A stretch of 64,000 bases of DNA from an uncultured Victivallales bacterium (lineage in GTDB: Bacteria > Verrucomicrobiota > Kiritimatiellia > UBA8416): contig CAZNWT010000001.1 of the NCBI GenBank assembly GCA_964576795.1, forward strand, positions 56,697-120,696, in the 5' to 3' direction. The position numbers and the translations under genes were made by a program. Below are positions 1-64,000 of this stretch, one piece after another. Positions within the stretch are counted from its first letter, which is position 1; the number at the start of each line of letters is the position of its first letter. The notes under the pieces were generated by a model. The model saw only the letters and a program-made list of their open reading frames with translations, had not been told where the DNA came from and searched no databases.

Positions 1-93
1 ATTCGCGTCGCGCCGCCACTGGTCATCACCCGTGAGCAAGCCGACGAAAGCCTCGCCATCATGGACGACGTTCTGAGCAATCTCGAACTCTAA
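1..93 (+). CDS. C-terminal end of a class III PLP-dependent aminotransferase (partial, runs off the window start)
   Basis: Frame 1 reads IRVAPPLVITREQADESLAIMDDVL..*; the IRxAPPLxI motif is typical of the class III aminotransferase C-terminus. AAGGAG precedes the next gene. Confidence 0.8.
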   Translation: MRVAPPLVITREQADESLAIMDDVLSNLEL

Positions 94-104
94 GGAGCCA
101 CATC

Positions 105-1319
105 GTGAGTCACATGTCTTCCGCCCTCCAGCAGACAACGGACTTCCTTTCCAGTCTCGTGAGCATTCCTTCCACGTCTGGACAGGAAACGCAGGCGATC
201 GACTGGCTAGTCGAACAATTCAGCCGCTTCGATGTAGAAATTGAAAAGATCCCCTTGTCGGACGCTCTGAAATCGGATCCAGACTACAGCAGTCCGATTC
301 CGGATATTGCGTATGACGGGCGTTACAATCTGCGCATCGTCCGCAAAGGACGTGACCACAGCAAGGCGCTGGCCTTCAACGCGCACGTTGACGTTGTGCC
401 GCCGTCCGAAGGAATGGACGATCCGTACTCAGGACGTGTTGAAGACGGCATCCTTTATGGACGCGGGGCCTGCGACACCAAAGGCCCGCTCTCCACCATC
501 TTCTGCCTGCTGACGCTTCTTGAAGAACAGAAGACCGACCCCGACTGCGATCTGATTTTCCATTTTGTTGTAGAAGAGGAAAACGGCGGCAACGGCTCAC
601 TGGCCATGGTGCGGCACGGCGAAAAAGCCGACGGTTGCATCGTGCTTGAGCCGACAGAAGAAAAAATCCTCACATCGGTTCGCGGCGCGGTTTGGTTCAA
701 CATTGAATTCACCGGTATTGCTGGACATAGCGGGCAGGCGGGACGCACTCGCAGCGCACTGCTCATGGCACACGAAGCCATTACCTGCCTAACGAACTAT
801 CATTGCGATCTGCTGGCCGCTTCCAAAGGAATCGATTTATTTGACGCCTACGACAACCCCATGCCGATTACCTTCGGACGACTGACTGCGGGCAACTGGC
901 CGGCCGCTGCGCCAAACCGCGCTGTTCTCGAAGGTGTGCTGGGACTTCTACCAAACAAAACGAAAGAAGACATTTGTCGCGAAATGGAAGAGGCGCTCGT
1001 CAGTACTGGAATGAACCCAAACGATTTCAAGCTGACGTTTACCTATCGCCACGATTGCAGCGTCACCGATCCGAACGGCTCACTTCCGCAGGGACTGCGT
1101 GAATGTACTCAAGCCGTCGGCATTGACTCAAAAATTGATGCCATGACCGCCAGTTGCGACGCGTGGCTCTATAACAACCTGCTAGACATTCCCACCGTGG
1201 TTTTCGGGCCGGGGTCTTTGTCGGTTGCGCATTCGAAAAACGAACATATTCGACTTCAGGAAATTGAACAGGCCGCACAGGCGGTCTTCAAGCTGGTCGT
1301 AAACGGAAAAGGAATCTGA
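105..1319 (+). CDS. M20 family metallopeptidase / ArgE-DapE-like deacylase
   Basis: Motifs NAHVDVVP, GRGACDTKG, VEEENGG, GHSG, FGPG and AHSKNE. Confidence 0.9.
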   Translation: MSHMSSALQQTTDFLSSLVSIPSTSGQETQAIDWLVEQFSRFDVEIEKIPLSDALKSDPDYSSPIPDIAYDGRYNLRIVRKGRDHSKALAFNAHVDVVPPSEGMDDPYSGRVEDGILYGRGACDTKGPLSTIFCLLTLLEEQKTDPDCDLIFHFVVEEENGGNGSLAMVRHGEKADGCIVLEPTEEKILTSVRGAVWFNIEFTGIAGHSGQAGRTRSALLMAHEAITCLTNYHCDLLAASKGIDLFDAYDNPMPITFGRLTAGNWPAAAPNRAVLEGVLGLLPNKTKEDICREMEEALVSTGMNPNDFKLTFTYRHDCSVTDPNGSLPQGLRECTQAVGIDSKIDAMTASCDAWLYNNLLDIPTVVFGPGSLSVAHSKNEHIRLQEIEQAAQAVFKLVVNGKGI

Positions 1320-1320
1320 A

Positions 1321-2355
1321 ATGAAAGCTTTGGTCAAAACAAAAAAAGGCGTTGGAAATATTGAACTGCAGGATGTCAAAGCGCCGCGCCCGAAAGACAA
1401 CGAAGTGCTCATTCAGATTGCCGCCTGCGGCATTTGCGGCACCGACGTTCATGTAAAACACGACAACTTTCCCTACTGGCCGCCCGTCATTCTCGGACAC
1501 GAGTTTACCGGCACGATTATTGAAGCCGGGAAAGACTGCAAAATACTGAAAGAAGGCGACCGCATCGTCGCCGAACCGCACACCAAAGCCTGCGGACAGT
1601 GCTATCTCTGCCGCACGGGCAACATTCAGATCTGTCCCGAAAAACGCAGTCCCGGCTGGGGCATCGACGGTGGCATGGCCGAGTACATCTGCTATCCCGA
1701 AAAACTACTTCACCTCATTCCTGATCACATGACGTGGGACCAGGCCGTCATCGTAGAGCCGGTCGCCAACGTCGTCACCGACCTGCTTGAACGTACCAAA
1801 GTTGAAGCAGGGGACGTTGTTGTCATTCAAGGGCCGGGACCGATCGGCCTTATCGCCGCCATGGCGGCGCGCGCCGTCGGCGCACGCGAAGTCGTTATCA
1901 TCGGAACAAAGGGCGATGTAGCCGTTCGCTTCAAAAAAGCCACTGAGCTTGGATTCGGGAATCTGGTTTTGATCGGCGAAATCGATCCGGTTGAATATGT
2001 CATGAAGCTGACTAACAATCGCGGCGCGGATGTCGTCGTCGAATGCAGCGGTTCGCCGTATGCCATTCCGCTGATTCCCGAGCTGCTGCGCAAACAGGGC
2101 CGCGCCTGCATCATTGGCCTGACCGGCGGCAAAAAGGTTGAAGTCGAGTGGGATAAGTTTGCCTTTAAAGCGCTGACCATCATTTTCAACATGTCCACCT
2201 ATTATACCGCGTGGGACAAATCCATCGACCTGATTGCTTCCGGACGGCTTCCGGCTGAAAAACTGGTCACGCATAAACTGAAAATCGAAGAGTGGGAACA
2301 GACCTTCGAGGCGGTTGAAAACCTCGAGGCGCTCAAAGCGGTATTGATTCCTTAA
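1321..2355 (+). CDS. Zinc-dependent medium-chain alcohol/polyol dehydrogenase (sorbitol/threonine dehydrogenase-like)
   Basis: CGTDVH and GHEFTG catalytic Zn ligands, CGQCYLC..C structural Zn site, GPGPIG Rossmann motif. Confidence 0.92.
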   Translation: MKALVKTKKGVGNIELQDVKAPRPKDNEVLIQIAACGICGTDVHVKHDNFPYWPPVILGHEFTGTIIEAGKDCKILKEGDRIVAEPHTKACGQCYLCRTGNIQICPEKRSPGWGIDGGMAEYICYPEKLLHLIPDHMTWDQAVIVEPVANVVTDLLERTKVEAGDVVVIQGPGPIGLIAAMAARAVGAREVVIIGTKGDVAVRFKKATELGFGNLVLIGEIDPVEYVMKLTNNRGADVVVECSGSPYAIPLIPELLRKQGRACIIGLTGGKKVEVEWDKFAFKALTIIFNMSTYYTAWDKSIDLIASGRLPAEKLVTHKLKIEEWEQTFEAVENLEALKAVLIP

Positions 2356-2368
2356 AAGGAAAAAGATC

Positions 2369-3445
2369 ATGGAAAAATCAATCGGATTTGGTGTTGTCGG
2401 CGCGGGTTTGGTTGCTCCGTTTCATCTGAACGCAATCAAGGACTCCAAGGGCGGGAAAGCGATCGGAATCTTTGATGTCAACAGGGAACACGCACAGCAA
2501 ATGGCCGACACGTTTGCCCTCAAGGTGTACGGCACACTTGAAGAAATGCTGAGTGATGCAGAAGTACAGGTCGTCTGCGTGGCGACCCCAAACCATTTGC
2601 ATCACGACGTTGTCATCGCCGCTGCCGCGGCTGGAAAAAACGTGTTCACCGAAAAGCCGCCAGCCATGAGTCTTACCGAAACCGACGACATGATTGCCGC
2701 CTGCGAAAAGGCCGGTGTCAAATTTGGCTGCTTTGTCCAGTGCCGCATCCGCAAAGCCATTCAGGCCATGAAACAGGCTGTTGACAGTGGACGTTTCGGA
2801 ACACTTCTTTGCGCCGACGCCTATATGAAATGGTTTCGTCCGCAGGAATACTACACCTCCGACAGTTGGCGCGGACAGCGTCAGTCCGGCAGCGGCGTAA
2901 CCGTTGCACAGGGCTTTCACTATATTGACCTGCTTCAGTATCTTGTGGGTCCGGCGGTTCGGCTCGAAGCCAAAATGGAAAACCTGACTCATCCCGGTAT
3001 TGCACTGGAAGATAACTCGCTCGCGTTTGTCGAATACGCCAGCGGCGCCAAAGGCATCATCCAGCTCTCCACCGCTTTGTGGCCGGGAACCGACATCCGC
3101 ATTGAACTCAACGGAACCGATGGCACCGCCATCATGACCGGCGAAACAATGCAGACCTGGAAATTCAGAGATGATCGTCCGGAAGACGAAGACATCCGCA
3201 ACCTGGGCAGTGCGGCACAGGCTACCGCTGCAGGTGGGTCGGCTGACTTTGGTCACGTTGACCACACCGTCGTTGTGCAGGATATGATCGACTGTATCGG
3301 CACCGACAACGAAGTCGTCATTCCCGTCACAGACGTGCGGCCGACGCTCGAAATCGTCCTCGCCATGTACCAGTCTGCCAGCCGAGGCACAGCCGTCGAA
3401 TGGCCAATTTTAGATGATCCCTCTGTATGGCAGGGACAAGATTAA
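2369..3445 (+). CDS. Gfo/Idh/MocA family oxidoreductase
   Basis: GVVGAG, ATPNHLH, EKPPA and HYIDL motifs. Confidence 0.92.
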   Translation: MEKSIGFGVVGAGLVAPFHLNAIKDSKGGKAIGIFDVNREHAQQMADTFALKVYGTLEEMLSDAEVQVVCVATPNHLHHDVVIAAAAAGKNVFTEKPPAMSLTETDDMIAACEKAGVKFGCFVQCRIRKAIQAMKQAVDSGRFGTLLCADAYMKWFRPQEYYTSDSWRGQRQSGSGVTVAQGFHYIDLLQYLVGPAVRLEAKMENLTHPGIALEDNSLAFVEYASGAKGIIQLSTALWPGTDIRIELNGTDGTAIMTGETMQTWKFRDDRPEDEDIRNLGSAAQATAAGGSADFGHVDHTVVVQDMIDCIGTDNEVVIPVTDVRPTLEIVLAMYQSASRGTAVEWPILDDPSVWQGQD

Positions 3446-3480
3446 GGAATGAAGGAATAGATAGGGACAAGATTAAGAAA
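3432..3480. repeat. Short direct repeat AGGGACAAGATTAAG (two copies, 30 nt apart) within a purine-rich run
   Basis: Copies at about 3432 and 3462; the first supplies the TAA stop of the upstream gene. Confidence 0.6.
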
Positions 3481-3493
3481 TAAGGAGTAGAGC

Positions 3494-4522
3494 GTGATGA
3501 AAAAATATCCTGATACAATTAATACAGTTGATGAACTGAGCAAGGTTTTGAGCCAGCCTAGTGATGCGTTGGTAGAATTTATGCGAGGGCTGGAGGGCGA
3601 CATCATGATACTAGGTGCGGGCGGCAAGATTGGCCCCAGCATGGCTCGCCGGGCGAAACGGGCAATCGCAGAAGCCGGCGTCGAGAAGAATGTCATAGCT
3701 GTAGATCTCGCACCGTTGCCCGAACTTGAAGCACTGGGCATCAAAACTATTTCTTGTGATATGCTGAAACTTGATGAGGTTGAAAAGCTACCGAAGATCA
3801 AAAATATCATCTACATGGTTGGCCGGAAGTTCGGATCGACCGGCAGCGAGCACTTAACTTGGGGAATTAATGTAATCGTAGCCTATCATGTCGCCCGCAC
3901 GTTTGTGGACTCTCGCATTGTTGCGTTTTCAACTGGCTGTGTATATCCCGTAATGGACATCTACACTGGCGGAGCGACCGAGGAAACCCCCGCCGGACCC
4001 ATCGGCGAATACTCCATGTCCAGTCTGGGTCGTGAACGCATGTTCGATTTCTTCAGCAAGACAGTCGGCCAGAAGGTTTTACAGCTGCGCCTTAACTATG
4101 CGCTTGAATTGCGCTACGGCGTACTGGTGGATGTGGCGACCAAGGTGTTCAACGGCCGGCCTGTGGATGTAACGACGGGATTCGCCAACGGGATATGGCA
4201 GGGCGATGCCTGCGACCAGGTGTTGCGCTGCTTGGAGTATACATCCAGCCCGGCCGCCATCATGAACATCACTGGCCCCGAAATCTTTTCCATCCGACAG
4301 GTGGCGGTAGCGTTTGGGAAGCGGTTCGGCAAAGAGCCGGTCATCACGGGCGAAGAGAACGGCAAGGGCTATCTCAGTAACGCAACCAAGGCCAACGCCA
4401 TCTTCGGCAACCCAGATGTTCCGCTCGGCCAAGTCATTGACTGGATTGTTCACTGGATTATGATTGGCGGCGAGAACAGCGGCAAGGAAACTCACTTTGA
4501 AACCCAGAATGGAAAATACTGA
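3494..4522 (+). CDS. NAD-dependent epimerase/dehydratase (extended SDR)
   Basis: ILGAGGKIG Rossmann motif, YMVGRKFG, STGCVY and YSMSSLGRE; AAGGAG ribosome-binding site. Confidence 0.85.
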   Translation: MMKKYPDTINTVDELSKVLSQPSDALVEFMRGLEGDIMILGAGGKIGPSMARRAKRAIAEAGVEKNVIAVDLAPLPELEALGIKTISCDMLKLDEVEKLPKIKNIIYMVGRKFGSTGSEHLTWGINVIVAYHVARTFVDSRIVAFSTGCVYPVMDIYTGGATEETPAGPIGEYSMSSLGRERMFDFFSKTVGQKVLQLRLNYALELRYGVLVDVATKVFNGRPVDVTTGFANGIWQGDACDQVLRCLEYTSSPAAIMNITGPEIFSIRQVAVAFGKRFGKEPVITGEENGKGYLSNATKANAIFGNPDVPLGQVIDWIVHWIMIGGENSGKETHFETQNGKY

Positions 4523-4565
4523 GCCAGTCATTCTTAGCTGTTGGTTTCCGTGATGAGCCTTCTGA

Positions 4566-5228
4566 TCACCGGGCCAACAAACCGTAAAGCAGCACCTCCT
4601 GAGCTAGCTTAAGTCCATCGCGCAGAACGGCAGGACGGCTGACATCGAGGCCGACCGTGTGCGGCAGTGTGTAGCGGTTGGAGTGATACATGAAACACGC
4701 GCCATAAAGCAGAACGAGCAGATGACGGGCATCCACGGCTTGCTTCATCTCACCTCGCTCCACGGCACGTGCGACCACGGCCTGAAGCTCCTTCACCACA
4801 GGACTCTTGGTCAGCAGCATCGGATGCGCATCCAAAACCCGCCCGCTATGAAGGTTCTCCCACAGAAGCAGATTCACAAATTCCACATGGGATTCCAGAA
4901 AAGCCAAATATCGCTCGAGAATATTGCGAATTGCCTCCGCCGTCGGCACATCCTCGCCGAGCACCCCCATCTCCAGCTCCACCAACTCCGCAAAAACCAC
5001 CCGCAACACCTCCACGTAGAGTCCATCCTTGCTGCCAAAATAATGATACAGCATCCGCTTGTTGACTTGCGCGGAATTCACGATTTTCTCTACGGAAACC
5101 CCGTCATAGCCTCGGGAGGAGAATAGCTTGACGCCCGCAGCAAGTAACCGTGCCCGCGTGCGCACAGGGTTACGTTTGGTGTTTTTCTTGACTCGTTCCG
5201 CAGATGTTGTAACCGTTTGGTTATGCAT
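4566..5228 (-). CDS. TetR/AcrR family transcriptional regulator
   Basis: HTH segment RLLAAGVKLFSSRGYDGVSVEKIVNSAQVNKRMLYHYFGSKDGLY. Start moved to the ATG at 5228, just downstream of a predicted promoter. Confidence 0.9.
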   Translation of the reverse strand: MHNQTVTTSAERVKKNTKRNPVRTRARLLAAGVKLFSSRGYDGVSVEKIVNSAQVNKRMLYHYFGSKDGLYVEVLRVVFAELVELEMGVLGEDVPTAEAIRNILERYLAFLESHVEFVNLLLWENLHSGRVLDAHPMLLTKSPVVKELQAVVARAVERGEMKQAVDARHLLVLLYGACFMYHSNRYTLPHTVGLDVSRPAVLRDGLKLAQEVLLYGLLAR

Positions 5229-5241
5229 GTCTTGTGGCGCG

Positions 5242-5270
5242 ATGATGGCAATGCGGAAGGCTCGTGTCAA
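5242..5270 (-). promoter_or_regulatory. Sigma70-like promoter of the TetR gene
   Basis: TTGACA (5270-5265), 17-nt spacer, CATCAT (5247-5242). Confidence 0.55.
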
Positions 5271-5290
5271 GTTTTCCCAAAATGGAAATG

Positions 5291-5320
5291 GCAAACAATC
5301 TGAATACATCAGTTGTTTGC
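5291..5320. promoter_or_regulatory. Imperfect palindrome, candidate TetR operator
   Basis: GCAAACAA-T-CTGA-ATACA-TCAG-TTGTTTGC lies between the divergent tetR and sulfatase genes. Confidence 0.5.
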
Positions 5321-5498
5321 TCGTCAGCACTACGATTTCTTCCTGCTTCGATCGATAGCATGAAAACAATTCAAGAACGTCAAGGCGTTGCCGCTGGTCG
5401 AGCAGGCGGCAGGCAAAAGCGATCCGATAATGATTGAACATGGGCGCATCAATAGGGCACTTTTACAAACAGAAATAAACATAAGCAGGAGATTTTTC

Positions 5499-6953
5499 AT
5501 GCCAGATTCACGCCCGAATATCGTCTTTATCATGTCCGATGACCATGCGGCACATGCCATGAGCTGCTATGGCAGCCGAATCAATCAGACCCCCAACCTG
5601 GACCGAATTGCCAATGAAGGGATGCGCTTCGATAGTTGCTTCTGCACCAACTCCATCTGCACCCCCAGCCGCGCGGTTATTCTCTCGGGCACGTACAACC
5701 ATATCAATGGCGTCACGACGCTCTCGACGATGATGGACAACAGGCTACAGACATTCCCGAAACTCCTACAGGGCGCGGGATACCAAACGGCCATTTTCGG
5801 AAAGTGGCATCTTGGCCAAGGCGAAAAACACTGCCCCACCGGATTCGATGACTGGGCCGTCGTGCCCGGACAGGGCTTCTACCATAACCCAACCTTCATA
5901 TTCAAAGGCGAAGGCGGTGGCGAGAAGCGTACCGTCCCCGGATATGTTACTGACATCATCACCGACATGAGCCTGGATTGGCTAGAGAAGCGTGATCCCG
6001 AGAAACCATTCTGCCTGCTCTGCCATCACAAAGCGTCTCACCGCCCGTGGTACTCGGACGAAAAACATGCGGGCATGTTCCTCAATGAGGATGTTCCCGA
6101 ACCCGATACACTCCAAGACGATTACGCAAACCGGGCCAAAGCAGCCGAAGCCGCGGCCATGCGCGTCGGTGTACACATGAGTGCCACAGACTTGGACGCC
6201 GAGATCCCAGACGATATGCCCGAAGCAGAACTGCGTAGCTGGGCCTACCAACGTTACATCAAGAAGTACCTACGCGTCGTGCAGAGCGTGGATGACAACG
6301 TGGGGCGCGTTCTGGACTATCTCGACGAAAAGGGGCTGGCAGATAATACGCTAGTCATCTACACCTCGGACCAAGGCTTCTTCCTGGGCGATCACGGCTG
6401 GTATGACAAGAGGTTCATGTATGAAGAGTCACTCAAAATGCCATTCGTGCTGCGCTACCCCCCCGAAGTCAAACCCGAATCCACCAACGACGATCTCGTG
6501 CTCAACGTCGACTTTCCCGCCCTCTTCCTTGACTTGGCAGGCATTCCAGTGCCGCCAGAATTCCAGGGATGCAGTTTCCTCCCCCTGCTTCAGGGCAGCA
6601 CACCACCCAACTGGCGTGAAGGCATCTACTATCGCTACTGGATGAATGCCGCCCATCACAATGTCTCCGCCCACTACGGTATTCGCACGCAAAAACACAA
6701 ACTGATTTACTACTATTATGATGGTTGCGATCAGCTCGGTGCGATGGAAGGATGCTACGGCGGTCACGGCAACATCATGCCCCTTGATTTCGAACCCGAA
6801 TGGGAGCTATTTGACCTGGAAAAGGATCCTCGGGAACTCAATAACGTCGTCAACGACCCCGCCTACTCGGGCGTAGTCGAAGAGCTCAAAGACAAACTGC
6901 ACAGCCTTCAGAACGAACTCGGGGATACGCGCTATGAAAAGGACGTCGACTAG
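5499..6953 (+). CDS. Formylglycine-dependent (S1) sulfatase, resembling N-acetylglucosamine-6-sulfatases; no signal peptide
   Basis: PNIVFIMSDDH, CTPSRAVILSG, GKWHLG, YTSDQG and DKRFMYEES motifs. AGGAG RBS before the ATG at 5499. Confidence 0.93.
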   Translation: MPDSRPNIVFIMSDDHAAHAMSCYGSRINQTPNLDRIANEGMRFDSCFCTNSICTPSRAVILSGTYNHINGVTTLSTMMDNRLQTFPKLLQGAGYQTAIFGKWHLGQGEKHCPTGFDDWAVVPGQGFYHNPTFIFKGEGGGEKRTVPGYVTDIITDMSLDWLEKRDPEKPFCLLCHHKASHRPWYSDEKHAGMFLNEDVPEPDTLQDDYANRAKAAEAAAMRVGVHMSATDLDAEIPDDMPEAELRSWAYQRYIKKYLRVVQSVDDNVGRVLDYLDEKGLADNTLVIYTSDQGFFLGDHGWYDKRFMYEESLKMPFVLRYPPEVKPESTNDDLVLNVDFPALFLDLAGIPVPPEFQGCSFLPLLQGSTPPNWREGIYYRYWMNAAHHNVSAHYGIRTQKHKLIYYYYDGCDQLGAMEGCYGGHGNIMPLDFEPEWELFDLEKDPRELNNVVNDPAYSGVVEELKDKLHSLQNELGDTRYEKDVD

Positions 6954-7272
6954 CAAACGGAAGACACATTCCCCCACGGGAGTGCGGTTCTAATTCTCAA
7001 CACATTCATTGTCAACCCATTACGTGATGCGGCTGCACTGTCAACGCCCGTCGCGTTCACAGTTGGCACAATGCAAAAACACCAGAACCGGTGGACGATT
7101 ACAGCGATACGACTGTCGTGTTTTTGAGATGCGACAGGTGTTTGTTTCGCAACGCTTTACGAAAAACGCACACACCTGCACATTTCCCCTCCACCATATG
7201 CATCGCACTTGCATCAGCCAGACGCATCGACTACGCTCATACAATTCAATATTCAGCAAGGAATCCGTACTC

Positions 7273-8301
7273 ATGAAGACGCCCGCCATCTTTCGGCTTT
7301 CCAAAGCCCTTCTCGCATACAAACAAAAGCGCGAGGTCGTGAAGGCAATGCCCCTTCGCCTCTGGGTCGAGACATCCACTATGTGCAATCTTGAATGTAT
7401 CATGTGCCCCAACAAAGATCTTCCGGATGATCAAGTCTCCGTTATGGATTTAGAGCTTTTTGAGAAAATTGTCGATGAAGCCAGCGGCTTTGCTCAGGAC
7501 ATCTACCTCCATCACCGCGGCGAGCCGTTAATCAACCCTCAACTCTTCAGCATGATTCGCTACGCCGAAGAGGCCGGACTCAGAACCCGGTTTCACACAA
7601 ACGGAACCATGCTGACACCCGCGCGCGCCACCAAACTCCTTGAGGCAGCTCCCAGCATGATCTCATTCTCATTCGACGGTTTTTCAAAGGAACCGTACGA
7701 ACGCATCCGCCAAGGCGCTTCTTTTGAAAAAACCCTCGAAAACATTCTTTTTCTGGCAAAACAGAAGCGCCTGAAAAAGCTCAAACACCCCTACATCGTT
7801 GTCGAGCGGATTAAATTTAAAAATCCCAACCTCGCAGACGACCCCCAAGTCGTTGCGGACATGACGAAGTTGCTACGCGATGCCGGCGTTGACGAAGTAA
7901 TTGAAAAAGACGAATACGATTGGGCAGGCACCGAAGTCCAACTCGAAAAAAGCGAGAACACAACTCCCGCACAAAACACCTGCTGCACGTTTCCCTGGTA
8001 CGCCATGGTTATCTGCGCCGACGGCACCGTCACCCCCTGCCCTCAGGACTTCATGGGAGAAATGGTAATGGGGAACGTGCGCAACACCTCCCTGCGAGAA
8101 ATTTGGAACAATGATGCCTACTGCAAGCTACGGCGTGGGTTCAGCGAGGGGAACACCCTCCCCGCTACCTGTGCGCACTGCGATCGTCTAACCCGTGACA
8201 CCATAGCAGGAGTACCCCTTCAGTACGCAAAAACATTCCTGATTGACCAATTTGCCGGATACGGCAAACTCCGCAAATTTTTTGGAACGGCCGAACGGTA
8301 G
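7273..8301 (+). CDS. Radical SAM protein with a C-terminal SPASM/Twitch domain
   Basis: CNLECIMC (CxxxCxxC), HHRGEPL, TNG, FSFDG, then CTFPW..ADGTVTPCPQD..GNV..LREIWN..CAHC. AAGGAA RBS before the ATG at 7273. Confidence 0.9.
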   Translation: MKTPAIFRLSKALLAYKQKREVVKAMPLRLWVETSTMCNLECIMCPNKDLPDDQVSVMDLELFEKIVDEASGFAQDIYLHHRGEPLINPQLFSMIRYAEEAGLRTRFHTNGTMLTPARATKLLEAAPSMISFSFDGFSKEPYERIRQGASFEKTLENILFLAKQKRLKKLKHPYIVVERIKFKNPNLADDPQVVADMTKLLRDAGVDEVIEKDEYDWAGTEVQLEKSENTTPAQNTCCTFPWYAMVICADGTVTPCPQDFMGEMVMGNVRNTSLREIWNNDAYCKLRRGFSEGNTLPATCAHCDRLTRDTIAGVPLQYAKTFLIDQFAGYGKLRKFFGTAER

Positions 8302-8307
8302 TAAATT

Positions 8308-9474
8308 ATGCGTATTCTACTTCTGGCACCCCACCCCTTCTTTCAGGAGCGCGGCACACCCATTGCTGTGGGGATGCTGGCTACGGCTCTCGCCCAACGT
8401 GGCGATGTTGTCGACATCCTCACATATCACGAAGGTGAGGATCGTGCCTTCGCAGACAACGTCACCATTCACCGCATCCCCCCTCCACGATTTGTCCATG
8501 GCATTCGACCAGGATTCAGCATCAAGAAGCTCATCTGCGACGCAGCCATGTATCCCAAAGCCGCCGCTATGGTCGCCAGCAACACCTACGACTGTATCCA
8601 CGCCGTTGAAGAATCCGTTTTCATGGCTCAAGCCATAGGCAAACGCCATGCCATCCCTTACATCTTCGACATGGACTCATCCATGCCGCAACAGATTGTC
8701 GATAAAATTTCCCTCGCCAAACCGCTTTTACCCCTCATGCGCAAAATCGAAGCCGCTGCCATCCACCACGCTGCAGCGGTGGTACCCATGTGCGATGCAC
8801 TCGCCGACACAGCTCGCTCTCTAGGGGCACGTCACGTTGAAGTTCTGCATGACGTTTCACTTCTGCCCGAAAACTACCAGCCCAATCCCAAGCAAGGATT
8901 CCGCAAGGCTCTCAACCTCAATGGCCCCACTCTGCTCTACCTGGGGAATCTGGAATCCTACCAAGGCATTGACCTCCTGCTCAGCAGCTTTGCACTTGCC
9001 GCCAACAGTGCACCCGAGGCCCACCTGGTCATCGCAGGGGGGCGCATCGATGATATTCAAACCTACACCACAAAAGCAGCAACCCTCGGCATCCCCAAAA
9101 AAATTCACTTTCTCGGTCCACGACCCATAAGTCACATGGCAGACCTTTTCCATGATGCCGACATCCTTGTCTCGCCCCGAACGCAAGGCAACAACACCCC
9201 CATGAAGATATACTCCTATCTCGATGCCGAACGCGCCATACTTGCAACCAACCTTCCAACCCACACTCAGGTGTTGACGCCCCATGTGGCCGCACTTGCA
9301 TCTCCAACAAAAGAGGCTATGGCTGATGGTATGCTAAAACTCCTACAAGACGACACTCTACGCGCCACCCTCGGGCAGCAAGCCAAACAACTCGCCCGCG
9401 AATGCTATAGCATCCCAGCCTTCCAAAATACCGTTAACCGACTCTACACGTTCATGGCAACGTTGGGTGCTTGA
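8308..9474 (+). CDS. Glycosyltransferase family 4 (GT-B, retaining)
   Basis: MRILLLAP start, YLGNLESYQGIDLL, PMKIYSYL motif; begins 6 nt after the radical SAM stop. Confidence 0.9.
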   Translation: MRILLLAPHPFFQERGTPIAVGMLATALAQRGDVVDILTYHEGEDRAFADNVTIHRIPPPRFVHGIRPGFSIKKLICDAAMYPKAAAMVASNTYDCIHAVEESVFMAQAIGKRHAIPYIFDMDSSMPQQIVDKISLAKPLLPLMRKIEAAAIHHAAAVVPMCDALADTARSLGARHVEVLHDVSLLPENYQPNPKQGFRKALNLNGPTLLYLGNLESYQGIDLLLSSFALAANSAPEAHLVIAGGRIDDIQTYTTKAATLGIPKKIHFLGPRPISHMADLFHDADILVSPRTQGNNTPMKIYSYLDAERAILATNLPTHTQVLTPHVAALASPTKEAMADGMLKLLQDDTLRATLGQQAKQLARECYSIPAFQNTVNRLYTFMATLGA

Positions 9475-9499
9475 TTTTCAGCCCATTCCCGCAGATAAT
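9471..9499 (+). promoter_or_regulatory. Sigma70-like promoter of the hybrid kinase
   Basis: TTGATT, 17-nt spacer, GATAAT; GAGGTG RBS before the ATG at 9526. Confidence 0.55.
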
Positions 9500-9525
9500 C
9501 AACGTTCTAACTTGAGGTGTTTTGT

Positions 9526-11859
9526 ATGAGTACTCTTCAGTCAACAATCCTTTGCATAATGACCGTCACTCTAATTGTGACCGCATTCTGGTCGTGGAGA
9601 GAGGGAAAGAAGAGACGCGTTGAGTTAGCTGCGATCGCAGGCGAACGCGACAGACTCAAGCGAACCGTCGACAGACTCAAGCGCGCCGTCGTGGAAGTAA
9701 AAAACGATCGCGACGCCGCAAGAGAAAGAGCGTCTTGGTTCAGCAAACTCTTCGATAGCGCTCGTGATATGGCGCTTGTATACAGCATTGCCGAAGACGA
9801 AACTCCTTTGCAGATTCTCGCCGTCAACGACTCCACTTGCGAAACGCTTGAATACCGCCGCGAAAAATTGATCGAAATGACGCCTCTGGAAATTGAGACC
9901 GTGCAGGAACCCCTGGTGCATCAACATCAGCACACGAATGTCGAACTCCTCACGCTCTCAAATACAGAAATACTGGCGAGCGAAGGCGTCTTTGTGTCTC
10001 GTGATATACAGAATCTAATCAAACACGTTATGGCTGGGGAAACCGTTGTCCGTGACAGCAGTCTTGTAACCCAATCGGGGCGACGCATTCCAGTTGAGAT
10101 CACGGCACACCGTTTTGGCGAAGACACCGAGCGGATGATTCTATACACCATTCGCGACCTCTCCGAACGCAATAAAGCGGCCCTTGAACTGCGAGCAACC
10201 GAACAACGGTTTAAGGACTTCTTTGCATTCTCTCCCATCGGGACGGCCTCGTACACAGCACAGCGTACACTCATCGACGCCAATCTAGCCTGCCTTCGCA
10301 TCTTCGGAGCTCCAGATCGCAATGAGTTTGGAAAGCTGGACGTGTTTGAAAATCCGTTCCTACCCGCCTCTGTCAAAGATGGCATCAATCGCGGCCAAAC
10401 CGTTAGATGCGAAGTCGTTTTTGATTTTGACGAATTACTTGACTCACGCTCCCTCGTTAGCAGCAGACGTGGAAAAGCATTTTTCGATATCCTGTTTAAC
10501 AACTTAGGCCGCGACCACGAGCACAACCCCCTTGGCTACCTCATACAAGTTCAGGACATCACCGAGTGCCGGGAAGCAGAAGCAGCACTTCAACTCCGTG
10601 AAGCACAGCTTCGTCAGGCTCAGAAAATGGAAGTGATCGGCACAATGGCGTGTGGCATCGCCCACGATTTTAATAATATTCTGACGCCCATTCTGGGGTA
10701 TTCAGACATTGGCATGGAACTCACGCCCCCCGGCGAGCGTATGCATGAATTCATGAAAGAAATCCAAAACGCAACCATGCGGGCAAAAGAACTCGTCCAC
10801 CAAATCCTTGTTTTCAGTCGACAGACCGAGGATGTCCAGCCCCTCATTCACCTCAATTCCATTATCAAAGAGGTTGCAAAACAGCAAGCAGCTGGCCTTT
10901 CAGAGAATATATCCGTGAAACACACCACTAGTGTAAAAGAAGACCTAGTGCTCGCAAACCCAACCCAAATCCATCAAGTCCTGACAAACTTCTGTACCAA
11001 TGCCGCATACGCCATGAAAAAGACTGGCGGCGAGCTCGATATACGTCTGACGCAATTCAACATGGGCTGGAGACATCGCCAGGAGTTCCCGCGACTCAAA
11101 AAGGGGAGTTATCTACGGCTCTCTGTTAAAGATACTGGAGGCGGTATCCCAGACGAAGTACGCGAACGGATCTTCGACCCCTTCTTCTCTACCAAGCCCA
11201 GCGGCGAAGGCACCGGCATGGGGCTCTCGGTGGTACACGAAATTGTCAGTGGTCTCGGTGGCGACATTGCCCTCGACACAAAGGAAGGTGTAGGATCCAC
11301 CTTCCACGTTGCGCTTCCGTTGGCAGATGCACTCCCCGTTGAAGAAGCAACGGTGTGGGAGGCCCCACCCTCAGGAAATGAACGCATTCTATTTGTCGAC
11401 GATGAACAGGGAATCGTCAAGATGGCAACCCATATGCTCACCTCATTGGGCTATGACCCTGTTGTAACCTCAAGTAGCGCCAAGGCTGTTGAGATCTTTC
11501 AAGAAAATCCGAAAAGCTTCGACATTCTGGTAACCGATCAGGTAATGCCAAATCTGACAGGATCCGAACTTGCCATACGCCTCCGCGAAATTCGCCCAGA
11601 CCTACCCGTCGTCATCTGCTCCGGTTTCAGCGGCAAACTCACCACAGAGAAGGTTGAAGAACTCGGCATTAACGAATTTCTCATCAAACCCATCGCAAGA
11701 CAGGAGCTCGGCGAAGCCATTCGTCGGGCACTGGGTCATGATGTTGTAATTCCAAACATACCTCTGGCAGAAGGGTCGTCACTTGAGAATGCGGAATCAG
11801 ATATAGAAACACCCCCCTCAATACCAGAAATCACCGAAACAAAAGCTGAGACCGAATAA
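9526..11859 (+). CDS. Hybrid sensor histidine kinase (TM, coiled coil, PAS, PAS, HisKA, HATPase, receiver)
   Basis: H-box GIAHDFNNIL, N-box QVLTNFCTNA, G boxes DTGGGI / FDPFFSTK / GTGMGLS, receiver motifs FVDDE, VTDQVMP and FLIKP. Confidence 0.93.
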   Translation: MSTLQSTILCIMTVTLIVTAFWSWREGKKRRVELAAIAGERDRLKRTVDRLKRAVVEVKNDRDAARERASWFSKLFDSARDMALVYSIAEDETPLQILAVNDSTCETLEYRREKLIEMTPLEIETVQEPLVHQHQHTNVELLTLSNTEILASEGVFVSRDIQNLIKHVMAGETVVRDSSLVTQSGRRIPVEITAHRFGEDTERMILYTIRDLSERNKAALELRATEQRFKDFFAFSPIGTASYTAQRTLIDANLACLRIFGAPDRNEFGKLDVFENPFLPASVKDGINRGQTVRCEVVFDFDELLDSRSLVSSRRGKAFFDILFNNLGRDHEHNPLGYLIQVQDITECREAEAALQLREAQLRQAQKMEVIGTMACGIAHDFNNILTPILGYSDIGMELTPPGERMHEFMKEIQNATMRAKELVHQILVFSRQTEDVQPLIHLNSIIKEVAKQQAAGLSENISVKHTTSVKEDLVLANPTQIHQVLTNFCTNAAYAMKKTGGELDIRLTQFNMGWRHRQEFPRLKKGSYLRLSVKDTGGGIPDEVRERIFDPFFSTKPSGEGTGMGLSVVHEIVSGLGGDIALDTKEGVGSTFHVALPLADALPVEEATVWEAPPSGNERILFVDDEQGIVKMATHMLTSLGYDPVVTSSSAKAVEIFQENPKSFDILVTDQVMPNLTGSELAIRLREIRPDLPVVICSGFSGKLTTEKVEELGINEFLIKPIARQELGEAIRRALGHDVVIPNIPLAEGSSLENAESDIETPPSIPEITETKAETE

Positions 11860-11875
11860 TAGGCACCGTCAACGC

Positions 11876-11994
11876 TAGAGCGGTTTCAGTAAATCTATAG
11901 CCGCACACAAATTCCTCGTCTTATCTGCATCACGATTAAGACAAAGATTATGGCAAAGACAAAGGAGCAGAATGGCTACACCGACACTTAAAAC
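11876..11994 (+). mobile_element. MITE-like miniature element, copy 1
   Basis: Left end TAGAGCGGTTTCAGT. The body aligns by eye with 37134-37279 (TAAATCTATAGCCGCA..., AAAGACAAAGGAGCAGAA, CACTTAAAAC). Confidence 0.7.
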
Positions 11995-12021
11995 TGGCAC
12001 GCGGTCTGACAACGTACAGGC

Positions 12022-12330
12022 TTAGAGCACCATCAACAGGCGCCCGACAACCCACCAGGTGCAAACGGCAACAAACAGAAGCCTCAGGCGACGCCGGTTT
12101 CGCGCCACTCGCATCTCACGACGAACAGGCAATGCCGAAGCATAGTTTCTGCGCAACAGACACGTTGCAACCTGGTCACTTTGAGCAAAGCGGCCTCGAC
12201 GCTGTTTGGAGTCCGCGAGAATATTCGCCCGCGAAACATCTCGAATCGAGGAAAATCGAGAGATATCCCGTTGAATCAAGGGCATCGACTGACGACGATT
12301 GCGCCACCACATTCTAATATTTACAGCCAT
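12022..12330 (-). CDS. Small basic hypothetical protein with a C-terminal hydrophobic helix
   Basis: ATG 8 nt after the upstream stop with a GGGA RBS; Arg-rich, ends in LLFVAVCTWWVVGRLLMVL. Confidence 0.55.
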   Translation of the reverse strand: MAVNIRMWWRNRRQSMPLIQRDISRFSSIRDVSRANILADSKQRRGRFAQSDQVATCLLRRNYASALPVRREMRVARNRRRLRLLFVAVCTWWVVGRLLMVL

Positions 12331-12338
12331 ATCCCTTG

Positions 12339-13007
12339 CTATCCAAAGACACCCATACTCCACAAATAACCAGCAAGCAGTAGCATCAGAACCACGATGA
12401 CTGGAAGCGAAACGGCGATTCCTACCTTCAGCCAGAAGAAGAAACCCTTATTCACCAGAGCATTACGCCCCGCCTCTTCCAACGTGGAAAGTTGAGCCTG
12501 CCCCCCACCCCCCTTTTGCCAGCTTTCGGCATCCACCTTGGCAATCGCCTTGCTATACTCCATCCGAGCATTCTCGATGAGGGCCAAGGCTTTATCCAAC
12601 TCTTCCTCAAAATCACCGTTGCCCCAACGCTCCTCTTTAATATCTCGAATCTCGGCCAGCATATCTTTAAAACGGGCACGGGATGCAGAAAGCAACTCCA
12701 CCATCCGAGTGGCAAGCACTTCATCCTTTTCCATAAGAATGATATTACGAGAGAGATTCTCAATAATGTTCTTCTTGCTGCGCTCGTACTCATCCTGCTT
12801 GCGATTGAGCTCCTCAAGAGACGTCTTTTCATGCTCAAGCTCATCTTGTCGCATCCGCAGACGTTCAATCTCTTCAGCCGTATCAGCAACCTGATGCGTG
12901 AGCTGCTCCTTCTGTCGCGCCATGCGCGTCACAGAGGTCTCCGCCAGGGCCTGCTCACCAGATTCCACAGTACGGGACAAATCATCATCAAAAAAATCAG
13001 TACTCAT
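12339..13007 (-). CDS. Coiled-coil protein with a C-terminal transmembrane anchor
   Basis: Long E/K/R/L heptad-rich body, hydrophobic FWLKVGIAVSLPVIVVLMLLLAGYLW tail; GGGAG RBS. Confidence 0.8.
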   Translation of the reverse strand: MSTDFFDDDLSRTVESGEQALAETSVTRMARQKEQLTHQVADTAEEIERLRMRQDELEHEKTSLEELNRKQDEYERSKKNIIENLSRNIILMEKDEVLATRMVELLSASRARFKDMLAEIRDIKEERWGNGDFEEELDKALALIENARMEYSKAIAKVDAESWQKGGGGQAQLSTLEEAGRNALVNKGFFFWLKVGIAVSLPVIVVLMLLLAGYLWSMGVFG

Positions 13008-13093
13008 TACTCACTCCCCTCCCCCGCAAAAGGGCTATCGTTCTCATAGGACCAAACGTTTCATACCCACATCAGCATCCAACACGCAAACCA

Positions 13094-14029
13094 CTACGGA
13101 ATCACCAATAGCTGACCCACTTTTACATTCACAGAATCTCCCATCGTTTCACGATTGGCATTTTGGATTCTCCGCCATTGCGTGGCATCCCCATAAACCT
13201 TATAGGCAATTTTAGACAGAGAGTCACCAAGACGCACAGTATACGTTCGCACCAGACTCTCATCCTCGGCAGGGACCACCGCGTCTCTGGGGTTCGCAGC
13301 CCGAACGGGAGCGCTTTTTCGATTTGTTACAAGCGGTCTCTCAGACGGATCAGAAATGCTCCCCGAAAGCGGTTGACGCACTGTCGCGGGGGGACTGACA
13401 ACGGCTGCTCTCACGGGAGACCTAACATCATCTGGGACAACGTCCGGTTTTTGGGGAGACGGCAAGACGTCTGACGATACCGAAACGCCATCCGCACCGA
13501 CAACTTCTGCTTTATACCGTTGCCTTTCCAACTCACGAAGGTCATTCAAGTCTTTTTCTAATGCTTCAATACGGCTAACTAGAGATGCATTCTTCTCTTT
13601 GAGGGCGCTGTTCTCAGATGTCAGATCACTCACCGACACACCCGCAGCGGCTCCGGACACCGTATGTAGCCCCACAAATTCCCGTTCTGCCTGCCGGATA
13701 CGATCTTTAATCATCACGCCCTTTTCGGTGCCCGGTCGAAGCTCAAGATAGCGCGAATAATGATAAATCGCACGGACATAGTCCTGCTTTTGATCCTGCA
13801 ATAACAACGCCAGATCCAAATGAGGACGCGCCAAGTTGGGGTATGATTCTAACGCCTTTTCAAACAACGCAATGGCGGAATCATTGTCACCTTGATTCGA
13901 CATTTCATAGGCCTTGGTCACAATACGGTAATTCCGCTCACGCTCATCCATTCGTGCCGTGCGGTCGCAACCCACCATCACAACGGCAAAACTGAGAACC
14001 AACCAAAAACGGCAAGTTATAATTTTCAT
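13094..14029 (-). CDS. Lipoprotein with TPR, coiled-coil and C-terminal LysM domains
   Basis: Signal peptide ending VMVGC (lipobox-like), TPR-like helices, LysM YTVRLGDSLSKIAYKVYG..VGQLLVIP. Confidence 0.88.
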   Translation of the reverse strand: MKIITCRFWLVLSFAVVMVGCDRTARMDERERNYRIVTKAYEMSNQGDNDSAIALFEKALESYPNLARPHLDLALLLQDQKQDYVRAIYHYSRYLELRPGTEKGVMIKDRIRQAEREFVGLHTVSGAAAGVSVSDLTSENSALKEKNASLVSRIEALEKDLNDLRELERQRYKAEVVGADGVSVSSDVLPSPQKPDVVPDDVRSPVRAAVVSPPATVRQPLSGSISDPSERPLVTNRKSAPVRAANPRDAVVPAEDESLVRTYTVRLGDSLSKIAYKVYGDATQWRRIQNANRETMGDSVNVKVGQLLVIP

Positions 14030-14097
14030 AATCACAGATATATGTATACGCCGACAACTACAAGAAAGCAATTGGAGCTTTCTGCGATGTTAAGGAG

Positions 14098-14126
14098 TTG
14101 ACACTCCCTTCCTCGTTTCCTAGTGT
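14098..14126 (+). promoter_or_regulatory. Sigma70 promoter of rpsU
   Basis: TTGACA, 17-nt spacer, TAGTGT. Confidence 0.65.
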
Positions 14127-14201
14127 TCCGAACCACAACTAGACCGAAGGGTAACAGGTGCACGGCACTGCCCGGGTCTCGAAGGGATGGTGATAGTTAC
14201 A

Positions 14202-14384
14202 ATGATTCAAGTAAGACTGAAGAAGGGCGAACCCGTAGAGCGGGCGCTTCGCCGACTGAAGAAAATCCTGGATAAGGAAGGCATGATGAAGCAGCTTCGC
14301 GCCGACCGCTACTATGAGAAGCCAAGTGAGCAACGCCGCCGCAAAGCCGCTCGTGCACGATCCCGGGCTCTTTCCGATAAATAG
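14202..14384 (+). CDS. rpsU: 30S ribosomal protein S21
   Basis: GEPVERALRRLKK..EG..RYYEKPSEQRRRK. Confidence 0.95.
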   Translation: MIQVRLKKGEPVERALRRLKKILDKEGMMKQLRADRYYEKPSEQRRRKAARARSRALSDK

Positions 14385-14406
14385 TAACATCAATCCGACA
14401 TAACCG

Positions 14407-14440
14407 AAGCTCCCTCGCCATGCGCGGGAGCTTTGTCATT
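14407..14440 (+). terminator. Intrinsic terminator-like hairpin after rpsU
   Basis: Stem AAGCTCCC / GGGAGCTT followed by TGTCATTT. Confidence 0.6.
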
Positions 14441-14443
14441 TCT

Positions 14444-15370
14444 ATGGAATTTTCGCTATCAACGCGATGGAACACGTACCGCCACAAAAGTGGCGAGGCC
14501 CTTGTCGATGAAATTCTGGCACTAGGAATCTCTAGCATTGAACTTGGGTACGACCTGAGACAGGACCTCGTTACTGGAGTAAGATCATGTCTTAATACCA
14601 AACAGATTTCCTGTTCCAGTGTCCACAACTACTGCCCAATCCCAGTCGGAGCCCCTCAGGGACATCCGGAACTGTTTTCGCTGAGCAGCCTTGACGAACG
14701 GGAGCGGGAAAGTGCCGTTCGCCATACCAGCTACACCATTGCATTCGCCGCACAGGTCGGAGCTAAAGCCGTCGTCGCACACGTCGGAAATGTCCACACT
14801 CGTCACCGGACCCGCAAATTGATCGCGCTTGCCGAAGCGGGAAAACAACACGACGCCAAATACGAAAAAATCAAACTGAAGCTGCTTATGGAACGCAGCA
14901 AAAAAGCACCTCAGCATCTGGATCAACTTTACCGATCGCTTGAAGACCTCTTACCCTTTCTGGAAGATGCTGGAGTTCCATTGGCTATCGAAAATCTCCC
15001 CTCTTGGGAATCCATTCCTACAGAAAATGAGATGGAGGCCACTCTAACGAAGTTCGATTCACCATGGATCCGCTATTGGCATGATATGGGACACGGTCAG
15101 GTTCGCCAAAATTTAGGGCTCATCAGCCACCTCCGGTGGGTCAACAAACTCGCGCCCTATCTCGCAGGTATGCATATTCACGATGTACTGCCCCCGGCAA
15201 ATGACCACCTGATGCCACCCCGCGGTAATATAAACTTTTCGGACTTCAGAAATGTGGCAAAACATGCCAAACTTTGGGTCCTTGAGCCATGTCCCGGGAC
15301 CCCTAGGGAACATGTTATAGACGGACTCAAGCATCTGCAGTCGATATGGAGTGATTTATGCGAATCTTAG
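14444..15370 (+). CDS. Sugar phosphate isomerase/epimerase, xylose isomerase-like TIM barrel
   Basis: IELG, SVHN, LAIENLP, WHDMGH, MHIHD and LEP metal-ligand motifs. Confidence 0.85.
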   Translation: MEFSLSTRWNTYRHKSGEALVDEILALGISSIELGYDLRQDLVTGVRSCLNTKQISCSSVHNYCPIPVGAPQGHPELFSLSSLDERERESAVRHTSYTIAFAAQVGAKAVVAHVGNVHTRHRTRKLIALAEAGKQHDAKYEKIKLKLLMERSKKAPQHLDQLYRSLEDLLPFLEDAGVPLAIENLPSWESIPTENEMEATLTKFDSPWIRYWHDMGHGQVRQNLGLISHLRWVNKLAPYLAGMHIHDVLPPANDHLMPPRGNINFSDFRNVAKHAKLWVLEPCPGTPREHVIDGLKHLQSIWSDLCES

Positions 15371-16275
15371 TCACAGGCGTCGCTGGCTTTGTCGGACACT
15401 TTCTGGCAGACGAATTGAATGCAGCTGGCCATGATGTCATAGGCATTGATCTGGCCCTCAACAACTGCCCAAGTGTTCTCAAAGACGCGCTTTGCTCCGA
15501 CCTAACCAGCGCCCAAAGCGTCCACGATGCCGTCTCGTCACTTCAACCCGAAGCGTGCATTCACCTAGGTGGTATTGCATCCCCCCCCATCGGACGGACA
15601 AACCCGGAACTGATGCTCAACACAAACATTCTCGGAACGGCTCACATTCTTGAAGCGCTTCGAACCAATGCCCCGAAGACACGGATGCTCTTGGCATCAA
15701 CCTCATACGTATACGGGAATTCGGAGACTGAAAAGCCCATTACTGAAGATGCGCCCTTGAGCCCCATTGACATCTATGCGGTGTCTAAAGCAGCGGCGGA
15801 CATGATGACGCTAGCGTATGCTCGCGATTATCAGATGCACACCATGACGGCCCGTGTTGCCAACCACACCGGACCTGGACAGTCTACCGATTTTGTCGTT
15901 CCCGCATTTGCGCACCAGATCAAGGCCATCTCTCGGGGAGAACAACCCGCCTCCGTGCGCGTCGGCAATCTTGATAGCGAGCGAACCTTTATGGATGTCC
16001 GGGATGTCGTCCGCGCCTATCGACTATTGATTGAGCGGGGCGAACGGGGACTGGCCTATAATGTGGCAGCGACAAAACGCGTTTCCATCCGCTGGATCCT
16101 CAATGCGCTCTGCAAGGCGGCTGGCATATCTCCTACCATCGAAACAGATCCAGAACGCTATCGCCCCACTGACCGAACACCACTTCTCACCTCAATACGT
16201 ATGTTCGAAACTACCGGCTGGCAACCCGAAATTCAATTCGAAAAAACACTATCCGATATCCTAGAACAGGCCTAA
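15358..16275 (+). CDS. GDP-mannose 4,6-dehydratase / GDP-4-keto-6-deoxymannose reductase (Rmd)-like extended SDR
   Basis: TGVAGFVG, YAVSK, NHTGPGQ, VGNLDSERTFMDVRDVVRAY and DPERYRPTD. Confidence 0.85.
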   Translation: MRILVTGVAGFVGHFLADELNAAGHDVIGIDLALNNCPSVLKDALCSDLTSAQSVHDAVSSLQPEACIHLGGIASPPIGRTNPELMLNTNILGTAHILEALRTNAPKTRMLLASTSYVYGNSETEKPITEDAPLSPIDIYAVSKAAADMMTLAYARDYQMHTMTARVANHTGPGQSTDFVVPAFAHQIKAISRGEQPASVRVGNLDSERTFMDVRDVVRAYRLLIERGERGLAYNVAATKRVSIRWILNALCKAAGISPTIETDPERYRPTDRTPLLTSIRMFETTGWQPEIQFEKTLSDILEQA

Positions 16276-16279
16276 CCTT

Positions 16280-17350
16280 ATGAAAAATCGGCTGGTTTCT
16301 ATCCTGCAACTCGCCCTAGGAATCGGCTTGATTGTGTTTCTCTATCTTCGCATGGAGAATAAAGACGATCTATTCAGCGCATTACAGGCAATTGCAACAC
16401 ATTGGCCCTATTGGGTTGGTGCCATCCTACCCTTCCTCGGATGCATCCTCCTCTGTACATGGCGGTGGCGTATAATTCTAGCGGCTCACGACATGCACCT
16501 GCCATTCTGGCGAACCCTAGAACTCTACTTCATAGGACAATTCTTCAATGCCTTTATGTTCGGTTCAATCGGTGGAGACTTGGTAAAGGTGTTTTTTGTT
16601 GCAAAAGCGTTTCCGCACAAGCGCACGGAAGCCGTCACGACCGTCTTTATCGACCGCCTCATGGGATTGCTAGCACTCGTTACACTCATCGGAGTCATTC
16701 TCGCCATCCGCTTCCGCTTTTTTCTGCGCTATCCAGAAACGCGCGCAGTCATGGCTTTTATGATAGCCTGTCTACTCACAACAACAGTGGGGCTCATCGT
16801 CGTATTCCGACAGAATGTTTTCGAACATTGGGCTTTCTTTCGGCGACTGGAACAGAACACCGCTCTCGGAAAGACGATCCGGCGCGTCTACGATGCGTTT
16901 CACACCTGCCTCACGCATCGCGGTCTACTCATAAAGGTCCTTATTCTATCGATGGTAAGTCACATTGCAATCATCGTCGCCGCACTCCTGCTCGGGCTCG
17001 GTCTGAATATCCGCACCGTGCAATCACCTCCCTACCTCAGTCCCCTGACTACAGAACTCCGAACTCCAATCCATCTCGCCGCCGAATTTGGAAACTACCT
17101 GACCGTATTTCCAATCGTAAATGGAATTGCAGCCATTCCCGCCACCCCCGGAGGTCTTGGTACCCGCGAGTACGCCACTCAGTTTCTCCTCGGCGTTCCC
17201 GAGTTCAACGTCCCAGCCACCCGCGCCATCCCCCTCTCACTACTGCTCTACGCCACCACCCTTTTCTGGAGCCTGGTAGGAGGAGTTGTCTACGGAGTCC
17301 ACACGCTCAGGACAGGCAAACCCATTGCCTTGCCAAACATACAGGGCTAA
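16280..17350 (+). CDS. Lysylphosphatidylglycerol synthase TM-domain / flippase-like membrane protein (UPF0104)
   Basis: Multiple TM helices, RWRIIL, GQFFN..GSIGGDLVK, IPATPGGLGTRE. Confidence 0.85.
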   Translation: MKNRLVSILQLALGIGLIVFLYLRMENKDDLFSALQAIATHWPYWVGAILPFLGCILLCTWRWRIILAAHDMHLPFWRTLELYFIGQFFNAFMFGSIGGDLVKVFFVAKAFPHKRTEAVTTVFIDRLMGLLALVTLIGVILAIRFRFFLRYPETRAVMAFMIACLLTTTVGLIVVFRQNVFEHWAFFRRLEQNTALGKTIRRVYDAFHTCLTHRGLLIKVLILSMVSHIAIIVAALLLGLGLNIRTVQSPPYLSPLTTELRTPIHLAAEFGNYLTVFPIVNGIAAIPATPGGLGTREYATQFLLGVPEFNVPATRAIPLSLLLYATTLFWSLVGGVVYGVHTLRTGKPIALPNIQG

Positions 17351-17464
17351 TACTATTTTCAGTTTGGTTTTGGTGAACAGTTGCTCTCATATTCGTAGTA
17401 TTTTTCATCCTTACTTCCGAACACCAATAATTCTATATATCCATGTATATCGGAAACAGGAGTT

Positions 17465-18431
17465 TTGCATATGCATGGTTACATCGAAAGATCAGCAGAC
17501 AGTCTGGTAGCAAAGAACCTAGCCCAATCACCAGGGGTTGCCATACTGGGGCCACGACAGTGCGGAAAATCAACCCTAGCCAAACAACACCTACAGAGAA
17601 ATGAGTCAATTTATCTAGATCTTCAGGCAAGAGGTGATCTCGCAAAACTTTCAGAGCCTGAGCTGTTTTTCGATGAACATCACTTGCAACTTGTCTGTTT
17701 GGGTGAAATCCAACGCATTCCCGAATTCTTCAGTATATTGCGCTCCGAAGTAGATCGCGACCGTCGCCCTGGACGCTTTTTGATTCTGGGATCGGCATCA
17801 AGGGATCTCATCAGACAATCAAATGAAAGTCTCGCCGGCAGAATCTCCTTTATTGAACTGACTCCTTTTCAGTGGCCAGAGGTATCAGTGAAGTGCTCTT
17901 TAGCTCAGCTATGGAACCGCGGAGAGTTTCCCTAAAGTCTGCTCAGTACTGATGATGTGGACAGTTTGGATTGGCGGCGTGACTTCACGCAGATCTTCCT
18001 TGAGCGAGACATCCCAGCTATGGGATTTTTTATTCCAATGCCAGTGATGCATCGGCTCTGGCGACTGCTTGCACACTACCATGGCCAGACCGTGAATTAT
18101 AAAAAACTGGCGAGAGCCGCTGATCTTTCGGTGCAGACATTGAAGAAGTATCTGGCCCTTTTAGAGCAGATTTTCATGATACGCCTATTGCCTCCTTGTG
18201 AAGAGAACCTCAAATGGTGCGGAGATTGACCTTATTCTTGAGCGCGGTCGCTCACGCAAAGTTTTTGAATTCAAAGCCTCCAAGGCCCCAAAACATTCAC
18301 GCGGCTTTTTCGAACTGCTGGGAGACCTATCTCCAGAGTCAGCATCTGTGGTGGCTCCGGTGGATGAAAGCTATCAAGGTGACACGGAATGGAAGGTTCA
18401 GACACTGCTTGATGCCTGCACGTCCTCTTAA
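17465..18431 (+). pseudogene. AAA+ ATPase with DUF4143 domain, disrupted by a nonsense codon and an internal deletion/frameshift
   Basis: Walker A GPRQCGKST, degenerate Walker B LGEIQ, ILGSAS, LAGRI. In-frame TAA at 17933-17935 inside the RGEFP motif; frame switch at 18203-18215 from ENLK to RTSNGAEIDL. Confidence 0.88.
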
Positions 18432-18489
18432 TGCCGTATCTGTTCCCGCTAAATTCCGTGCGCCTCTCTGAGGCGAACACTACCCCCCC

Positions 18490-19803
18490 CTAAACAGATA
18501 AGCCAACCACAATCCGCCGCGCCAGCTCTGGAAGGTTTGGATCGCGCGCGCCCATAACAATGATGGCATCGCCTAGCTTGGCTTCAGCAGTCGCCACCGA
18601 AAGCGCTTCATCGTGCGAGGCCACACAGGAAGCATGAATGCCCTGCGCCACAAGGCGGTCCGCCAACACGTTTGCGTTGATACTACGATCCGCGGTACCA
18701 CCGGCATCAAATATAGGGAGCAGCAACAGCCGATCATCCGGGCCACAAAGCGCGGCGAAGGTGTCTGTCAACTCATCCAGCAAAACGCGCAGAGGGCCAA
18801 ACCCATGCGGACGCCAGATCACAATTCCGCGGCGAGCAAAGGGCACCACTGCATTCCAGGCGGCTGCGATCTTGGCTGGATTGTGACCGTAGTCATCCAA
18901 CACCGTAATGCCGCCAGTCTGCCCCACAACTTCGAGCCGACGATGAATACCCTTGAACGTGCGCAGCGCCTCGGCGCTGGTCTCAAGCGAGACTCCGAGA
19001 CAGCGACACAACATCGCCGCATGCAATGCATCCTCAACATTATGTCTCCCCGGCAAGGGCAGATCAAAGACGACACCTTCACAGACAAAATGGCTGGAGG
19101 ATGCCGTCACCGAGGGCTCAACGCTTTCCCAATAGTGCGCTGAATCAAGCGCACCAATGCACTGCCCCTGAACCTGATTCCGAAACTGCTCAAACAGCTC
19201 AATCGTTTCAGTCAGCTCGAAGTGATCCGCCGACATGTTGGTGATAACGGCAAACTCCGGTTGATAGTTCAGCAGCGAACGATCACTCTCGTCGGCCTCG
19301 ATCACCCACAGATCATCGCTCCCTTTCCGCGTATTCCCCACCCTGTCGTCAGCGCGCCAATTCGTGAGCGCGGCTCCATTCACAACCGAGGGGTTGTGAC
19401 CAGCTTGCTCAAGAATCCACCCGACCATTCCCGTCACGGTGCTCTTTCCTGACGTACCGGCAACCGCCACGCAGGTTTTTCCGTGCACAAGCTGCGCGAG
19501 CACTTCGGAACGATGAAGCACGGGCAAGCCTAACCTTTCCGCCGCAAGTACATCAGGATTATCAGCTTCAATCGCCGTACTGATAACGACGGCACCAGCC
19601 CCCGCCTCGACCCCTGAACCATCCTGCGGGAACAGATCAATGCCAGCGACCTCGAGCTGCTTCAGAATGGGCAGAGGATCACCTTGATCCTGAAAACGAT
19701 CCGATCCCGTCACACGCACGCCCTGAAAACAGACGGCTTGCGCAACGGCACTCATACCGACGCCCGCAACACCTACAAAATGATATTGAGAACACTCAAG
19801 CAC
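18490..19803 (-). CDS. MurC/Mpl-like ATP-dependent amino acid ligase
   Basis: HFVGVAGVGMSAVA, GSD, GTSGKSTVT, IEADESD, DDYGHNP. murC not asserted because of its atypical context. Confidence 0.8.
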   Translation of the reverse strand: MLECSQYHFVGVAGVGMSAVAQAVCFQGVRVTGSDRFQDQGDPLPILKQLEVAGIDLFPQDGSGVEAGAGAVVISTAIEADNPDVLAAERLGLPVLHRSEVLAQLVHGKTCVAVAGTSGKSTVTGMVGWILEQAGHNPSVVNGAALTNWRADDRVGNTRKGSDDLWVIEADESDRSLLNYQPEFAVITNMSADHFELTETIELFEQFRNQVQGQCIGALDSAHYWESVEPSVTASSSHFVCEGVVFDLPLPGRHNVEDALHAAMLCRCLGVSLETSAEALRTFKGIHRRLEVVGQTGGITVLDDYGHNPAKIAAAWNAVVPFARRGIVIWRPHGFGPLRVLLDELTDTFAALCGPDDRLLLLPIFDAGGTADRSINANVLADRLVAQGIHASCVASHDEALSVATAEAKLGDAIIVMGARDPNLPELARRIVVGLSV

Positions 19804-20152
19804 GGCTGCGCTCTATCTCGACCGCAACGCTACGCGCGCCAGTCAGTGCCCCCGGTTTATCCACACAGACCACAACATGCGATACACGATGATCACAGGC
19901 CAGACAACGCGATGCAATCTCTTCAGTAAGCTTCTCAATCAGAAAGAACTTACTTTCACGGACAAACGCAACCAGCTCATCCTTCAGCGTCTTATAATTC
20001 ACAGTATCTTCAATCTGATCGGAAAGGCATGCCACCGAATAATCACATCCCATCGTAATGTTGATGCAAACATCCTGCTCCTCAACCCGTTCATGCGGAT
20101 TGATCCCAACAATACACTGCACCATCAAATCCCGTATATAAATTCGATCCAT
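19796..20152 (-). CDS. folB: Dihydroneopterin aldolase
   Basis: IYIRDL..IVGINPHER..Q, DTVNY, LIEKL, VDKPGAL. Confidence 0.93.
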   Translation of the reverse strand: MDRIYIRDLMVQCIVGINPHERVEEQDVCINITMGCDYSVACLSDQIEDTVNYKTLKDELVAFVRESKFFLIEKLTEEIASRCLACDHRVSHVVVCVDKPGALTGARSVAVEIERSRA

Positions 20153-20240
20153 ATAGCTTTCGCGCCTTTTGTCTATTTTTTGATTCCATTATAGCAGAGC
20201 CTATCAACCAGCAGTCGACAAGCCCTTCAGCTTTCAGGTT

Positions 20241-20975
20241 TCATCCCTCAGTCTTTCCCAAACGCTGTCCCCCATCCACAAAGAGGGTTTGCCCTGTAAC
20301 AGCATCAGCCTCCAAAAGATAGACAACAGCCTGAGCCACAGCATCTGGCGTCAGACCCACGCCAAGCGGCGTAGCACCCGCAAGGTCCCGAGTGCGCGCC
20401 GGCCCCTCTCCGGGAGGCGGCAAGACGGGGCCCGGCGCAACGGCATTGACCGTAAACTCTGGGGCCAGTTCAAGTGCGGCCAGCTGCGTGAAATCCGCCA
20501 GCATCTTTTTGGAAAGCATATATGGCAATGCACCACACTCCAACCCCTCCACGCGACGATCCAATAAATTCACAATTTTTCCGCTCGATACGACACGGGC
20601 CAGGGCCTGCGTGAGAAACAGAGGGACAAACGCATTCACCTGCAATTCCAAGAGCAGTTTGGCCTCAGTGGTCTCCAAGAGTGAATCCCGATGAAACACC
20701 GACGCATTATTTACCAGAAAGTCAACTCCGCCAACCAATGCAACACACGCATCCATAAGCGCTGTGCAGCTTGCGGCATCGCCCAATGCAGCCTGTACGG
20801 CAAATGCCTCTACCCCAGACACACGAAAGGAATCAACCAGAGCAAAAGCCTCATGCTCCGATGTGCGATAGTGAACAACAACTGTGCAGCCCCGGGCAGC
20901 CAATGCCTCGCATATTGCACGGCCAATTCTCACCGCCCCCCCCGTTACCAATACGCATTTGCCATTCAGTTCCAT
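20241..20975 (-). CDS. Short-chain dehydrogenase, pteridine reductase (FolM/PTR1)-like
   Basis: VTGGAVRIG, LVNNASVF, NLLD, YMLSK, VNAVAPG, VDGG; directly upstream of folB. Confidence 0.85.
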   Translation of the reverse strand: MELNGKCVLVTGGAVRIGRAICEALAARGCTVVVHYRTSEHEAFALVDSFRVSGVEAFAVQAALGDAASCTALMDACVALVGGVDFLVNNASVFHRDSLLETTEAKLLLELQVNAFVPLFLTQALARVVSSGKIVNLLDRRVEGLECGALPYMLSKKMLADFTQLAALELAPEFTVNAVAPGPVLPPPGEGPARTRDLAGATPLGVGLTPDAVAQAVVYLLEADAVTGQTLFVDGGQRLGKTEG

Positions 20976-21010
20976 CTCTTGATCCCTTGCATTAGCAGCA
21001 TAGCCGCTTT

Positions 21011-21044
21011 GTAGGACGTGCTTCCCGGTATTCCGGGAGCGCGT
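21011..21044 (+). repeat. GTAG-type REP, family A, single copy
   Basis: GTAGGACGTGCTTCCCGGTATTCCGGGAGCGCGT: GTAG foot plus hairpin; near-identical to copies at 46546-46626. Confidence 0.75.
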
Positions 21045-21121
21045 TGTCCCTCTGCCGCATCGTGCGGCAGGAACGAAGATCAGGCTAGCATTCTCAATCT
21101 AAATTATGCAATCTTCAACCC

Positions 21122-22579
21122 ATGAAGCGATATCTATATACTTTACTAATCGTGTTTGGCTTTCTCTGGAGCCCCTCACCCACGCTAGCCATCGAAACCA
21201 ACACCGCCACAACAATCGTGATTCCCATCCAAGGCATGATCGGGCGCGGTCTGCTTTACGTAATTCGACGCGGGGTGAACGAAGCGCTTGACACTAACGC
21301 GAAAGCCATCATCTTCGATATGGATACCCCCGGCGGCCGCGTCGATGTCACCGAAGAGATCATCCGCACCATGATCGACCTGCCCGACACTATCGATACC
21401 TATACCTTTATTAACAAGGATGCACTCTCCGCAGGTTCCATGATAGCAATCGCAACCAAACATATTTACATGGCTCCCGGTAGCCGCATCGGAGCCAGCG
21501 CCATCGTCACTGCAACAGGTGATATGGAGGAGGGGGACCTTAAAGAAAAACATGTATCTTCTCTTGTGGCTCTTGTCCGCTCCGCATCGGAGCGAAACGG
21601 ACACGATCCAAAGCTTATCGAATCCATGATTCGCCGCGACATGGAGTACACTCTTGATGGCGACATGATCTGCAAAGAAGGGCAACTTCTGACGCTGACC
21701 GACCAGGATGCCGCTCGCATTGTCAACCGGGAGTCTGGAGCATCCCCTTTACTTTCAGAAGGAACCGCAGATACGCTCGCCTCACTCTTACACCAGGTCG
21801 GGCTTGATAACACAACCATACGGCGCATCGAGATCACGACACCGGAGCGTATCGCCCGCTTCATTGAAGTCTTTTCCTTCCTCTTTCTGGCAGGAGGCTT
21901 GCTCGGCATCTACATTGAATTCAAAACGCCCGGATTTGGTGTCCCCGGAATCACAGGAATCGTTCTGCTCGCCATCTTCTTTTGGGGCCATAATATTGCC
22001 GGGCTAGCCGGTGGCATAGAGGTGATTCTCTTCATCATCGGCACGGTTCTATTGGCACTTGAAATTCTTGTCATCCCCGGATTTGGCATTGCCGGGCTCT
22101 CGGGACTCTCCTTCATGCTGCTGGCCATTTTCATGGCCATGGTCGAGCACTACCCCGGAACGGATTGGTTCAAGCCACCCGTTATTCAGCTGGATGGAGC
22201 CGCAACCACCCTTGGTCTCGCAATCGCCGTTTCCCTCGCACTTGGACTCATTGTCGCACATATTCTATCCAAGACTGCTGCCTACCATCAGCTTATACTC
22301 ACTACAGCATTGGATCATGAACACGGGGTCTTTGCCTCCGCACCCACCGACAGCTTACTCGGCACCAAAGGCATTGCTGCAACGCCTCTGCACCCCTCTG
22401 GTTTCGGCACCTTTAATGGCAAACGTCTCAATGTCGTTGCGCATGGTGCATTTATCGACACAGGAGTTCCTATTGTAGTTGCTGAAACGCACGGAAACCG
22501 TATAGTGGTAGATGTAGATCGTACGTCGCAGTCAACAGACAAAACAGAAAACACAGAAAACACAGGCACATCTGCATGA
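21122..22579 (+). CDS. Long NfeD protein (ClpP-like serine protease domain, TM domain, OB-fold)
   Basis: Signal peptide, DTPGG, ALSAGS, IYMAPGSRIGAS, EFKTPGFG, C-terminal LHPSG..LNVVA. Confidence 0.9.
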   Translation: MKRYLYTLLIVFGFLWSPSPTLAIETNTATTIVIPIQGMIGRGLLYVIRRGVNEALDTNAKAIIFDMDTPGGRVDVTEEIIRTMIDLPDTIDTYTFINKDALSAGSMIAIATKHIYMAPGSRIGASAIVTATGDMEEGDLKEKHVSSLVALVRSASERNGHDPKLIESMIRRDMEYTLDGDMICKEGQLLTLTDQDAARIVNRESGASPLLSEGTADTLASLLHQVGLDNTTIRRIEITTPERIARFIEVFSFLFLAGGLLGIYIEFKTPGFGVPGITGIVLLAIFFWGHNIAGLAGGIEVILFIIGTVLLALEILVIPGFGIAGLSGLSFMLLAIFMAMVEHYPGTDWFKPPVIQLDGAATTLGLAIAVSLALGLIVAHILSKTAAYHQLILTTALDHEHGVFASAPTDSLLGTKGIAATPLHPSGFGTFNGKRLNVVAHGAFIDTGVPIVVAETHGNRIVVDVDRTSQSTDKTENTENTGTSA

Positions 22580-23070
22580 CAGAGCTCTTCTTTATTCTTG
22601 TTGTTGGCGGCCTCATGCTTATTGGAGCAGAAATCTTTATTCCCGGCGGTATTCTTGGCGTCATTGGAGGGCTTGCCCTATTCGCCTCCAGCATTGTAGC
22701 ATTTAAAATATTCTCAGAAGCTGTGGCCATCTACATTTCCATTGGCATCATCATCATGATCGGGGTTGTCATCGCACTGTGGATCAAGTTCTTTCCAAAA
22801 ACATGGGTTGGCAAGCAGATGATGATTGCCAGTGACCTGCACCGTGCAAAGGGGACCGAAGATGGCCTCAAAGCGCTACTCGGCACGGAAGGCATCACCA
22901 CATCCAGTCTGCACCCCGGAGGATTTGCCGAAATCAATGGACACCGCTATGATGTCATAACGCAAGGAGAAATGATTGATGTCGGAAGCCCCATTCGTGT
23001 AATTGAAATTGAAGGCAATCGAATTGTCGTCGAACAAAGCAACAAACAAAGCAACATAAAACAACAGTAA
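22576..23070 (+). CDS. Short NfeD-family membrane protein (TM helices plus OB-fold)
   Basis: [33 protein letters not shown]; ATGA overlap with the upstream gene. Confidence 0.88.
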
Positions 23071-23083
23071 AGAGGATACCGTT

Positions 23084-24100
23084 ATGCCAGCAACCGCCAT
23101 TATCGCTATTTTTGTAATCGTCGTCGCCTTCGCACTTCTTGCGGTCATCGCACGTTTTATTGGCGTGTGGGTGAGAGCATGGGTATCCGGAGCCCATGTT
23201 AATCTCCTATCGCTCATCGGAATGAGCATTCGTAAAGTTTCGCCAACCCTGATTGTGGATGCCCGCATCAGCCTCGTAAAAGCAGGGATAGCACTCTCCA
23301 CCAATGACCTCGAATCACACTATCTGGCTGGTGGCGACGTCATCAACGTTGTCAAAGCGTTAATTGCCGCAGACAAAGCCAACATCAATCTCACCTTTGA
23401 ACGTGCCGCCGCCATCGACCTTGCAGGCCGCGATGTCCAAGACGCCGTGCGCACTAGTGTTCAGCCCAAGGTCATTGACTGCCCCGACGCCAGCATCACC
23501 CCTAACGGGCTTGATGCCGTTGCCAAAGACGGTATTCGTCTCCTCGTCAAAGCCCGCGTCACCGTACGCGCCAACATTGAGCGCCTCGTCGGTGGTGCCG
23601 GAGAAGAGACCATCGTCGCCCGTGTCGGACAGGGAATCGTCAGCGCAATCGGCTCATCCGCAACCTACAAAGATGTGCTCGAGAACCCAGATCGCATCAG
23701 CCGCAAAGTGCTCGAAAGCGGGCTTGATGCACAAACCGGATTCGAAATTGTTTCGATTGATATCGCAGACATCAGCGTCGCCGGCATGATGAATGTTGCC
23801 AACGTCGGTGCCAATCTCGAAACCGAGCGGGCGGAAGCCGACAAGAAGATGCGCCAAGCCGAGGCCGAAGGTCGCAAAGCTATGGCCATTGCCCAAGAAC
23901 AGGAAATGCGCGCTCGTGTTCAAGAAATGAACGCCAAGGTGATTGAAGCCAAAGCCGAGGTTCCCAAAGCCCTCGCGCACGCCCTACGCGAAGGCACCAT
24001 GGGCGTGATGGACTACTATCGCCTCCAGAACATCGACTCTGACACCTCCATGCGCCGCACGATCGCAGGAGATGAAAACCAAGACGAAACGGGCGCATAG
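23084..24100 (+). CDS. floA: Flotillin-like protein FloA (YqfA, UPF0365)
   Basis: [40 protein letters not shown]. Confidence 0.93.
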
Positions 24101-24178
24101 ACACACCGTTTCACTGACCGCAATCATGAAGTGCGGCGCGCACACGGGCGCCGCACTTAAGGAGCATAAAACACCATC

Positions 24179-24709
24179 ATGCTGGTATCGGCAAACATAG
24201 GGGTCATCTGGGGGGTATTCATTATCATCTCGATAGTGGCCCAGGTCATCAAAAGTCGTAGAAAGGTTGCCGATCAAGCTCCGGGGGGCCACGCCTCCAT
24301 GCGGGAAGAAGGCAATCAACCTGCAACAAAGGATGACGAACTGCGCCAATTCCTTGAATCCCTCTCTGGCGGAAAACCACGCCCCGAGGAAATCCCACCC
24401 CCTGTTATACAACGCCAGGAACTTCAACCTATGCTCCAGCAAGCACCGCAACCACAACCCCAACAAAAGCCCAAGAAACAGAGGCGACCAGAACAGCCTC
24501 CTGCACCCATCATCACACAACCCGTCCCGTCCCCAACGGTCAGAATAATGCCAGCAGTCGAGCTTGAGACTGTAGTCACACCCAATACCAGCCTTCAACG
24601 CCTGATTCGCACAGAATTACAGCAGACAAACGCCACAAGAAAAGCCATCGTCCTGCGAGAGATCCTAGGCCCACCCATCGCACTCAGACCACGCGAAAAA
24701 CGCTTATAA
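24179..24709 (+). CDS. Hypothetical membrane-anchored protein, YqfB-like position and tail
   Basis: N-terminal TM, Q/P-rich linker, C-terminal RKAIVLREILGPPIALR. Confidence 0.75.
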   Translation: MLVSANIGVIWGVFIIISIVAQVIKSRRKVADQAPGGHASMREEGNQPATKDDELRQFLESLSGGKPRPEEIPPPVIQRQELQPMLQQAPQPQPQQKPKKQRRPEQPPAPIITQPVPSPTVRIMPAVELETVVTPNTSLQRLIRTELQQTNATRKAIVLREILGPPIALRPREKRL

Positions 24710-24771
24710 GAATCATCCCGCTTTTCCAAGGTTGATGCCCTTGACGAGCCCATAGTAGATCGATTCTCCGA

Positions 24772-24860
24772 TGTAGTGCGTAACTGTGTCGCGCGTTGTA
24801 GTGCGTCATTGCATGACGTACCCCCCCCCATCAGGCGGGCCCAGATCAATCTGGGGCTAC
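24772..24860. repeat. GTAG-type REP cluster, family C
   Basis: GTAGTGCG at 24773 and 24798, hairpin GCGTCAT-TGC-ATGACGT, and an inverted GTAGCCCCAGATTGATCTGGG unit ending at 24860; related copy at 63747-63805. Confidence 0.65.
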
Positions 24861-24950
24861 ACCTCGGAGTTGGGAATCCCGATTAGGGACTGTCGGGAAG
24901 GAGTGCCCACTTCCCCTGTATAATCTGCGCTCTCTTGAGCCGGACTGCGC

Positions 24951-25577
24951 TCACTCCGCTGAGTGAAGCGCCGGCAGCTCCAAATCCTCGGGGCGATCAA
25001 CATCGCTTAGGACAGGAAGCTTTGCCACACACAATCCCTCTGCAGCCGCAGCCACTTCGGTGTCGTGGCAGACTCTGCTTTCACCCCATGCGATGCCAGT
25101 GAATAGAGCCGCACACGGCTGTTTGAGGCCAATGAGATAATAGCCGCCATCGGCCGCTGGACCCAACACCACATCGTGCGATGCAAGAGCGGCATTCGCT
25201 TGAGCAAGAATTGCCGGGCTAAGCTCAGGACAATCGGTTCCGATGATAAGAAAAGAAACGCCGGATTCACAATGCTGCTCGCAGGCGTGATGCAAGCGCT
25301 CCCCAAGATTGCCCTCGCATTGCAGTTCGAATGCGATGCCCCGCCCCAACCATGATTGCATGGATTTCGTCGTTGCACCTGTAAAGCAGACAGAGAGGTG
25401 AACATCTTGTTTCTGACAGAACTCACGCGCAACGGCAACCGTATGCTCCGCCATCTGTTTGTGTAATGCCGCCGCACCCTCGGCCCCCAAGGCGGGGATC
25501 AACCGCGTTTTAGATCTACCCGCTTCTGGCCAGCGCATAAACACCACAAGATGTACCTGTTGCGAAACGTTCATCAT
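24951..25577 (-). CDS. TIGR04282/DUF2064-type transferase (CofC-like nucleotidyltransferase fold; rSAM/selenodomain-associated transferase 1)
   Basis: PEAGRSKTRL, QCEGNLGERL, IGTDCP, LGPAADGGYYLIGL, DVDRPED. Confidence 0.88.
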   Translation of the reverse strand: MMNVSQQVHLVVFMRWPEAGRSKTRLIPALGAEGAAALHKQMAEHTVAVAREFCQKQDVHLSVCFTGATTKSMQSWLGRGIAFELQCEGNLGERLHHACEQHCESGVSFLIIGTDCPELSPAILAQANAALASHDVVLGPAADGGYYLIGLKQPCAALFTGIAWGESRVCHDTEVAAAAEGLCVAKLPVLSDVDRPEDLELPALHSAE

Positions 25578-25647
25578 CCTACTTTCGCGTGTTTCGTAGT
25601 TGAACTACGCTTTTCAGGATCCTGCGCAGAACCTCTTGCAAAACACC

Positions 25648-25714
25648 TGCGGGGCAAGGGCGCCCCACCTTCCATTTCTGTTTGTTTTTGGAGGTGGGAC
25701 GCCCTCGTCCTGCA
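25648..25714. repeat. Inverted REP-like dimer, family B
   Basis: TGCGGGGCAAGGGCGCCCCACCT..CC paired with GGAGGTGGGACGCCCTCGTCCTGCA; same family as 39017-39092. Confidence 0.7.
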
Positions 25715-25728
25715 CATCTGCCAGAGTT

Positions 25729-27759
25729 TTACAGCGACTTTCCATAGTAGCGTTCATACATCGCGTGCGTATCGACCTCGCCCCACAATCTCCTAAAAAG
25801 ATAGGTTCCGACAAGTCTAATGATAAAAACCGCACGAACAACCTTGTGCTTCTGCCACCCTCGCAAAGATACACGAGCCAAACCAAACAGATGCACCGTA
25901 CGCCCCACCATGAGCAACCGCAGACTAAGTTCAACATCTTCCATCAATGGAATAGCAGGAAAGAGATTGTGCTCCATGACGACCTGTCGTCGGAAAAACT
26001 GCACCTGATCCCCAAAAGATACCGACAAGCAGGTTGCCCTAATATCGTTCAGGACTTCAACAATGCGAATGCCACCATCACCCCCATCAAAGGAGCAACC
26101 CAGGCTGCCACCAACCACGCCGGGATTCGCTTGCAACATGGCCAGCATTCGGTCCCATGACTCTGGTGGAACAACGGTATCGGCATGGACAATCGCAACC
26201 ACATCCCCCGATGCTCGCTGTAAAGCCGCATAGATCTGCCCGCCGCGTCCAACATGCTCAAGTCCGGCAACCACCACCATTGCCCCCGCCTTTTCGGCCA
26301 ATGCCAGCGTATCATCACGGGAGCCTCCATCAGAAACGAGAACCTCAGTGACAAGAGGATTGGACAGTAAAATTTCGCAGCACGCTGAGATGCGCTGCGC
26401 TTCGTTGATGACGGGAACAAGCACCGAAAGGGTTTTTGCAGGTGTATTGGCAGATGCGTTTCTGAGTCGCCGAATGCCAACCGCCCCCTCCCACGCCAAC
26501 AGGCCCAAGACGGGTATCCACTCAATGGCAAAGGCCAATGACGAAATCTCCCAAGCGCCTGTGAGCGCAAACGTCCGACACACAGTGAAATAGGCCCCGA
26601 TAGTGAGTGTTGCCACCAACCAGCCCCATACGGGCAAAACAACGGCAAACGGCAAAATCCAGCTTAGGTACCAGTAGTGCACCGTGGGCGACAACAGCAG
26701 CAATGCGCCAAAAGCCAAGAGTATTCCCGGCAAGGGATCTTTGTTGCGACAGCGCATCCACAGCGGCATAAGGCGGATATAGGCAAAACTCAAAACCCCA
26801 AAAAACGCCACTTTTACGATGACAGTCGCCGCCGTCATGGATCCCAACACACCGCGCAGCACACCGTGAATGGGACCGTTGAATGCAAACTCCGAGCCAA
26901 ATGCCAATAGACAGTGAAAAAGTTGACGGGGATCCAGCAAAACAATCGGAAGATAGGGCACAACCGCTGCAGCAACAGAGATCCAAGCGTAGCGCCAATT
27001 CTCGCGATTGATAAGAAACGGAAGCGCGAACACGGCAACATACTTCACTTGAACCGCAAGGCCTGCCATCAGGAATGCCCATACCCACCGCTTTCGGGTA
27101 TGACAGAGAACCGCACCGGTGAGCAAGGCCGCCTGGATAGCATCAAAATGCCCTTCCCCCGCAAAACTAAAAAGGACTAGCGGATTAAATGCATAGAGGA
27201 AAGCCCAACGCAAGGGCAGATGCCGCGCCCGCAAGAGCTCAAACAGGAACAAAATGGCGACAAGATCAAAGAGGATGACAACCCACTTTATTGCCAAAGG
27301 ATGGTACCATATGCGAGAGATGCCACTGAACAGCCCAAGCATGAGCGGGGGATATGCCGCCGGCATATTGGGATGATTGACATAAGCATGAAAGGGATCA
27401 TCCTTCGCAAGGCCGGACAACAGCGGTGCATCCGGGGCATAGGCATAGGGGCTATAACCTGCTGCCAAAACACGCCCCTCCCACAAATAGCGGTTGATAT
27501 CATCCGAAGGTGGATACGGCAGCATTGCGAGCCGTGTCAATACCGAGACAACGAGGATGAAAAGGATTGTCTTTCGAGAAGACAGCGCGCGCGGAAACAG
27601 AAACAGCAACGCCACCGCAGCAACCCACAGGAAAGCGTACAACACTACAATACCAACAAGGTTGCTGACAGGGGTCATTCGCGAAACAATCGCACACGCC
27701 ACCAGCATGCCTATGGACAGCACGAGCAAGATCAGAATGCGCAGTCTATCAGCTCTCAT
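25729..27759 (-). CDS. Fusion of a GT-C fold (GT87/DUF2029-like) polytopic glycosyltransferase and a C-terminal TIGR04283-type GT2 domain
   Basis: N-part: SDDINRYLWEG, YSPY, YPP, FNPL, GHFD, many TMs. C-part: VLVPVINE, SDGGSRDDT, VHADT, FGDQ, PLMEDVE. Confidence 0.85.
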   Translation of the reverse strand: MRADRLRILILLVLSIGMLVACAIVSRMTPVSNLVGIVVLYAFLWVAAVALLFLFPRALSSRKTILFILVVSVLTRLAMLPYPPSDDINRYLWEGRVLAAGYSPYAYAPDAPLLSGLAKDDPFHAYVNHPNMPAAYPPLMLGLFSGISRIWYHPLAIKWVVILFDLVAILFLFELLRARHLPLRWAFLYAFNPLVLFSFAGEGHFDAIQAALLTGAVLCHTRKRWVWAFLMAGLAVQVKYVAVFALPFLINRENWRYAWISVAAAVVPYLPIVLLDPRQLFHCLLAFGSEFAFNGPIHGVLRGVLGSMTAATVIVKVAFFGVLSFAYIRLMPLWMRCRNKDPLPGILLAFGALLLLSPTVHYWYLSWILPFAVVLPVWGWLVATLTIGAYFTVCRTFALTGAWEISSLAFAIEWIPVLGLLAWEGAVGIRRLRNASANTPAKTLSVLVPVINEAQRISACCEILLSNPLVTEVLVSDGGSRDDTLALAEKAGAMVVVAGLEHVGRGGQIYAALQRASGDVVAIVHADTVVPPESWDRMLAMLQANPGVVGGSLGCSFDGGDGGIRIVEVLNDIRATCLSVSFGDQVQFFRRQVVMEHNLFPAIPLMEDVELSLRLLMVGRTVHLFGLARVSLRGWQKHKVVRAVFIIRLVGTYLFRRLWGEVDTHAMYERYYGKSL

Positions 27760-29258
27760 CTTCTTGCAGGAATAAATGTTTGGCAGACTGTGAGCATACC
27801 AATGAAAAGAAAACCGGCGGCATAGATCGCCAAGAAAGGACTTACGATCAGTTTTCCCGCTAGGAGATATTGAACCAAAGTCCAGCAGCTGTAGAGGCCA
27901 AGTGCAATTTCAACCACAGAGACCCACGGCAATCGAATCGCATATTGCTTAACGATACGATCCCCCCGCTTTGGCGTCCTTACAAACTCGCTCTCTTTTC
28001 TGAATATGGCTTCGATAATCGCACGAGTGTTAGAAACTGCCATTCCGATACCGACGACCATCAAGAACGGAAGCAGAAGCACGCGCCGTTTCCACTTTGT
28101 ATGGATGGCACGTTGACTCACCATATAGAGTGTGCTGGGTGCCACCACCGAAAAGCACAGCGGCAGCGAAAGCAGACAGAAGAGAACACTGGCAGAACGA
28201 AATTCGGGCATCATATGCAGAACAGGAAGGGCCAAGAGCACAAGGGTTAGCATCATCGGATGCACCAGGTACCCCCCCATATGAAATAGCGCCTGCAGCT
28301 TCTTAAAAGGGGATACCTTGGCTGCCATCAGTCTGGGAAATAGTTTGAGCAACGTCTGCACAGATCCCTTAGCCCAGCGGAACTGTTGCCCACGAAAAGC
28401 ATTGATATCTTCAGGGAGTTCAGCGGGCACAACGACATGGGGCAGGTAGAGCGTCTTCCAACCCGCAAATTGAACACGGTAAGAGAGATCCAGATCCTCC
28501 GTAAGCGTTTCCCACTGCCACCCCCCCCCCTCAACAATAGCAGACTTTCGCCAGAGGCCAGCTGTACCATTGAAGTTCATAAAAAGGTCATTCCAAGATC
28601 TGGCGATCTGCTCGATAATAAAGTGCCCATCAATCCCCACCGCCTGCGCACGTGTCAAAAGGGAGGCTCTACGGTTTAAATGACCCCAGCGTGTCTGGAC
28701 AAATCCAAGTGTCGCGTCAGATGCAAAATAATGGGCGGTATCCAATAGATAGTTCTCCTCGGGCACAAAATCAGCGTCAAAGACCGCAATCACATCACCC
28801 CTACACGCCTCCAAGCCCTTTTGAAGGGCTCCAGCCTTGAACCCAATCCGATCCACCCGATGCAGCACCTTGATGTCATGCCCCTGCTCCAGCAACTCTG
28901 CAGCAACCCGCTCGACCTCCTTCAGGGTTTCATCCGTTGAATCGTCCAACACCTGAATTTCATGCCGCCCTTTAGGATAGCGCATGTTGCAAGCCGCCCG
29001 CATAACGCGCTCCGACACGTTCCGTTCGTTGAAAATGGCGATCTGCGTGGTGACAACAGGAAGCGCATCTCCCATTACCAGCACATCATCAGCGGTGATC
29101 CTACCGTCATGGTGAGCCTGAACCTCCCGACGACGACGCATAAAGAGGATCAGCATGACATAACAATTCAAGCCGTATAACAGCAATCCCACGGTGGCAA
29201 TGCCGTAAAACGTGAGAACCATAGGCTTCAGTGCCATTTCCATCATATTGAGTTCCAT
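27756..29258 (-). CDS. Processive GT2, cellulose synthase-like (CslA-type) membrane glycosyltransferase
   Basis: VLDDS, GFKAGAL, FDADF, TEDLDLS and QFRWAKG (D,D,D,QxxRW), flanked by TM helices. Confidence 0.92.
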   Translation of the reverse strand: MELNMMEMALKPMVLTFYGIATVGLLLYGLNCYVMLILFMRRRREVQAHHDGRITADDVLVMGDALPVVTTQIAIFNERNVSERVMRAACNMRYPKGRHEIQVLDDSTDETLKEVERVAAELLEQGHDIKVLHRVDRIGFKAGALQKGLEACRGDVIAVFDADFVPEENYLLDTAHYFASDATLGFVQTRWGHLNRRASLLTRAQAVGIDGHFIIEQIARSWNDLFMNFNGTAGLWRKSAIVEGGGWQWETLTEDLDLSYRVQFAGWKTLYLPHVVVPAELPEDINAFRGQQFRWAKGSVQTLLKLFPRLMAAKVSPFKKLQALFHMGGYLVHPMMLTLVLLALPVLHMMPEFRSASVLFCLLSLPLCFSVVAPSTLYMVSQRAIHTKWKRRVLLLPFLMVVGIGMAVSNTRAIIEAIFRKESEFVRTPKRGDRIVKQYAIRLPWVSVVEIALGLYSCWTLVQYLLAGKLIVSPFLAIYAAGFLFIGMLTVCQTFIPARR

Positions 29259-29302
29259 ATCATGAATTGGAGTGCTTAAAGAATCAGAGGGCGGAAACTT
29301 TA

Positions 29303-30088
29303 TCAGTTCTGGGCATTCAAGAGCCAGTCATAACCCAGTGTTTTAATCGTAGGCGATGCGTTCGCTTCTGACAGAAACGAGACTGTCTCATCGGATGCGT
29401 AGAGCCGAATCAAGTCAACCACGGAGCGCTTTCCCCCATCAGTGAAGTCATCACCGAACCATTTGAAGATCTTGCTAACGCGCAAGATATACCTTTTGCG
29501 CCCCAGCAAGCCACTTGAGACTTCCGTCTGAATGTGCTTAGGCGACGCCATGAATAGCCGCGTGGCACGATCAAGTTGAGACCCAGCACTCTCCCCACAA
29601 TAGGCCCAGGGCTGCAAATCGGGGCACCCAATGCTGGCACACACAATCGCAAAGTGGATGCGTGGCTCACGAAACACCTTTCGTAGAATCTCATGCTCGA
29701 TGGCATCCAAATTGTAAAGCGTATCCCCAACGCGCCAGCGCTTCTGCTTCCACGGCGCATCAATATCCCGAATGCTCTTAAGCGGCATATTGTCCACAAT
29801 CAACTTCACCGTGAAGGCATTATACGCATTGATCCAGAATGCGAGCTGGTGGTCACGCGACATCCCCGCAGGAGCGGCTTCAGACAGTTTCTCCAAATAG
29901 TCATCAAGAGCCGCTGGCGCATTTTTGATCGCTTCATAGTCCACAAGCCCCTTGCTTACATGTGCTTTCAGAAGCGCATCCCAACCATCGTGGAAACCAC
30001 CCGATCCGGATTCACCCTCTTCGCCGATCGCAGTGCCGACAAATGACAATAGGCCCGCAGCAACCATCATGCTCCAAATCTGTTTCAT
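29303..30088 (-). CDS. Exported DUF547 family protein
   Basis: Signal peptide, LAFWINAYNA, IEHEILR, EPRIHFAIVCASIGCP, YDWLLN; GAGGA RBS before the ATG at 30088. Confidence 0.88.
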   Translation of the reverse strand: MKQIWSMMVAAGLLSFVGTAIGEEGESGSGGFHDGWDALLKAHVSKGLVDYEAIKNAPAALDDYLEKLSEAAPAGMSRDHQLAFWINAYNAFTVKLIVDNMPLKSIRDIDAPWKQKRWRVGDTLYNLDAIEHEILRKVFREPRIHFAIVCASIGCPDLQPWAYCGESAGSQLDRATRLFMASPKHIQTEVSSGLLGRKRYILRVSKIFKWFGDDFTDGGKRSVVDLIRLYASDETVSFLSEANASPTIKTLGYDWLLNAQN

Positions 30089-30160
30089 ACCTGATCCTCT
30101 TCTTCGTAGATCGGACATCTTGTCCAATCGAACCCTTGGCAGACGGACAAAATGTCCGTC

Positions 30161-32632
30161 CTACTTCAAGTCTTGCGATATTTCTGGATGCCGTTTGACT
30201 TCATCATCAAGGCGTTCGCGAAGCTTTTGTTTTGGAAGACCCGCCGACCAGCCGCGAGCCAACGGAATATACGCCTTCTTGTAAACCACGTTATCAGGAT
30301 CCGATTGCCCCACAGAACCAAACGTCAAAACCTGCATAGGGCAATTCACGACGCAAGCACTGCAACGCACACATTCAACATCGTTCATAGGAACCCCACG
30401 ACTGGCATACCCCATAACATCAATACCCATATGGCACACTTTCGTGCAGATATTGCACGAAATGCACCGCTTTTTGTTTGCCATGATGCGATAGCGCGAG
30501 AATCGAGAATAGATGTGCATTAACGCCGCAAGCGGGCAGCCATACCGACACCAGATGCGGCCACCATAAAAGAAATAGACGCCAAGCCCGAGGACTCCAG
30601 CAAACACAACATCAATCACCAACTTGTAACTATACCATAGCGAACTGGCCACGACCGGTATCGCACAATGGGGATCCACCTTGTGACATAGCTTGTAAGG
30701 CATATATAGCAAGCCGCAGCCAATGGCAGCCCATAAAACCACTTGTCCAATATTTTCCATTCGTTTGGCAAGCGGTCCGTGTGGCGATAGCGTACGATAC
30801 TCATCACCCAGCGTCTCAGCCATCGCCCCACAGGAACAGATCCAGCCGCAATACGCGCCCTTGCCCCAGAAATAGACCAGCAAAAACAGAATACCAAAGG
30901 TCTGCACGAAGGGAAACCACGTCCAAAAGGCACTATTGCCGAACTCGTTGATGTTTAGCGGCCAAAACAGAATGAATGCAAATGAGCTCCATTTACCCGA
31001 TGGAAAGAGCTGCTCACGCAATCCGTCAGACAGCGCTCCAGCAATGAAACGGTCATACAGGAAAAACGGGATCACAAAAAGAAAGAGCGCTTGTATAACA
31101 ATCAGCGTCATCGTCTGTGTAATGATGTACGGTGTTGGTGTACGCTGCATACGGTAAATACCAAAAATCAAGATCGTAAGCGTATAGAACAGGGAGTAAT
31201 AATACGTGGGTGCCTCAACCCAAGCTGCATCCTGCATGAGTTGGCTCTGCATGTAGACCTTGAAGAACGTAATCCCGACGCCAATGAAGTAGCCATACTT
31301 GATCGTCTTCCAGATGGAGCCAAAATAACGTTCTCGCTCCCTAGCCATATCCCCCAGCATCGCGCCACCCGAAACGAGGAACACTACCGATCCTAGCCAA
31401 CCCAACAGAAAATTCAGAGAACCATACCAGGTTTGCCCCGCAAGCGACCAAGTCAAGCCCGCCCGCCAAGGCGCGGTGAGATAAGCCCATATCGCTGAAA
31501 TGGGATTCTCGGCACCAGCAAAGACATTCACGGCTCGTCCGGACTTCCCAAAGTAGAGCATCGTAAAGAAACTCAGTAGCGCGATCAGGCCAACCCACCA
31601 GATGCGACTCCGTTCACCCTCCATTGCAATGCGGGAACGCTTGAAAAATGCCACCGGAATCTCGGAGCCAATCAAAGCATACACCACATCATTAGGGAGG
31701 GTCTGTTCGCCTTCGGTGGTGGCAAGCACGATCTCCGTTTCCCGAATCTCCTTTACCGTACTTTTAAAGAACGGGTGAATCCGACCCTTCCTCACCGCTT
31801 CGGTAAATGCTGCGAAATTTTGTTCTTTCGGGCGAGAAAACGCAGGCTTGCGATAGGAGAGCGTCACTTGATTGCCGGCATCCGCCAGTGCCACTGCAGC
31901 CTCAAGCGCACTATCCCCACCGCCCACAACCAAAATATTCTGATCCTGATGTTCCCCCGGATCAACCAATCGCGTGAAGACTTTTGGGAAGTCCTCCCCC
32001 GGCACATTCAATCGCCGCGCATTGCCACTCTTTCCAATCGCAACAATCACTCGTAGCGCAATCGTTTCCCCATCCGCAGTCGTCTTCACGGCAAAAGCCC
32101 CACTGCGACCCGATATGTGCTTAACCGTCTCCCCTTCGAGCATTGGGATGTCATGCCCCTGAATATCCTGCTTCAACTCCTCGAGAAGTGTCTCTTTTGA
32201 GCCGTCATTAAAGACAAGAGCAGACTGCATAGGAGGATCTACCGGCGTCACATAGATGGGCTTTCCCTTTGGAAAATTCTGGATGGTGTTAAACGGCTGT
32301 GCAGCCTCAATCAGGAGCACGTGATACCCCAACGCTTGCGCACACAACGCTGCGGCCATTCCTGCCGGGCCCGCACCGATAATCACAAGATCATAGACAC
32401 CCTCCTGGCGACGCTTGCTCTCATCACGAAATTTCGCATCGGCATGTATCGCCTCTATCACGCCATAACCCGACTCGGCTGCGAGCTTGATCAACGGCAC
32501 CCCGGTTAGGTCACCCACACAGTAGATGCCCGGCACAGACGAGGCGTACCCCGATAGCTCCGGATACCGATCCACAGTACCCGTAGGATTTCCCTTCTGA
32601 AGCCACGGAAAATAGAAAGAAGGAATTTTCAT
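30161..32632 (-). CDS. FAD/NAD(P)-dependent oxidoreductase (TrxR-like, permuted) fused to a NapH/RdxA-like membrane polyferredoxin
   Basis: N-terminal VPGIYCVGD, GAGPAG, GGGDSA, then about 9-10 TM segments, CGWICSCG, CRYGCP, and two CxxCxxCxxxC 4Fe-4S motifs. Confidence 0.85.
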   Translation of the reverse strand: MKIPSFYFPWLQKGNPTGTVDRYPELSGYASSVPGIYCVGDLTGVPLIKLAAESGYGVIEAIHADAKFRDESKRRQEGVYDLVIIGAGPAGMAAALCAQALGYHVLLIEAAQPFNTIQNFPKGKPIYVTPVDPPMQSALVFNDGSKETLLEELKQDIQGHDIPMLEGETVKHISGRSGAFAVKTTADGETIALRVIVAIGKSGNARRLNVPGEDFPKVFTRLVDPGEHQDQNILVVGGGDSALEAAVALADAGNQVTLSYRKPAFSRPKEQNFAAFTEAVRKGRIHPFFKSTVKEIRETEIVLATTEGEQTLPNDVVYALIGSEIPVAFFKRSRIAMEGERSRIWWVGLIALLSFFTMLYFGKSGRAVNVFAGAENPISAIWAYLTAPWRAGLTWSLAGQTWYGSLNFLLGWLGSVVFLVSGGAMLGDMARERERYFGSIWKTIKYGYFIGVGITFFKVYMQSQLMQDAAWVEAPTYYYSLFYTLTILIFGIYRMQRTPTPYIITQTMTLIVIQALFLFVIPFFLYDRFIAGALSDGLREQLFPSGKWSSFAFILFWPLNINEFGNSAFWTWFPFVQTFGILFLLVYFWGKGAYCGWICSCGAMAETLGDEYRTLSPHGPLAKRMENIGQVVLWAAIGCGLLYMPYKLCHKVDPHCAIPVVASSLWYSYKLVIDVVFAGVLGLGVYFFYGGRIWCRYGCPLAALMHIYSRFSRYRIMANKKRCISCNICTKVCHMGIDVMGYASRGVPMNDVECVRCSACVVNCPMQVLTFGSVGQSDPDNVVYKKAYIPLARGWSAGLPKQKLRERLDDEVKRHPEISQDLK

Positions 32633-32756
32633 GATAACAACCTAACCAAAGAAGATGTAGTATCACCCTATGGGATAACGATACAGTGTTCGCACGATCA
32701 ACGCAAATGCCATTCGTTTGAGCTTCTTACAAAAAGCCACTCACCTGCCATGTGTC

Positions 32757-32785
32757 TCGACAACAGAAGGACACACTGCTATAAG
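32757..32785 (+). promoter_or_regulatory. Sigma70-like promoter of the ACP-lpxL pair
   Basis: TCGACA, 17-nt spacer, TATAAG. Confidence 0.55.
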
Positions 32786-32831
32786 GATTCTAAATCTTAG
32801 GAGACGCTCTTAACACAAAGGATTATGAATC

Positions 32832-33080
32832 ATGACAAGACAAGATATCGTAAATCAACTACGCGAAACCATGCGGACATCCTCACCAGACCCCATCGAT
32901 TGGGACATCGTCACAGAAGAAACTACCATTGGAACTCTGGGGTTTGATTCACTCTCGATTCTGGACTTGATTTATGACGTACAGCAGGCTTTCGGTATTG
33001 ATTTCGAAGCCGAGGAACTGGTCAACATCAATACTGTAGGTGAACTTGCCGACTTCCTTGAGGAAACGCTCAAGGCATGA
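32832..33080 (+). CDS. Acyl carrier protein
   Basis: LGFDSLSILDL phosphopantetheine motif, acidic 82-aa protein. Confidence 0.9.
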   Translation: MTRQDIVNQLRETMRTSSPDPIDWDIVTEETTIGTLGFDSLSILDLIYDVQQAFGIDFEAEELVNINTVGELADFLEETLKA

Positions 33081-33952
33081 AGAAACTGCGGCATCTCGTT
33101 GAGTACGCTGCCGTCCGCACGTTTCTAATGCTTGTCGATGCGCTCTCCCTTCGGGCTGCCGAACTGTTGGCCTCCGGAATTGCGGATATCTGGTTTTCAG
33201 CAGCGTCTCGACGGCGCGGTATCACCTGCGACAACGTCAGACGCAGCGGCATCGCAACTGATGAGATGAAGGTGCGGCGTATTGCCAAGGCGTCCTTTAG
33301 ACACTTCGCTTGCCTGATCATCGACTCTCTCAAATCCGACCGCTACTTGACGCCAGAAACGTGGCAAGAGCACATAAGTCTGGATGTGCCGCCAGAGACC
33401 CTGGCGCTCCTTAAACAACCCGATCAGGGGCTGATTCTCATTTCCGGACACCTTGGGAACTGGGAAATAGCAGCCCAGGCTCTCTCTTTTATCAAACCCG
33501 TCGTTGGTATCACACGGGACATGAACAACCCCTACACGAATGCCCTCATGAAGAAACGCAAACCCCGCAATGCGTTCACGCTTACGCCCAAACACAGTGC
33601 CAATATGGGGCGGCTCCTCAAGACGCTGAGGTCCGGAAATATTCTAGCGCTTCTGACCGACCAGCACGCACAACACGGCATGATGGTTGATTTCTTTGGC
33701 ATCTCCGCCAGCACACACACTTCACATGCCATGTTGCATTTGATTACAAAAACGCCCATGTGTTTTGGGTACTGCGTGAAGACAGGCCCAATGCAATTCA
33801 TGCTAAAGGCATCCCTCCCCATCACCGTCCCCCGAACAGGCAAACGCGACGAAGACGTAAGAGGCATTCTTGAACAACTCTCTCGCGAACTCGAAACAGC
33901 CATCCGGGCCTACCCCGAACAATACCTCTGGGCTCACCGACGCTGGCGGTAA
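33077..33952 (+). CDS. Lipid A late acyltransferase, LpxL/HtrB family
   Basis: GHLGNWE, LTDQH, VDFFG, YPEQYLWAHRRWR; ATGA overlap with the ACP gene. Confidence 0.9.
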   Translation: MKKLRHLVEYAAVRTFLMLVDALSLRAAELLASGIADIWFSAASRRRGITCDNVRRSGIATDEMKVRRIAKASFRHFACLIIDSLKSDRYLTPETWQEHISLDVPPETLALLKQPDQGLILISGHLGNWEIAAQALSFIKPVVGITRDMNNPYTNALMKKRKPRNAFTLTPKHSANMGRLLKTLRSGNILALLTDQHAQHGMMVDFFGISASTHTSHAMLHLITKTPMCFGYCVKTGPMQFMLKASLPITVPRTGKRDEDVRGILEQLSRELETAIRAYPEQYLWAHRRWR

Positions 33953-33958
33953 AGGGTG

Positions 33959-34098
33959 CGTTTAAGTGCCCGAGGAAGTTTAGAGATCGCACGACTTGTC
34001 CGCCGCAACTCACAGAGCGAAAGAGGAAGCACACACTTAAGCGTACACTTCGTCGCACTCTTAACCGCAATACTTACTTACTCGGATACGCTTAAACG
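33959..34098. repeat. About 140-bp element with 10-bp terminal inverted repeats and degenerate 12-mer internal repeats
   Basis: CGTTTAAGTG at the left end, CGCTTAAACG at the right (9/10 match); internal CACTTAAGCGTA / CACTTCGTCGCA / CTCTTAACCGCA. Confidence 0.5.
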
Positions 34099-34188
34099 AA
34101 CGACTTTCCACCACAAGCGGACAAGAATCGGTCCACCAGAGCGCGGAATAGTTAATGATGGATTGCGAATACATGCATAATGCTGCGA

Positions 34189-34545
34189 TCACTCATCATC
34201 AATAACATATGAGCCCGTGGATCCGTCGCGTGCGGAGCATGATAAGGGTTTCTTGCCTTCTTTTCCGCTTTTTCCGCCTACTTGTTGCCACGTGCCGCTG
34301 GCGAATGTCCAGTTTTCCAGTGCTGGTGTGATAAATTTTGCTCTTGTCGCGCGTTTAATTTCGCTAAATATGTTGCTCACAACTGTGGGTGTCAGTGCTT
34401 CCCGATGGCCGAAGACTCTTTGGAGATTTCCGCGCACTGTGATGCGGCCGTTGACGCTGCGAATGGAGATGTATCCCAAGTCGATCCAGTGACGAACGAA
34501 TACGCTCCTAGTCTTGCGATTGAATTCCAGATCTGCCACTCCCAC
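34189..34545 (-). CDS. Hypothetical protein, possibly BON-like
   Basis: Starts 6 nt after the receiver gene stop; RSVFVRHWIDLGYISIRSVNGRITVRG resembles the BON beta-hairpin pattern. Confidence 0.7.
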   Translation of the reverse strand: MGVADLEFNRKTRSVFVRHWIDLGYISIRSVNGRITVRGNLQRVFGHREALTPTVVSNIFSEIKRATRAKFITPALENWTFASGTWQQVGGKSGKEGKKPLSCSARDGSTGSYVIDDE

Positions 34546-34551
34546 TTTGAA

Positions 34552-34965
34552 TTACTCCTCAGTTTTTTCAGTATCTTCGGCTGGCCCGATAAGACTTTCA
34601 ACTTTTTCGTACAGGGATTCGAGGTGGAACGGTTTGTATACGATATCCGTGGTTCCATCGGCGAACTCATGTTCCCACATTTCCATGATGGTCTCAGAGT
34701 CGACATCGAAAGACTTAGGATAGGCGGTCACGAATAGGACAGGGATCTTTCGTGTGTTCCGGAGTTCTCTGTAGATTTCAAAGCCGTTTTTTTTCGGCAT
34801 CTTGACGTCGAGAAGGGCCAAAATAATGGTATCGTCGTTTATAAGTATTTTCGTGCCTTCCTCGGGGTCATTTGATGTGATGACCTCATAACCCCGTGCT
34901 TGGAGTACTTTCTGGAGGCACGTCAGAATCGTAGCTTCATCGTCTATGGCCATGATTTTCTTCAT
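34552..34965 (-). CDS. Single-domain response regulator (receiver only)
   Basis: IMAIDDE, LLDVKMP, FVTA and YKPF motifs. Confidence 0.92.
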   Translation of the reverse strand: MKKIMAIDDEATILTCLQKVLQARGYEVITSNDPEEGTKILINDDTIILALLDVKMPKKNGFEIYRELRNTRKIPVLFVTAYPKSFDVDSETIMEMWEHEFADGTTDIVYKPFHLESLYEKVESLIGPAEDTEKTEE

Positions 34966-35015
34966 AGAAGTTATTAGCTACCTTGAGAAGAGGTTTGTAA
35001 AGGGCTTATCTTCGT

Positions 35016-36011
35016 CTACCGCGAGAAATGGCAACAAGAGAGGTGCCCCTCCCCTAAGTCAGCTACATCTGGCTTTTCGGATTGGCACCGGTCAACTGCA
35101 GCGGGACAGCGCGGATGAAACGGACAACCTGAAACGGGATTCAAGCGGGAAGGCACCTCGCCCCGAAGAATGATGCGATTGCTTGCTTTGCCGCGTGCTG
35201 CCAGCCCCTTGTCAACATCCGGAACAGCAGAAAGCAGTGCCTGGGTGTAGGGATGCGAGGGGGATCGAAACAAAATATCACTGCACGCCTCCTCAACGAC
35301 TTCGCCGAGGTACATCACAAGCGTTCGATCACACATGTAGCGCACAACAGCAAGATCGTGCGCAATGAACAAACAGGCAAACGACAACTCCTGACTCAAA
35401 TCTTTTAACAAGTTCAAGATCTGGACTTGAACGGAGACATCCAGCGCCGAGACCGGTTCATCCGCAATCAAGAGTCGTGGACGAACTGCCAATGCCCGCG
35501 CAATGCCAACACGTTGCCGCTGCCCCCCACTCAGCTCATGCGGGTAGCGTGGAATAAAGTCCGCACCCAGCCCCACCATATCAAAAATCTCAGTGACACG
35601 GGACTGCCTTGCCTCCCGCGTGGTCAGCCCCAACCGATTCCGATGCACCGTGAGCGTCTCGAACACAGCATCACCGACAGGAAGGCGAGGATTCAACGAA
35701 CCCATCGGATCCTGAAACACCATCTGAACATCGCAACACAACTGACGCTTCTCCGCAGCCGTACCACGCTCCATCTCTCGTCCATCAAATCGAATCGTGC
35801 CCGAAGTCGCAGGAACCAAGCCAACAATGGCATTTCCCGTGGTCGTCTTTCCACAACCACTCTCCCCCACCAACCCAACGATTTCATTGGCACCGACAGT
35901 GAGGCTTACACCGTCAACCGCTCGCAGCCGACGGTGACCTTCCACAGGAAACTCAACCACGAGGTCGGAGACCCCTAGAAGTGCTGGCTCTCTAGACGAA
36001 ATCTGGCTCAC
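35016..36011 (-). CDS. Oligopeptide/dipeptide ABC transporter ATP-binding protein (OppF/DppF-like)
   Basis: GESGCGKT, LSGGQRQR, ADEPVSALD, HPYTQALL, GCPFHPRC; GTG start overlaps the upstream TGA. Confidence 0.93.
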   Translation of the reverse strand: MSQISSREPALLGVSDLVVEFPVEGHRRLRAVDGVSLTVGANEIVGLVGESGCGKTTTGNAIVGLVPATSGTIRFDGREMERGTAAEKRQLCCDVQMVFQDPMGSLNPRLPVGDAVFETLTVHRNRLGLTTREARQSRVTEIFDMVGLGADFIPRYPHELSGGQRQRVGIARALAVRPRLLIADEPVSALDVSVQVQILNLLKDLSQELSFACLFIAHDLAVVRYMCDRTLVMYLGEVVEEACSDILFRSPSHPYTQALLSAVPDVDKGLAARGKASNRIILRGEVPSRLNPVSGCPFHPRCPAAVDRCQSEKPDVADLGEGHLSCCHFSR

Positions 36012-37048
36012 GATTTTTCCTTCAATGGGTGACAGCAACGAACCTGATGATCAACACCGCCCGCCGTTTGGGTGGACGGCATGGTGCGGCGACACGCATC
36101 ATCGACCCGTGGACATCGTGGTGCAAACGGACATCCCGCTGGACGATTGCTCGGCGAAGGCACCATCCCCTTTATGCCCTGCATGCGCTCCGATGTAGAT
36201 CCCAAACGCGGAACTACTCCCAGCAACGCCTTCGTGTAGGGATGCGCCGGAGCAGTCAGCACATCCTCAACCGCACCAGACTCGACTACACTTCCGGCGT
36301 ACATCACGTTTAGGCGATGTGCAACATCGGCAACCAGTCCAAGGTTGTGCGTAATCAGCAACACGGCCATTCCCAGCTCATTCTGGAGGCGTTTTAATAG
36401 ATCCAGAATCTGCGCTTGGATCGTGACATCAAGTGCGGTCGTCGGCTCATCCGCAATAAGCAGCTTGGGGCGACAGGCCAAGGCTACGGCAATCACAATA
36501 CGCTGCTGCATCCCGCCACTCAACTCATGAGGGTACGCACGCAAACATGCTTCAGCGTCAGACAGCCCGACCAGAGCCAGCAAGCGAAGGGCCTCCTGAC
36601 GTGAATCCACATGGTGGCGATGCGCACGGACCGCCTCTTCAATTTGAAACCCAATCCGAAACACCGGGTTTAAAGCCGTTGCAGGATCTTGAAACACATA
36701 GGCAATTTGACCGCCTCGGATGGCTCTGAGTTCAGCACTCGACATCTGAAGCACTTCGCGTCCCCGAAAGAAAATAACCCCTGTAGGATGAAACGCCGGA
36801 GGTTCCGGAAGAAGGCGGGCAAGCGTCAATGCCGTAACACTCTTGCCACAGCCACTCTCTCCCACAAGCGCCACAGTCTCCCCTTCGCGAATGCGGAAAC
36901 TCACATCCCGCACGACCACGACCTCATCACGCCCATTGCGGAACCCGACCGAAAGCCCCTGGACATCGATCAGGGGGGGGCGGTTCCGAGTTCCAAGTTC
37001 CGGGTTCCGAGTTTGGGGTTTTTCATTCAAGATCTTACCATGCTCCAC
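36008..37048 (-). CDS. Oligopeptide/dipeptide ABC transporter ATP-binding protein (OppD/DppD-like); start uncertain
   Basis: GESGCGKS, LSGGMQQR, ADEPTTALD, HPYTKALL, GCPFAPRC. Confidence 0.93.
   Translation of the reverse strand: MEHGKILNEKPQTRNPELGTRNRPPLIDVQGLSVGFRNGRDEVVVVRDVSFRIREGETVALVGESGCGKSVTALTLARLLPEPPAFHPTGVIFFRGREVLQMSSAELRAIRGGQIAYVFQDPATALNPVFRIGFQIEEAVRAHRHHVDSRQEALRLLALVGLSDAEACLRAYPHELSGGMQQRIVIAVALACRPKLLIADEPTTALDVTIQAQILDLLKRLQNELGMAVLLITHNLGLVADVAHRLNVMYAGSVVESGAVEDVLTAPAHPYTKALLGVVPRLGSTSERMQGIKGMVPSPSNRPAGCPFAPRCPRVDDACRRTMPSTQTAGGVDHQVRCCHPLKEKS
36984..37024. repeat. Heptamer tandem repeat (GTTCCRR)n at the oppD 5' end
   Basis: GTTCCGA GTTCCAA GTTCCGG GTTCCGA GTTTGGG GTTTTTC. 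Confidence 0.7.
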
Positions 37049-37049
37049 T

Positions 37050-37116
37050 GGGCACGTCTCGGAGATACGTACCTACTAAAAGCAGCGTCTGTACCTGCAC
37101 ATCTCCGAGGTGCAGG
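37050..37116. repeat. REP-like inverted dimer, family D
   Basis: Minus-strand GTAGGTACGT-ATCTCCGAG-ACGTGCC and plus-strand GTACCTGCAC-ATCTCCGAG-GTGCAGG share an identical 9-nt loop. Confidence 0.65.
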
Positions 37117-37133
37117 ACTTTATACGTATTTAA

Positions 37134-37279
37134 GTGGTTTCATTAAATCTATAGCCGCATACAAGGCCTTTGTCTTTACCTTAATCTTTACCCTCATCCC
37201 AACGACCATCAGGATTAAGGCAAAGATTATAGTAAAGACAAAGGAGCAGAACAACTACGCCGGCACTTAAAACGCTCTA
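37134..37279 (+). mobile_element. MITE-like miniature element, copy 2
   Basis: Right end ACTTAAAACGCTCTA, whose reverse complement matches the left end of copy 1 at 13/15. Internal hairpin CCTTTGTCTTTAC...GTAAAGACAAAGG. The terminal TA is the TA of the xseB TAG stop. Confidence 0.72.
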
Positions 37280-37576
37280 AAACAACAACTCACCGCTCTC
37301 ACGGGTCTCATCAGAAAGATCAACAGAGGGGGCATCATCCTCACCAAATGGCTCTGTCACGACCGCACCATCCTTAGTCAGAAGCTTCTCAATCTTTCGT
37401 TCCACCTCATCAAGCTTACCCGCGCAAGATTTAATCAGCGTTTGTCCCTCTTCAAACCGTTGGATCATAACATCCAGGCTCAGTTCGCCACCTTCCATGT
37501 CACCCACGATGGCTTCCAATCGCTCCATTGACTTTTCAAAACTTTGTGCCTTATCGTCTTTCTTTGCCGCCGTCAT
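37277..37576 (-). CDS. xseB: Exodeoxyribonuclease VII small subunit
   Basis: SFEKSMERLEAIVGDMEGGELSLD..FEEG..LDEVERKI. Confidence 0.93.
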   Translation of the reverse strand: MTAAKKDDKAQSFEKSMERLEAIVGDMEGGELSLDVMIQRFEEGQTLIKSCAGKLDEVERKIEKLLTKDGAVVTEPFGEDDAPSVDLSDETRESGELLF

Positions 37577-37578
37577 TA

Positions 37579-38997
37579 TTACCTTCCTTCCTCATCAACA
37601 CACACACGCAATACTTCCGATTCAAAACGTCCATCCGAGATCTGCGTCACCAAGATCTCGCCCTCTCGCACATCCGTCGTCTTTACAATAATACGACCAT
37701 CCTCTCCCCGCGTGACTGAATACCCACGCTGCAATACCGCCAGAGGATTGAGGGCCCGCAGTTGCATGGTATAGCGTCTAACATCTTGAGCCCCCATTTG
37801 ATGACAAAACCGGATACGATGCACCATTCTAACCTGGATATCCTCAAGCGTCTGACGGTTCTTCTGCACAGCAGATCGAAGCTGCTGTTGCATACGAATT
37901 CCCAGCACATCCACAGTCTGCTGCATATTCTGAACCGCCCCACTCAGCCGATGCTCCATTTGCAATTTGAGTGTCGACAATCTCTGACAGTGACGCGCTA
38001 CCACATTGGCTGGTTCTCGAAACACATAACTTCCCGATGTCTGAATGAGCCGATTTCGTGCAGCAAGAGTACTTTCTCGCAAGGATCGAATCAGGCGATT
38101 TTGAAGTTCATCCAAGCTCGATTGAAACGCCTCCTTACACCCCACAACCAGCTCTGCAGCCGCCGAAGGTGTGGGAGCCCGCAAATCTGCTACAAAATCG
38201 CTGATCGTAAAATCCACTTCATGCCCAACGGCTGAGATCACAGGAATCACAGACCGCACAATTGCACGGGCCACTACCTCTTCATTAAAACACCACAGAT
38301 CCTCAAGGCTTCCGCCACCTCGCCCGACAATCAGAACATCCAGTCCACCAATAGCATTCAGGCGGTCAATTGCAGCCGCAATCTCTTCCGCCGCACCATC
38401 CCCCTGCACGTTGACAGGCGCAAGGAGAATATGAAGGTTCGGAAAGCGTCTCGACACAACATTCAGAATATCTTGAATAGCTGCACCGGTTGCAGAGGTG
38501 ACGATCCCAACATGCTGTGGAAGCTTTGGAAGGCGGCGTTTATGCTCGGCGGAAAAGAGGCCCTCTTTTTGGAGTCTCTCCTTGAGCGCCTCAAACTGCG
38601 CCTGAAGACTCCCCTTCCCCCCCTCCTCCATACGTCGGATCAGAATCTGATAATTGCCTCGGCGTTCATATACACTGATTTCGCCAAATGCCCGAACAAC
38701 CTGTCCATCTGTGGGTCGAAAAGCAAGAGCTCGCTGGTTACCCCGAAACATCACTGCGCTGATCTGCGCGTTAGCATCTTTGATGGTGAAATAGAGATGC
38801 CCGGATGCGGGCTGACTCACATTGGAAAGTTCGCCTTCAACCAACACCGATCCAAACTGCCCCTCAAGCGTTCCCTTGATCCTTCGGGTGAGCTCGGTAA
38901 CAGACAGTGCTTTTGGGCGTCGATCGGGAGGTGCCTCAGCTGTCCGTTCCTCCCCTAGCACCCGCAATGCATCTCTTCTGCTTCCTGTAGTCAACAT
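37579..38997 (-). CDS. xseA: Exodeoxyribonuclease VII large subunit
   Basis: VEGELSN, SGHLYFTIKD, GRGGGSLEDLWCFNEE, SAVGHEVD, TPSAAAE. Confidence 0.96.
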   Translation of the reverse strand: MLTTGSRRDALRVLGEERTAEAPPDRRPKALSVTELTRRIKGTLEGQFGSVLVEGELSNVSQPASGHLYFTIKDANAQISAVMFRGNQRALAFRPTDGQVVRAFGEISVYERRGNYQILIRRMEEGGKGSLQAQFEALKERLQKEGLFSAEHKRRLPKLPQHVGIVTSATGAAIQDILNVVSRRFPNLHILLAPVNVQGDGAAEEIAAAIDRLNAIGGLDVLIVGRGGGSLEDLWCFNEEVVARAIVRSVIPVISAVGHEVDFTISDFVADLRAPTPSAAAELVVGCKEAFQSSLDELQNRLIRSLRESTLAARNRLIQTSGSYVFREPANVVARHCQRLSTLKLQMEHRLSGAVQNMQQTVDVLGIRMQQQLRSAVQKNRQTLEDIQVRMVHRIRFCHQMGAQDVRRYTMQLRALNPLAVLQRGYSVTRGEDGRIIVKTTDVREGEILVTQISDGRFESEVLRVCVDEEGR

Positions 38998-39016
38998 AAC
39001 CTCTTGTAATCATCAA

Positions 39017-39092
39017 CGGGGTGAGGGCACCCCAGCTCCATTGTTCATAACACGGATTGATAGAAAAATGGAGGTGGGGTACCCTCACCCCG
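39017..39092. repeat. Inverted REP-like dimer, family B
   Basis: 26-bp arms CGGGGTGAGGGCACCCCAGCTCCATT / AATGGAGGTGGGGTACCCTCACCCCG with two mismatches. Confidence 0.8.
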
Positions 39093-39144
39093 CATATATA
39101 ATCTCCGCAGCGTACGTTCCAATTTTAAATTTTTAAATTTACTC

Positions 39145-39945
39145 TCAACCCCATGCCGTTTTTGCCGTACCAGACATGCTCTCACGCACACGCTCAATAT
39201 TTTGAGCACGCCCGGTATTGGAATCAATATCGATCAGAACGCCCTCTAACACAGGGGGCCCTTCGGCCATCTTGAATTTTGAAGGCATACCATTCAGAAA
39301 CATCGACATCACGGAGTCTACATCCCGACCAATCGCAGAATCCTTAACTCCCGTCATTCCAAGATCTGTCAGGTAAGCCGTCCCCCCCGGTAATACAATC
39401 TCATCGGATGTCTGCACATGCGTATGCGTTCCAACCACAGCACTCACACGACCATCCAAGTAGCGCCCCATCATGATTTTTTCCGAGGTAGCCTCCGCAT
39501 GCAGATCCACAAGCTTGATTTTGCTGGAAGCATGGGCGCCGAGCAGTTCATCTGCCTTCCGAAACGGGCAGTCGTACGGTTTCATAAACACCCGACCAAT
39601 CAGGTTCATTACAGTCACGTCGCCAAACGGAGTATCGACAGTCACCACGCCGCGCCCCGGGCAACCCGGAGCAAAGTTGGCAGGGCGCACCACGCGCGAT
39701 TCGACATCTAGAAACGGAGCCAACTCCTTCTGATCCCAAGTGTGGTCCCCCAACGTGATCACATCGGCACCTGCTGCAAAGAACTCCTCTGCCAACTTCG
39801 CAGTCAGGCCCCTCCCCCCGGCAGCATTTTCAGCATTCACGACCACAAAATCCAGCGCGTTGCTTTGCTTCATGCGTGTGACCACCTGAGCAAATATCAT
39901 TCGCCCAGGAGCTCCCACAATATCCCCAACCATCAGTATCTTCAT
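39145..39945 (-). CDS. ymdB: YmdB-like metallophosphoesterase (TIGR00282)
   Basis: MKILMVGDIVG, NAENAAGG, GDHTWD, RPANF, DLHAEATSEK, GTHTHV, TDLGMTG. Confidence 0.94.
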   Translation of the reverse strand: MKILMVGDIVGAPGRMIFAQVVTRMKQSNALDFVVVNAENAAGGRGLTAKLAEEFFAAGADVITLGDHTWDQKELAPFLDVESRVVRPANFAPGCPGRGVVTVDTPFGDVTVMNLIGRVFMKPYDCPFRKADELLGAHASSKIKLVDLHAEATSEKIMMGRYLDGRVSAVVGTHTHVQTSDEIVLPGGTAYLTDLGMTGVKDSAIGRDVDSVMSMFLNGMPSKFKMAEGPPVLEGVLIDIDSNTGRAQNIERVRESMSGTAKTAWG

Positions 39946-40052
39946 AATTCCACACCCCACGTCACTAGATTCTTCCCCTACAGAGCCTACCACGCGCCAC
40001 GCGTGATCCATCAGCATCCGCGCAAATCTGCGTAATCTGTGGTTCCTTTTCT

Positions 40053-41612
40053 CTACTTCGCGTACTCGACGCAACGAGTTTCCCGAATCACGGTAATCCG
40101 GATCTGTCCAGGATACTGGAGATCCGTCTCTATCTGCTTGCTGATGTTGCGCGCCAGAACCATTGCGGCGGCGTCATCAATTTTGTCGGGTTCCACGATA
40201 ACACGCACCTCGCGACCCGCTTGAATAGCATAGCTCTTTTCGACTCCCTCGAAGTCATTCGCAATAGCTTCAAGCTTCTCCAAGCGTTTGATATAGCGAC
40301 CACTCGATTCCGAGCGGGCACCCACACGCGAACTGGACATGGCATCCGCCGCCGAACAGAGAACGGCATAAAGACTCTGCGCCTCAACATCCTCATGATG
40401 GGCCGCAACCGCATTGACAATCTCTTGCGACTCGCCAAGGCGCTTCAGGAAGTCGGCACCAATAATGGCGTGCCCGCCCTCCACTTCATGATCCAGAGCT
40501 TTGCCAATATCATGAAACAAACCCACGCGCTTCGCGATCTGTGGATCGAGGCCAAGTTCCCCCGCCATGAGGCTCATTAACTGAGCCACTTCAACGGAGT
40601 GTTGTAAGACGTTCTGGGTGTAACTTGTGCGGAACTTCAGACGCCCCAGTGTCCGAACCAATTCAGGATCAACACCTTGAATACCGACCTCAAACAGCGT
40701 TTCTTCCCCCGCAACGCGAATGGTTTCCTTCATGTCCTCGCGGGCTTTTTCAACAACTTCCTCAATGCGGGCGGGATGAATCCGTCCATCCGCAAGCAAC
40801 CGCTCAAGCGCCTGTTTGGCAATCTCACGACGCACGGGATCAAATCCGGAAACAACCACAGCCTCAGGAGTATCATCAATCAAGAAGTTGACTCCTGTAG
40901 CGGCTTCGAGCGCTCGGATATTACGGCCATCACGTCCGATGATACGCCCCTTCATGTCATCACTTGGCAGCGCCACCGCACTGGTAACAATGTCACTGGT
41001 GTGGGATGAGGCATAGCGTTGAATCGCCTGCGTGATAATTTTCTTGGACTCACGCTCTGCCGTATCTTTTGCCTGTTCCTGCATGCGGCGGATCAATCCG
41101 CCAATCTCACCATGCACCTCTTTCTCCATGCGAGTCAGCAAGGTTTTCCGCGCCTCATCCTGCGTCATACCCGCAACTCGCTGCAGGTTCTGCTTTTCCT
41201 GCTCTATCAGTTCAGAAATCTTTACGCGCTCAACATTCAGCTCAGCATCCCGCTTCTCAATCTCGGCCAACTTGGTATCAACCGTGTGCTCTTTCCGGTC
41301 GATCAGCGCCACCTTACGATCCAGATTGGTCTCTCGGAGACTCACGCGTTCTTCAATCGCCGCAAGCTCCTTACGTCTGGACGCCGTCGACTTTTCAAAA
41401 CCTTCACGCGCCTTAAGCACTTCCGCCTTGGCCGTAATGGTGGCTTCCTTGCGAACGGTCTCTGCATCACGCTTAGCATCTACAAGCAAACGCTTTGCCT
41501 GATCTTCATCCGTATTCGCCTTCACTCGCCCCATCGTTTGTCGAATCAGGTATCCCGCAGCCAAGCCCACAATACACGCCACAACACCTGCTATTATTTC
41601 TGTCATGTTCAC
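40053..41612 (-). CDS. rny: Ribonuclease Y
   Basis: N-terminal TM, coiled coil, KH domain (KGRIIGRDGRNIR), HD domain (HSVEV..HDIGK). Confidence 0.97.
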   Translation of the reverse strand: MNMTEIIAGVVACIVGLAAGYLIRQTMGRVKANTDEDQAKRLLVDAKRDAETVRKEATITAKAEVLKAREGFEKSTASRRKELAAIEERVSLRETNLDRKVALIDRKEHTVDTKLAEIEKRDAELNVERVKISELIEQEKQNLQRVAGMTQDEARKTLLTRMEKEVHGEIGGLIRRMQEQAKDTAERESKKIITQAIQRYASSHTSDIVTSAVALPSDDMKGRIIGRDGRNIRALEAATGVNFLIDDTPEAVVVSGFDPVRREIAKQALERLLADGRIHPARIEEVVEKAREDMKETIRVAGEETLFEVGIQGVDPELVRTLGRLKFRTSYTQNVLQHSVEVAQLMSLMAGELGLDPQIAKRVGLFHDIGKALDHEVEGGHAIIGADFLKRLGESQEIVNAVAAHHEDVEAQSLYAVLCSAADAMSSSRVGARSESSGRYIKRLEKLEAIANDFEGVEKSYAIQAGREVRVIVEPDKIDDAAAMVLARNISKQIETDLQYPGQIRITVIRETRCVEYAK

Positions 41613-41661
41613 CCTCCTGTCATTTTATCTGACAGCCACACCCCGCAAAGGCCGTAACCGT

Positions 41662-42258
41662 TCAGTTGTTGTTTTCATTTAAATGGTTCACACCCGTCTC
41701 AGACACAATCACATCCATCCCAATATCCCACGCCTCACCCGGCACGACCAGAAAGCGTTGAAAGTCAAAACACACACCCACTTTTGCAACCCCACGGTCG
41801 TCATCGGCAAACGCCAGCATCCGGTCATAGTAACCTTTTCCATGCCCCACGCGGCCGCCAGAATCACTAAAGGCAACCCCGGGCACCGCGATACACGATG
41901 GGGCCGAAAGTTGAGCCCAATCGGCCACATCTGGCTCAAGCACACCCCATAACCCGGAACGCATACCCGTATTGAGCGTCACAGCCTTAAATCCATAGGT
42001 CCGACGGGGTTTGCAATACGCCGGCACGAGCACACGTTTGCCCTCCGCCCAGCAGTAATCCATCACACCATCGAGTGAGACTTCGCCCGGAAGTGCCATA
42101 TAAAGACAAACGGTCTCCGCGGCTTGAAAAACATCCAAAGCCATCAGGCGTTTCGAGATGCTCTCACTCCGGGATGCAATCCAATCCGCCGTCAGGGATG
42201 CACGCTTACGCCGAACGCTATCACGCAGATCCGCTTTCGTATTCGCCACCTCACTCAT
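41662..42258 (-). CDS. 5-formyltetrahydrofolate cyclo-ligase
   Basis: KADLR, GLWGVLEP, VPGVAFS..GGRVGHGKGYYDR, DIGMDVIVSE. Confidence 0.92.
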   Translation of the reverse strand: MSEVANTKADLRDSVRRKRASLTADWIASRSESISKRLMALDVFQAAETVCLYMALPGEVSLDGVMDYCWAEGKRVLVPAYCKPRRTYGFKAVTLNTGMRSGLWGVLEPDVADWAQLSAPSCIAVPGVAFSDSGGRVGHGKGYYDRMLAFADDDRGVAKVGVCFDFQRFLVVPGEAWDIGMDVIVSETGVNHLNENNN

Positions 42259-43570
42259 TGCCGGATGCTCCCGCCCACTGCTCCATGCGTTTAGAAATCG
42301 TCTGCTCGTATCCCGCTTCCGTCGGCTCATAGTAAACAGCGGATGTCGGAATATACTCTTGATCCACATGGTGCCCCTTGAAGTCATGCGGATAGACATA
42401 CCCTTTGGCCTCATCCTTGCCTTCAGCCGTCTTTAGATGTTTGTTCTTTAGATGATCGGGTACCGGCAGCACACGGCCCGACTCAACATCCTTCAACGCT
42501 TTTCCAATAGCCTTATAAGCCGCATTGCTTTTGGGGGCTGTTGCAAGATACGTCGTGGCCTGCGCAAGCGTAATACGCGCCTCTGGCATCCCGACAAACT
42601 CGACGGCTTGCATTGCAGCCGTAGCAATTGACAACCCCCGCGGGTCGGCATTTCCAATATCTTCAGAAGCAAGAATCACAAGCCGCCGCGCAACAAACCG
42701 AGGATCCTCTCCCGCATAAAGCATTTTTGCGAGCCAGTAGACTGCGGCGTGAGGATCAGAACCCCTCACACTTTTAATAAAAGCCGAAACCGTGTCGTAA
42801 TGACCATCCTCATCATGGTCGTAGACAATCGCCTTCTTCTGCACAGAGTCCTCCGCGACGCGACGGTCAATGTGGATGGCACCCGCTTCATCCGGCTCGG
42901 TCGTCAGAACCGCAATCTCAAGGGCATTGAGCGCGCGGCGGGCATCGCCCTCACAGGAACACGCCATATGCTCAAGGGCGTTATCATCCGCAACCACGTG
43001 ATGGTCCGACAATCCTCGAGGATCGGTGAGGGCACGACGCAAAAGAGCCACAACGGCACCCTCAGAAAGGGAATTGAGCTGAAACACCAGAGAGCGTGAT
43101 GTCAACGGCGTGTTAATAAAAAACATAGGATTGTGGGTTGTCGCCCCAATCAGCGTGATGCCACCGTCCTCAACATGCGGGAGAAGCACATCCTGCTGCG
43201 CTTTATTGAAGCGGTGAATTTCATCTACAAACAGGATGGTTTCCGTGCCGTTCTGCTTGAGGCGATGGCGGGCATCTTTGATTAAGGCTCGCAACTCGGC
43301 CACATTGGAAAGAACGCCACTGGTGCGTACGAATCGGCGCTGGGTCGCGGCGGCAATCACCTCGGCCAACGAGGTTTTTCCACATCCGGGAGGACCATAT
43401 AAAATAATACTCCCAAGGCGGTCGGCATCAACTGCGCGACGCAGAAGTTTTCCCGGACCCAGAATATGCTCCTGTCCGGAAATTTCCTCCACAGAAGCAG
43501 GGCGCATACGTGCCGCAAGCGGCTGATTCTCAGCCGATGACACCTCACCTGGTTTCTCGAACAGATCCAT
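42251..43570 (-). CDS. rarA: Replication-associated recombination protein A
   Basis: PLAARMRP, GPPGCGKT, VDEIHRFNKAQQD, GATTHNP, SAFIKSVRGSD, ASEDIGNAD. Confidence 0.96.
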   Translation of the reverse strand: MDLFEKPGEVSSAENQPLAARMRPASVEEISGQEHILGPGKLLRRAVDADRLGSIILYGPPGCGKTSLAEVIAAATQRRFVRTSGVLSNVAELRALIKDARHRLKQNGTETILFVDEIHRFNKAQQDVLLPHVEDGGITLIGATTHNPMFFINTPLTSRSLVFQLNSLSEGAVVALLRRALTDPRGLSDHHVVADDNALEHMACSCEGDARRALNALEIAVLTTEPDEAGAIHIDRRVAEDSVQKKAIVYDHDEDGHYDTVSAFIKSVRGSDPHAAVYWLAKMLYAGEDPRFVARRLVILASEDIGNADPRGLSIATAAMQAVEFVGMPEARITLAQATTYLATAPKSNAAYKAIGKALKDVESGRVLPVPDHLKNKHLKTAEGKDEAKGYVYPHDFKGHHVDQEYIPTSAVYYEPTEAGYEQTISKRMEQWAGASGNE

Positions 43571-43595
43571 GCGGCTCCCCGGAAATAAAAAAAAT

Positions 43596-43772
43596 ACCCC
43601 ACCATGCCGAACAGACGTAATCTCTGGACCTCGTAAACGAGGTGGGTGCTCTAGTCAGCGCATCAGGTCTCCCCTCCGAAGAGGGTTACACCGTCGTCGC
43701 TGCATTCAAGCTCCCTGATCATATAACCTGGGTCAGAGATATTTGCCTGCAAACCGAACAAGGCAGGGTACT
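43596..43772 (-). ncRNA. ssrS: 6S RNA (boundaries approximate)
   Basis: Minus strand forms a rod with paired ends (CCCTGCC..TTCGG with TTCGGCATGGTGGG; CTCTG with CAGAG), with GGGAGCTTGAA and CACCCACC motifs and a U-rich 3' end. Lies between pheT and the 5-FCL/rny block, a typical 6S location. Confidence 0.82.
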
Positions 43773-43780
43773 TCAATTCC

Positions 43781-44017
43781 CTATTGAGAGCATAAATTCT
43801 GTTTTGTTTTAATCCGCTTCCGCACACGCGACCGACCACCGTCGTCGCAAAACTGCGAGACAGAACAACAGGGTCTCCTTGACCCTGTATATCCGCAAGA
43901 AAACCGCCTATTATCAACATGAACAGCAAGTCTCTTGCGCTTATATAATCCACCACCTGCAACAATCAATAACCATCCGCAGGTCAGCAGAATCAGATTT
44001 AATAACGTACTCATCAT
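43781..44017 (-). CDS. Small membrane protein with a Cys-rich C-terminus
   Basis: TM segment LLNLILLTCGWLLIVAGGGLY followed by SCGYTGSRRPCCSVSQFC; GGTGGGG upstream. Confidence 0.45.
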   Translation of the reverse strand: MMSTLLNLILLTCGWLLIVAGGGLYKRKRLAVHVDNRRFSCGYTGSRRPCCSVSQFCDDGGRSRVRKRIKTKQNLCSQ

Positions 44018-44083
44018 CGGGTTTAAACCCCACCTTGGTCACTAAACAAGCCGCCTTGGAATGCCATCATATAACACTCCACA

Positions 44084-46492
44084 TCAGCCTTCTCGAATAT
44101 CAACACTTAACTTTCGCTTCAAAGCATCCTTGATGGCCTCATGATACCCATTAGCATCTTCATCCGTCAAGGTACGCTCAAAAGAACGATATGTAAGGGA
44201 GTACGCAAGGCTCTTAGCACCTTGTTTCACCCCTTCACCAGTGAATATATCAAAGAGATCTATACCTGTCAACTCAGGGGGGGCAGCTTCGCGGATCACC
44301 TTCAAAATATCACAATGGGAGACAGTTTGATCAACCGCAATTGCCACATCACGACTAATCGCTGGATATTGTGGAATCAATTGGCAAACAGGCGTCGTGA
44401 ATACCGAGTCAAGAAGCGGGTCAACAGAGATCTCCACGAACGCGACAGGCTCAGCCATTCGATGCCGATGCCGTAGATCCTTACGCAAGAGACCCAAAAT
44501 ACCAATGGGGTTTCCATCTACATGAATCGTGACGGCTTCCCCTGGCTCGCAATAGGGGTGATCAACCCCTGTAAAGGTTGGCACGCCCCGTAGGCGCTGT
44601 GCAGAGAACAGGCCCTCCACAATGCCTTTTGCCCGGAGAAATACATCATCGGGCTTAACGCTACGGCGCTTATCCAAAGCACCGCAGCCAATCTTTCCCA
44701 TAACGCCAAGACAGACGCGATCCTCTTCACACACACTGCCAGTGTCATCCTTCCAAAAGACTTTTCCAATTTCAAAGAGGGCTGCATCCGTGATCTGCCG
44801 TGAGTGATTCCGCCCCAGACACTCCACCATCTGAGGCGCCAATGAATTCCGCATCACGCCATGATCAGCACTCACGGGGTTCGGCAACACGACCCGACTT
44901 GCCCGATCTTGATCCGTAAACGCATCCAGAAGCGATTCGGCAACAAAGCTATAACTCATGATTTCAGAAAGCCCCAAGCCAATCAGGTTATTACGACACA
45001 CAAAAAGGGCACGCGCACGAGAATCGTTAGCCTCTGGAACCACTTTAGCCTGCGGAACAATATCGGGAACATGAGCAAAAGCATACATCCGCGCAATTTC
45101 CTCGACGAGATCCGCCTCAATATCAAGATCCAAGCGAAACGCGGGAACCTCAACGCTGACGTGTGTCGAGGTCTGCTCAACAACGGGGATCATGAGCGAC
45201 TCAAAGATGGAAACCACCCTCTCCTGCTCGACGGATACCCCAAGAAGCTTATTCATGCGGGCCAAATCAAGTTTGATTTGACGGGGTTGACGTTTGGTGG
45301 GGTAGACATCGACCATGCCAGCGGCCACAGTGGCTCCCGCCAACATCTGCATTAACTGGGCGGCTCGATTGCTGGCCCAATCCACAGTCTCAACATTTAC
45401 ACCACGCTCAAAACGATGCGAGGACTCTGTCGAAAGCGAAAGTGACGATGCTGTGCGATGAATCTGTCGCGGATCAAAACACGCGCTTTCCAGTACAACC
45501 GTCTTCGTATCGCTGTGGATCTCGCTGCCAGCACCGCCCATAATCCCGGCCACTGCTACAGGCTTCTCTGCATCCGCAATAACCAACATCTCGGAAGCCA
45601 ACACACGATCAACCCCGTCAAGAGTAGCCATGACCTCACCCGCGCTGGCGCCTCGCACCACAATGCTTTTTTCAGTCAACAGGGAGTGATCAAAGGCATG
45701 AAGCGGATGCCCGCATTCAAGCATGACATAGTTAGTGACATCGACCACATTGCTAATCGGGCGCACGCCACACATTGTCAGTCGCCGCTGCATCCAAAGC
45801 GGACTTGGCCCAATATCAATATTCGTCAGGGCACGCGCCGTATAGCGCGGGCAGCCAACAGCATCCTCAACAGAAACGGAGACAAAATCGGAAACGGATG
45901 TGGAACTCTCAGAAACGGCGACCTCAGGAAGTTTCAGCGTCTTTCCGTAGAGCGCCGCAAATTCGCGGGCAACACCAATGATGCTAAGACAATCGGGACG
46001 ATTCCATGTGATTTCGAGCTCAAGCACCGTGTCAGGGGGGCCTAAAATTTCAGCCAACGGCGTGCCGGCAGCCGTATCACGGGGCAGAATCATAATTCCG
46101 TCATGCTCATCCGAAATTCCGAGCTCGTCCTCCGCACAAAGCATACCGAAAGACAGCTCTCCACGAATTTTTGCTTTCTTGATCTTAAAATCACCGGGAA
46201 GCACAACCCCCACGCCAGCAAAAGGGGCTTTATCTCCCACTTTAAAATTAGTGGCACCGCAAACCACTTGAAGCTCTTCGCTCCCATTAAAGACACGACA
46301 CAGACGCAAACGATCAGCGCCGGGATGGGCTTCAACATGGCGCACTTCACCAACAACAACGCCCGCGTAATCACTACCAACTGCAGCAATGCCCTCGACC
46401 TCAATACCCGAGAACGTCAGCTTGTCCGCAAGCTCCTCTGGAGTTGCATCAAGATCCACATACTCGCGTAACCAGCTAATGGGCACTTTCAT
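44084..46492 (-). CDS. pheT: Phenylalanine--tRNA ligase beta subunit
   Basis: MKVPISWLREYV, HPGADRL, VVCGA, TWNRPDCLS, NVVDVTNY, ESSHRFERG, C-terminal FDX-ACB domain. Confidence 0.98.
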   Translation of the reverse strand: MKVPISWLREYVDLDATPEELADKLTFSGIEVEGIAAVGSDYAGVVVGEVRHVEAHPGADRLRLCRVFNGSEELQVVCGATNFKVGDKAPFAGVGVVLPGDFKIKKAKIRGELSFGMLCAEDELGISDEHDGIMILPRDTAAGTPLAEILGPPDTVLELEITWNRPDCLSIIGVAREFAALYGKTLKLPEVAVSESSTSVSDFVSVSVEDAVGCPRYTARALTNIDIGPSPLWMQRRLTMCGVRPISNVVDVTNYVMLECGHPLHAFDHSLLTEKSIVVRGASAGEVMATLDGVDRVLASEMLVIADAEKPVAVAGIMGGAGSEIHSDTKTVVLESACFDPRQIHRTASSLSLSTESSHRFERGVNVETVDWASNRAAQLMQMLAGATVAAGMVDVYPTKRQPRQIKLDLARMNKLLGVSVEQERVVSIFESLMIPVVEQTSTHVSVEVPAFRLDLDIEADLVEEIARMYAFAHVPDIVPQAKVVPEANDSRARALFVCRNNLIGLGLSEIMSYSFVAESLLDAFTDQDRASRVVLPNPVSADHGVMRNSLAPQMVECLGRNHSRQITDAALFEIGKVFWKDDTGSVCEEDRVCLGVMGKIGCGALDKRRSVKPDDVFLRAKGIVEGLFSAQRLRGVPTFTGVDHPYCEPGEAVTIHVDGNPIGILGLLRKDLRHRHRMAEPVAFVEISVDPLLDSVFTTPVCQLIPQYPAISRDVAIAVDQTVSHCDILKVIREAAPPELTGIDLFDIFTGEGVKQGAKSLAYSLTYRSFERTLTDEDANGYHEAIKDALKRKLSVDIREG

Positions 46493-46545
46493 GGTACCAT
46501 CTCCTAATTCAAAAAATCGTTTCTTTCAAAAGCATTGGCCGCGTC

Positions 46546-46626
46546 ACGCGCTCCCGAATACGGGAAGCACGTCCTACAAGATTGTTGTTGTGTAGGACGG
46601 GCTTCCTCGTATTCGGGGAGCCCGTG
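46546..46626. repeat. GTAG-type REP doublet, family A, between pheS and pheT
   Basis: Inverted ACGCGCTCCCGAATACGGGAAGCACGTCCTAC then direct GTAGGACGGGCTTCCTCGTATTCGGGGAGCCCGT. Confidence 0.8.
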
Positions 46627-46655
46627 TTGACGGCTACACCATTGTTTAAACCTCT

Positions 46656-47678
46656 TTACCGAAACTGCGTCAAGAATCTGACATCATTATCATACAACAT
46701 CCGAATATCAGAAATACCGTACTTGATCATGGCAATGCGTTCGATCCCCATACCAAAAGCATATCCCGTTACCGCTTCGGCATCATAACCCACACGCTCA
46801 AAAACACGCGGATCCACCATGCCAGCACCCGCAATTTCAATCCACCCACTCTGCTTACAAACGCGACACCCCTTACCCAAACAGACATGACAGGTGAAAT
46901 CACATTCAACACTGGGTTCAGTGAAAGGGAAAAAATGAGGACGAAAACGAATATTGATATCCGGGCCCATCATCTGCTTTGCAAAATAGGCCAGTGTGCC
47001 TTTTAAATCCGCAAGCGAAACATCAGTATCGACATACAGGCCCTCAATCTGGTGAAAATTCGCACTATGCGTGGCATCCGTCGTATCGCGACGATAACAG
47101 CGGCCAGGCGTCACAATCCGAACCGGCGGCTTCTGCTTCTCCATAACACGAATCTGCACAGGGGAAGTCTGCGTGCGAAGCAATTCACCCGAATCCAGCC
47201 AGAAGGTATCCTGATTATCTAATGACGGGTGATAGTCGGGAGTGTTAAGCGCTTCAAAATTCCGGTATCCAGTCTCCACATCAGGACCTTCGGCAACCGT
47301 GAACCCAAGCCGACTAAAAATCCGAACCGCCTCCTCAATCACCAAAGAAATAGGGTGTGCGGTTCCACGAGTTTGCCAGCGCCCCGGCAACGTCACATCA
47401 AATGATGCCGCCGGCACTCCCGTCGGCGCACTCGACGTCAATGCCAATAGGCGATCGTCAAGCGCCGCATTCAGTGTATTCTTTAAAGCGTTGGCGCCCT
47501 GCCCCACTGCGGCACGATCCGACGGCGCGACATCCTTTAAGCTCTTCATAATCTGTGGCAACAGCCCTTTTCGCCCCAGATACTTGATGCGAACCGCCTC
47601 AACATCCTGAGCCGAAACCGCATCCCCTGCCGCCGCAATCGCTTCGCTCTTGATTGCCTCAATTTCTGCTACATTCAT
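46656..47678 (-). CDS. pheS: Phenylalanine--tRNA ligase alpha subunit
   Basis: YLGRKG, NFEALN, LLRTQTSPVQ, GRCYR, FHQIEG, FPFTEPS, GMGIERIAM. Confidence 0.98.
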   Translation of the reverse strand: MNVAEIEAIKSEAIAAAGDAVSAQDVEAVRIKYLGRKGLLPQIMKSLKDVAPSDRAAVGQGANALKNTLNAALDDRLLALTSSAPTGVPAASFDVTLPGRWQTRGTAHPISLVIEEAVRIFSRLGFTVAEGPDVETGYRNFEALNTPDYHPSLDNQDTFWLDSGELLRTQTSPVQIRVMEKQKPPVRIVTPGRCYRRDTTDATHSANFHQIEGLYVDTDVSLADLKGTLAYFAKQMMGPDINIRFRPHFFPFTEPSVECDFTCHVCLGKGCRVCKQSGWIEIAGAGMVDPRVFERVGYDAEAVTGYAFGMGIERIAMIKYGISDIRMLYDNDVRFLTQFR

Positions 47679-47694
47679 GACTCCCTCTCGACAC

Positions 47695-47725
47695 AAAAAA
47701 AGGCCATCTCAAAAGATGGCCTTTT
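47695..47725 (-). terminator. Intrinsic terminator after rplT
   Basis: Stem GGCCATCT / AGATGGCC followed by a T7 run on the minus strand. Confidence 0.8.
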
Positions 47726-47742
47726 GGCTTGCACAGATTGCG

Positions 47743-48099
47743 CTATGCCAAGCCGGCCTTAGCCTGCTCGACAATCTTCGTAAAGCCTTCGGGATCGTGA
47801 ATGGCAATTTCAGAAAGCATCTTGCGATTCAATCCAACATTCGCCTTCGTCAAACCCTCTGTGAAACGACTGTACGTAATATCATTCAAACGACAGGCGG
47901 CAGAAAGACGGCTAATCCAAAGCCGACGATAGCTACGCTTCTTGTTTTTACGATGCGTGGTTGCCATACACATGGCGCGATCCACAGCTTCGGTTGCAGT
48001 GCGGAACAGTTTGCTACGCGCTCCGCGAAATCCCTTGGCGCGTTCAAGCACTCGCTTGCGACGCTGACGTGATGCAGGTGCATTGGTTGATCTTGGCAT
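47743..48099 (-). CDS. rplT: 50S ribosomal protein L20
   Basis: MPRS..AKGFRGARS, RRLWISRL, YSRF, LNRKMLSEIA. Confidence 0.98.
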   Translation of the reverse strand: MPRSTNAPASRQRRKRVLERAKGFRGARSKLFRTATEAVDRAMCMATTHRKNKKRSYRRLWISRLSAACRLNDITYSRFTEGLTKANVGLNRKMLSEIAIHDPEGFTKIVEQAKAGLA

Positions 48100-48123
48100 G
48101 ATTCTTCTCCAAAAAACAGTGTT

Positions 48124-48318
48124 CTACGAGGCAAGCAGCTTCTTGACGCGCTTGTTCTCCGAAGTGCTCAATATTCCGGCACTCCGCAAATTCCGTTTAC
48201 GCTTGCGAGACTTGCTGGACAGCAGATGTCCAGATCCCGCCTTCGAGTACTTCAGCTTCCCATTCGCCGTTACCTTGAACCGCTTGGCCGCTGCTTTATT
48301 TGTCTTGGTTTTAGGCAT
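48124..48318 (-). CDS. rpmI: 50S ribosomal protein L35
   Basis: [31 protein letters not shown]. Confidence 0.97.
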
Positions 48319-48433
48319 ATCCAACCCGTCTTGATTTAAGTGATCGCCCACGAACTGAACGCGGCAAACCCCTGCGTTCTGCATGGAAAGGTTCGTACGC
48401 TATCGCAATCGCACGGGATCGTCCAGTGTTTTT

Positions 48434-48952
48434 TTAGCTCTTTCCTGAACGCACACCCAACATTGCCACAATCATACGCCCCACCCGCTTCGGCGCCATA
48501 TCCACAACACTGCAATCGGCACAGTCTTTTATGACCCGCTCAACAACCGCAAACCCAAGCTCACGATGGGCATTCTCACGACCACGGAAAGTCAAACTGA
48601 TCTTTACCTTATGCCCCTTTTTGAGAAATTTCTTCACATGACTTAGCTTCGTCTCGTAGTCGTGATCCCCGACATTTGGACGAAATTTAATTTCCTTAAC
48701 CGCATTTTGATGCTGGCTCTTACGCTGCTCACGCTGCTTTCGCCCCTGCTCGTAACGGAATTTCCCGTAGTCCATAAGACGGCACACCGGGGGCTTCGCA
48801 TCTGGGGATATTTCAACAAGATCCAAATTCTGATCCTGAGCAATTTTCATGGCCTCTCGTGTCTGCATGACACCAATCGGCTTACCATCGAGCCCATTCA
48901 AACGGACCTCTGGCACCCGGATCTTATGATTCAATCTGATGAACGAACGAAT
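48434..48952 (-). CDS. infC: Translation initiation factor IF-3, with a predicted AUU start
   Basis: NHKIRVPEVRL, LDLVEISP..PPVCRLMDYGK, KEIKFRP, FRGRE. GGGAGG (48964-48959), then 6 nt, then in-frame ATT at 48952. Confidence 0.96.
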   Translation of the reverse strand: MRSFIRLNHKIRVPEVRLNGLDGKPIGVMQTREAMKIAQDQNLDLVEISPDAKPPVCRLMDYGKFRYEQGRKQREQRKSQHQNAVKEIKFRPNVGDHDYETKLSHVKKFLKKGHKVKISLTFRGRENAHRELGFAVVERVIKDCADCSVVDMAPKRVGRMIVAMLGVRSGKS

Positions 48953-48963
48953 AATCGACCTCC

Positions 48964-50679
48964 CTATCCTTGCTGTTCTACTTCTTCCCGCAGACGCTCA
49001 ATAGCGGCATCCAACGTCATAACCGTTTGCTCGCCATCGCGACCGCGAAGGGCCACCGTATGGCTTTCCTGCTCATTCCCGCCCACAATCATCATGTACG
49101 GAACACGCTCATTGCGTGCCAATCGAATCTTAGCGCCAATCCGCTCAGAGCGACGATCCACAGCAACCCTAAAATCGAGTTCCCGTAGCTGTGTCGTAAT
49201 CTGATCGGCATAATCAAGCTGATCATCTGTGATGGGTAGCACCTTGATCTGCTCCGGAGCCAACCACATCGGAAATTTCCCACCGTAATGCTCCACGAGA
49301 ACAGCAAAGAAACGCTCAATGCTACCGAGCAAAGCGCGGTGTACCATATAGGGGCGATGATCACAACCATCCTCCCCCGTGTATTTTAGATCAAAACGCT
49401 CGGGTAAATTGAAATCAAATTGAATCGTGCCCATCTGCCACTCACGGCCAATTGCATCCTTAATCTTGAGGTCGATCTTGGGACCATAAAAAGCCCCCCC
49501 CCCTGCATCAACCTCATAGGCAATAGACTCCGACGTCAGCGCCTCCTTCAGAGATGCCGTGGCTTGATCCCAACGGGAGGCCTCACCAACGGCCTTTTCC
49601 GGACGGGTCGAAAGATAGGCCGTGACATCATCAAACCCAAAGGCCTTCAGCATGTTCAGCGCAAAGGTGACCGTTGTCTTGATCTCATCCTGAATCTTTT
49701 CCGGGGTACAGAAAATATGGGCATCATCCTGAGTAAATCCTCGTACGCGCAACAATCCGTGCAAAACACCGCTCTTCTCATAGCGATACACCGTGCCAAG
49801 TTCGGCCCACCTTAGCGGAAGCTCACGATAAGAGCGTTTGTGGCTCTTATAAACCTGAATATGAAACGGGCAATTCATCGGCTTGACGAAATAATCGTGA
49901 CCGTCCACATCCATCGGCGCGTACATATTTTCTTTGTAGAAATCCAAATGCCCAGACGTCTCCCACAACTCAGCGCGGCCAATATGCGGAGAATAAAGCA
50001 ACTCATAGCCCGAGCGAAAGTGCTCACGCCGCCAAAAATCTTCAATGATCGAACGGATCCGTGCACCGCGAGGATGCCAATGCACAAGCCCTGGACCCAC
50101 ATCCTCCTGAATGCTGAACAGGTCCATCTCCTTGCCAATCTTCCGATGATCGCGCTTCTTCGCCTCCTCAAGCCGCTTAAGAAGCACCTTCACCTGCTTT
50201 GGAGACTCTGCTGCAATTCCGTAAATGCGTTGCAACATCGGATTGGTCTCTTTACCGCGAAAATAGGACCCCGCTACTGAAGTCAGCTTGAACCCTCTAA
50301 TGTCCCGGGTGCTTTCCACATGGGGCCCACGGCACAAATCCAGAAAATCCGCGCAACGGTAAAAGGTAATGGTTTCCCCTTCGGGAATATCGGAGAGCCG
50401 TTCCAGCTTAAACTTCTGGCCGACGGCCTGAAGCATCTCAACCGCCTCTTCACGAGACACCTCGATACGTTCAAAAGGACTATTCTCCACCACGATTTCA
50501 GCCATTTTCGCTTCAATGGCCACAAAATCATCGGGAGTGAGGCGCTTCGGGAGGTCTACATCATAGTAGAAGCCACTATCGGTCGCCGGACCAATGTCCA
50601 ACTGGACATCGTCGTAAAGCCGACAAATTGCGGCTGCCATCACATGCGCCGTACTATGGCGCAGTCGTTCAAGATCCAA
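48964..50679 (-). CDS. thrS: Threonine--tRNA ligase, lacking the TGS domain
   Basis: LRHSTAHVMAAA, DLCRGPH, RDHRKIG, KPMNCP, RGFTQDDAHIFC, AFYGPKID. TTG start at 50679 with a GGGGAG RBS. Confidence 0.97.
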   Translation of the reverse strand: MDLERLRHSTAHVMAAAICRLYDDVQLDIGPATDSGFYYDVDLPKRLTPDDFVAIEAKMAEIVVENSPFERIEVSREEAVEMLQAVGQKFKLERLSDIPEGETITFYRCADFLDLCRGPHVESTRDIRGFKLTSVAGSYFRGKETNPMLQRIYGIAAESPKQVKVLLKRLEEAKKRDHRKIGKEMDLFSIQEDVGPGLVHWHPRGARIRSIIEDFWRREHFRSGYELLYSPHIGRAELWETSGHLDFYKENMYAPMDVDGHDYFVKPMNCPFHIQVYKSHKRSYRELPLRWAELGTVYRYEKSGVLHGLLRVRGFTQDDAHIFCTPEKIQDEIKTTVTFALNMLKAFGFDDVTAYLSTRPEKAVGEASRWDQATASLKEALTSESIAYEVDAGGGAFYGPKIDLKIKDAIGREWQMGTIQFDFNLPERFDLKYTGEDGCDHRPYMVHRALLGSIERFFAVLVEHYGGKFPMWLAPEQIKVLPITDDQLDYADQITTQLRELDFRVAVDRRSERIGAKIRLARNERVPYMMIVGGNEQESHTVALRGRDGEQTVMTLDAAIERLREEVEQQG

Positions 50680-50730
50680 TGCTAAGTCTCCCCAGTCCTG
50701 TATTTGCTCTAACGCACGAAAACATCGGGA

Positions 50731-50759
50731 AAAATAAGCGTTTTCGGCATAGGTGTCAA
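50731..50759 (-). promoter_or_regulatory. Sigma70 promoter of the thrS-infC-rpmI-rplT operon
   Basis: TTGACA (50759-50754), 17-nt spacer, TATTTT (50736-50731). Confidence 0.6.
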
Positions 50760-50892
50760 TGCTTGCGTTAGGCAATCGCATCTTAACTTTGAAACAGATT
50801 CAACTTTTTCCGGACAGGCTCACTTACTCAGTTACCCTTAAACGATAAACTTAACCGGATCCGTGGAGAGCAAATGTGCATAAGGGCCAATG

Positions 50893-50911
50893 AAAAAACC
50901 GGACGTTCCGG
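50893..50911 (-). terminator. Weak terminator candidate after the VWA gene
   Basis: 5-bp stem CCGGA / TCCGG followed by T6 on the minus strand. Confidence 0.35.
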
Positions 50912-50918
50912 AAAGGAT

Positions 50919-52679
50919 CTAAAAAAGGCTGCGCTTGTAGGGAATGGGCTCTTTGTAGCGCTTGGACATGCGGCGCAATTCATCCAACACCACCGCATCG
51001 CGACTTCGGGCATACTCACCTATTAGATGATAGATTTTCTGCTGTGCCCACTGCTCCCGGATGGTTTTATCCGAACTCTGATTCGATGGCGTTGACAAAG
51101 GAAGATCAAAAATGAGGTCACACGGGGTGTCGCCCGCTTGCCCCATTGCCTGAAAGACAAGCTTCGGCTCCCCGCGTCGATAGCGTCCGTAAAGTACCAA
51201 AGGTCGATCAAGGTAGAGGTTGCTCACCTGCCGGGGATATACCTCGCAGGAGAATCCTGAGGAGAATTGCAATCGCAAGTCTGCCAATACAGGGCGGCTA
51301 ATGCCCTGCATCACCGCCTCCGCACTTTCCGGAATATCCCAACGGCCCTTGGAAACAATGTCAACGTAGCCTTTGTTGCAATAGCTCAACAGATCGATTA
51401 GATAGCGGTTTGCCAGTTGCGAGGCCCCCATCGTAAACACAGAAATCTCACCTGCATTACGCCGGCTAAACTCGCCGATAATCTCCGAGCTGTCTGTCAG
51501 CCCCTTATTTGCAAGACCATCAGTAATCACAAATGCAATTACCGGACGCTCTGGGTTGTTTTCCAACATCAACAGATCCTGCATTGATGCAAAGAGATCG
51601 GTATAGCCCTCAGCCCGCATGCTTTTGATGTAAGCCTCGGCACGGGCCAGCGTCTCTGGTGTTTTCGTCACCCAGCTATCAAAACAGGTCTCTGTATGAT
51701 CCGCAAATTTGGCAATATTAAAACGATCCGATGGGCCAATGTGCGCGAGACAACGCAACAATCCGTCCCGGCAGAAATGGAGGCGCTGCTCAGACATGCT
51801 CGCCGAACAATCTTGCACCAGAATAATGTCCTTGGGTCTCACCGGCAGCAGCTCTTCTCCAGCGCGCTCAACTTCGAGTCTAAAATAGCCATACTCACGA
51901 TCACGCGAATACAGATAGGTTTCCACCCTCGCAGTCAACACCCGTTCGATCGGTTCCACATCAGTGACATCTTCCACCGTTTCCTGAAATAGCTCACGCG
52001 TTCCGCCAGGTGCCAAAGTCTCATCCACAGACTGCGGAACCTCTGATGCAACGCCACCATCCATGCCCCCCACAACCGCATCAACAATATCGGCAACGGA
52101 GGGGGGTGCCATGGGAAGTCCCCCAGACGTTTGCTCCAACGCGTCCGGCATTGCCGGCAATACAATATCGGGGGCATTTGGAACACGCTCAATAGCCAGA
52201 ATAACGCGCCGTTCAAGGCCAGGACGCACATCTCCCACCGCAATGTTCTCAATGGCCAGGATCGCTTGTCGCGGCTGCCATACACTTTGGACAGGAGAAG
52301 GAGTGGGCTCGGAAAGATTCTCCATTTCCCCAACCGAACTATCTTCTTCAAGCGCCGGAGGTACGGTTACCCCCTCTTCTGGAGCAACACGCATTTCATC
52401 CACAGCTTCAAGAAAGTTGGGAGCACCGACAGCACGCAGCGCAGTGAGAACTTGTTCCTCAACCTGTGGGGTCACCTCAACCGCCCCCAGCCGTACCGCT
52501 TCATACCGGCGAGGCGGATGCTCGACTGGCCCCCCGGAAATTTTCCCAAAGTTGACATATGAGGCAAGAATGACCAATCCCATGTGCACTAGAAAAGACA
52601 CCACTGCCGCCGCAACGGCCGCTGAAAAGTGTCCGTTACCAAAGGCAAACGGGGCGTCACGATCTGTTAGTTCTGCCAT
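50919..52679 (-). CDS. Membrane-anchored VWA-domain protein with a TonB-like N-terminal helix and Pro/Glu-rich linker
   Basis: TM AAVVSFLVHMGLVILA (S-x3-H), P/E-rich linker, MIDAS QDCSASM..GYTD..VITDG, C-terminal WAQQKI helix. Confidence 0.85.
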   Translation of the reverse strand: MAELTDRDAPFAFGNGHFSAAVAAAVVSFLVHMGLVILASYVNFGKISGGPVEHPPRRYEAVRLGAVEVTPQVEEQVLTALRAVGAPNFLEAVDEMRVAPEEGVTVPPALEEDSSVGEMENLSEPTPSPVQSVWQPRQAILAIENIAVGDVRPGLERRVILAIERVPNAPDIVLPAMPDALEQTSGGLPMAPPSVADIVDAVVGGMDGGVASEVPQSVDETLAPGGTRELFQETVEDVTDVEPIERVLTARVETYLYSRDREYGYFRLEVERAGEELLPVRPKDIILVQDCSASMSEQRLHFCRDGLLRCLAHIGPSDRFNIAKFADHTETCFDSWVTKTPETLARAEAYIKSMRAEGYTDLFASMQDLLMLENNPERPVIAFVITDGLANKGLTDSSEIIGEFSRRNAGEISVFTMGASQLANRYLIDLLSYCNKGYVDIVSKGRWDIPESAEAVMQGISRPVLADLRLQFSSGFSCEVYPRQVSNLYLDRPLVLYGRYRRGEPKLVFQAMGQAGDTPCDLIFDLPLSTPSNQSSDKTIREQWAQQKIYHLIGEYARSRDAVVLDELRRMSKRYKEPIPYKRSLF

Positions 52680-55039
52680 GTCGCATCCACCTTTCCGACC
52701 CATTCGCTCTGCGGATAACGCTCCGTAAGCTCCAGCACCGCCTTATTTCGATCCTCAAATTGCTTTAGACGATCAAATGCGAGAGCCGCACGATATAGAC
52801 TCTCTGGAACCAATTCAAGATGATCATAGAGAATAGCCACACTCATGTAATAGCGCGAGGCATCATCATCGCGATTGCCAATTTCTGCTGCACGTCCAAG
52901 CCCGAAGAAAGCGCGTGCCCGAACCGCCAAACCACTATCATCTTCGGTCGTCTTCTTCGATGCCATTCTGAAATATTCATCTGCCGCAGGGGCATCCCCT
53001 TTTGTAAGCGACAAATCACCCAAACGCAAAGCAGCCTCAGCAGCATAGCGGGTATTCACCTTAAGCTCCAGCGCATGCTTGAAAGCCGCTTCCGCCTCCT
53101 GATCTTTCCCGCGTGCGATTTCAGCTCTCGCCAAAAGCACCCACCCCGCCTGCTCCCAGGCAGGCTCTTCTGTCGTTTCCACAAGAAGCTTTGCTGCTGC
53201 TGCGGCCTTGTCGTACGCCTTCTGCTCACCATAATGTGTAGAGATCCACTCTAATAATGTCGGGGGGAACTTACCGATCAGCGGCGAAGCCAGCAACTGC
53301 TGCAACAGATCGGCGGCTTCGTCATTGCGGCCTAGCTTCTGAAGGACAAGCCCAAGCTGAAAGGTGGACTCACGACGCAATTCATCACGCGATGCATGTT
53401 GCATCGCAAGACGAAACTCCCGCTCGGCTGCTGCCAGTTGATCCTGCTCTCGCAACAGCATTCCCTTCCAATAGTAGGCATCCGGGACAAAGCGACCTTT
53501 AGGAAACTGGCGAAGCAGTTCAGAGAGCGAGGCGATGGCATTCTCCCGACGCATAAGTTGAATCTCGCTCATCGCCTTCTGATACAACGCATCCTGAACA
53601 AGCTCGTGCTTTGGATATTCGTAAACTAGTCGTCGCCAATCGCGCGCGGCCGCTTCATGCGCGTTCGCGTTCGCCAGACAGAATGCCGATGCATAGAGCG
53701 CTTTCGGAGCAAGAGGATCCTTCGGGAAATCGGCTACGAGCGCATTGTAGATCGTCGAGGCTTCGAGATATGACTTCTGCTTCTGGAGCTGGTGGGCGAG
53801 ACGGTACGTGGCATCCCTCGCCCGGTCCGTTCCCGGAACATCCCGCATCACCATCCGATAGTACTGCGTTGCCTGTGATCCATGATCCAGAGCGGCATTC
53901 GCTTCGGCCAGCAGCCAACAAACCTCCGTGCGCAACTCTGGCGTCAGACGCACGCGTTCAGCATGCCTGATCGCATCGGCATATTTCCCCATCTTGAAAT
54001 AGGCCACGGCAATTTCGTAACGGGCCGACTCAACAAAACGGCTCTTTGGAAAACGAGTTAACAGTTCCAGATAGGATTTTACCGACGTTCGATTCTGTAG
54101 CAATTGTCGCTCACTATTGGCCCGAATGTAAAGCCACTCATCCTGACCGTTAACCGTCTTGGAATCTAAAAGCGCAGCCTCAGCCAAAGCGCTTGACTCG
54201 GCATATAACCCCGCATTACAAGCAGACCATGCCGCCTGCATACGGGCCGCAGCGGAGCGCTCATCGGCAGGAAAACGCGTCAACAGCTGTCGATAATACG
54301 CTGCACTTTGTTCAAATTCATGCTGGTGAAAATAAATCTCTGCCATCTGAAAAAGCGCCTCGGCGGCAATCCGATCAGATCCTGGCCGCTCCAGAGCTTT
54401 CTTAAAGAATCCAAGAGCTTGATCAGCCAGCCGCTTGGCTTCGCCGTTTTTCGCATTCAAGGCGGTAGTCCAGCGATCCCGATAAATATCGCCACGTTTT
54501 ATCAAAGCATATACATAGAACATCGTGTTCGCATGCTCGGTAATCACGCGCGCAAAAGTCGCGTCCGCTTGATCCCCATCACCCATTTCCAGCAAGGCTT
54601 CGCCAAGATAGTAAAGCGATGCAGACGCAAGATCAGCGGGAGGATTCACGATCAAGATAACATTGAAATGGGCCGCAGCAGAGGCAAAGTCACCATCAGT
54701 CATATAGAGTCGCGCCCGACGATAGGCCGCACGTAGACGAAAAGGACTTTGCTTGTAGTCAACGACAACGCGCGAATAGATCCGCCCCGCTTCGGAAGTC
54801 TTCCCCTGCAACCGCAAGCACTCAGCCATACGAAAGGTTGCCGCATCGGATTGCTCACCCTTTGAAAAATCAATAAGGATGGAGGCATATTCCTTTACTG
54901 CGAGCTCATACATTTCACGCGTGTAAAGCCCATCGGCAAATTGTATACGGTCCGTATACGCATCCGCAAATACGGAAGGCGTCACAGCCAAACCTATCGC
55001 GAGGAGGGCCAACCCCAATCGGGTGTAGCGCGGGTTCAT
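52667..55039 (-). CDS. Exported multi-TPR protein (CpoB/BamD-like repeats)
   Basis: Signal peptide followed by repeated A..Y..LL..FP.S..A.Y..A helical units along the whole length. Confidence 0.88.
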   Translation of the reverse strand: MNPRYTRLGLALLAIGLAVTPSVFADAYTDRIQFADGLYTREMYELAVKEYASILIDFSKGEQSDAATFRMAECLRLQGKTSEAGRIYSRVVVDYKQSPFRLRAAYRRARLYMTDGDFASAAAHFNVILIVNPPADLASASLYYLGEALLEMGDGDQADATFARVITEHANTMFYVYALIKRGDIYRDRWTTALNAKNGEAKRLADQALGFFKKALERPGSDRIAAEALFQMAEIYFHQHEFEQSAAYYRQLLTRFPADERSAAARMQAAWSACNAGLYAESSALAEAALLDSKTVNGQDEWLYIRANSERQLLQNRTSVKSYLELLTRFPKSRFVESARYEIAVAYFKMGKYADAIRHAERVRLTPELRTEVCWLLAEANAALDHGSQATQYYRMVMRDVPGTDRARDATYRLAHQLQKQKSYLEASTIYNALVADFPKDPLAPKALYASAFCLANANAHEAAARDWRRLVYEYPKHELVQDALYQKAMSEIQLMRRENAIASLSELLRQFPKGRFVPDAYYWKGMLLREQDQLAAAEREFRLAMQHASRDELRRESTFQLGLVLQKLGRNDEAADLLQQLLASPLIGKFPPTLLEWISTHYGEQKAYDKAAAAAKLLVETTEEPAWEQAGWVLLARAEIARGKDQEAEAAFKHALELKVNTRYAAEAALRLGDLSLTKGDAPAADEYFRMASKKTTEDDSGLAVRARAFFGLGRAAEIGNRDDDASRYYMSVAILYDHLELVPESLYRAALAFDRLKQFEDRNKAVLELTERYPQSEWVGKVDATWQN

Positions 55040-55044
55040 GTCGA

Positions 55045-55461
55045 CTACTCCTCAGCAGCGGATGTGGCAAACGAGATGTTCCAGATGTCAACTTGGCGAC
55101 AGAGATCCAGAACGCCAATCACGTGCTCATATGCGGTACGCTTGTCAGCCCGAATCAGAACAGGCAGACCGGGATGAATCTCAACAATACGCGTCAAAAG
55201 ATCCGAGAGCCCATCCTGTTGGAGCTGCCGTTGATTCACAATCGCCACCCCGTCTTCACGAATGTTGATGATTATCTCCAGCGGCAACCGATCCGGCACC
55301 TCACCAGTTTCAGCCGTGGGCAGCTTGATATCAATTTCACTCTCCCACTGCGCATAGATCTGTGCCGCAATGAAGAAGCACAATAGCAGGAACATGATAT
55401 CAATCATGGGGGCGAGCTGGAATCCCGCGCTAGGCGGTTGTGTCTTTCCCCGAAAATTCAC
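55045..55461 (-). CDS. exbD: Biopolymer transport protein, ExbD/TolR family
   Basis: APMIDIMFLLLCFF with the conserved TM Asp; VLIRADK. Confidence 0.93.
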   Translation of the reverse strand: MNFRGKTQPPSAGFQLAPMIDIMFLLLCFFIAAQIYAQWESEIDIKLPTAETGEVPDRLPLEIIINIREDGVAIVNQRQLQQDGLSDLLTRIVEIHPGLPVLIRADKRTAYEHVIGVLDLCRQVDIWNISFATSAAEE

Positions 55462-56216
55462 TTCGCCGATCTCCTACTCAACAGGGCCATGAAAATACCA
55501 GCCGAGGCCGACTCTAACAGCGATACCAATTTTGACGAACACCGCCGGAAATAGGCGTAGAACATCATTGCAGGAATACCCACAACCAAACCAAATGCCG
55601 TTGTCAGCATGGCCTTATTAACACCCGCAACCAATGCAGTCGGGCGCACAACGGCAATCTGATCGGAAACAGCATTGAATGCGATCATCATACCAAACAC
55701 GGTACCCAGCAGCCCAATCATGGGAGCCACAGCAGCAATATCCATCAGATACTGCGTCTGCCCCTGAATCGACTCGGATTGGCGTGCGCCCTCTGCCTCA
55801 ACCACATCCCGCATCAACATGGGATCGGCATCAGGAATACTCTTCATATGGTCAAGGGCCGTCAAAACAACGGCTGTCAATGGCCCCCGCTTAAAGCTGC
55901 ACAACCGCCGCACATCATCAAGCGCTCCAGCCTGTATCTTCGCCATCAGTTCACTGCGAAACGGCTCAGGCACAATCTGCTGCTTACGCAGCACAACAAA
56001 GAAATAGAGAATCAACGCAAGCGTACCTACAGAGAGCGCTCCCAAGACACCATACACACCCTTCACTGCAAGATCCATAGCAGCAGGAAACGATACACCA
56101 CTCTCACTCAGTGCAACGCCATCGCCAGCAACCTCCTGTGCATACCCCGGCATCACGACCACACTCCCCAGAATCACCCCCACAATCAGAAACGCACTCA
56201 CACACCATCTCTTCAT
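55458..56216 (-). CDS. exbB: MotA/TolQ/ExbB proton channel protein
   Basis: APMIGLLGTVFGM, AMLTTAFGLVVGIPA; N-terminal signal-like extension. Confidence 0.93.
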   Translation of the reverse strand: MKRWCVSAFLIVGVILGSVVVMPGYAQEVAGDGVALSESGVSFPAAMDLAVKGVYGVLGALSVGTLALILYFFVVLRKQQIVPEPFRSELMAKIQAGALDDVRRLCSFKRGPLTAVVLTALDHMKSIPDADPMLMRDVVEAEGARQSESIQGQTQYLMDIAAVAPMIGLLGTVFGMMIAFNAVSDQIAVVRPTALVAGVNKAMLTTAFGLVVGIPAMMFYAYFRRCSSKLVSLLESASAGIFMALLSRRSAK

Positions 56217-56255
56217 ATCAATATCCCCATTTCAACTTTCATCCCTCAGCCCTTC

Positions 56256-57638
56256 TTAATCCCCAAGATCCGGGTACGAAACCCCTAACAGATCTGAGAG
56301 AACAGCATAGTAACGCTTTCGGTTCGTCTTAACAAACAACAATCCGTCCGTCGCTCGCTTCTTCAACACCTTGAAGTCAAGTCCAGCCGAAGCGCCCTCG
56401 TGTACCTTTGCAGCGATAGCGACCTGGGGGTCCACATCACCCAGTTCGCCCAAGGTTGCCTTCACCGTATCGTACGCATCCCGGAAAGGCACCCCTGCCG
56501 CCACCAACTCCAAAGCACGATCCGTAGCAAAAACGCCCGGACTAAAACCACGCAACAGTGCAGCAGCATCAACCTCTACATGCCCCATTACCAACGCCAC
56601 AGCTCGCAGGGCATCACGCGTTACGCCAACCCCCTCAAGGAAAGGTTCTTTTGTCTCCTGAAGATCACGTTGATATCCCCCGGGAAGTCCCTTTAGAATA
56701 CCGGTAACACTGTTTGTGCAAGCCAGGACCTTAGCCGTACGCGCGCGGACCAATTCAAAAACATCCGGATTCTGCTTCTGCGGCATAATGCTGCTGCCAG
56801 TACAATACTCCGATGACAAGCGGAAATAGGCAAACTCCGGCATCATAAACAAAATCATATCTTCAGCGAGCCGAGAGAGCGACAGCATCACCTGCGAGGT
56901 CGCGGCCAACACCACACTCTCGCATTTCCCTCGCGCCATGCTCGCGTACATCACATTGTGAATAGGCCGCTCAAACCCCAACAACCGGGCTGTAAGGGGG
57001 CGATCAATCGCTAGTGGAACACCATACCCTGCTGCCGACCCCAGCGGACAACGATCATTCTGGGCATAGGCTGCAATCAGCCCTTCAATATCATCCAAAA
57101 GACTCTCGGCATGCGCAGAGGCCCACACACCAACGGAACTTGGCATAGCAGGTTGAAGATGCGTCCGACCCACCATCGGCACCATGGCGTGCCGCTGCCC
57201 CAGCGCCAATAGGACACGGGCAAGTTCAGCAGCATCCTCAATCATCCCAAAAAGTTGTTCTTTGCCATACAACCGGAGATCAACCGCAACCTGATCATTG
57301 CGGCTACGAGCGGTATGCACCCGTTTTCCAACATCACCGAGTTTTGTGCTGAGCGAACGCTCTACTGCCAGGTGTACATCCTGATCCTTTGTGCGAATGG
57401 GGAAACGCCCCGCACGAGCGCGGCGCATAATCGCTACTAATTCGCGAATCACCCCAGCACGTTCTGCCTCTGAAAACAGGGGTTCCTTTAGCTTCAGCTT
57501 GGACAGCATCTGCACATGCGCAGCAGAACCAATACAGTCTGCTTCAACCAAAGCCCCATCTAAAATCACATCTTTGCCAGCAGTGAATGCCAGTACCTCG
57601 GGGTGGATCTGTCCAACCAATGTTTTCCGAGCCGTCAT
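56256..57638 (-). CDS. argH: Argininosuccinate lyase
   Basis: HTARSRNDQV, GRTHLQPA, PLGSAAGYG, GSSIMPQKQNPD, GYQRDLQETK. Confidence 0.95.
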   Translation of the reverse strand: MTARKTLVGQIHPEVLAFTAGKDVILDGALVEADCIGSAAHVQMLSKLKLKEPLFSEAERAGVIRELVAIMRRARAGRFPIRTKDQDVHLAVERSLSTKLGDVGKRVHTARSRNDQVAVDLRLYGKEQLFGMIEDAAELARVLLALGQRHAMVPMVGRTHLQPAMPSSVGVWASAHAESLLDDIEGLIAAYAQNDRCPLGSAAGYGVPLAIDRPLTARLLGFERPIHNVMYASMARGKCESVVLAATSQVMLSLSRLAEDMILFMMPEFAYFRLSSEYCTGSSIMPQKQNPDVFELVRARTAKVLACTNSVTGILKGLPGGYQRDLQETKEPFLEGVGVTRDALRAVALVMGHVEVDAAALLRGFSPGVFATDRALELVAAGVPFRDAYDTVKATLGELGDVDPQVAIAAKVHEGASAGLDFKVLKKRATDGLLFVKTNRKRYYAVLSDLLGVSYPDLGD

Positions 57639-57684
57639 GGTTTATGCTCCGATTTCAATCCTATGTCGTAACATTCACGCCCCA

Positions 57685-58923
57685 TCATTCGGTGAGAATG
57701 CCGCCAGCGGCTTCGACCTTTTCACTCAATTGTGTCAAGGCGGCATTCACCGCCTCCAAACGTCTCAACAACACGGCGCCTGATGCACCCTTTTCAAGAT
57801 TCGAAAGAAATTGGCCCAATCGCACAATAATAGATCGAAAACTTTCAGAGCGTCCCGCCGCCAGCAAATCCAGTCGACTGCGCTTCTGTCGCACAAACGA
57901 AGCGATCCAATCCTCTTTCCGCAACGGCACCAATTGGGCCAGCAAGGATCCCTTCGGAAGCTCAACAGAAAGGGGGATACCACACACACCGGGATAAATC
58001 AACAGTTCGGATCGTAGTTGATCAATCAGCCGAGTCGACACCATTCCCAATGCATACACCACATGCTCCTGCTGGATGAGCCAGCGCTCCCAGGCTTCAT
58101 CAGCCCGCAGCTCTCCCCCCTCCGACACAAGCAGAGTAAGTTTCTCCATCGTGAGAGGTTGCCCAGCAGACAACTGCTTAAACAACGCCTGAAATCGCTT
58201 CTGTCGCGTGGGTAGGTCCGTCAACCAGTGCACAAAAACCCCATAAGCCGCTAGGCGTTGAGGATCGTCTAATCTATCAGGAGGCACAGGTGAGCCATCC
58301 CCAAGAATATCCCAGAATGAAATCAAGCCGCCAGAGCGCCAGAGCGCCAAAACCTTCTCAATATTCTCGGCGCGCACCTTAGGCCACAGATTCTGCTCAA
58401 CGCCCTTCACCAACCACGGAGGAAATGCCGGCTCCGTCGCATTGAGAGAGACACCCACATAAGCCGCCAGCAGGGACGCACAAAGCCGCTGTAGACCCTC
58501 AGATGAATAGGCAACGTCGTAATCTTCCAGATAAACTAGGTGAAACCACTGGTTCCCTCGCCGCACTACCTGCACATAAAGCACCTCCGGAAGCGCCGCG
58601 TTCTCAGCGCTGACATTCAGATGCACGGTCCGATTATTGAAAGGCAACGAAAAACCCGTAACAGATTCGACCCGATCAGTAACCTCTTCGCACCAAGAGG
58701 CCAAAGCCACATTCTCCAAGCGATTCGTCCCCGTAACGATGAAATGGCCGGAAATACTACGGGAGCTCATCTCTGAAATAGCAGCAATACGGGATCGGAT
58801 GGATTCAAGCGTGTCATCCGTTGCAGCACAAAACGACGGCATCAAGACGAAGGCCCAAAACGCTAAGAAAAAGATATATATAGGCATGATCGGCATCGTA
58901 CCGCCCGGATACGGGCAGCACAA
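57685..58923 (-). CDS. Exported hypothetical protein with a degenerate peptidase-MA-like motif; start uncertain
   Basis: Hydrophobic N-terminus; PPWLVKGVEQ resembles PxWxxEG but no HExxH is present. Confidence 0.7.
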   Translation of the reverse strand: MCCPYPGGTMPIMPIYIFFLAFWAFVLMPSFCAATDDTLESIRSRIAAISEMSSRSISGHFIVTGTNRLENVALASWCEEVTDRVESVTGFSLPFNNRTVHLNVSAENAALPEVLYVQVVRRGNQWFHLVYLEDYDVAYSSEGLQRLCASLLAAYVGVSLNATEPAFPPWLVKGVEQNLWPKVRAENIEKVLALWRSGGLISFWDILGDGSPVPPDRLDDPQRLAAYGVFVHWLTDLPTRQKRFQALFKQLSAGQPLTMEKLTLLVSEGGELRADEAWERWLIQQEHVVYALGMVSTRLIDQLRSELLIYPGVCGIPLSVELPKGSLLAQLVPLRKEDWIASFVRQKRSRLDLLAAGRSESFRSIIVRLGQFLSNLEKGASGAVLLRRLEAVNAALTQLSEKVEAAGGILTE

Positions 58924-58928
58924 ACTTC

Positions 58929-59225
58929 TTATTCGGAAGCTTTTTTAGAGTCAGGCTTCGAGGACGATGACGGCTTCTCGCTGCTGCTTGAGCTCGACGC
59001 AGATGCAGCAGCACTCTCCTTGCTGGCAGCATCGCGATAGCTCTTGCTCCTATAGTCAGTCTGATAGAACCCACTGCCCTTGAAAATAATGCCAGCACCC
59101 GAACCGATAAGTTTGCGAACCTTGCATCTACACTTTGGACACCGCTTAACCGGCTCATCCAACATGCTCTGAAACCGCTCAAAGACGTGACCACATTTCG
59201 TGCACTCATATTCATACGTGGGCAT
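58929..59225 (-). CDS. FmdB family zinc-ribbon protein
   Basis: MPTYEYECTKCGHVFE..CPKC..IFKGSGFYQTDY. Confidence 0.93.
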   Translation of the reverse strand: MPTYEYECTKCGHVFERFQSMLDEPVKRCPKCRCKVRKLIGSGAGIIFKGSGFYQTDYRSKSYRDAASKESAAASASSSSSSEKPSSSSKPDSKKASE

Positions 59226-59266
59226 AACTAACATCTCTCCAAATCGGGATCATCAAAACGGAGTAT

Positions 59267-59295
59267 ACGCTATAGCGCAACGCCACCAATGTCAA
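59267..59295 (-). promoter_or_regulatory. Sigma70-like promoter of fmdB and downstream genes
   Basis: TTGACA (59295-59290), 17-nt spacer, TAGCGT. Confidence 0.5.
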
Positions 59296-59329
59296 CGACC
59301 GGTTAGGTTATTCGAAGGACATTAATGGT

Positions 59330-60088
59330 TTACCGCCGAAACCGGCGATAGTGTCCCGGTGTGTTTTTGAATAGCTTGCGGAACATTCGGGACAGGGAAT
59401 ATTCATCGCCAAGTCCGGCCTTAGGCGCTATCTCCTTGAGGGGCAGGCTGGTGCTGAGGATCAACTCACGTGCATATTCCGCGCGCATGGCCCGAACATC
59501 CTCCATGGGGGTACGTCCGGTGGCCACCCGGTATTTACGCAAGAAATGGAATTTGCTCAATCCGCAAACCTTGGCCAGGTGATCCAGCGAAAGCGGTTCA
59601 GCGATGTGCTTCCGGATATGCTGCCGTGTCAAGGTTACCATAGGATCGTCTTCCGTTCCCATATTTCTGAGGCATTGGGCCAATATCACCTGCAGCAAAG
59701 CATCCCGCTGTGTTATTGCTGCGGGACTGGATGCACTCCGGTCGGTGTGCAGCCATGCCCCCATCTCTCGAATGTTGTCACGGATATCTGTGATTTTCGT
59801 GACTGGCATTCCGGTCATGCCAGGACAGGTGAAGCATAGAAAAATGCTTTGCAGGGGGTACACGCGATCTGACCATTCCTCATGTACCACAGAGGCTGGA
59901 TAAATCAGGACATCGCCCATCACGGCCTTGATCCTCCCTGCCGGACTCTGCACCGTTATGCCCCCGACGATGACCATGATCAGTTCATGATGGGGGTGCT
60001 GGCTTGCAGGTACATGCCACTGCGGGTCCGAAACCACCATTCCACAGGTAAGAAAAGAGGCTCTTCTGATGTCATTCTCATGGAACAT
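59330..60088 (-). CDS. AraC family transcriptional regulator
   Basis: Cupin (HQHPHHELI), dual HTH (LSLDHLAKVCGLSKFHFLR; LKEIAPKAGL..YSLSRMFRK..TPGHYR). Confidence 0.93.
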   Translation of the reverse strand: MFHENDIRRASFLTCGMVVSDPQWHVPASQHPHHELIMVIVGGITVQSPAGRIKAVMGDVLIYPASVVHEEWSDRVYPLQSIFLCFTCPGMTGMPVTKITDIRDNIREMGAWLHTDRSASSPAAITQRDALLQVILAQCLRNMGTEDDPMVTLTRQHIRKHIAEPLSLDHLAKVCGLSKFHFLRKYRVATGRTPMEDVRAMRAEYARELILSTSLPLKEIAPKAGLGDEYSLSRMFRKLFKNTPGHYRRFRR

Positions 60089-60236
60089 GCCGCATTAAGC
60101 AATATCTGACAAAAAATAGCAATCCTTGTTATTGCCGTATTCCAGTCAATAGTGCTTAACTACTAGCTCGTTAAACGTATTGATTCTTTTGTTAGGATAT
60201 TTCAATACAGCAATTACCACGGTTAAAAGGGAGGCC

Positions 60237-61189
60237 ATGATGGCGAAAATAGCGATGATCGGAGCGGGGAGTCTGGTGTTCTGCAAAACTCTGATGTCTG
60301 ATTTCCTGGCCACGCCGGCGTGAAGAAGGAGAAAATTGATTTCCTGGCCGCCGGCATCAATCACATGGCCTGGTTTCTGAAACTGGAGAAAGATGGCAAC
60401 GATTTCTATCCGGTTTTAAAGAAGAATTTTGAAAAGCCAGGCTATTACGTCAATGAAAAGGTGCGTGGCGAAGTCATGCGTCATTTCGGGTATTTCATGA
60501 CTGAGAGCACGGGCCATCTCTCGGAGTATATGCCGTATTTCCGCAAGAACAAAAAGGCGTTGGACCTGTACTGCGACGAGCCTTCCTTCGGTGGTGAAAG
60601 TGGTGCCTATTACAAGTATTGCGTCATGTTGGTAGAAAAGTTCAACACCATGGACCCGCTTTCAATTGAGTCAACCAAGCTGGGTCCGCGCAGCGCCGAG
60701 TATTGCTCGCATATCATTGAGGCGAAGGAGACAGGCAAAATCTTCCGGCTCAACGGTAATATCCGTAACGACGATTACATCAAGAACTTGCCAGATGGCT
60801 GTTGTGTTGAGGTGCCGATCTATGTCAACCGGATTGGGCTGCATCCATCGGTTGTCGGCAACCTGCCGCCCCAGTGCGCGGCGCTGAACATGACCAACGT
60901 GCTAGTTCAGGGCCTGACTGTCGAAGCCAGTTTTACCGGCGGCCCTGAGTTGGTGATGCAGGCCGTGGCACGGGACCCTCTGACATTCTCTGTTCTGACA
61001 TTAGACCAAATTCGGAAGATGGTGGCAGAAATGCTAGAGGCGGAGGCGGGGCATCTACCCCAGTTTGACGGTAAGACCCTGCGGCCGGTTCCGGCGATCC
61101 GGGTGCCGAAAAATGTCAAATGTCAGGATGTTCCAGTAGATCCTGCGTTGGCGATTGCCAACCGCTTCGGGAAACTGGCGAAGGCTTAG
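60237..61189 (+). pseudogene. GH4 alpha-galactosidase/alpha-glucosidase (MelA-like) with a large internal deletion and frameshift
   Basis: MMAKIAMIGAGSLVFCKTLMSDFLATPA* (60237-60323) joined out of frame to GVKKEKIDFLAAGINHMAWFL..TESTGHLSEY. The GH4 CHx metal-binding motif is absent. Confidence 0.88.
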
Positions 61190-61232
61190 ATCCAATTTGG
61201 AACCATAAACAAAATAGTGGGAGAATCGAAGC

Positions 61233-62291
61233 ATGAGCGACAAGAAAGTTAAAGTTGGGTTTGTGGGCGTGGGTGCTATGGGGCAGTGCGCCCACTTGAG
61301 AAATTATGTCACCATTCCAGAATGCAAAGTGGTGGCGCTGGCAGAAATCCGGGCGGATCTTCGCGCAAAGGTGGCGGCACGATATGGCATCCCGCGCACC
61401 TACGCCTCGCATGAGGAAATGCTAAAGGTCGAAAAGCCTGACGGCATCGTGGCGTCACAACCGTTTAATCGGCATGGCACGCTCGTCCCCGAGATTCTGC
61501 AAGCAAGCATCCCCGTGTTTACTGAGAAACCGATCGCCGCCTCGATCGAAATGGGCGAGAAAGTTCTGAAGGCGGTCAAGGCATCCGGAACCTGGCACAT
61601 GGTCGGTTATCACAAACGGAGTGATCCGGCCACCATGGCGGCCAAGGCGGAAATTGACCGGCTTAAGGCGTCAGGCGAGCTCGGCAAGCTGAAATACGTG
61701 CGCCTCCTGATGCCGTCGGGCGATTATATCGCAGGCGGATTTAACGACCTGATCACGTCGAATGTGCAACCAGAAAACCTGACATATGATCCCCCGGCCT
61801 CAGACATGGATGCGCCCACCCGGCAGGCTTACGAAGCCTTCGTCAACTACTACATCCACCAAGTCAACCTCATGCGTCATCTGCTGGGCGAAGCTTATCA
61901 CGTCACGTATGCCGAACCTTCAGGTGTTATGCTGGCTGGCCAGAGCGACAGCGGGATTGCCTGCATAATCGAAATGACCCCCTATGAAACCACCATCGAC
62001 TGGCAGGAGTCCGCGCTTGTTTGTTTTGAGCGCGGTTGGGTAAAGTTGGAACTGCCTGCGCCGGTGACGTTGAACCGCGCCGGCCGTGTCGAGTTTTTCA
62101 GAGATCCCGGAGCAGGAGCCACGCCCCAGACCGTAACCCCGCAGATGCCTTGGGCACACGCCATGAGGCAGCAAGCGATCAACTTCGTCAAGGCCATCAA
62201 GGGTGAGATGAAACCGCTTTGCGAGGCTGCCGAGGCGCTTGAGGATCTCAAGGTTGCCCGCAAGTACATTCAGCTGAAAACGGGGAGATGA
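61233..62291 (+). CDS. Gfo/Idh/MocA family oxidoreductase
   Basis: VGFVGVGAMG, FTEKPIA, MVGYHKR, YYIHQVN. Confidence 0.9.
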   Translation: MSDKKVKVGFVGVGAMGQCAHLRNYVTIPECKVVALAEIRADLRAKVAARYGIPRTYASHEEMLKVEKPDGIVASQPFNRHGTLVPEILQASIPVFTEKPIAASIEMGEKVLKAVKASGTWHMVGYHKRSDPATMAAKAEIDRLKASGELGKLKYVRLLMPSGDYIAGGFNDLITSNVQPENLTYDPPASDMDAPTRQAYEAFVNYYIHQVNLMRHLLGEAYHVTYAEPSGVMLAGQSDSGIACIIEMTPYETTIDWQESALVCFERGWVKLELPAPVTLNRAGRVEFFRDPGAGATPQTVTPQMPWAHAMRQQAINFVKAIKGEMKPLCEAAEALEDLKVARKYIQLKTGR

Positions 62292-62330
62292 ACGGATTGT
62301 GAAAGCGCTAAAAACGAGGGGGGTCCAGTT

Positions 62331-62526
62331 TTTGAGAGCAAGGTGATTGAAGAGACGCCAGAGTATATCGTGGTGCGTCATGGACAGGACATCCCCCCTG
62401 AAAAATATTTGCACCGGGGCAATTCCGGAACTTCTGGACTATCCTGTCAAAACGTCGGAGGACTGGGAGCAGTTCAAGGCGGAATGGCTTCGAATCGATC
62501 ACTTGATCCCGCCAGATGCGAAATGA
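62331..62526 (+). pseudogene. Relic fragment of a uroporphyrinogen decarboxylase (URO-D/MtaA-CmuA) family gene
   Basis: FESKVIEETPEYIVVRH in one frame, then GAIPELLDYPVKTSEDWEQFKAEW in the next frame. Confidence 0.6.
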
Positions 62527-62597
62527 GAGAATTTCAAATATGCGGTGGAGCAACTGCGTCAAGCGTGTCACAAAGAAAAACAGGAAGGGATTTAATT

Positions 62598-63701
62598 ATG
62601 CCTTTGAAATGGAAACAACAGTGGATTGCAGATGAGTGTTATGAGTCGGCAGGTGTTTTTGATGTCGACGGGGACGGGGTGCTCGACATTGTCAACGGCG
62701 GCTTCTGGTACCAGGGACCGGATTTCCGCAAAAAACACTTCATCGGTCCAGTTCGAGCCGAGGGTGAGTACTACGACGATTTTTCGACCATCGCTCTTGA
62801 CGTCAACGGGGATGGCCGCATGGATTTCATCACCGGCGGCTACTGGGGCAATACCCTCCGTTGGCGGGAAAACCCAGGCGAGGCCGGAAAGCCCTGGCCG
62901 GAGCATATTATTGCCGAAGTCGGCAATGTCGAAACCACCCGCGCCTGGGATATCGATGGTGATGGGATTATCGAAATCATCCCCAACACCCCTCCAAATC
63001 CGGAAGTGGCGTACTATAAGCTGATCACCGACAAGGCAGGCAAGGGGACGGGCAAGTTCAAGAAGGTCGTGGTCTATAAGTTCCCTGAAGGCGGACAGGG
63101 ACACGGGCTCGGGTGTGGCGATATCGCAGGCAATGGGCGCATGGATATTGTTCTGGCCAAAGGCTGGCTCGAGGCACCAGCAGATCCGGAAAAGGGGCCT
63201 TGGAGCTGGCATCCAGATTTTCCCAATCCGCCGTGGGGCTGGGCGGCTAGCATACCCATGCTGGTGGTGGACATCAATGGCGACGGCCGCAACGAGATCA
63301 TCACCGGGAATGCACATGGCTATGGACTCTGGTGGAGTGAACAGACTATCGTCGATGGACAGCGCACCTGGACGCATCATCCTATTGATCCTTACAACGC
63401 CCAGTATCACGACCTGATATGGGTAGATATCGATGGCGATGGTCAATGCGAGCTGGTTACCGGTAAGCGACACCGTGCGCATTGTGGCAACGAGGCTGGC
63501 GAATGGGACGACATCGGCATGTACTACTTCAAGTGGACGGGTGAGGGATTTGCCAAGCAGGTCATTGACTATGGGGCGATCGGGACAGGCAAAGGTTGCG
63601 GTATCCATTTTGCCGTTGCCGACCTGCGAAAGTCAGGCCACCAGGATATTATTGCTCCCGGCAAAGACGGTCTGTCTGTGTTTTTCAATGAAGGATTCTG
63701 A
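62598..63701 (+). CDS. FG-GAP/VCBS repeat protein without a signal peptide
   Basis: Repeated DVDGDG, DVNGDG, DIDGDG, DINGDG and DLRKSG motifs; GGAAGGGA RBS before the ATG at 62598. Confidence 0.88.
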   Translation: MPLKWKQQWIADECYESAGVFDVDGDGVLDIVNGGFWYQGPDFRKKHFIGPVRAEGEYYDDFSTIALDVNGDGRMDFITGGYWGNTLRWRENPGEAGKPWPEHIIAEVGNVETTRAWDIDGDGIIEIIPNTPPNPEVAYYKLITDKAGKGTGKFKKVVVYKFPEGGQGHGLGCGDIAGNGRMDIVLAKGWLEAPADPEKGPWSWHPDFPNPPWGWAASIPMLVVDINGDGRNEIITGNAHGYGLWWSEQTIVDGQRTWTHHPIDPYNAQYHDLIWVDIDGDGQCELVTGKRHRAHCGNEAGEWDDIGMYYFKWTGEGFAKQVIDYGAIGTGKGCGIHFAVADLRKSGHQDIIAPGKDGLSVFFNEGF

Positions 63702-63746
63702 GCGTTCCGAGGAGAGAGAGGGACACACCGTCTGTGCATGTTGCCG

Positions 63747-63805
63747 TGCGTGACTGTATCGCGCGTTGTAGTCGTCATTGCATAACGTATTCCCGCCGTC
63801 AGGCG
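63747..63805 (+). repeat. Second copy of REP family C
   Basis: GTGCGTGACTGTATCGCGCGTTGTAGTCGTCATTGCATAACGTA..TCAGGCG aligns with 24777-24837. Confidence 0.7.
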
Positions 63806-63881
63806 ACGGGTCGAGCTGACGGCCCAGAAAACCGGACATAATCTGGAGCTACAACGGCAATATAACAGGTAGAATGAGACC

Positions 63882-63910
63882 TTGATGCCCCGACATCTGG
63901 TATTTACTAT
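63882..63910 (+). promoter_or_regulatory. Sigma70-like promoter positioned for a leaderless transcript
   Basis: TTGATG, 17-nt spacer, TACTAT, with the ATG 7 nt downstream. Confidence 0.55.
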
Positions 63911-63916
63911 GTAGTT

Positions 63917-64000
63917 ATGAAGGAGCTGAGATTCGAATGGGATGAACGGAAGGCTGCCTGCCAACTCCGTACTCGCCACTGCCGTCCTACTGGCCTTGCA
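63917..64000 (+). pseudogene. BrnT-toxin-like N-terminus that diverges after 14 codons (runs off the window end)
   Basis: MKELRFEWDERKAA matches the BrnT FEWDxxK motif; the expected N..KHG continuation is missing. Confidence 0.55.

Follow-up and report, generated by a model that had tools for sequence, protein, structure and literature searches.

Introduction

During arsenosugar synthesis, ArsS acts together with ArsM (PMC8552651) and converts DMAs(III) and SAM to 5'-deoxy-5'-dimethylarsinoyladenosine (PMC13598754); these two reports describe the ArsM and ArsS steps only. The hgcAB genes were also reported to be associated with ars genes (McDaniel et al. 2020, PMC7438021), and the neighbours listed in that work were acr3, arsC, arsM, and arsR, with no ArsS, DUF547, or glycosyltransferases. 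TIGR04282 and TIGR04283 are NCBIfam families defined only by their association with the ArsS system. To our knowledge, the steps of the arsenosugar pathway past DDMAA are not known.

Here, we analyzed a 64,000-nucleotide stretch of DNA (the window) from an uncultured Victivallales bacterium, in which a first-pass annotation had proposed that five co-oriented genes form an undescribed envelope glycoconjugate pathway, with the TIGR04282/TIGR04283 pair recruited away from its radical SAM partner. The window shares a TIGR04282 member, scoring above the cutoff, with the ArsS/ArsM arsenosugar pathway of Synechocystis sp. PCC 6803, and in relatives of the window the gene set also includes ArsS (TIGR04167) and ArsM-like methyltransferases, as in that pathway. 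Unlike the Synechocystis pathway, however, the window has neither ArsS nor ArsM, its TIGR04283-like domain is a sub-threshold paralog carried on a GT-C protein, and the CesA-like GT2, GT-C, DUF547, and NapH-like flavoprotein are not part of described arsenosugar synthesis. In the closest relatives, HgcA adjoins ArsS and the five-gene set, which fits the hgcAB–ars association (PMC7438021), whereas the window itself is without hgcAB, unlike the loci of that report. Our literature search found no paper describing the five-gene system, consistent with its having been called undescribed, and no experimental study of any of its components.

Results

Organization of the locus

The ORF check of the window recovered all five genes, co-oriented on the minus strand as previously claimed. 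In gene order, starting from an oxidoreductase gene, the first two gaps measure 33 bp and 44 bp, the third and fourth genes overlap by 4 bp, and the last gap is 151 bp long. The surroundings consist of housekeeping genes, with no ars island, and the sole radical SAM gene within the window encodes a SPASM enzyme and adjoins a sulfatase gene. Two genes are transcribed divergently from the set on the plus strand, encoding an acyl carrier protein (ACP; 32832-33080, PP-binding match) and an LpxL-family acyltransferase (33077-33952, Lip_A_acyltrans and LpxL-family matches). L083, a close relative, is alone in keeping this pair in place (87% and 75% identical), whereas L088 and other phyla do not have it beside the set; these two proteins might be accessories of the five-gene set.

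The redox proteins

The first gene (30161..32632, minus strand) encodes an 823-aa membrane flavin/Fe-S oxidoreductase (OXR), as judged from Pfam, NCBIfam, motifs, and hydropathy. Its N-terminal part is a YpdA/TrxR-like FAD/NAD(P)H domain, predicted to be cytoplasmic (Pyr_redox_3, 121 bits; Pyr_redox_2, 98 bits), with the two GxGxxG dinucleotide-binding sites of YpdA/TrxR-type flavoproteins but without their CxxC redox disulfide. This domain is followed by about six membrane helices which, as in the NapH/NosR/MauN membrane polyferredoxins, contain CX3C/CX3CP motifs of the NapH type ahead of two [4Fe-4S] motifs forming a C-terminal 2x[4Fe-4S] ferredoxin domain; the protein also matched Fer4_5 and Fer4_9. 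Unlike either group, OXR combines both types in one protein, and it scored below every curated NCBIfam cutoff (YpdA, 141 bits, cutoff 340; NapH, 45 bits, cutoff 213). Its orthologs in L083 and L088 are 79% and 67% identical, respectively.

The second gene (29303..30127, minus strand) encodes an exported DUF547 protein (PF04784, 94.8 bits, cutoff 27). An independent gene call placed its likely start at Met14, at position 30088, giving a 261-aa protein with a hydrophobic, signal-like N-terminus. A C-x4-C-P motif and His, Arg, and Asn residues were invariant in 40 homologs. The AF2 model (pLDDT 90.5) gave no fold match in a comparison with the PDB.

The glycosyltransferases and the TIGR04282 protein

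The third gene (27756..29258, minus strand) encodes a 500-aa membrane GT2 that resembles CesA and PgaC and bears the D, DxD, ED, QxxRW signature (DDSTD, DAD, TED, and QQFRW), with two N-terminal and about four C-terminal membrane helices; these motifs and the presence of flanking membrane helices are shared with BcsA, PgaC, and NodC. The best PDB match by sequence was BcsA (E 4e-24), and the top family matches, CelA (122 bits) and PgaC (112 bits), did not reach their cutoffs. PgaC was the best full-length match, with residues 63-424 aligned to positions 41-397 of the 407 in the profile, although none of the scores comes near the equivalog cutoffs of processive synthases. In Pfam, Glyco_tranf_2_3 (84 bits) and Glyco_transf_21, the ceramide glucosyltransferase family (34.5 bits), were matched. 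Unlike BcsA, PgaC, and NodC, this protein lacks a PilZ domain as well as a BcsB, PgaD, or PgaB partner, its constant partner being instead a GT-C–GT2 fusion.

This fusion protein of 676 aa (25729..27759, minus strand), whose gene begins with a 4-bp overlap at the stop codon of the CesA-like gene, comprises a GT87/MptA_B-like GT-C at residues ~1-435 (GT87, 36.5 bits, cutoff 25; MptA_B_family) and a TIGR04283-like GT-A domain at ~440-676 (Glycos_transf_2, 63 bits). In 64 homologs, D87, R90, Y91, W93, and E94 of the first loop were invariant, S85 and D86 were near-invariant, and the FGDQ and PLMED motifs were kept. The combination of a GT-A with a multi-pass GT-C bearing an acidic first-loop motif resembles the pairs of a polyprenyl-phosphate-sugar synthase and a GT-C formed by mycobacterial Ppm1 with MptA/MptB/PimE (GT87) and by ArnC with ArnT, but those are separate partners, whereas here both parts are in one polypeptide. 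The GT-A domain, predicted to be cytoplasmic, is related to ArnC, AglJ, and PpgS, and it matched ArnC by sequence; the nearest solved folds were GpgS and PcManGT (AF2 model of the fusion, pLDDT 93.2). It is as close to GpgS as to the polyprenyl-phosphate-sugar synthases. GpgS uses a soluble acceptor in place of a lipid carrier, a counterpoint to the lipid carrier suggested by the first-pass annotation.

The fifth gene (24951..25577, minus strand) encodes a 208-aa TIGR04282/DUF2064 protein with a CofC/MobA-like nucleotidyltransferase fold (PDB match 3CGX, E 1e-24; CofC, 53 bits, below cutoff), 67% identical to its L088 ortholog. The claim that the window contains the TIGR04282/TIGR04283 pair held for the first member, which aligned end to end with its model (213.3 bits, cutoff 134), but not for the second, since the fusion GT2 domain reached 135.3 bits with the TIGR04283 model, whose curated cutoff is 182. 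GT-C-linked GT2 domains of other loci scored 143-182 bits, whereas true TIGR04283 proteins scored 217-276 bits and always adjoin, or are fused to, TIGR04282; some loci hold both a true TIGR04283 protein and the GT-C-linked paralog. By its sequence, the fusion GT2 domain is a member of a separate GT-C-linked paralog group, and the window has no true TIGR04283. The 151-bp spacer upstream of the TIGR04282 gene (25578..25728, minus strand) contains a GC-rich hairpin followed by a T-run at 25668-25649, and tblastn found no remnant of ArsS or HgcA in it.

Conservation of the gene set

In about 65 of the 93 loci, which come from many phyla, the CesA-like gene and the fusion gene are immediate neighbours, the former lying directly upstream in 35/50 genome loci and 29/43 metagenome loci, and the two are joined as a single protein of 1140-1172 aa in P0110, P0111, and L013. 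This adjacency and these fusions strongly suggest a functional link between the two proteins. The pair alone is common where no arsenic genes are nearby, as in Nitrosomonas, and it is accompanied by DUF547, OXR, and TIGR04282 in a subset of loci. All five genes were found together in 11 loci besides the window (L028, L031, L034, L036, L067, L088, L102, L120, L124, L125, and L127), and contig ends truncate additional loci, so that this count is a lower bound. The full set is present in Verrucomicrobiota, Desulfobacterales, Gemmatimonadota, Fibrobacterota, and Chitinispirillaceae. Conservation as a set, on which the earlier proposal depended, was thus borne out, and since the same genes recur across many phyla, their arrangement is not due to chance; they probably form one conserved unit built of two modules. 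The five proteins of the window are 61-84% identical to those of the close relatives L083 and L088 and keep the family-invariant residues, which argues that they are functional.

Linkage to ArsS and HgcA

ArsS, ArsM, and HgcA were absent by tblastn from the window and 10 kb past each end, i.e., 81 kb of contig (positions 48017-128987 of 135646), in line with the reported lack of adjacent ArsS and ArsM genes. A search with the ArsS of a relative gave no match on a contig of this length (135,646 bp), the best matches coming from other samples. In the co-occurrence analysis that the first-pass annotation had proposed, ArsS, verified by TIGR04167 (379-437 bits, cutoff 300), lay within 10 kb in 17 of the 38 loci with DUF547 or OXR and in none of the 55 loci without them (Fisher p = 1.7e-8). 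The same was observed in the two split sets (10/21 and 7/17 with, 0/29 and 0/26 without; p = 3e-5 and 6e-4). In L102, the order ArsS-TIGR04282-OXR-DUF547-CesA-fusion is found in one orientation throughout.

The nearest syntenic relatives of the window, L083 and L088, share flanking genes with it (XseAB, ABC, LpxL, and ACP in L083; hyp176 in L088), and their fusion proteins are 63-67% identical to that of the window. L083 has ArsS and HgcA after the fusion gene, and in L088 the region separating the fusion gene from the TIGR04282 gene contains HgcA and a ferredoxin gene; this slot corresponds to the empty 151-bp gap of the window. These results do not support a recruitment away from the radical SAM partner. 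With ArsS found only in loci with DUF547 or OXR, the redox module is the component that has the closest tie to ArsS and is no substitute for it.

Discussion

We consider, with a probability of about 0.6, that the five genes of the window are a reduced version of an ArsS-associated ("arsenosugar-type") glycoconjugate locus and not a separate invention. Such a locus would combine a glycan module, made of the CesA/PgaC-like GT2 and the GT-C–GT2 fusion and found alone in many bacteria, with a second module made of the NapH-like OXR, the exported DUF547 enzyme, and the TIGR04282 nucleotidyltransferase-like protein. The second module would travel with enzymes that alkylate arsenic or mercury, namely ArsS, ArsM-like methyltransferases, and, in the clade of the window, HgcA. 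As the ArsS/hgcA slot is empty in the window, the alkylating step would be encoded elsewhere in the genome or be absent.

The reading of the locus as an ArsS-free recruitment is supported in part: it was correct as to the conservation of the set and the lack of ArsS in 81 kb, but it does not account for the ArsS and HgcA genes in the relatives' loci. An envelope glycoconjugate pathway that stands alone, providing its own reductant, borrowing a TIGR04282-type enzyme, and using no radical SAM or arsenic chemistry, would agree with the absence of all three genes from the contig, with the housekeeping surroundings, with the wide occurrence of the CesA-like/fusion pair away from metalloid genes, and with L042, L125, and L127, in each of which a complete set of five or four genes lies on a long contig with no ArsS or ArsM within 10 kb. 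We nevertheless regard it as rather unlikely, given the restriction of ArsS to loci with DUF547 or OXR, the filled slot in the two closest relatives, and a score above the cutoff for TIGR04282, whose NCBI name refers to the association with ArsS; moreover, the absence covers one contig, not the rest of the genome. At the other extreme, the empty slot with its terminator-like hairpin could mark a decaying remnant whose function went with the loss of ArsS and hgcA, but five full-length ORFs without frameshifts, a TIGR04282 protein matching its model end to end, the identity to relatives, and the retention of every family-invariant residue make this highly improbable.

The product could also be a glycolipid, with the CesA-like GT2 acting as a lipid glycosyltransferase of the diacylglycerol/ceramide-glucosyltransferase type and with ACP and LpxL acylating the product. 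Enzymes of this type share the D, DxD, QxxRW signature, and the Glyco_transf_21 match, the missing PilZ domain and BcsB- or PgaD-like partner, the divergent ACP and LpxL-family genes in the window and L083, and a fatty-acid hydroxylase gene upstream in the P0006 contig all point this way. The best full-length family match is, however, a processive synthase, BcsA is the top PDB match by sequence, and the ACP/LpxL pair is not kept with the set beyond two close relatives, so that we hold this to be improbable. Such a product would change the acceptor and leave the ArsS link unchanged.

For the reduced ArsS-associated locus that we favour, the data show the gene content, family assignments, conservation, gene fusion, and ArsS linkage, while we infer the substrates, step order, topology, and arsenic content of the product; CofC-like activation, lipid-carrier loading, and periplasmic transfer by the GT-C plausibly fit the domain families. 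The TIGR04282 protein would convert a sugar- or acid-phosphate to an activated nucleotide derivative, and the cytoplasmic GT-A domain of the fusion would move the activated unit onto a carrier, either polyprenyl phosphate (ArnC/DPMS-type) or a small phospho-acid acceptor (GpgS-like). At the periplasmic face, the GT-C would then pass the unit to a chain that the CesA-like synthase makes and exports, and OXR would connect a thiol/metalloid redox chemistry, involving the periplasmic DUF547 protein and its C-x4-C motif, with NAD(P)H or the quinone pool. Since L042, L125, and L127 have no ArsS or ArsM nearby, an ArsS-independent mode of the set is possible, and, as the CesA-like/fusion pair is common without arsenic genes in its vicinity, the glycan itself may not need to contain arsenic.

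Gene Content and Family Assignments

Five minus-strand ORFs were found at the positions that the first-pass annotation had assigned to them between 24951 and 32632, and its gene list was therefore right. The membrane oxidoreductase (OXR; 32632-30161, minus strand, 823 aa) combines a Pyr_redox_3/Pyr_redox_2 part containing two GxGxxG sites with about six hydrophobic helices that carry CGWICSC and CRYGCP motifs of the NapH/Fer4_5 type, and its C-terminus bears two CxxCxxCxxxC [4Fe-4S] motifs. No signal peptide was found. OXR scored under all curated NCBIfam cutoffs (YpdA, 141 vs 340; NapH, 45 vs 213), the NapH/MauN model TIGR02163 reaching 45.5 bits over residues 582-771 against its cutoff of 213. 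Because the motifs are common to both, a NapH-like mode of action is probable, though OXR falls outside that family. Residues 33-41 form a PGIYCVGD motif ahead of the first GxGxxG. In pyridine-nucleotide disulfide oxidoreductases, a motif of this type is normally found towards the C-terminus of the FAD domain, and its early position in OXR suggests a circular permutation or an additional partial domain.

The exported DUF547 protein (30127-29303, minus strand) scored 94.8 bits against PF04784, above the Pfam gathering score of 27. An independent gene call begins at Met14, and the first ~22 residues of this form resemble a Sec signal (MKQIWSMMVAAGLLSFVGTAIG/EE). A C-x4-C-P motif, a His, an Arg, and an Asn are invariant, which suggests an enzyme with an unsolved fold; the AF2 model was confident (pLDDT 90.5), and a fold search of the PDB with this model returned no match (best E 0.18, TM <0.2).

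The CesA-like GT2 (29258-27756, minus strand, 500 aa) has the motifs of processive enzymes of the BcsA/PgaC type (DDSTD 105, DAD 161, TED 253, QQFRW 291) between 2 + ~4 hydrophobic helices, processivity itself being a prediction. It aligned nearly end to end with the PgaC model, and its best matches were BcsA, the top sequence match among solved structures, CelA, and PgaC. The BcsA and PgaC equivalog models gave 122 and 112 bits, under their cutoffs of 699 and 422, and no BcsB, PgaD, or PgaB partner genes were found in the window's locus.

The start of the fusion gene (27759-25729, minus strand, 676 aa) overlaps the stop of the CesA-like gene by 4 bp. Its ~435 N-terminal residues form a GT-C domain of the GT87/MptA_B type (GT87, 36.5 bits vs a cutoff of 25; PF26314 was precomputed for the product), and the ~235 C-terminal residues form a GT-A domain. 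At least ~11 membrane helices are present. In an alignment of 64 homologs, D87, R90, Y91, W93, and E94 of the first loop, whose side of the membrane is a prediction, were invariant, S85 and D86 were near-invariant, and FGDQ and PLMED motifs were also seen. The AF2 model was confident (pLDDT 93.2), with a helical membrane domain to ~433 followed by the GT-A domain. The GT-A domain dominated the matches of a fold search with the entire fusion, so the GT-C part received no structural placement. Relatives of the GT-A domain include the polyprenyl-phosphate enzymes ArnC, AglJ, and PpgS, and the nearest solved fold is GpgS, a user of 3-phosphoglycerate.

After a 151-bp gap follows the full-length TIGR04282/DUF2064 protein (25577-24951, minus strand, 208 aa). 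Its residues 10-199 aligned to positions 1-189 of the 189-position TIGR04282 profile with 213.3 bits (cutoff 134); DUF2064 gave 118.8 bits, PDB 3CGX matched with an E of 1e-24, and the protein is related to CofC. The CofC-like TIGR04282, the "arsenosugar biosynthesis glycosyltransferase" of NCBIfam, was named from its co-presence with ArsS in genomes (TIGRFAMs description).

The GT-A domain of the fusion reached 135.3 bits against the curated TIGR04283 cutoff of 182. Ten further domains from other loci were scored. Values of 143-182 bits were obtained for domains fused or adjacent to GT-C or from the GT-C-less loci L075 and L077, and 217-276 bits for domains that were TIGR04282-fused (L003, L067), TIGR04282-adjacent (L060, L080), or standalone (L078). 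Both kinds of GT2 co-occur in L003, L067, and L060, with a mutual identity of only 24-37%; the GT-C-linked domain and true TIGR04283 are thus paralogs with separate roles. Of the TIGR04282/TIGR04283 pair read from the window earlier, the first member was confirmed (213 bits), and the second is replaced by this GT-C-linked paralog.

Conservation of the Set

With the fusion as query, 278 homologs were retrieved, the named ones from Desulfobacterales, Planctomycetota, and other lineages; in P0110 and P0111 (1140-1172 aa), the fusion homolog also contains the CesA-like domains. Scanning GTDB genomes, one per species, yielded 80 loci with 10-kb flanks. Forty-eight of these, together with the close relatives L083 and L088, made up 50 genome loci with a full-length fusion. 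In 35 of the 50, a CesA-like gene was found no more than 10 kb from the fusion, directly upstream in the gene maps, and in L013 the two are a single 1159-aa ORF. The CesA-like GT2 and the fusion are the constant core of the set, and their pairing is obligatory, at times as a fused protein. Many Desulfobacterales have just the core pair, as does Nitrosomonas, including the cultured Nitrosomonas sp. Nm51 (L016).

When all ORFs were clustered without supervision, DUF547 (19 loci), OXR (16), and TIGR04282 (16) came out as the next commonest neighbours. All five genes were present together in six genome loci (L028, L031, L034, L036, L067, and L088), and sets one gene short or cut by a contig end were seen in Fibrobacterota, Gemmatimonadota, Chitinispirillaceae, and the cultured Thalassobacterium maritimum SDUM461003, whose locus L044 reads OXR-DUF547-CesA-fusion. 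A further scan, of JGI metagenome contigs, was aimed at the window's clade and returned nothing closer than 48% identity. It contributed 43 full-length loci in which the pattern was the same, together with five more complete sets, and served to replicate the co-occurrence independently. Complete sets thus recur in genomes and metagenomes, and the five genes are conserved as a set, a point on which the first-pass annotation had made its proposal depend.

Several variants of the locus were observed. In the Desulfamplus MAGs L055, L058, L060, and L061 (~2000-10800), the locus is split. GT-C stands alone there, and the other genes encode a porin-like protein, a fusion of a CCG/Fe-S protein with a DedA/TVP38 domain (NF045663-like), the CesA-like GT2, two proteins with multiple rhodanese domains, and, as a separate protein, a TIGR04283-like GT2. 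Matches to NF045521 ('rhoda_near_glyco') were also seen among rhodanese proteins of L006, L039, L046, and L072. A MerA/Lpd-like flavoprotein, TVP38/DedA, and DUF547 take the place of the NapH-like OXR in L024, L075, L111, L114, and L146, which carry a TIGR04283-like GT2 or the fusion. A Mur-ligase-family protein (18490-19803, minus strand; MurC model, 280 bits, below the cutoff of 335) is encoded ~5 kb from the set in the window, and in four Nitrosomonas loci (L016, L020, L021, and L049) the gene just downstream of the fusion encodes a homolog. Its proximity to the set may be a coincidence.

Linkage of the Redox Genes to ArsS

The ORF clustering also returned a 341-aa radical SAM protein with a Cys-rich C-terminal tail that adjoins DUF547 in several loci and proved to be ArsS (TIGR04167, 437 bits, cutoff 300). 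Straight after the fusion, a methyltransferase of 386-426 aa is encoded that falls into the arsenite methyltransferase group (ArsM). The order in Opitutales-type loci is ArsS-DUF547-OXR-CesA-fusion-ArsM, with TIGR04282 on the opposite strand, and that in the metagenome locus L102 is ArsS-TIGR04282-OXR-DUF547-CesA-fusion on a single strand. ArsS/ArsM genes were found in the relatives L013, L028, L031, L034, L035, L039, L040, L045, L067, L083, L102, L106, L108, L119, L120, L124, L128, and L135.

Among the genome loci, ArsS was present within 10 kb in 10 of the 21 with DUF547 or OXR and in none of the 29 without (p = 3e-5); the metagenome loci gave 7/17 and 0/26, respectively (p = 6e-4). The combined figures are 17/38 against 0/55 (p = 1.7e-8), the units being loci rather than independent evolutionary events and a few loci occurring in both collections; the direction of the co-occurrence is unambiguous despite this way of counting. 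It is the redox pair, the dedicated redox module of the first-pass annotation, that tracks ArsS, and not the glycan pair. Like the window, L042, L125, and L127 have no ArsS or ArsM within 10 kb.

Genomic Context of the Window and Its Closest Relatives

ArsS and ArsM are absent from the window and from the adjoining 10 kb on each side. Neither the window nor the 10-kb extensions gave a tblastn match to ArsS, ArsM, HgcA, or the rhodanese, TVP38, and MerA-like proteins associated with the locus; past either window end, these extensions hold no metalloid genes, only transport, sugar-oxidoreductase, and secretion genes. The earlier statement that no ArsS or ArsM is adjacent is thus correct for the 81 kb read of the window's 135,646-bp contig (ENA ERZ27316330 k141_91600). 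When the ArsS of the closest relative was compared with a set of 5.8 billion proteins, matches levelled off at 55-61% identity; none lay on a contig of the same length as the window's, and the two best came from other samples. The only CxxxCxxC radical SAM-family ORF in the window is a SPASM protein (7009-8301, plus strand) beside a sulfatase. A sulfatase, this protein of the anaerobic sulfatase-maturase type, and a GT4 glycosyltransferase lie in a row (5388-9474, plus strand) and are unrelated to the set.

The rest of the window is ordinary chromosome, with genes for RNase Y, PheST, InfC, ThrS, RarA, XseAB, a Mur ligase, FloA/NfeD, and 6S RNA; YmdB and secretin genes are also carried by the region. 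RNase Y, FloA, YmdB, the LpxL-family gene, the sulfatase with its maturase, and the secretin would fit a Gram-negative host, perhaps one of the PVC group. The 6S RNA (Rfam RF00013, 60.2 bits; 43592-43772, minus strand) lies upstream of genes for a RarA-like ATPase and 5-formyl-THF cyclo-ligase. Nearly all 64 kb show negative GC skew and positive AT skew, irrespective of gene strand, with a change of sign only near 60-64 kb.

Three contigs carry fusions that are 63-67% identical to that of the window. One, L083 (GCA_003353835.1, PIVV01000044), shares the window's entire upstream flank (XseAB, two ABC ATPases, LpxL-like, ACP) and the same first four genes of the set, followed by ArsS (379 bits) and HgcA (NF040863, 409 bits, cutoff 275; NVWCAAGK motif present). 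In L088, OXR-DUF547-CesA-fusion is followed by an HgcA-like gene, a 94-aa two-cluster ferredoxin, and a TIGR04282 gene whose product is 67% identical to that of the window; the small downstream ORF is also the same. In the third, P0006, known from its gene map only, the set ends after the fusion. The corresponding slot of the window (25578-25728) is a 151-bp spacer with a hairpin and a T-run in which no ArsS or HgcA remnant was detected; promoter and terminator scans were no better than on shuffled sequence.

Two of the four members of the clade thus have metalloid-alkylating genes in the position after the fusion, and the window has nothing there; it has the look of a metalloid-linked locus that was reduced, not of a lineage in which such a link never existed. 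The notion of a separate ArsS-free invention is not upheld, as the slot empty here holds ArsS and HgcA in L083 and an HgcA-like gene in L088. In this slot (12074-14118 in L083, 11116-12494 in L088), HgcA takes the position of the ArsM-like methyltransferase of Opitutales loci and stands beside ArsS in L083, a possible hint that HgcAB acts in an arsenic-related pathway.

An ACP gene and an LpxL-family acyltransferase gene (32832-33952, plus strand) are divergent from the set. They were dropped as core members because the pair is conserved at this position in L083 only.

Proposed Pathway and Significance

In the pathway that we propose, the TIGR04282 protein, with its CofC/MobA-like fold, would make a nucleotide-activated donor. 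On the cytoplasmic side, the GT-A domain of the fusion would load a carrier; outside, the GT-C domain would pass the sugar to the chain from the CesA-like enzyme. The nearest solved fold, GpgS, uses 3-phosphoglycerate, and a small phospho-acid as acceptor of the GT-A domain is therefore a live alternative to a lipid carrier. OXR, by analogy with NapH, would face the cytoplasm and link NAD(P)H to the quinone pool or to a thiol/metalloid substrate.

ArsS has been reported to convert DMAs(III) by adenosylation into 5'-deoxy-5'-dimethylarsinoyladenosine (PMC13598754) and to take part, together with ArsM, in the first steps of arsenosugar synthesis (PMC8552651). The five-gene set is a natural candidate for the post-ArsS steps in non-cyanobacterial bacteria, arsenic in its product being putative. 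We know of no description of arsenosugar steps beyond the ArsS product. The set may form the downstream half, so far unrecognised, of a pathway by which anaerobes make organo-metalloid glycoconjugates, a reading to which we give a probability of roughly 15%. TIGR04282 would activate the 5-deoxy-5-dimethylarsinoyl-ribosyl unit produced by ArsS, the TIGR04283-like domain would load it, and GT-C would attach it, once across the membrane, to the glycan secreted by the CesA-like synthase; control of the arsenic/thiol redox state would fall to DUF547 and the NapH-like flavoprotein. Since ArsM and HgcAB share one slot in different lineages, either would serve as methyl donor in place of the other. 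The window copy would be served in trans or idle.

An ArsS-independent function of the set is a less likely alternative: the three loci L042, L125, and L127, free of ArsS and ArsM within 10 kb, lie on long contigs, and the glycan core often occurs where metalloid genes are absent, although the redox pair does track ArsS. That the product is a glycolipid seems rather doubtful; the similarity to Glyco_transf_21 and the adjoining ACP and LpxL-like genes point that way, but this pair is conserved in L083 only. Decay of the locus is quite unlikely, the ORFs being intact and well conserved.

Full-text literature searches returned no paper on TIGR04282/04283, bacterial DUF547, or the gene combination, and the set's genes are unmentioned in the Haft and Gwadz selenoprotein/HgcAB preprint. 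The hgcAB genes have been reported to adjoin acr3, arsC, arsM, and arsR (PMC7438021); unlike in the window's relatives, neither ArsS nor the set's glycosyltransferases are among those reported neighbours. The computationally defined ArsS-associated neighbourhood is here extended by the CesA-like GT2, the GT-C fusion, DUF547, and the NapH-like flavoprotein, in a form that, in the window, is missing the alkylating genes. The window itself is of more modest interest, as a reduced family member rather than a separate invention, and the family as a whole is more telling. TIGR04282 and TIGR04283 have been called "arsenosugar biosynthesis glycosyltransferases" by association only, and in many anaerobic and marine lineages genes of these types belong to a larger conserved set. 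This set gives DUF547 its first functional context and is a concrete candidate for the fate of ArsS products in non-cyanobacterial bacteria. That close relatives carry hgcA in the slot after the fusion is a further lead, on the native function of the mercury-methylation genes, and the organo-metalloid pathway, if true, would give HgcAB a native, arsenic-related role.

Follow-up and report, generated by a model that had tools for sequence, protein, structure and literature searches.

A predicted cytoplasm-to-envelope unit formed by a membrane NAD(P)H oxidoreductase and an exported DUF547 protein in at least six bacterial phyla

Two neighbouring genes in a 64,000-nucleotide stretch of DNA from an uncultured Victivallales bacterium (hereafter the window) encode a membrane-bound oxidoreductase, here termed OXR, and a DUF547 protein with a predicted export leader. 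Their recurrent association supports a real and conserved functional pairing of OXR with exported DUF547. As judged from sequence, the pair appears to be an unstudied cytoplasm-to-envelope unit whose two genes are tightly linked in at least six bacterial phyla, and no publication on a bacterial OXR-DUF547 system was found in the literature searched. The explanation that we favour, with a confidence somewhat short of even, is that OXR is an NAD(P)H-driven membrane Fe-S reductase that would supply reductant to the adjacent exported DUF547 protein, serving an envelope glycolipid or glycan pathway.

Domain organization and cofactor motifs of OXR

The open reading frame encoding OXR specifies a fusion protein of 823 amino acids, in agreement with the coordinates and content originally predicted. 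The following features were assigned to the gene and to the region past its stop codon:

30161-32632, minus strand: OXR oxidoreductase, with NAD(P)H/FAD module, eight-helix membrane domain and two [4Fe-4S] motifs in a single polypeptide (domain matches, alignment and topology model)
32399-32632, minus strand: OXR residues 1-78, N-terminal FAD-binding 'GD' motif (G40 and D41 invariant)
31613-32398, minus strand: OXR residues 79-340, Rossmann modules for FAD (GAGPAG) and NAD(P)H (GGGDSA)
30581-31606, minus strand: OXR residues 343-684, eight predicted transmembrane helices, the final four forming a NapH/NosR-type module
30830-30850, minus strand: invariant Cx3CxC motif (C595, C599, C601), in a predicted cytoplasmic loop following helix 6
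30533-30550, minus strand: invariant Cx3CP motif (C695, C699, P700), predicted cytoplasmic, beyond helix 8
30320-30484, minus strand: two CxxCxxCxxxC(P) [4Fe-4S] motifs, residues 717-771, predicted cytoplasmic
30142-30160, minus strand: small hairpin (7-bp stem, 5-nt loop) immediately past the OXR stop codon

The fusion of an NAD(P)H/FAD module and Fe-S clusters to a NapH-like membrane domain, noted earlier from the sequence, was borne out by profile searches. Residues 83-337 matched the Pfam profile Pyr_redox_3 (E 5e-35), two stretches matched Fer4_5 (PF12801; 34.9 bits against a cut-off of 22), and 4Fe-4S dicluster models matched residues 717-771. In an alignment of 81 homologues, cysteine was invariant only at C595/C599/C601, at C695/C699 and in the two [4Fe-4S] motifs (CxxCxxCxxxC at 723-733 and CxxCxxCxxxCP at 754-765), and no conserved cysteine was found in the flavin module (residues 1-340). 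Both of the Cys-x3-Cys-type motifs previously pointed out in the membrane domain are thus invariant, the first being Cx3CxC and not Cx3CP. The hairpin lacks a T-run and is therefore unlikely to be a terminator. The OXR family comprises at least 3,437 clusters at 90% identity, all with generic names only, and a Fer4_18 domain (PF13746) was present in three homologues.

The DUF547 protein and its invariant cysteine pair

The ORF called mechanically for the DUF547 gene spans 29303-30127 on the minus strand and opens at a TTG at 30127; the true start is likely the ATG at 30088, which is preceded by a Shine-Dalgarno sequence. The following features were assigned on this basis:

29303-30088, minus strand: DUF547 gene, with the ATG at 30088 taken as start (AAGAGGA Shine-Dalgarno)
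30023-30088, minus strand: signal-peptide-like leader MKQIWSMMVAAGLLSFVGTAIG (hydropathy only)
29621-29641, minus strand: CASIGCP, the family-wide invariant C-x4-C-P motif

An exported DUF547 protein with CASIGCP had been proposed as the product of this next gene, and its PF04784 match (94.8 bits, cut-off 27), hydrophobic leader and motif were all observed. A clearly hydrophobic or lipobox leader was recognized by hydropathy in 36 of 40 DUF547 homologues adjoining OXR relatives, the other four ORF calls starting upstream of the leader or being truncated at the end of the locus. All 40 carry C-x4-C-P, as do 147 of the 150 best family representatives, so that the lack of cysteine conservation that had been named as evidence against the suggested electron path was not what we found.

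The predicted structure of DUF547 (pLDDT 91) gave no significant PDB match with Foldseek (best E 0.4) or VIA (top Z 5.6, with an rmsd of 3.4 across 88 residues); a thioredoxin fold was absent among the matches listed. By these searches the predicted fold resembles no solved structure and hence offers no catalytic clue. The cysteine pair sits in a loop of the model, and its C-x4-C spacing differs from the CxxC of thioredoxin-fold TlpA/DsbA-like oxidoreductases. AhpC/TSA-type redoxins were found fused to DUF547, and in plants DUF547 is fused to glutaredoxin (PMC13621322); both kinds of fusion fit a pair that is plausibly redox-active. The family, with 14,188 representative clusters at 50% identity, occurs in bacteria and, according to the literature, in plants. 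Its commonest fusion partners are transporters and glycosyltransferases rather than redox proteins: most long forms are fused to VTT transporters, and others to ArsS-like radical-SAM proteins, nucleoside hydrolase or GT2. The leaderless cytoplasmic forms are fusions to GT2 or radical-SAM enzymes that also retain C-x4-C-P; given these forms, and the frequent occurrence of DUF547 without OXR, the cysteine pair need not be a periplasmic electron sink.

Genetic coupling of OXR and DUF547

The co-occurrence check suggested together with the original prediction gave a clear association. In a 201-genome phylum sample, DUF547 was present in 9 of 10 OXR-positive genomes (adjacent in 7) against 15 of 191 OXR-negative ones; the existence of these 15 genomes means that DUF547 does not depend on OXR. 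DUF547 was also the commonest neighbour of OXR homologues: of 63 assessable loci, 39 have it within 10 kb and 24 do not. It was found no more than 400 bp from OXR in Planctomycetota, Acidobacteriota, Lentisphaerota, Gammaproteobacteria, Spirochaetota and Fibrobacterota. Eighteen of 26 OXR genomes without an adjacent DUF547 encode one elsewhere. At 76% identity, the nearest relative of OXR lacks DUF547 both on its contig and in its MAG, and no OXR-DUF547 fusion was seen among the 120 best OXR homologues. Other adjoining genes include leader-bearing MsrAB, an AhpC-like redoxin and a rhodanese; in Ignavibacteriota, G6PD, 6PGL and 6PGD genes follow downstream and point to a supply of NADPH.

Related genomes are not independent and two phyla supply many of the loci, so the adjacency might reflect shared inheritance or operon hitch-hiking, with the loop-borne cysteine pair forming a structural disulfide only. 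We regard this as very improbable: the adjacency spans the six named phyla with differing surrounding genes, redoxins and flavoproteins are fused to DUF547, and the pair is retained in leaderless cytoplasmic fusions, where structural disulfides would be unexpected.

Comparison of OXR with known systems

The flavin module of OXR, whose FAD-binding loop reads GAGPAGMAAA, is nearest to YpdA/Bdr and to TrxR-type FNR, with which it shares a two-Rossmann FAD/NAD(P)H fold; the best sequence matches of residues 80-345 were PDB 7a7b (E 1.7e-43), 7a76, 3ab1 and 2zbw. OXR differs from these enzymes in its fused membrane domain and in a flavin domain that is circularly permuted, the 'GD' segment being N-terminal in OXR but C-terminal in TrxR-type enzymes. 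YpdA is defined by its active-site cysteine and TrxR by its redox CxxC, and OXR lacks both. Assignment to YpdA/Bdr (TIGR04018; E 3e-41, 141 bits versus 339.9) or to thioredoxin reductase (TIGR01292; 75.6 versus 343 bits) was rejected.

Membership of NapH/MauN (TIGR02163) was likewise discarded, as the match (E 6e-12, also under the equivalog cut-off as for YpdA) reached 45.5 bits versus 213 and covered residues 582-771 only, and so was NosR/NirI (NF046105; 35.9 bits versus 1000). NapH, NosR and RdhC(PceC) share with OXR the four-helix module, two Cys motifs just past the helices and an extracytoplasmic partner, and NapH and NosR in addition have two cytoplasmic [4Fe-4S] motifs after the membrane module. 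In contrast, OXR has four added helices, a first motif of the Cx3CxC type and an N-terminal NAD(P)H/FAD module, hence its own electron donor, and its partner is DUF547 instead of a nitrate, N2O or organohalide reductase. The extracytosolic FMN domain of NosR and PceC is missing: no FMN-binding family appeared among the 25 Pfam families listed for OXR, none of which covers residues 340-575.

CcoG (FixG), a cupric reductase, resembles OXR as a membrane-bound polyferredoxin with two [4Fe-4S] clusters, and we take the Fer4_5 module to be common to both. Compared by description, CcoG is unlike OXR in lacking a flavin module and in having a periplasmic Ig-like domain and a copper/cbb3 oxidase context. 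CcoG works at the cytoplasmic side of the membrane, with no established physiological donor of electrons (PMC7558416, PMC8267372).

A DsbD/CcdA identity was also dismissed, with PF02683 absent among the 25 families listed and no conserved intrahelical cysteine. In the DsbD/CcdA path (NADPH to TrxR to Trx to DsbD to periplasmic thiol proteins), cytoplasmic NADPH keeps an exported Cys-pair protein reduced, as OXR would, and the periplasmic Msr and redoxin genes near OXR recall the DsbD/CcdA export context. OXR, however, has no thioredoxin fold and no membrane-embedded cysteines, and uses FAD and Fe-S cofactors instead. The window genome encodes DsbD-like and CcdA-like proteins, so that delivery independent of DsbD/CcdA, as first put forward, cannot be claimed; that these proteins could themselves reduce periplasmic thiols speaks against the favoured explanation.

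Predicted membrane topology of OXR

According to an eight-helix topology model, the Cys motifs, the Fe-S domain and FAD of OXR are all predicted on the cytoplasmic side, a location also reported for such sites in NapH-type modules. The Cys loops are the best-conserved parts (0.87-0.89). Of the four periplasmic loops, one is conserved (residues 534-567, FP..W..LxWPL) and the remaining three show poor conservation, and the homologue alignment revealed no conserved Cys or His in periplasmic loops or within the membrane. These data lend no support to the electron conduit through the OXR Cys motifs that had been proposed; a route across the membrane for electrons or substrate is not visible in the sequences of OXR and DUF547. 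Of the suggested path from NAD(P)H to a periplasmic dithiol, the conserved OXR-DUF547 pairing is retained, and the wire through the membrane Cys motifs is not.

An alternative unit with a VTT protein and a class-I reductase

In OXR-negative genomes, 8 of 16 DUF547 loci contain an NF004991 protein, a class-I disulfide reductase that uses NAD(P)H and whose active site reads CLNVGC; in six of the eight it adjoins a TVP38/VTT membrane protein. The same reductase was found at only 1 of 80 OXR loci. Furthermore, at least 15 proteins combine VTT, reductase, one extra membrane helix and DUF547 in one chain, the extra helix lying between flavoprotein and DUF547. Like the OXR-DUF547 pair, the triad brings together an NAD(P)H flavoprotein in the cytoplasm, a polytopic membrane component and a DUF547 that is exported, and it occupies the same neighbourhoods. 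It differs in its flavoprotein, which is GR/Lpd-like with a CLNVGC redox disulfide where that of OXR is cysteine-less and FNR-like with Fe-S clusters; the triad has no such clusters, and its membrane domain is unrelated to that of OXR (no homology to the VTT transporter, hhalign probability 0.6%). From sequence comparison, the VTT-reductase unit appears to be a non-orthologous replacement of OXR beside DUF547.

Glycolipid operon context

Three further genes of the window characterize the operon:

27756-29258, minus strand: processive membrane GT2 synthase (CelA/PgaC-like)
25729-27759, minus strand: fusion of GT87 (GT-C) with a TIGR04283-like GT2, with a 4-nt overlap between its start and the upstream stop
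24951-25577, minus strand: TIGR04282/DUF2064 protein, above the family cut-off (213 versus 134 bits)

The TIGR04283-like domain fused to GT87 scored 135 bits against a cut-off of 182, and GT2 proteins of the CelA/PgaC-like type are also fused behind DUF547 in other organisms. Mycobacterial MTX synthesis uses a lipid-linked 5-substituted pentose donor from methylthioadenosine together with a GT-C (PMC11127046, PMC12088412). With the arsenosugar (ArsS/ArsM/TIGR04282/TIGR04283) and MTX (MtxS Rv0539 and GT-C) systems the window operon shares TIGR04282, a TIGR04283-like GT2 and a GT-C. Arsenosugar clusters have ArsS, whereas the 92%-complete window genome gave no DUF3641 match (ArsS, TIGR04167/DUF3641) and no ArsM above the family cut-off. 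The pair thus seems, from these assignments, to sit within a TIGR04282/TIGR04283 (arsenosugar/MTX-type) glycolipid operon without ArsS. Neither OXR nor DUF547 was found in any described arsenosugar or MTX scheme. Elsewhere, OXR and DUF547 neighbourhoods recurrently hold ArsS (TIGR04167, over the cut-off; in about 20 related OXR loci), TIGR04169 and ArsM-like methyltransferases.

In about 20 Ignavibacteriota/Fibrobacterota loci, ArsS and an AhpD-like protein share the operon of OXR. OXR might accordingly be a membrane-anchored NADPH:ferredoxin-type reductase for cytoplasmic partners (radical-SAM ArsS, the AhpD-like CPYC protein or lipid-linked sugar tailoring) or for the quinone pool, with DUF547 as a fellow pathway enzyme that has no direct redox link to it. 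The FNR-like flavin module without redox cysteines and the 24 loci with no DUF547 nearby are consistent with this arrangement, and NapH is considered a quinol dehydrogenase (PMC5928378). We nevertheless consider it improbable: in Scalindua, Lentisphaerales, Arenicellales and Spirochaetota, OXR and DUF547 form two-gene pairs with no ArsS, GT or AhpD genes, the window genome itself is missing ArsS, the triple fusions link a flavoprotein specifically to DUF547, and the co-occurrence described above is specific to DUF547.

The arsenic-related neighbours also bear on an inward handling of the substrate, following the logic of MerP-MerT-MerA or CcoG. Here the DUF547 pair would capture a thiophilic species outside (As(III), methylarsenite, selenium species or a small disulfide), the membrane protein would carry it inward, and OXR or the class-I reductase would reduce it at a Cys/Fe-S site on the cytoplasmic side for use in arsenic methylation and in the synthesis of arsenosugar-type glycolipids; the substrate would cross and electrons would not. 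This is unlikely in our estimate, despite the cytoplasmic placement of all OXR chemistry with its highly conserved Cys loops, the precedent of CcoG as a cytoplasm-facing metal reductase, the fusions of DUF547 to VTT transporters, ArsS-like radical-SAM proteins, nucleoside hydrolase and GT2, and the retention of C-x4-C-P in cytoplasmic and exported forms, as expected for a ligand-binding site. The window genome (92% complete) yielded no ArsS and no ArsM above the family cut-off, the OXR membrane domain has no transporter homology by the hhalign comparison with VTT, the alternative reductase has no MerA C-terminal Cys pair and resembles a disulfide reductase, and the redoxin and glutaredoxin fusions suit a redox role of DUF547 better than pure binding.

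Proposed electron path and implications

If OXR is the reductant-supplying partner of exported DUF547, as we favour, electrons would pass from NAD(P)H to FAD, to the two [4Fe-4S] clusters and to a cytoplasm-facing Cys-rich site on the NapH/NosR-type module. Reducing equivalents would then reach DUF547, or a thiophilic substrate handled by it, by way of a carrier, either diffusible or lipidic, that would be reduced on the cytoplasmic side, with no cysteine relay. NapH-like modules have been proposed to connect quinol or cytoplasmic Fe-S clusters with periplasmic partners (PMC8238504, PMC5928378), and the carrier may be quinol, as proposed for such modules, or the lipid-linked or small-molecule intermediate of the pathway itself. 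At the outer membrane face, DUF547 would use its invariant C-x4-C-P pair in an arsenosugar/methylthioxylose-type pathway comprising the TIGR04282 protein, the TIGR04283-like GT2-GT-C fusion and the processive GT2 synthase.

A bolder version, which we consider rather unlikely, is that OXR and DUF547 constitute a third, unrecognised route by which cytoplasmic NAD(P)H supplies reducing power to a dithiol protein outside the cytoplasm, using neither DsbD/CcdA nor heme-based systems of the MsrQ/NOX type. An FNR-polyferredoxin-NapH-type enzyme would reduce a membrane carrier that recharges DUF547. DUF547 itself would be a thiol enzyme of new fold with arseno- or thio-sugar lipids of the envelope as substrates, and in the VTT-reductase-DUF547 fusions the same problem would have been solved independently.

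DUF547 has no known function and a predicted fold unlike solved structures, and its pairing with OXR offers a testable handle on both families; a further one is that DUF547 has, apparently twice in evolution, been joined to a membrane domain and a flavoprotein that uses NAD(P)H. The unit also bears on the role of NapH/NosR-type Cys motifs and cytoplasmic Fe-S clusters, and on the genes still missing from the arsenosugar, arsenolipid and methylthio-sugar pathways of bacteria. Should DUF547 indeed receive reducing power, the pair would be a new entry among the few bacterial routes that power extracytoplasmic redox chemistry.

A compact gene string on the minus strand

The 823-aa OXR, in which an NAD(P)H/FAD module is fused to a NapH/NosR-type membrane part and two [4Fe-4S] clusters, was found in a compact minus-strand string together with genes for a DUF547 protein, a GT2 synthase, a GT87-GT2 fusion and a TIGR04282 protein. 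The features in the window are as follows.

32632..30161 (-), OXR, 823-aa oxidoreductase
32399-32632 (-), FAD 'GD' segment at the N-terminus of OXR (residues 1-78)
30088/30127..29303 (-), DUF547 protein
29258..27756 (-), processive membrane GT2 synthase
27759..25729 (-), GT87(GT-C)+GT2 fusion, 4-nt overlap with the GT2 synthase gene
25577..24951 (-), TIGR04282/DUF2064 protein
32832-33952, ACP and LpxL-like pair, divergent, upstream of OXR

The OXR and DUF547 genes are separated by 72 nt containing a small hairpin without a T-run, the DUF547 ATG at 30088 is preceded by a good Shine-Dalgarno sequence (AAGAGGA), and 44 nt lie between DUF547 and the processive GT2 synthase. No intrinsic terminators were found between the first four genes (OXR to GT87-GT2). 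The sole terminator-like hairpin of the operon (25646-25668, minus strand) falls between the GT87-GT2 and TIGR04282 genes, which are 151 nt apart, so the last gene may be partly uncoupled from the operon. The divergent ACP and LpxL-like pair was rejected as a member of the conserved unit, since homologues were present in 0 of 80 OXR loci (E < 1e-5).

Pairing of OXR with DUF547

When one genome was scanned for each species, 199 OXR relatives came up, and 80 loci were retained, from Fibrobacterota, Ignavibacteriota, anammox Planctomycetota, Lentisphaerota, Acidobacteriota, Spirochaetota, a gammaproteobacterium and others. DUF547 was the commonest neighbour, being inside the locus in 39 of the 63 assessable loci and within 400 bp of OXR in Planctomycetota, Acidobacteriota, Lentisphaerota, Gammaproteobacteria, Spirochaetota and Fibrobacterota, in many cases with no further genes of the unit around the two; 18 of the 26 OXR genomes without a nearby copy encode DUF547 elsewhere. 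The co-occurrence statistics called for by the original prediction were obtained from 201 good, evenly drawn genomes of the window's phylum, 24 of them with DUF547 and 10 with the OXR fusion. DUF547 was found in 9/10 OXR-positive vs 15/191 OXR-negative genomes (Fisher p about 1e-8, an overstated value because related genomes are not independent), and was adjacent to OXR in seven of the nine co-occurring genomes. The pairing is therefore real. These figures have to be weighed when OXR is read as a reductase for cytoplasmic partners without a direct link to DUF547, which we rank third and consider improbable.

No OXR-DUF547 fusion was found among the best 120 OXR homologues (452-1441 aa), nor any fusion to Pyr_redox_3 or Fer4_5 among the long DUF547 forms. 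The nearest OXR relative (locus L011 of genome G041, 76% identity) has unrelated neighbours, and DUF547 was not found in its MAG. The search of genomes from the same genus and the same family revealed no OXR; together with the neighbours of the nearest relative, this makes the module look mobile or easily lost.

The exported DUF547 protein and its cysteine pair

The DUF547 protein of the window matched PF04784 with 94.8 bits. Among 40 DUF547 homologues adjoining OXR relatives, 36 carry an evidently hydrophobic leader that in several cases includes a lipobox, and the remaining four ORF calls either start ahead of the leader or are truncated where the locus ends. The motif C-[AGS]-[AS]-x-[GS]-C-P was present in all 40, and C-x4-C-P is kept in 147 of the best 150 representatives of a family that comprises 14,188 representatives at 50% identity. 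Further invariant residues (N87, Y89, N90, E131, H145, W210, W255 and N258) point to a site of catalysis or binding more than to a disulfide alone. AlphaFold2 modelled the protein with confidence (pLDDT 91). Profile searches against the PDB gave no relative of solved structure (best E 0.16), and the fold had no significant PDB match with Foldseek (best E 0.4) or VIA-align (best Z 5.6 over 88 residues, rmsd 3.4); no thioredoxin fold appeared among the matches listed. Of 28 papers naming DUF547 in a full-text search, the 25 listed include none on the bacterial protein; in plants, DUF547 occurs fused to a glutaredoxin (PMC13621322).

A second flavoprotein linked to DUF547

A class-I pyridine-nucleotide disulfide reductase (781 bits against NF004991, cut-off 620) turned up in 8 of the 16 DUF547 loci from OXR-negative genomes of the window's phylum. 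This reductase carries the redox-active CLNVGC and, unlike MerA, lacks the C-terminal Cys pair. A TVP38/VTT membrane protein adjoins it in six of the eight loci, with VTT beside or close to DUF547. The alternative reductase occurs in only 1 of 80 OXR loci, and VTT in 7/80 OXR loci vs 7/16 OXR-negative DUF547 loci. Furthermore, no fewer than 15 proteins (960-1080 aa; P0277-P0294 among them) fuse VTT, Pyr_redox_2 plus Pyr_redox_dim, an extra hydrophobic helix (~725-745) and DUF547, in this order; the extra helix puts flavoprotein and DUF547 on opposite membrane sides within one polypeptide. No other evidence speaks as strongly as these triple fusions for a functional unit made up of an NAD(P)H flavoprotein, a membrane part and an exported DUF547, and they also suggest that the VTT and flavoprotein parts have a non-orthologous counterpart in OXR. 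The core of the original prediction, a functional link across the membrane from a cytoplasmic NAD(P)H module to the exported DUF547 Cys pair, stands up well. In protein P0297, the same class-I reductase is fused to DUF2064 (TIGR04282-like).

Flavin module and membrane topology of OXR

Residues 80-340 of OXR match Pyr_redox_3/2 (E 5e-35), and the best matches of the flavin part were YpdA/Bdr (PDB 7a7b, E 1.7e-43) and TrxR-type ferredoxin-NADP reductases. OXR scored above no curated equivalog cut-off. The alignment of 81 homologues revealed no conserved cysteine in the flavin part, which makes it a module passing electrons from NAD(P)H to an electron carrier and not a disulfide reductase. The 'GD' segment, C-terminal in TrxR-type domains, is N-terminal in OXR and invariant family-wide (W10 L11 Q12 ... 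G40 D41), so the flavin domain is circularly permuted; the permutation is conserved and leaves the C-terminus of the domain free to run into the membrane. The family numbers 3,437 clusters or more (E < 1e-40) under generic names ('NAD(P)-binding domain-containing protein', '4Fe-4S binding protein', 'thioredoxin reductase/polyferredoxin', 'NosR/NirI'), and no literature on it turned up in a full-text search.

The AlphaFold2 model of OXR contains eight membrane helices (pLDDT 80, with the Fe-S domain poorly modelled). Since the NAD(P)H domain is necessarily cytoplasmic, the model places the Cys motifs and the Fe-S domain on the predicted cytoplasmic side, and the loop charges are consistent with this. 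The only invariant cysteines among the 81 homologues are those of C595-x3-C599-x-C601, C695-x3-C699-P and the ferredoxin motifs (723-733 and 754-765). Conservation peaks in the cytoplasmic Cys/Fe-S loops (0.87-0.89); three of the four periplasmic loops are poorly conserved (0.34-0.36), and one, 534-567 (FP..W..LxWPL), is conserved (0.62). No conserved His or Cys was found in or beyond the membrane in the homologue alignment. The membrane part alone gave no solved homologue beyond the ferredoxin motifs. A relationship with the VTT domain was also considered and rejected, the hhalign probability of 0.6% indicating that the two membrane domains are unrelated.

The Cys motifs of NapH-type modules are cytoplasmic and have no assigned function (PMC5928378), and OXR likewise has both motifs on the predicted cytoplasmic side. 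Most NapH-like systems proposed for outward electron transport are accompanied by a periplasmic FMN domain (PMC8238504), whereas OXR lacks one. The original prediction of a conduit running through the two Cys motifs to the periplasm is not borne out by this arrangement, which favours a carrier over a wire. Our leading, still tentative reading is that OXR is a reductase that would charge a carrier in the membrane from its inner face, and that the charged carrier, which could be quinol or else a pathway intermediate (lipid-linked or small), would in turn serve DUF547. The same cytoplasmic site figures in the second-ranked reading, a rather unlikely Mer/CcoG-like inward route in which DUF547 would bind a thiophilic substrate that is then reduced there by OXR.

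Genomic context and fusion partners

OXR neighbourhoods contain TIGR04282 and TIGR04283-like genes, GT-C genes and ArsM-like methyltransferases, and about 20 loci encode ArsS (TIGR04167, above cut-off) and an AhpD-like TIGR04169 protein. At loci L018, L023 and L024 of anammox genomes (Scalindua), a B12-binding radical-SAM gene directly follows the OXR-DUF547 pair. The window's own genome has one DUF547 and both DsbD-like and CcdA-like genes. ArsS was not found in it, and ArsM only as a sub-threshold domain (208 bits, cut-off 263; contig C124:10813-11430, locus L135) in a 953-aa frame that reaches the locus edge and may be a fused radical-SAM/methyltransferase. CcdA/DsbD is essentially absent from OXR loci; a thioredoxin-like gene lies upstream in two of them, and Trx plus CcdA occur in one OXR-negative DUF547 locus.

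VTT fusions make up the great majority of long DUF547 forms. Other partners are TPR plus GT-C, an AhpC/TSA redoxin, an ArsS-like radical-SAM protein (a cytoplasmic form) and a TIGR04283-type GT2, the latter fusion being cytoplasmic because it has neither leader nor membrane helix. In other organisms, a leader-bearing DUF547 is fused ahead of a processive GT2 synthase of the type encoded next to it in the window (P0225, P0226, P0237 and P0243); with the gene order of the window (27756-30088), this indicates that DUF547 may act on the periplasmic side of the synthase. A leader-bearing inosine-uridine nucleoside hydrolase fused to DUF547 (P0186, P0194, P0207, P0238, P0249 and P0272) could be the adenine-removing step to be expected after ArsS or methylthioadenosine chemistry, apparently outside the cytoplasm.

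Genes for G6PD, 6PGL, 6PGD and PGI lie downstream of OXR or at the operon end in many Ignavibacteriota-type loci (L060, L061, L070, L072, L075, L084, L087 and L089), as if supplying NADPH. Also encoded near OXR are an AhpC/TSA-type redoxin with a leader and a rhodanese. MsrA/MsrB, bearing signal- or lipoprotein-type leaders, are encoded just upstream of OXR and divergently from it, on the other strand, in 12 of 81 loci (L064, L068, L070, L075, L080 and L086 among others), including loci without DUF547. Two or more exported thiol enzymes may thus draw on OXR. We class the OXR-DUF547 system with NapH-like membrane redox modules or envelope reductant supply.

Follow-up and report, generated by a model that had tools for sequence, protein, structure and literature searches.

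Can a flavoenzyme of the thioredoxin reductase (TrxR) type carry its FAD-binding GD motif ahead of the rest of its fold, and where would the electrons go when the enzyme runs directly into a membrane domain? Both questions are raised by the open reading frame at positions 30161-32632 (minus strand) of the window, that is, the whole 64,000-nucleotide stretch from an uncultured Victivallales bacterium analyzed here. The frame encodes an 823-aa protein in which the GD motif, VPGIYCVGDLTG, occupies residues 33-44 (window 32501-32536), N-terminal to both GAGPAG (residues 86-91; window 32360-32377) and GGGDSA (residues 237-242; window 31907-31924). The NAD(P)H domain ends with YALIGSEIP (residues 318-326), and the first transmembrane helix (TM1) begins at about residue 343 according to hydropathy and the full-length model. 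A first-pass annotation had placed the GD motif at residues ~33-45, before the first GAGPAG, and had the NAD(P)H domain running into TM helices; our mapping agrees on both points. To our knowledge, descriptions of two-dinucleotide-binding-domain flavoproteins (TrxR, GR, LipDH, FNR, YpdA) give one fixed motif order. The protein and its downstream neighbor comprise the following features:

32570-32632, minus strand: family-specific N-terminal extension, residues 1-21 (Y7..W10-L-Q12, two short helices)
32432-32569, minus strand: displaced FAD-binding beta-alpha unit that carries the GD motif, residues 22-67 (alignment, profile, model)
32399-32431, minus strand: linker between the ancestral C- and N-termini, residues 68-78 (hypervariable in the alignment)
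31610-32398, minus strand: part 1 of the FAD Rossmann domain, NAD(P)H domain, and return strands to the FAD domain, residues 79-341 (Pyr_redox_3, TIGR04018, VIA-align)
30497-31609, minus strand: eight-helix membrane domain, residues 342-712 (model helices, hydropathy, Fer4_5/TIGR02163)
30317-30496, minus strand: ferredoxin-type domain with two [4Fe-4S] motifs, residues 713-772 (Fer4_9/Fer4_7/Fer4_10, invariant Cys)
30161-30316, minus strand: helical tail, residues 773-823 plus stop (weak conservation)
29303-30127, minus strand: downstream gene for a secreted DUF547 protein (PF04784)

Circular permutation of the flavin module

Alignment to canonical relatives, profile matches of the N-terminal segment, and structural alignments agree that the flavin module is circularly permuted, as the first reading of the sequence had proposed. 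P0171, the nearest relative of canonical order, aligns to the query non-collinearly, with query residues 79-341 matching its residues 1-265 and query residues 22-67 matching its residues 265-311, an exact junction; the canonical-order protein P0222 shows the same pattern. Against the PDB, a profile of the GD segment matched 149 sequences at E ≤ 1 (best E, 6e-8), and all of the best 60 of these 149 matches fell in the GD region located after the NAD(P)H domain, including that of GR, TryR, LipDH, TrxR, and GltD. Conversely, family models begin at the core and stop short of their ends: Pyr_redox_3 covers query residues 83-337 with profile positions 1-281 of 305, YpdA TIGR04018 covers residues 81-342 with positions 1-266 of 316 (141.1 bits, below the cut-off of 339.9), and the low-Mr TrxR model TIGR01292 is matched over positions 1-249 of 300 only (75.6 bits, below the cut-off of 343). 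The predicted models (pLDDT 85.9 and 87.7, pTM 0.83) gave the same picture, with residues 77-340 aligning to residues 1 to ~268 of YpdA/TrxR chains at Z 19-24 and the canonical C-terminal ~50 residues left unpaired. Foldseek and VIA-align are sequential aligners, by construction unable to align permuted segments; the spatial equivalence of residues 22-67 to the canonical GD unit is accordingly predicted from homology and model confidence. A canonical C-terminal GD motif, the finding that would speak for ordinary topology, was not present, as TM1 follows directly after residue 341.

The permuted order is a real, family-wide trait. Among 270 collected relatives, the GD unit precedes the core in 255, follows it in three, and stands on both sides in none. 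Moreover, the N-terminal segment is among the best-conserved parts of the family (Y7, W10, P24, G40, D41, L42, P46, L47, and A51 are invariant in 37 sequences), which argues that the motif order is not due to chance. An origin of the GD segment in a miscalled start codon or in a fragment of an upstream gene was considered and rejected, since homologues from many phyla share the start and the conserved residues. The dimeric state of TrxR-like enzymes makes the sequence by itself compatible with a GD-like segment swapped to a second subunit, or one left as a vestige of partial duplication, with FAD bound without it, but this is very improbable given the invariance of G40, D41, P46, L47, and A51, the fact that none of the 270 relatives has another GD unit following the core, the modeling of the segment within the monomer at pLDDT 93-97, and the exact placement of its homologue at the junction in canonical relatives.

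In the model, the GD unit forms a strand (residues 36-41) and a helix (residues 45-64) and is followed by the linker, the sole hypervariable and indel-rich part of the flavin domain, with insertions of up to ~25 residues in other members. Landmarks of the core, besides GAGPAG and GGGDSA, are E109, Y260-R261, and R267-P268-K269. Within the N-terminal extension, Y7 and W10 are invariant and L11/Q12 almost so in the family alignment; its pLDDT rises from below 50 in a model of the flavin domain alone to 60-81 in the full-length model, which suggests packing on the membrane or Fe-S part. The C-terminal tail shows no consensus beyond residue ~775 (pLDDT 55-82).

The permuted module forms a large clade, with 540 cluster representatives (50% identity, E ≤ 1e-30) in several architectures, and its fusion to the membrane domain was found in at least 585 species genomes. 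P0171, P0206, and P0222 are uncharacterized canonical-order sister proteins in which the flavin domain precedes other domains and Fe-S motifs. They resemble the query in their core (38-41% identity) and share G-x-PLIK-x-A-x-x-x-G after the GD motif, but their GD unit follows the core. In a core-only tree these three were nested within the permuted radiation, so the family history may include a reversion to canonical order. This is a natural clade with a permuted order of the two-dinucleotide-binding-domain fold, and the permutation would explain how the module can be plugged into a membrane domain by its C-terminus or placed behind ferredoxin or cytochrome domains by its N-terminus; a module that can be plugged in at either end offers flavoenzyme engineers a design lesson from nature.

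Members currently carry generic names ('NAD(P)-binding domain-containing protein', '4Fe-4S binding protein', 'NosR regulator') because current family models catch only a truncated match. For this protein we found neither a solved structure nor a family model of its own, and no paper. Searches of full-text literature on permuted TrxR/YpdA or flavoprotein-NapH fusions, and of literature on bacterial DUF547 and TIGR04282/TIGR04283, returned nothing on it, and neither flavin nor thioredoxin-reductase folds are mentioned in the main text of the CIRPIN circular-permutation survey. The protein thus represents a widespread membrane redox enzyme family for which no prior study was found.

Cysteines and relatives of the flavin module

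There is no CxxC in the flavin domain, as had been noted at first reading for the part before GGGDSA. The region ahead of that motif reads KVFTRLVDPGEH, and residues 1-342 contain only two cysteines, C38 and C97, neither of which is conserved in the family. Lacking redox-active cysteines, the flavin module cannot be a disulfide reductase.

In both sequence and fold, the top match was Bdr/YpdA, a putative bacillithiol disulfide reductase (7a76, 7a7b), at 26-28% identity and Z 21.9-23.6 over ~260 residues (VIA-align to 7a7b: Z 21.9, model residues 77-340). The two share a two-Rossmann FAD/NADPH architecture, the lack of the TrxR CxxC, and an Arg/Lys-rich NADPH motif; they differ in that the query GD unit lies before the core rather than after it and in the fusion of the query to a membrane and Fe-S part. 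The likeness to YpdA that was first proposed therefore stands at the level of the fold but does not extend to the candidate active site. Both solved Bdr chains carry GGGPCG where the query has GAGPAG, and the Cys in this first glycine-rich loop is what we take to be the proposed active-site thiol of YpdA/Bdr. Despite the rank of 7a76 and 7a7b among the matches, a membrane-anchored YpdA/Bdr-like or TrxR-like low-molecular-weight thiol/disulfide reductase deserves almost no weight, with no CxxC, no Cys in the GxGxxG loop, only the unconserved C38 and C97 in the domain, and HMM scores far under the cut-offs (141 versus 340 and 76 versus 343).

Low-Mr TrxRs have the same two-Rossmann FAD/NADPH fold (Z ~18-19 to 1tde, 1f6m, 3f8d, and others; VIA-align, residues 77-340), but the query is without the redox-active CxxC of their NADPH domain. 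TrxR-type ferredoxin-NADP+ reductases (FNRs) share the fold and likewise have no redox cysteines (Z 17-18 to 3lzw, 6gar, 3ab1, and 5ygq; compared examples were Bacillus subtilis YumC 3lzw, Bacillus cereus FNR 6gar, and Chlorobaculum tepidum 3ab1). Their transfer of electrons from NADPH through FAD to an iron-sulfur protein is the job that the query fusion would imply. These FNRs are soluble and canonical in order, with a C-terminal extension over the flavin, whereas the query has its ferredoxin in cis, a permuted order, and a C-terminus that leads into the membrane.

Membrane and iron-sulfur domains and the direction of electron flow

The membrane domain comprises eight model helices (residues 343-364, 398-431, 440-464, 473-497, 501-533, 568-589, 627-652, and 660-684), the last four of which are NapH-like. 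Two motifs, C595-x3-C599-S-C601 and C695-x3-C699-P, are predicted to be cytoplasmic; the first (C595-GWI-C599-S-C601) has no Pro and carries an extra invariant Cys, and the second (C695-RYG-C699-P) fits CX3CP. The family models Fer4_5 and NapH/MauN TIGR02163 match residues 582-771 (TIGR02163 at 45.5 bits, below its cut-off of 213), and NosR NF046105 matches residues 584-762 only (35.9 bits, cut-off 1000). Downstream, Fer4_9/Fer4_7/Fer4_10 match residues 716-768, where two [4Fe-4S] motifs are formed by C723/726/729/733 (CISCNICTKVC(H)) and C754/757/760/764-P (CVRCSACVVNCP). All five membrane-domain motif cysteines and all eight [4Fe-4S]-motif cysteines are invariant in 37 sequences, giving 13 invariant cysteines in total. 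The fusion to a membrane polyferredoxin recognized in the first-pass annotation is borne out by the Fer4_5 match, the weak NapH/NosR matches, and the two [4Fe-4S] motifs. From the even helix count, the flavin module, the Cys motifs, and the ferredoxin domain would all lie on the cytoplasmic side. When the full-length model was used for a wide PDB search, in which large models hide single domains, all matches were to flavoproteins and none to the membrane domain.

With NapH, MauN, NosR, and RdhC the query shares a C-terminal 2x[4Fe-4S] domain, and its last four TM helices, with their two predicted cytoplasmic motifs of the CX3C(P) kind, partly resemble the module of those proteins (PMC5928378). 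The query differs from them in four extra TM helices, in the third invariant Cys and missing Pro of the first motif, and in the cytoplasmic-type NAD(P)H flavoprotein fused in front, and from NosR/RdhC also in having no periplasmic FMN domain. No nap, nos, or rdh genes were found near the query gene, and there is no nap/mau gene context.

We give a probability of about 0.65 to the reading that the protein is a membrane flavo-iron-sulfur oxidoreductase transferring electrons from NADPH via FAD and Fe-S to the membrane, as part of an envelope sugar-transfer system. Such an enzyme would combine a permuted cytoplasmic two-Rossmann FAD/NAD(P)H module with the YpdA, low-Mr TrxR, and TrxR-type FNR fold, an eight-helix membrane domain that is similar to the NapH/NosR/RdhC module in its final four helices and its two cytoplasmic Cys motifs, and a cytoplasmic 2x[4Fe-4S] ferredoxin domain, and would most likely act as a TrxR-type FNR with its ferredoxin fused in cis. 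NADPH as the donor is predicted from a single feature, the Arg/Lys-rich YR..RPK after the second Rossmann motif. Electrons would pass from FAD to the [4Fe-4S] clusters and the Cys motifs at the membrane surface, and from there to a membrane-embedded acceptor, which may be a quinone or else a substrate that is lipid-linked or bound to a partner. The transfer of flavin electrons to the Fe-S clusters, as also suggested in the first-pass annotation, is the most reasonable reading of the architecture; other architectures, in which 2x[4Fe-4S] domains are joined directly to the permuted module, support flavin-to-Fe-S transfer as the general job of the module. The permutation would free the C-terminus of the module for direct entry into TM1 and, in the sister architectures, the N-terminus to bear a ferredoxin domain.

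Flow in the opposite direction is unlikely, though it fares best among the competing readings. Here the NapH-like module would oxidize quinol and pass electrons through Fe-S and flavin to NADP+ or a cytoplasmic substrate, or would balance the quinone and NADPH pools. NapH/NosR/RdhC modules serve quinol-linked electron transfer and are described as quinol-oxidizing entry points, opposite to the direction we propose (PMC5928378), and the invariant polar and aromatic residues of the membrane domain (Y483, R494, Y502, Q506, Q514, W570, and Q577) are compatible with a quinone site. However, uncoupled reduction of NADP+ by menaquinol or ubiquinol is energetically uphill, NADPH is the donor for TrxR-type FNRs and YpdA, and the gene neighbors are biosynthetic rather than respiratory.

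Genomic neighborhood and candidate partners

The query gene is surrounded by genes for DUF547, glycosyltransferases (GTs), DUF2064, an ACP, and an LpxL-like protein; the sugar-transfer genes beside it encode a DUF2064/TIGR04282 nucleotidyltransferase-like protein and a TIGR04283 GT2 fused to GT-C. Neighbors of the DUF547, GT, and DUF2064 kinds occur within 6 kb of the homologue at 42 of 84 loci. DUF547 is the most constant of the family's neighbors, lying ≤6 kb away at 35 of the 84 loci, often abutting, and abutting the homologue at five of six full-length loci from the query's phylum. A signal-peptide-like N-terminus was present in 26 of 27 aligned DUF547 partners (the start of the remaining row, L059, is uncertain), and H145, C150, and C155-P156 are invariant (H...CX4CP). 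The DUF547 protein is thus a likely functional partner. Under the proposed NADPH-to-membrane flow, the enzyme and this secreted Cys-motif protein would operate within an envelope sugar-transfer system that, in other genomes, is tied to ArsS/ArsM. The enzyme is a candidate redox component of TIGR04282/TIGR04283 (arsenosugar/MTX-like) envelope sugar systems and may offer a first handle on DUF547. At half of the loci with homologues, among them every Leptospira locus, no sugar-transfer or DUF547 neighbors lie within 6 kb; the physiological acceptor may therefore vary from lineage to lineage.

The link to ArsS suggests another recipient, namely that the protein is a dedicated membrane-anchored, NADPH-driven reductase that takes the place of a flavodoxin/ferredoxin reductase system and feeds a low-potential electron to ArsS, a radical SAM enzyme, or to some other Fe-S enzyme encoded in the cluster. 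An Opitutaceae locus encodes both an ArsM-like methyltransferase and ArsS (TIGR04167, 451 bits), the latter three genes away from the homologue; an ArsS-like gene is found within 6 kb at 15 of the 84 loci; and the redox centers all face the cytoplasm, where ArsS acts. We regard this as somewhat less probable than reversed flow. The query's genome (92% complete) has no ArsS above cut-off (best score 52.7 bits versus 300), most linked loci have none within 6 kb, the secreted DUF547 protein, and not ArsS, is the family's most constant partner, and a soluble electron donor needs no eight-helix membrane domain.

Equally doubtful is a two-component trans-envelope reductase, in which the flavo-Fe-S protein and the secreted DUF547 protein would carry out NADPH-driven, thiol-based periplasmic reduction of 5-deoxy-5-(methylthio or dimethylarsinoyl)-pentose glycoconjugates. 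FAD, Fe-S, and a quinone-type site in the membrane would relay the electrons, with a logic as in MsrPQ or DsbD; the glycoconjugates would be made by the products of the adjoining DUF2064/GT2/GT-C genes (elsewhere ArsS/ArsM); and the reduction might, for example, hold the S or As center reduced. If true, it would give DUF547 a first function and supply the missing redox step in arsenosugar and MTX-like pathways. The NADPH-to-membrane reading, with all of its predicted redox centers cytoplasmic, gives no route to periplasmic DUF547. Prediction of a complex between the membrane domain (residues 342-712) and mature DUF547 returned a score of 0.01, which is no answer either way.

Neighbors at the Leptospira and Opitutaceae loci were annotated by ORF and Pfam. 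Those in Leptospira encode a SpoIIE phosphatase, a histidine kinase, a glycerate-kinase-like MOFRL protein, and a P-type ATPase, and gave no functional lead. Saprophytic Leptospira are cultured hosts of the family, and the ideas set out above are therefore open to experiment.

Relocation of the FAD-binding unit

The features of the ORF, which couples a flavin domain to a membrane polyferredoxin, are as follows.

30161-32632, minus strand: target ORF, 823 residues
Residues 33-44: GD motif, VPGIYCVGDLTG
Residues 86-91: GAGPAG
Residues 237-242: GGGDSA
Residues 318-326: YALIGSEIP, with a hydrophobic helix from ~343
Residues 343-364, 398-431, 440-464 and 473-497: modelled transmembrane (TM) helices 1-4
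Residues 501-533, 568-589, 627-652 and 660-684: modelled TM helices 5-8
C595-x3-C599-S-C601: first Cys motif, predicted cytoplasmic side
C695-x3-C699-P: second Cys motif, predicted cytoplasmic side
C723/726/729/733 and C754/757/760/764: ferredoxin domain, predicted cytoplasmic side

These positions bear out the first-pass annotation, which had placed the GD motif ahead of the first GAGPAG and had the NAD(P)H domain end at YALIGSEIP and run into TM helices. Its central claim was a circular permutation, in which the GD unit, the last FAD-binding piece of canonical TrxR-like flavoproteins, comes first. Four independent lines, namely pairwise alignments, profiles, structure models and alignment anatomy, agree in supporting it.

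Among 1.84 billion cluster representatives, the closest canonical-order relatives found aligned non-collinearly with the target and with an exact junction. Target residues 79-341 matched residues 1-265 of the uncharacterised protein P0171 (41% identity, E 5e-46) and residues 22-67 matched its residues 265-311 (40% identity, E 4e-6); P0222 behaved in the same way. Pfam Pyr_redox_3 and Pyr_redox_2 covered target 80-337, reaching only profile position 281/305, while the NCBIfam models for YpdA (target 81-342, profile 1-266/316; 141 bits against a cut-off of 340) and TrxR (target 80-337, profile 1-249/300) ended similarly, and in all cases the GD-containing C-terminal part of the profile was absent from the collinear match. 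An HMM of the N-terminal segment (30 sequences, 79 positions) matched 149 distinct PDB sequences at E<=1 (best 6e-8), and the 60 best, all inspected, matched at the GD beta-alpha unit C-terminal to the NAD(P)H domain, as in glutathione reductase (299-345), trypanothione reductase (310-359), lipoamide dehydrogenase (~300-348), TrxR (295-340) and GltD (405-449).

AlphaFold2 models of residues 1-360 (pLDDT 85.9) and of the full-length protein (pLDDT 87.7, pTM 0.83) both placed a strand at 36-41 and a helix at 45-64, with pLDDT 93-97 there. The putative bacillithiol disulfide reductases Bdr/YpdA (7a76, 7a7b) were the top fold matches in Foldseek and VIA-align (Z 21.9-23.6, 26-28% identity); TrxRs and TrxR-type ferredoxin-NADP+ reductases (FNRs) ranked next (Z 17-19). 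The pairing always joined model residues 77-340 to chain residues 1-~268, leaving the last ~50 canonical residues and the first ~76 of the model unaligned, the expected outcome because sequential aligners were given a permuted pair. Profile alignment and comparison with TrxR and YpdA, both proposed in the first-pass annotation, thus came out in favour of the permutation. No solved structure collinear with the N-terminal segment was found by PDB sequence and structure searches. From homology and model confidence, residues 22-67 would be spatially equivalent to the canonical GD unit.

In the family alignment, residues ~65-78 are the sole hypervariable, indel-rich stretch of the flavin domain, and this stretch coincides exactly with the expected join of the ancestral C- and N-termini. 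The GD unit lay before the core (target residues ~79-341) in 255 of 270 collected relatives, after it in 3, and went undetected in 12, mostly fragments; none of the 270 carried one in both places, with a second unit after the core.

Redox anatomy and proposed electron path

The flavin domain retains the motifs that FAD and NAD(P)H binding would call for, namely the GxGxxG glycines (G86, G88, G91) followed by E109, the 'ATG-like' GKSG (200-203), GGGDSA (237-242) with E244, and the relocated G40-D41; the residues numbered here are invariant across 37 full-length sequences. Past the second Rossmann strand, a basic cluster (Y260-R261...R267-P268-K269) suggests NADPH at the level of motifs. The annotation had also seen no CxxC, and indeed the TrxR CxxC was not found in residues 1-342, whose only cysteines, C38 and C97, are unconserved. 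The first glycine loop reads GAGPAG, whereas both Bdr structures have GGGPCG, so that the YpdA loop Cys is missing too, which excludes disulfide reductase activity of both the TrxR and the YpdA type.

The proposed fusion to a membrane polyferredoxin was confirmed by eight TM helices in the full-length model, with hydropathy as further evidence, by Fer4_5 (CX3CP-type) and 4Fe-4S dicluster matches in the C-terminal third, and by the 13 cysteines of the Cys motifs and ferredoxin domain, all invariant in the 37 sequences. Given the even helix count and a cytoplasmic NAD(P)H domain, both Cys motifs and the ferredoxin domain are predicted to be cytoplasmic. This layout resembles that of the NapH/NosR/RdhC module, for which four membrane segments, two CX3CP motifs of unsettled ligand role, and electron transfer linked to quinol are described (PMC5928378); the second Cys motif of the target fits, and the first lacks the Pro and has an additional invariant Cys. 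The C-terminal third also showed weak similarity to NapH/MauN and NosR. The protein does not belong to the TrxR, YpdA, NapH or NosR families, as judged by curated scores, catalytic cysteines, the order of motifs and the gene context. At the fold level the protein resembles a TrxR-type FNR fused to its own ferredoxin and a NapH-like membrane module.

The protein is most likely a self-contained electron-input device. Its anatomy, permutation and conservation are established, whereas its cofactors, donor, direction and acceptor are inferred as follows. NADPH would reduce FAD, which in turn would pass electrons to the [4Fe-4S] clusters of the same chain, much as TrxR-type FNR does with ferredoxin. 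From these clusters and the Cys motifs, at the surface of the membrane, electrons would move on to an acceptor embedded in it: quinone, or else a substrate that is lipid-linked or bound to a partner. Architecturally the permutation is sensible, since the chain now leaves the flavin domain where the return strands of the NADPH domain end and can run directly into TM1. The N-terminus is left free as well, and sister proteins attach a ferredoxin domain there.

Distribution of the permuted module

The clade of the permuted module is large: searching with target residues 1-345 found 5291 cluster representatives at E<=1e-3, 540 of them at E<=1e-30, and among the best 150 only a few were not collinear with the target from residue ~24-30 onward. 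The module occurs alone (~320-370 aa), directly behind a 2x[4Fe-4S] domain, behind multihaem cytochrome c and Fer4, sometimes with FHA domains, or in the membrane fusion. P0138, P0180, P0181 and P0230 (up to 1417 aa) carry it behind multihaem cytochrome c domains and 2x[4Fe-4S], some with N-terminal FHA domains.

In a maximum likelihood tree of the core region, rooted on TrxB-like proteins of the window's own genome and with sampling biased towards the query, the membrane-fusion family formed one clade (42 rows, SH-aLRT 96). Three canonical-order proteins, P0171, P0206 and P0222, nested inside the permuted radiation (114-row clade, support 98), a moderately supported placement that hints at reversion by re-permutation but may instead reflect limited resolution of the tree. 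The membrane fusion was present in at least 585 species-representative genomes, from Fibrobacterota, Lentisphaeria and other Verrucomicrobiota, Ignavibacteria, Planctomycetota, Acidobacteriota, Gemmatimonadota, Desulfobacterota and cultured Leptospira; in the window's own phylum its occurrence was patchy, with 8 genomes among the 151 sampled. Database names were generic or wrong ('NAD(P)-binding domain-containing protein', '4Fe-4S binding protein', 'NosR/NirI regulator'), and searches of the literature, the PDB and family models found neither a paper nor a solved structure nor a dedicated model for the family. This analysis contributes evidence for an exact junction, shows how large the permuted clade is and how widely its architectures vary, and links the family to DUF547 and ArsS. 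At locus L100 (G071:C3, 8632-10005), from a genome of the same class, a ~458-aa ORF matched only the permuted flavin part (profile 23-343) and could represent either a split gene or a soluble version.

Gene neighbourhood

Four same-strand genes lie downstream of the target.

29303-30127, minus strand: DUF547 protein with signal peptide
27756-29258, minus strand: GT2, 500 aa
25729-27759, minus strand: GT-C(GT87)/GT2(TIGR04283) fusion
24951-25577, minus strand: DUF2064 (TIGR04282)

Within 6 kb of the homologue at 84 homologous loci, we found DUF547 at 35, often abutting, a GT-C/GT2-like gene at 30, DUF2064 at 23 and an ArsS-like radical SAM gene at 15; DUF547 abutted in 5 of 6 full-length loci of the window's own phylum. 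At the Leptospira loci, DUF547, GT-C/GT2, DUF2064 and ArsS were all absent within that distance. A complete-looking cluster in an Opitutaceae MAG (L059, 3146-14160, same contig as L095) runs ArsS (TIGR04167, 451 bits), DUF6503, DUF547, homologue, GT2, GT-C/GT2, ArsM-like methyltransferase and DUF2064. The window itself holds the TIGR04282 and TIGR04283 'arsenosugar biosynthesis' transferase pair (24951-29258, minus strand), and no ArsS above the cut-off was found in its genome (92% complete; best match 52.7 bits against 300). The GT2, GT-C and DUF2064 trio appears to parallel the mycobacterial methylthioxylose capping genes, in which Rv0539 (mtxS) makes the lipid-linked sugar donor (PMC12088412). 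From this neighbourhood, the target probably provides the redox step in a system that decorates the envelope with sugars.

A signal-peptide-like N-terminus was seen in 26 of 27 aligned DUF547 partners, and all 27 share an invariant His...C-A-x-x-x-C-P (H145, C150, C155-P156; H...CX4CP), which may form a periplasmic redox or metal site. The redox centres of the target are predicted to face the cytoplasm, whereas DUF547 is predicted to be periplasmic. At L003 (10409-11179, soil metagenome contig) the stop of the homologue overlaps an ORF of 256 aa that has neither a Pfam match nor similarity to DUF547. Divergent from the target (32832-33952, plus strand) lie a stand-alone acyl carrier protein and an LpxL-like lipid A acyltransferase, the stop of the former overlapping the start of the latter.
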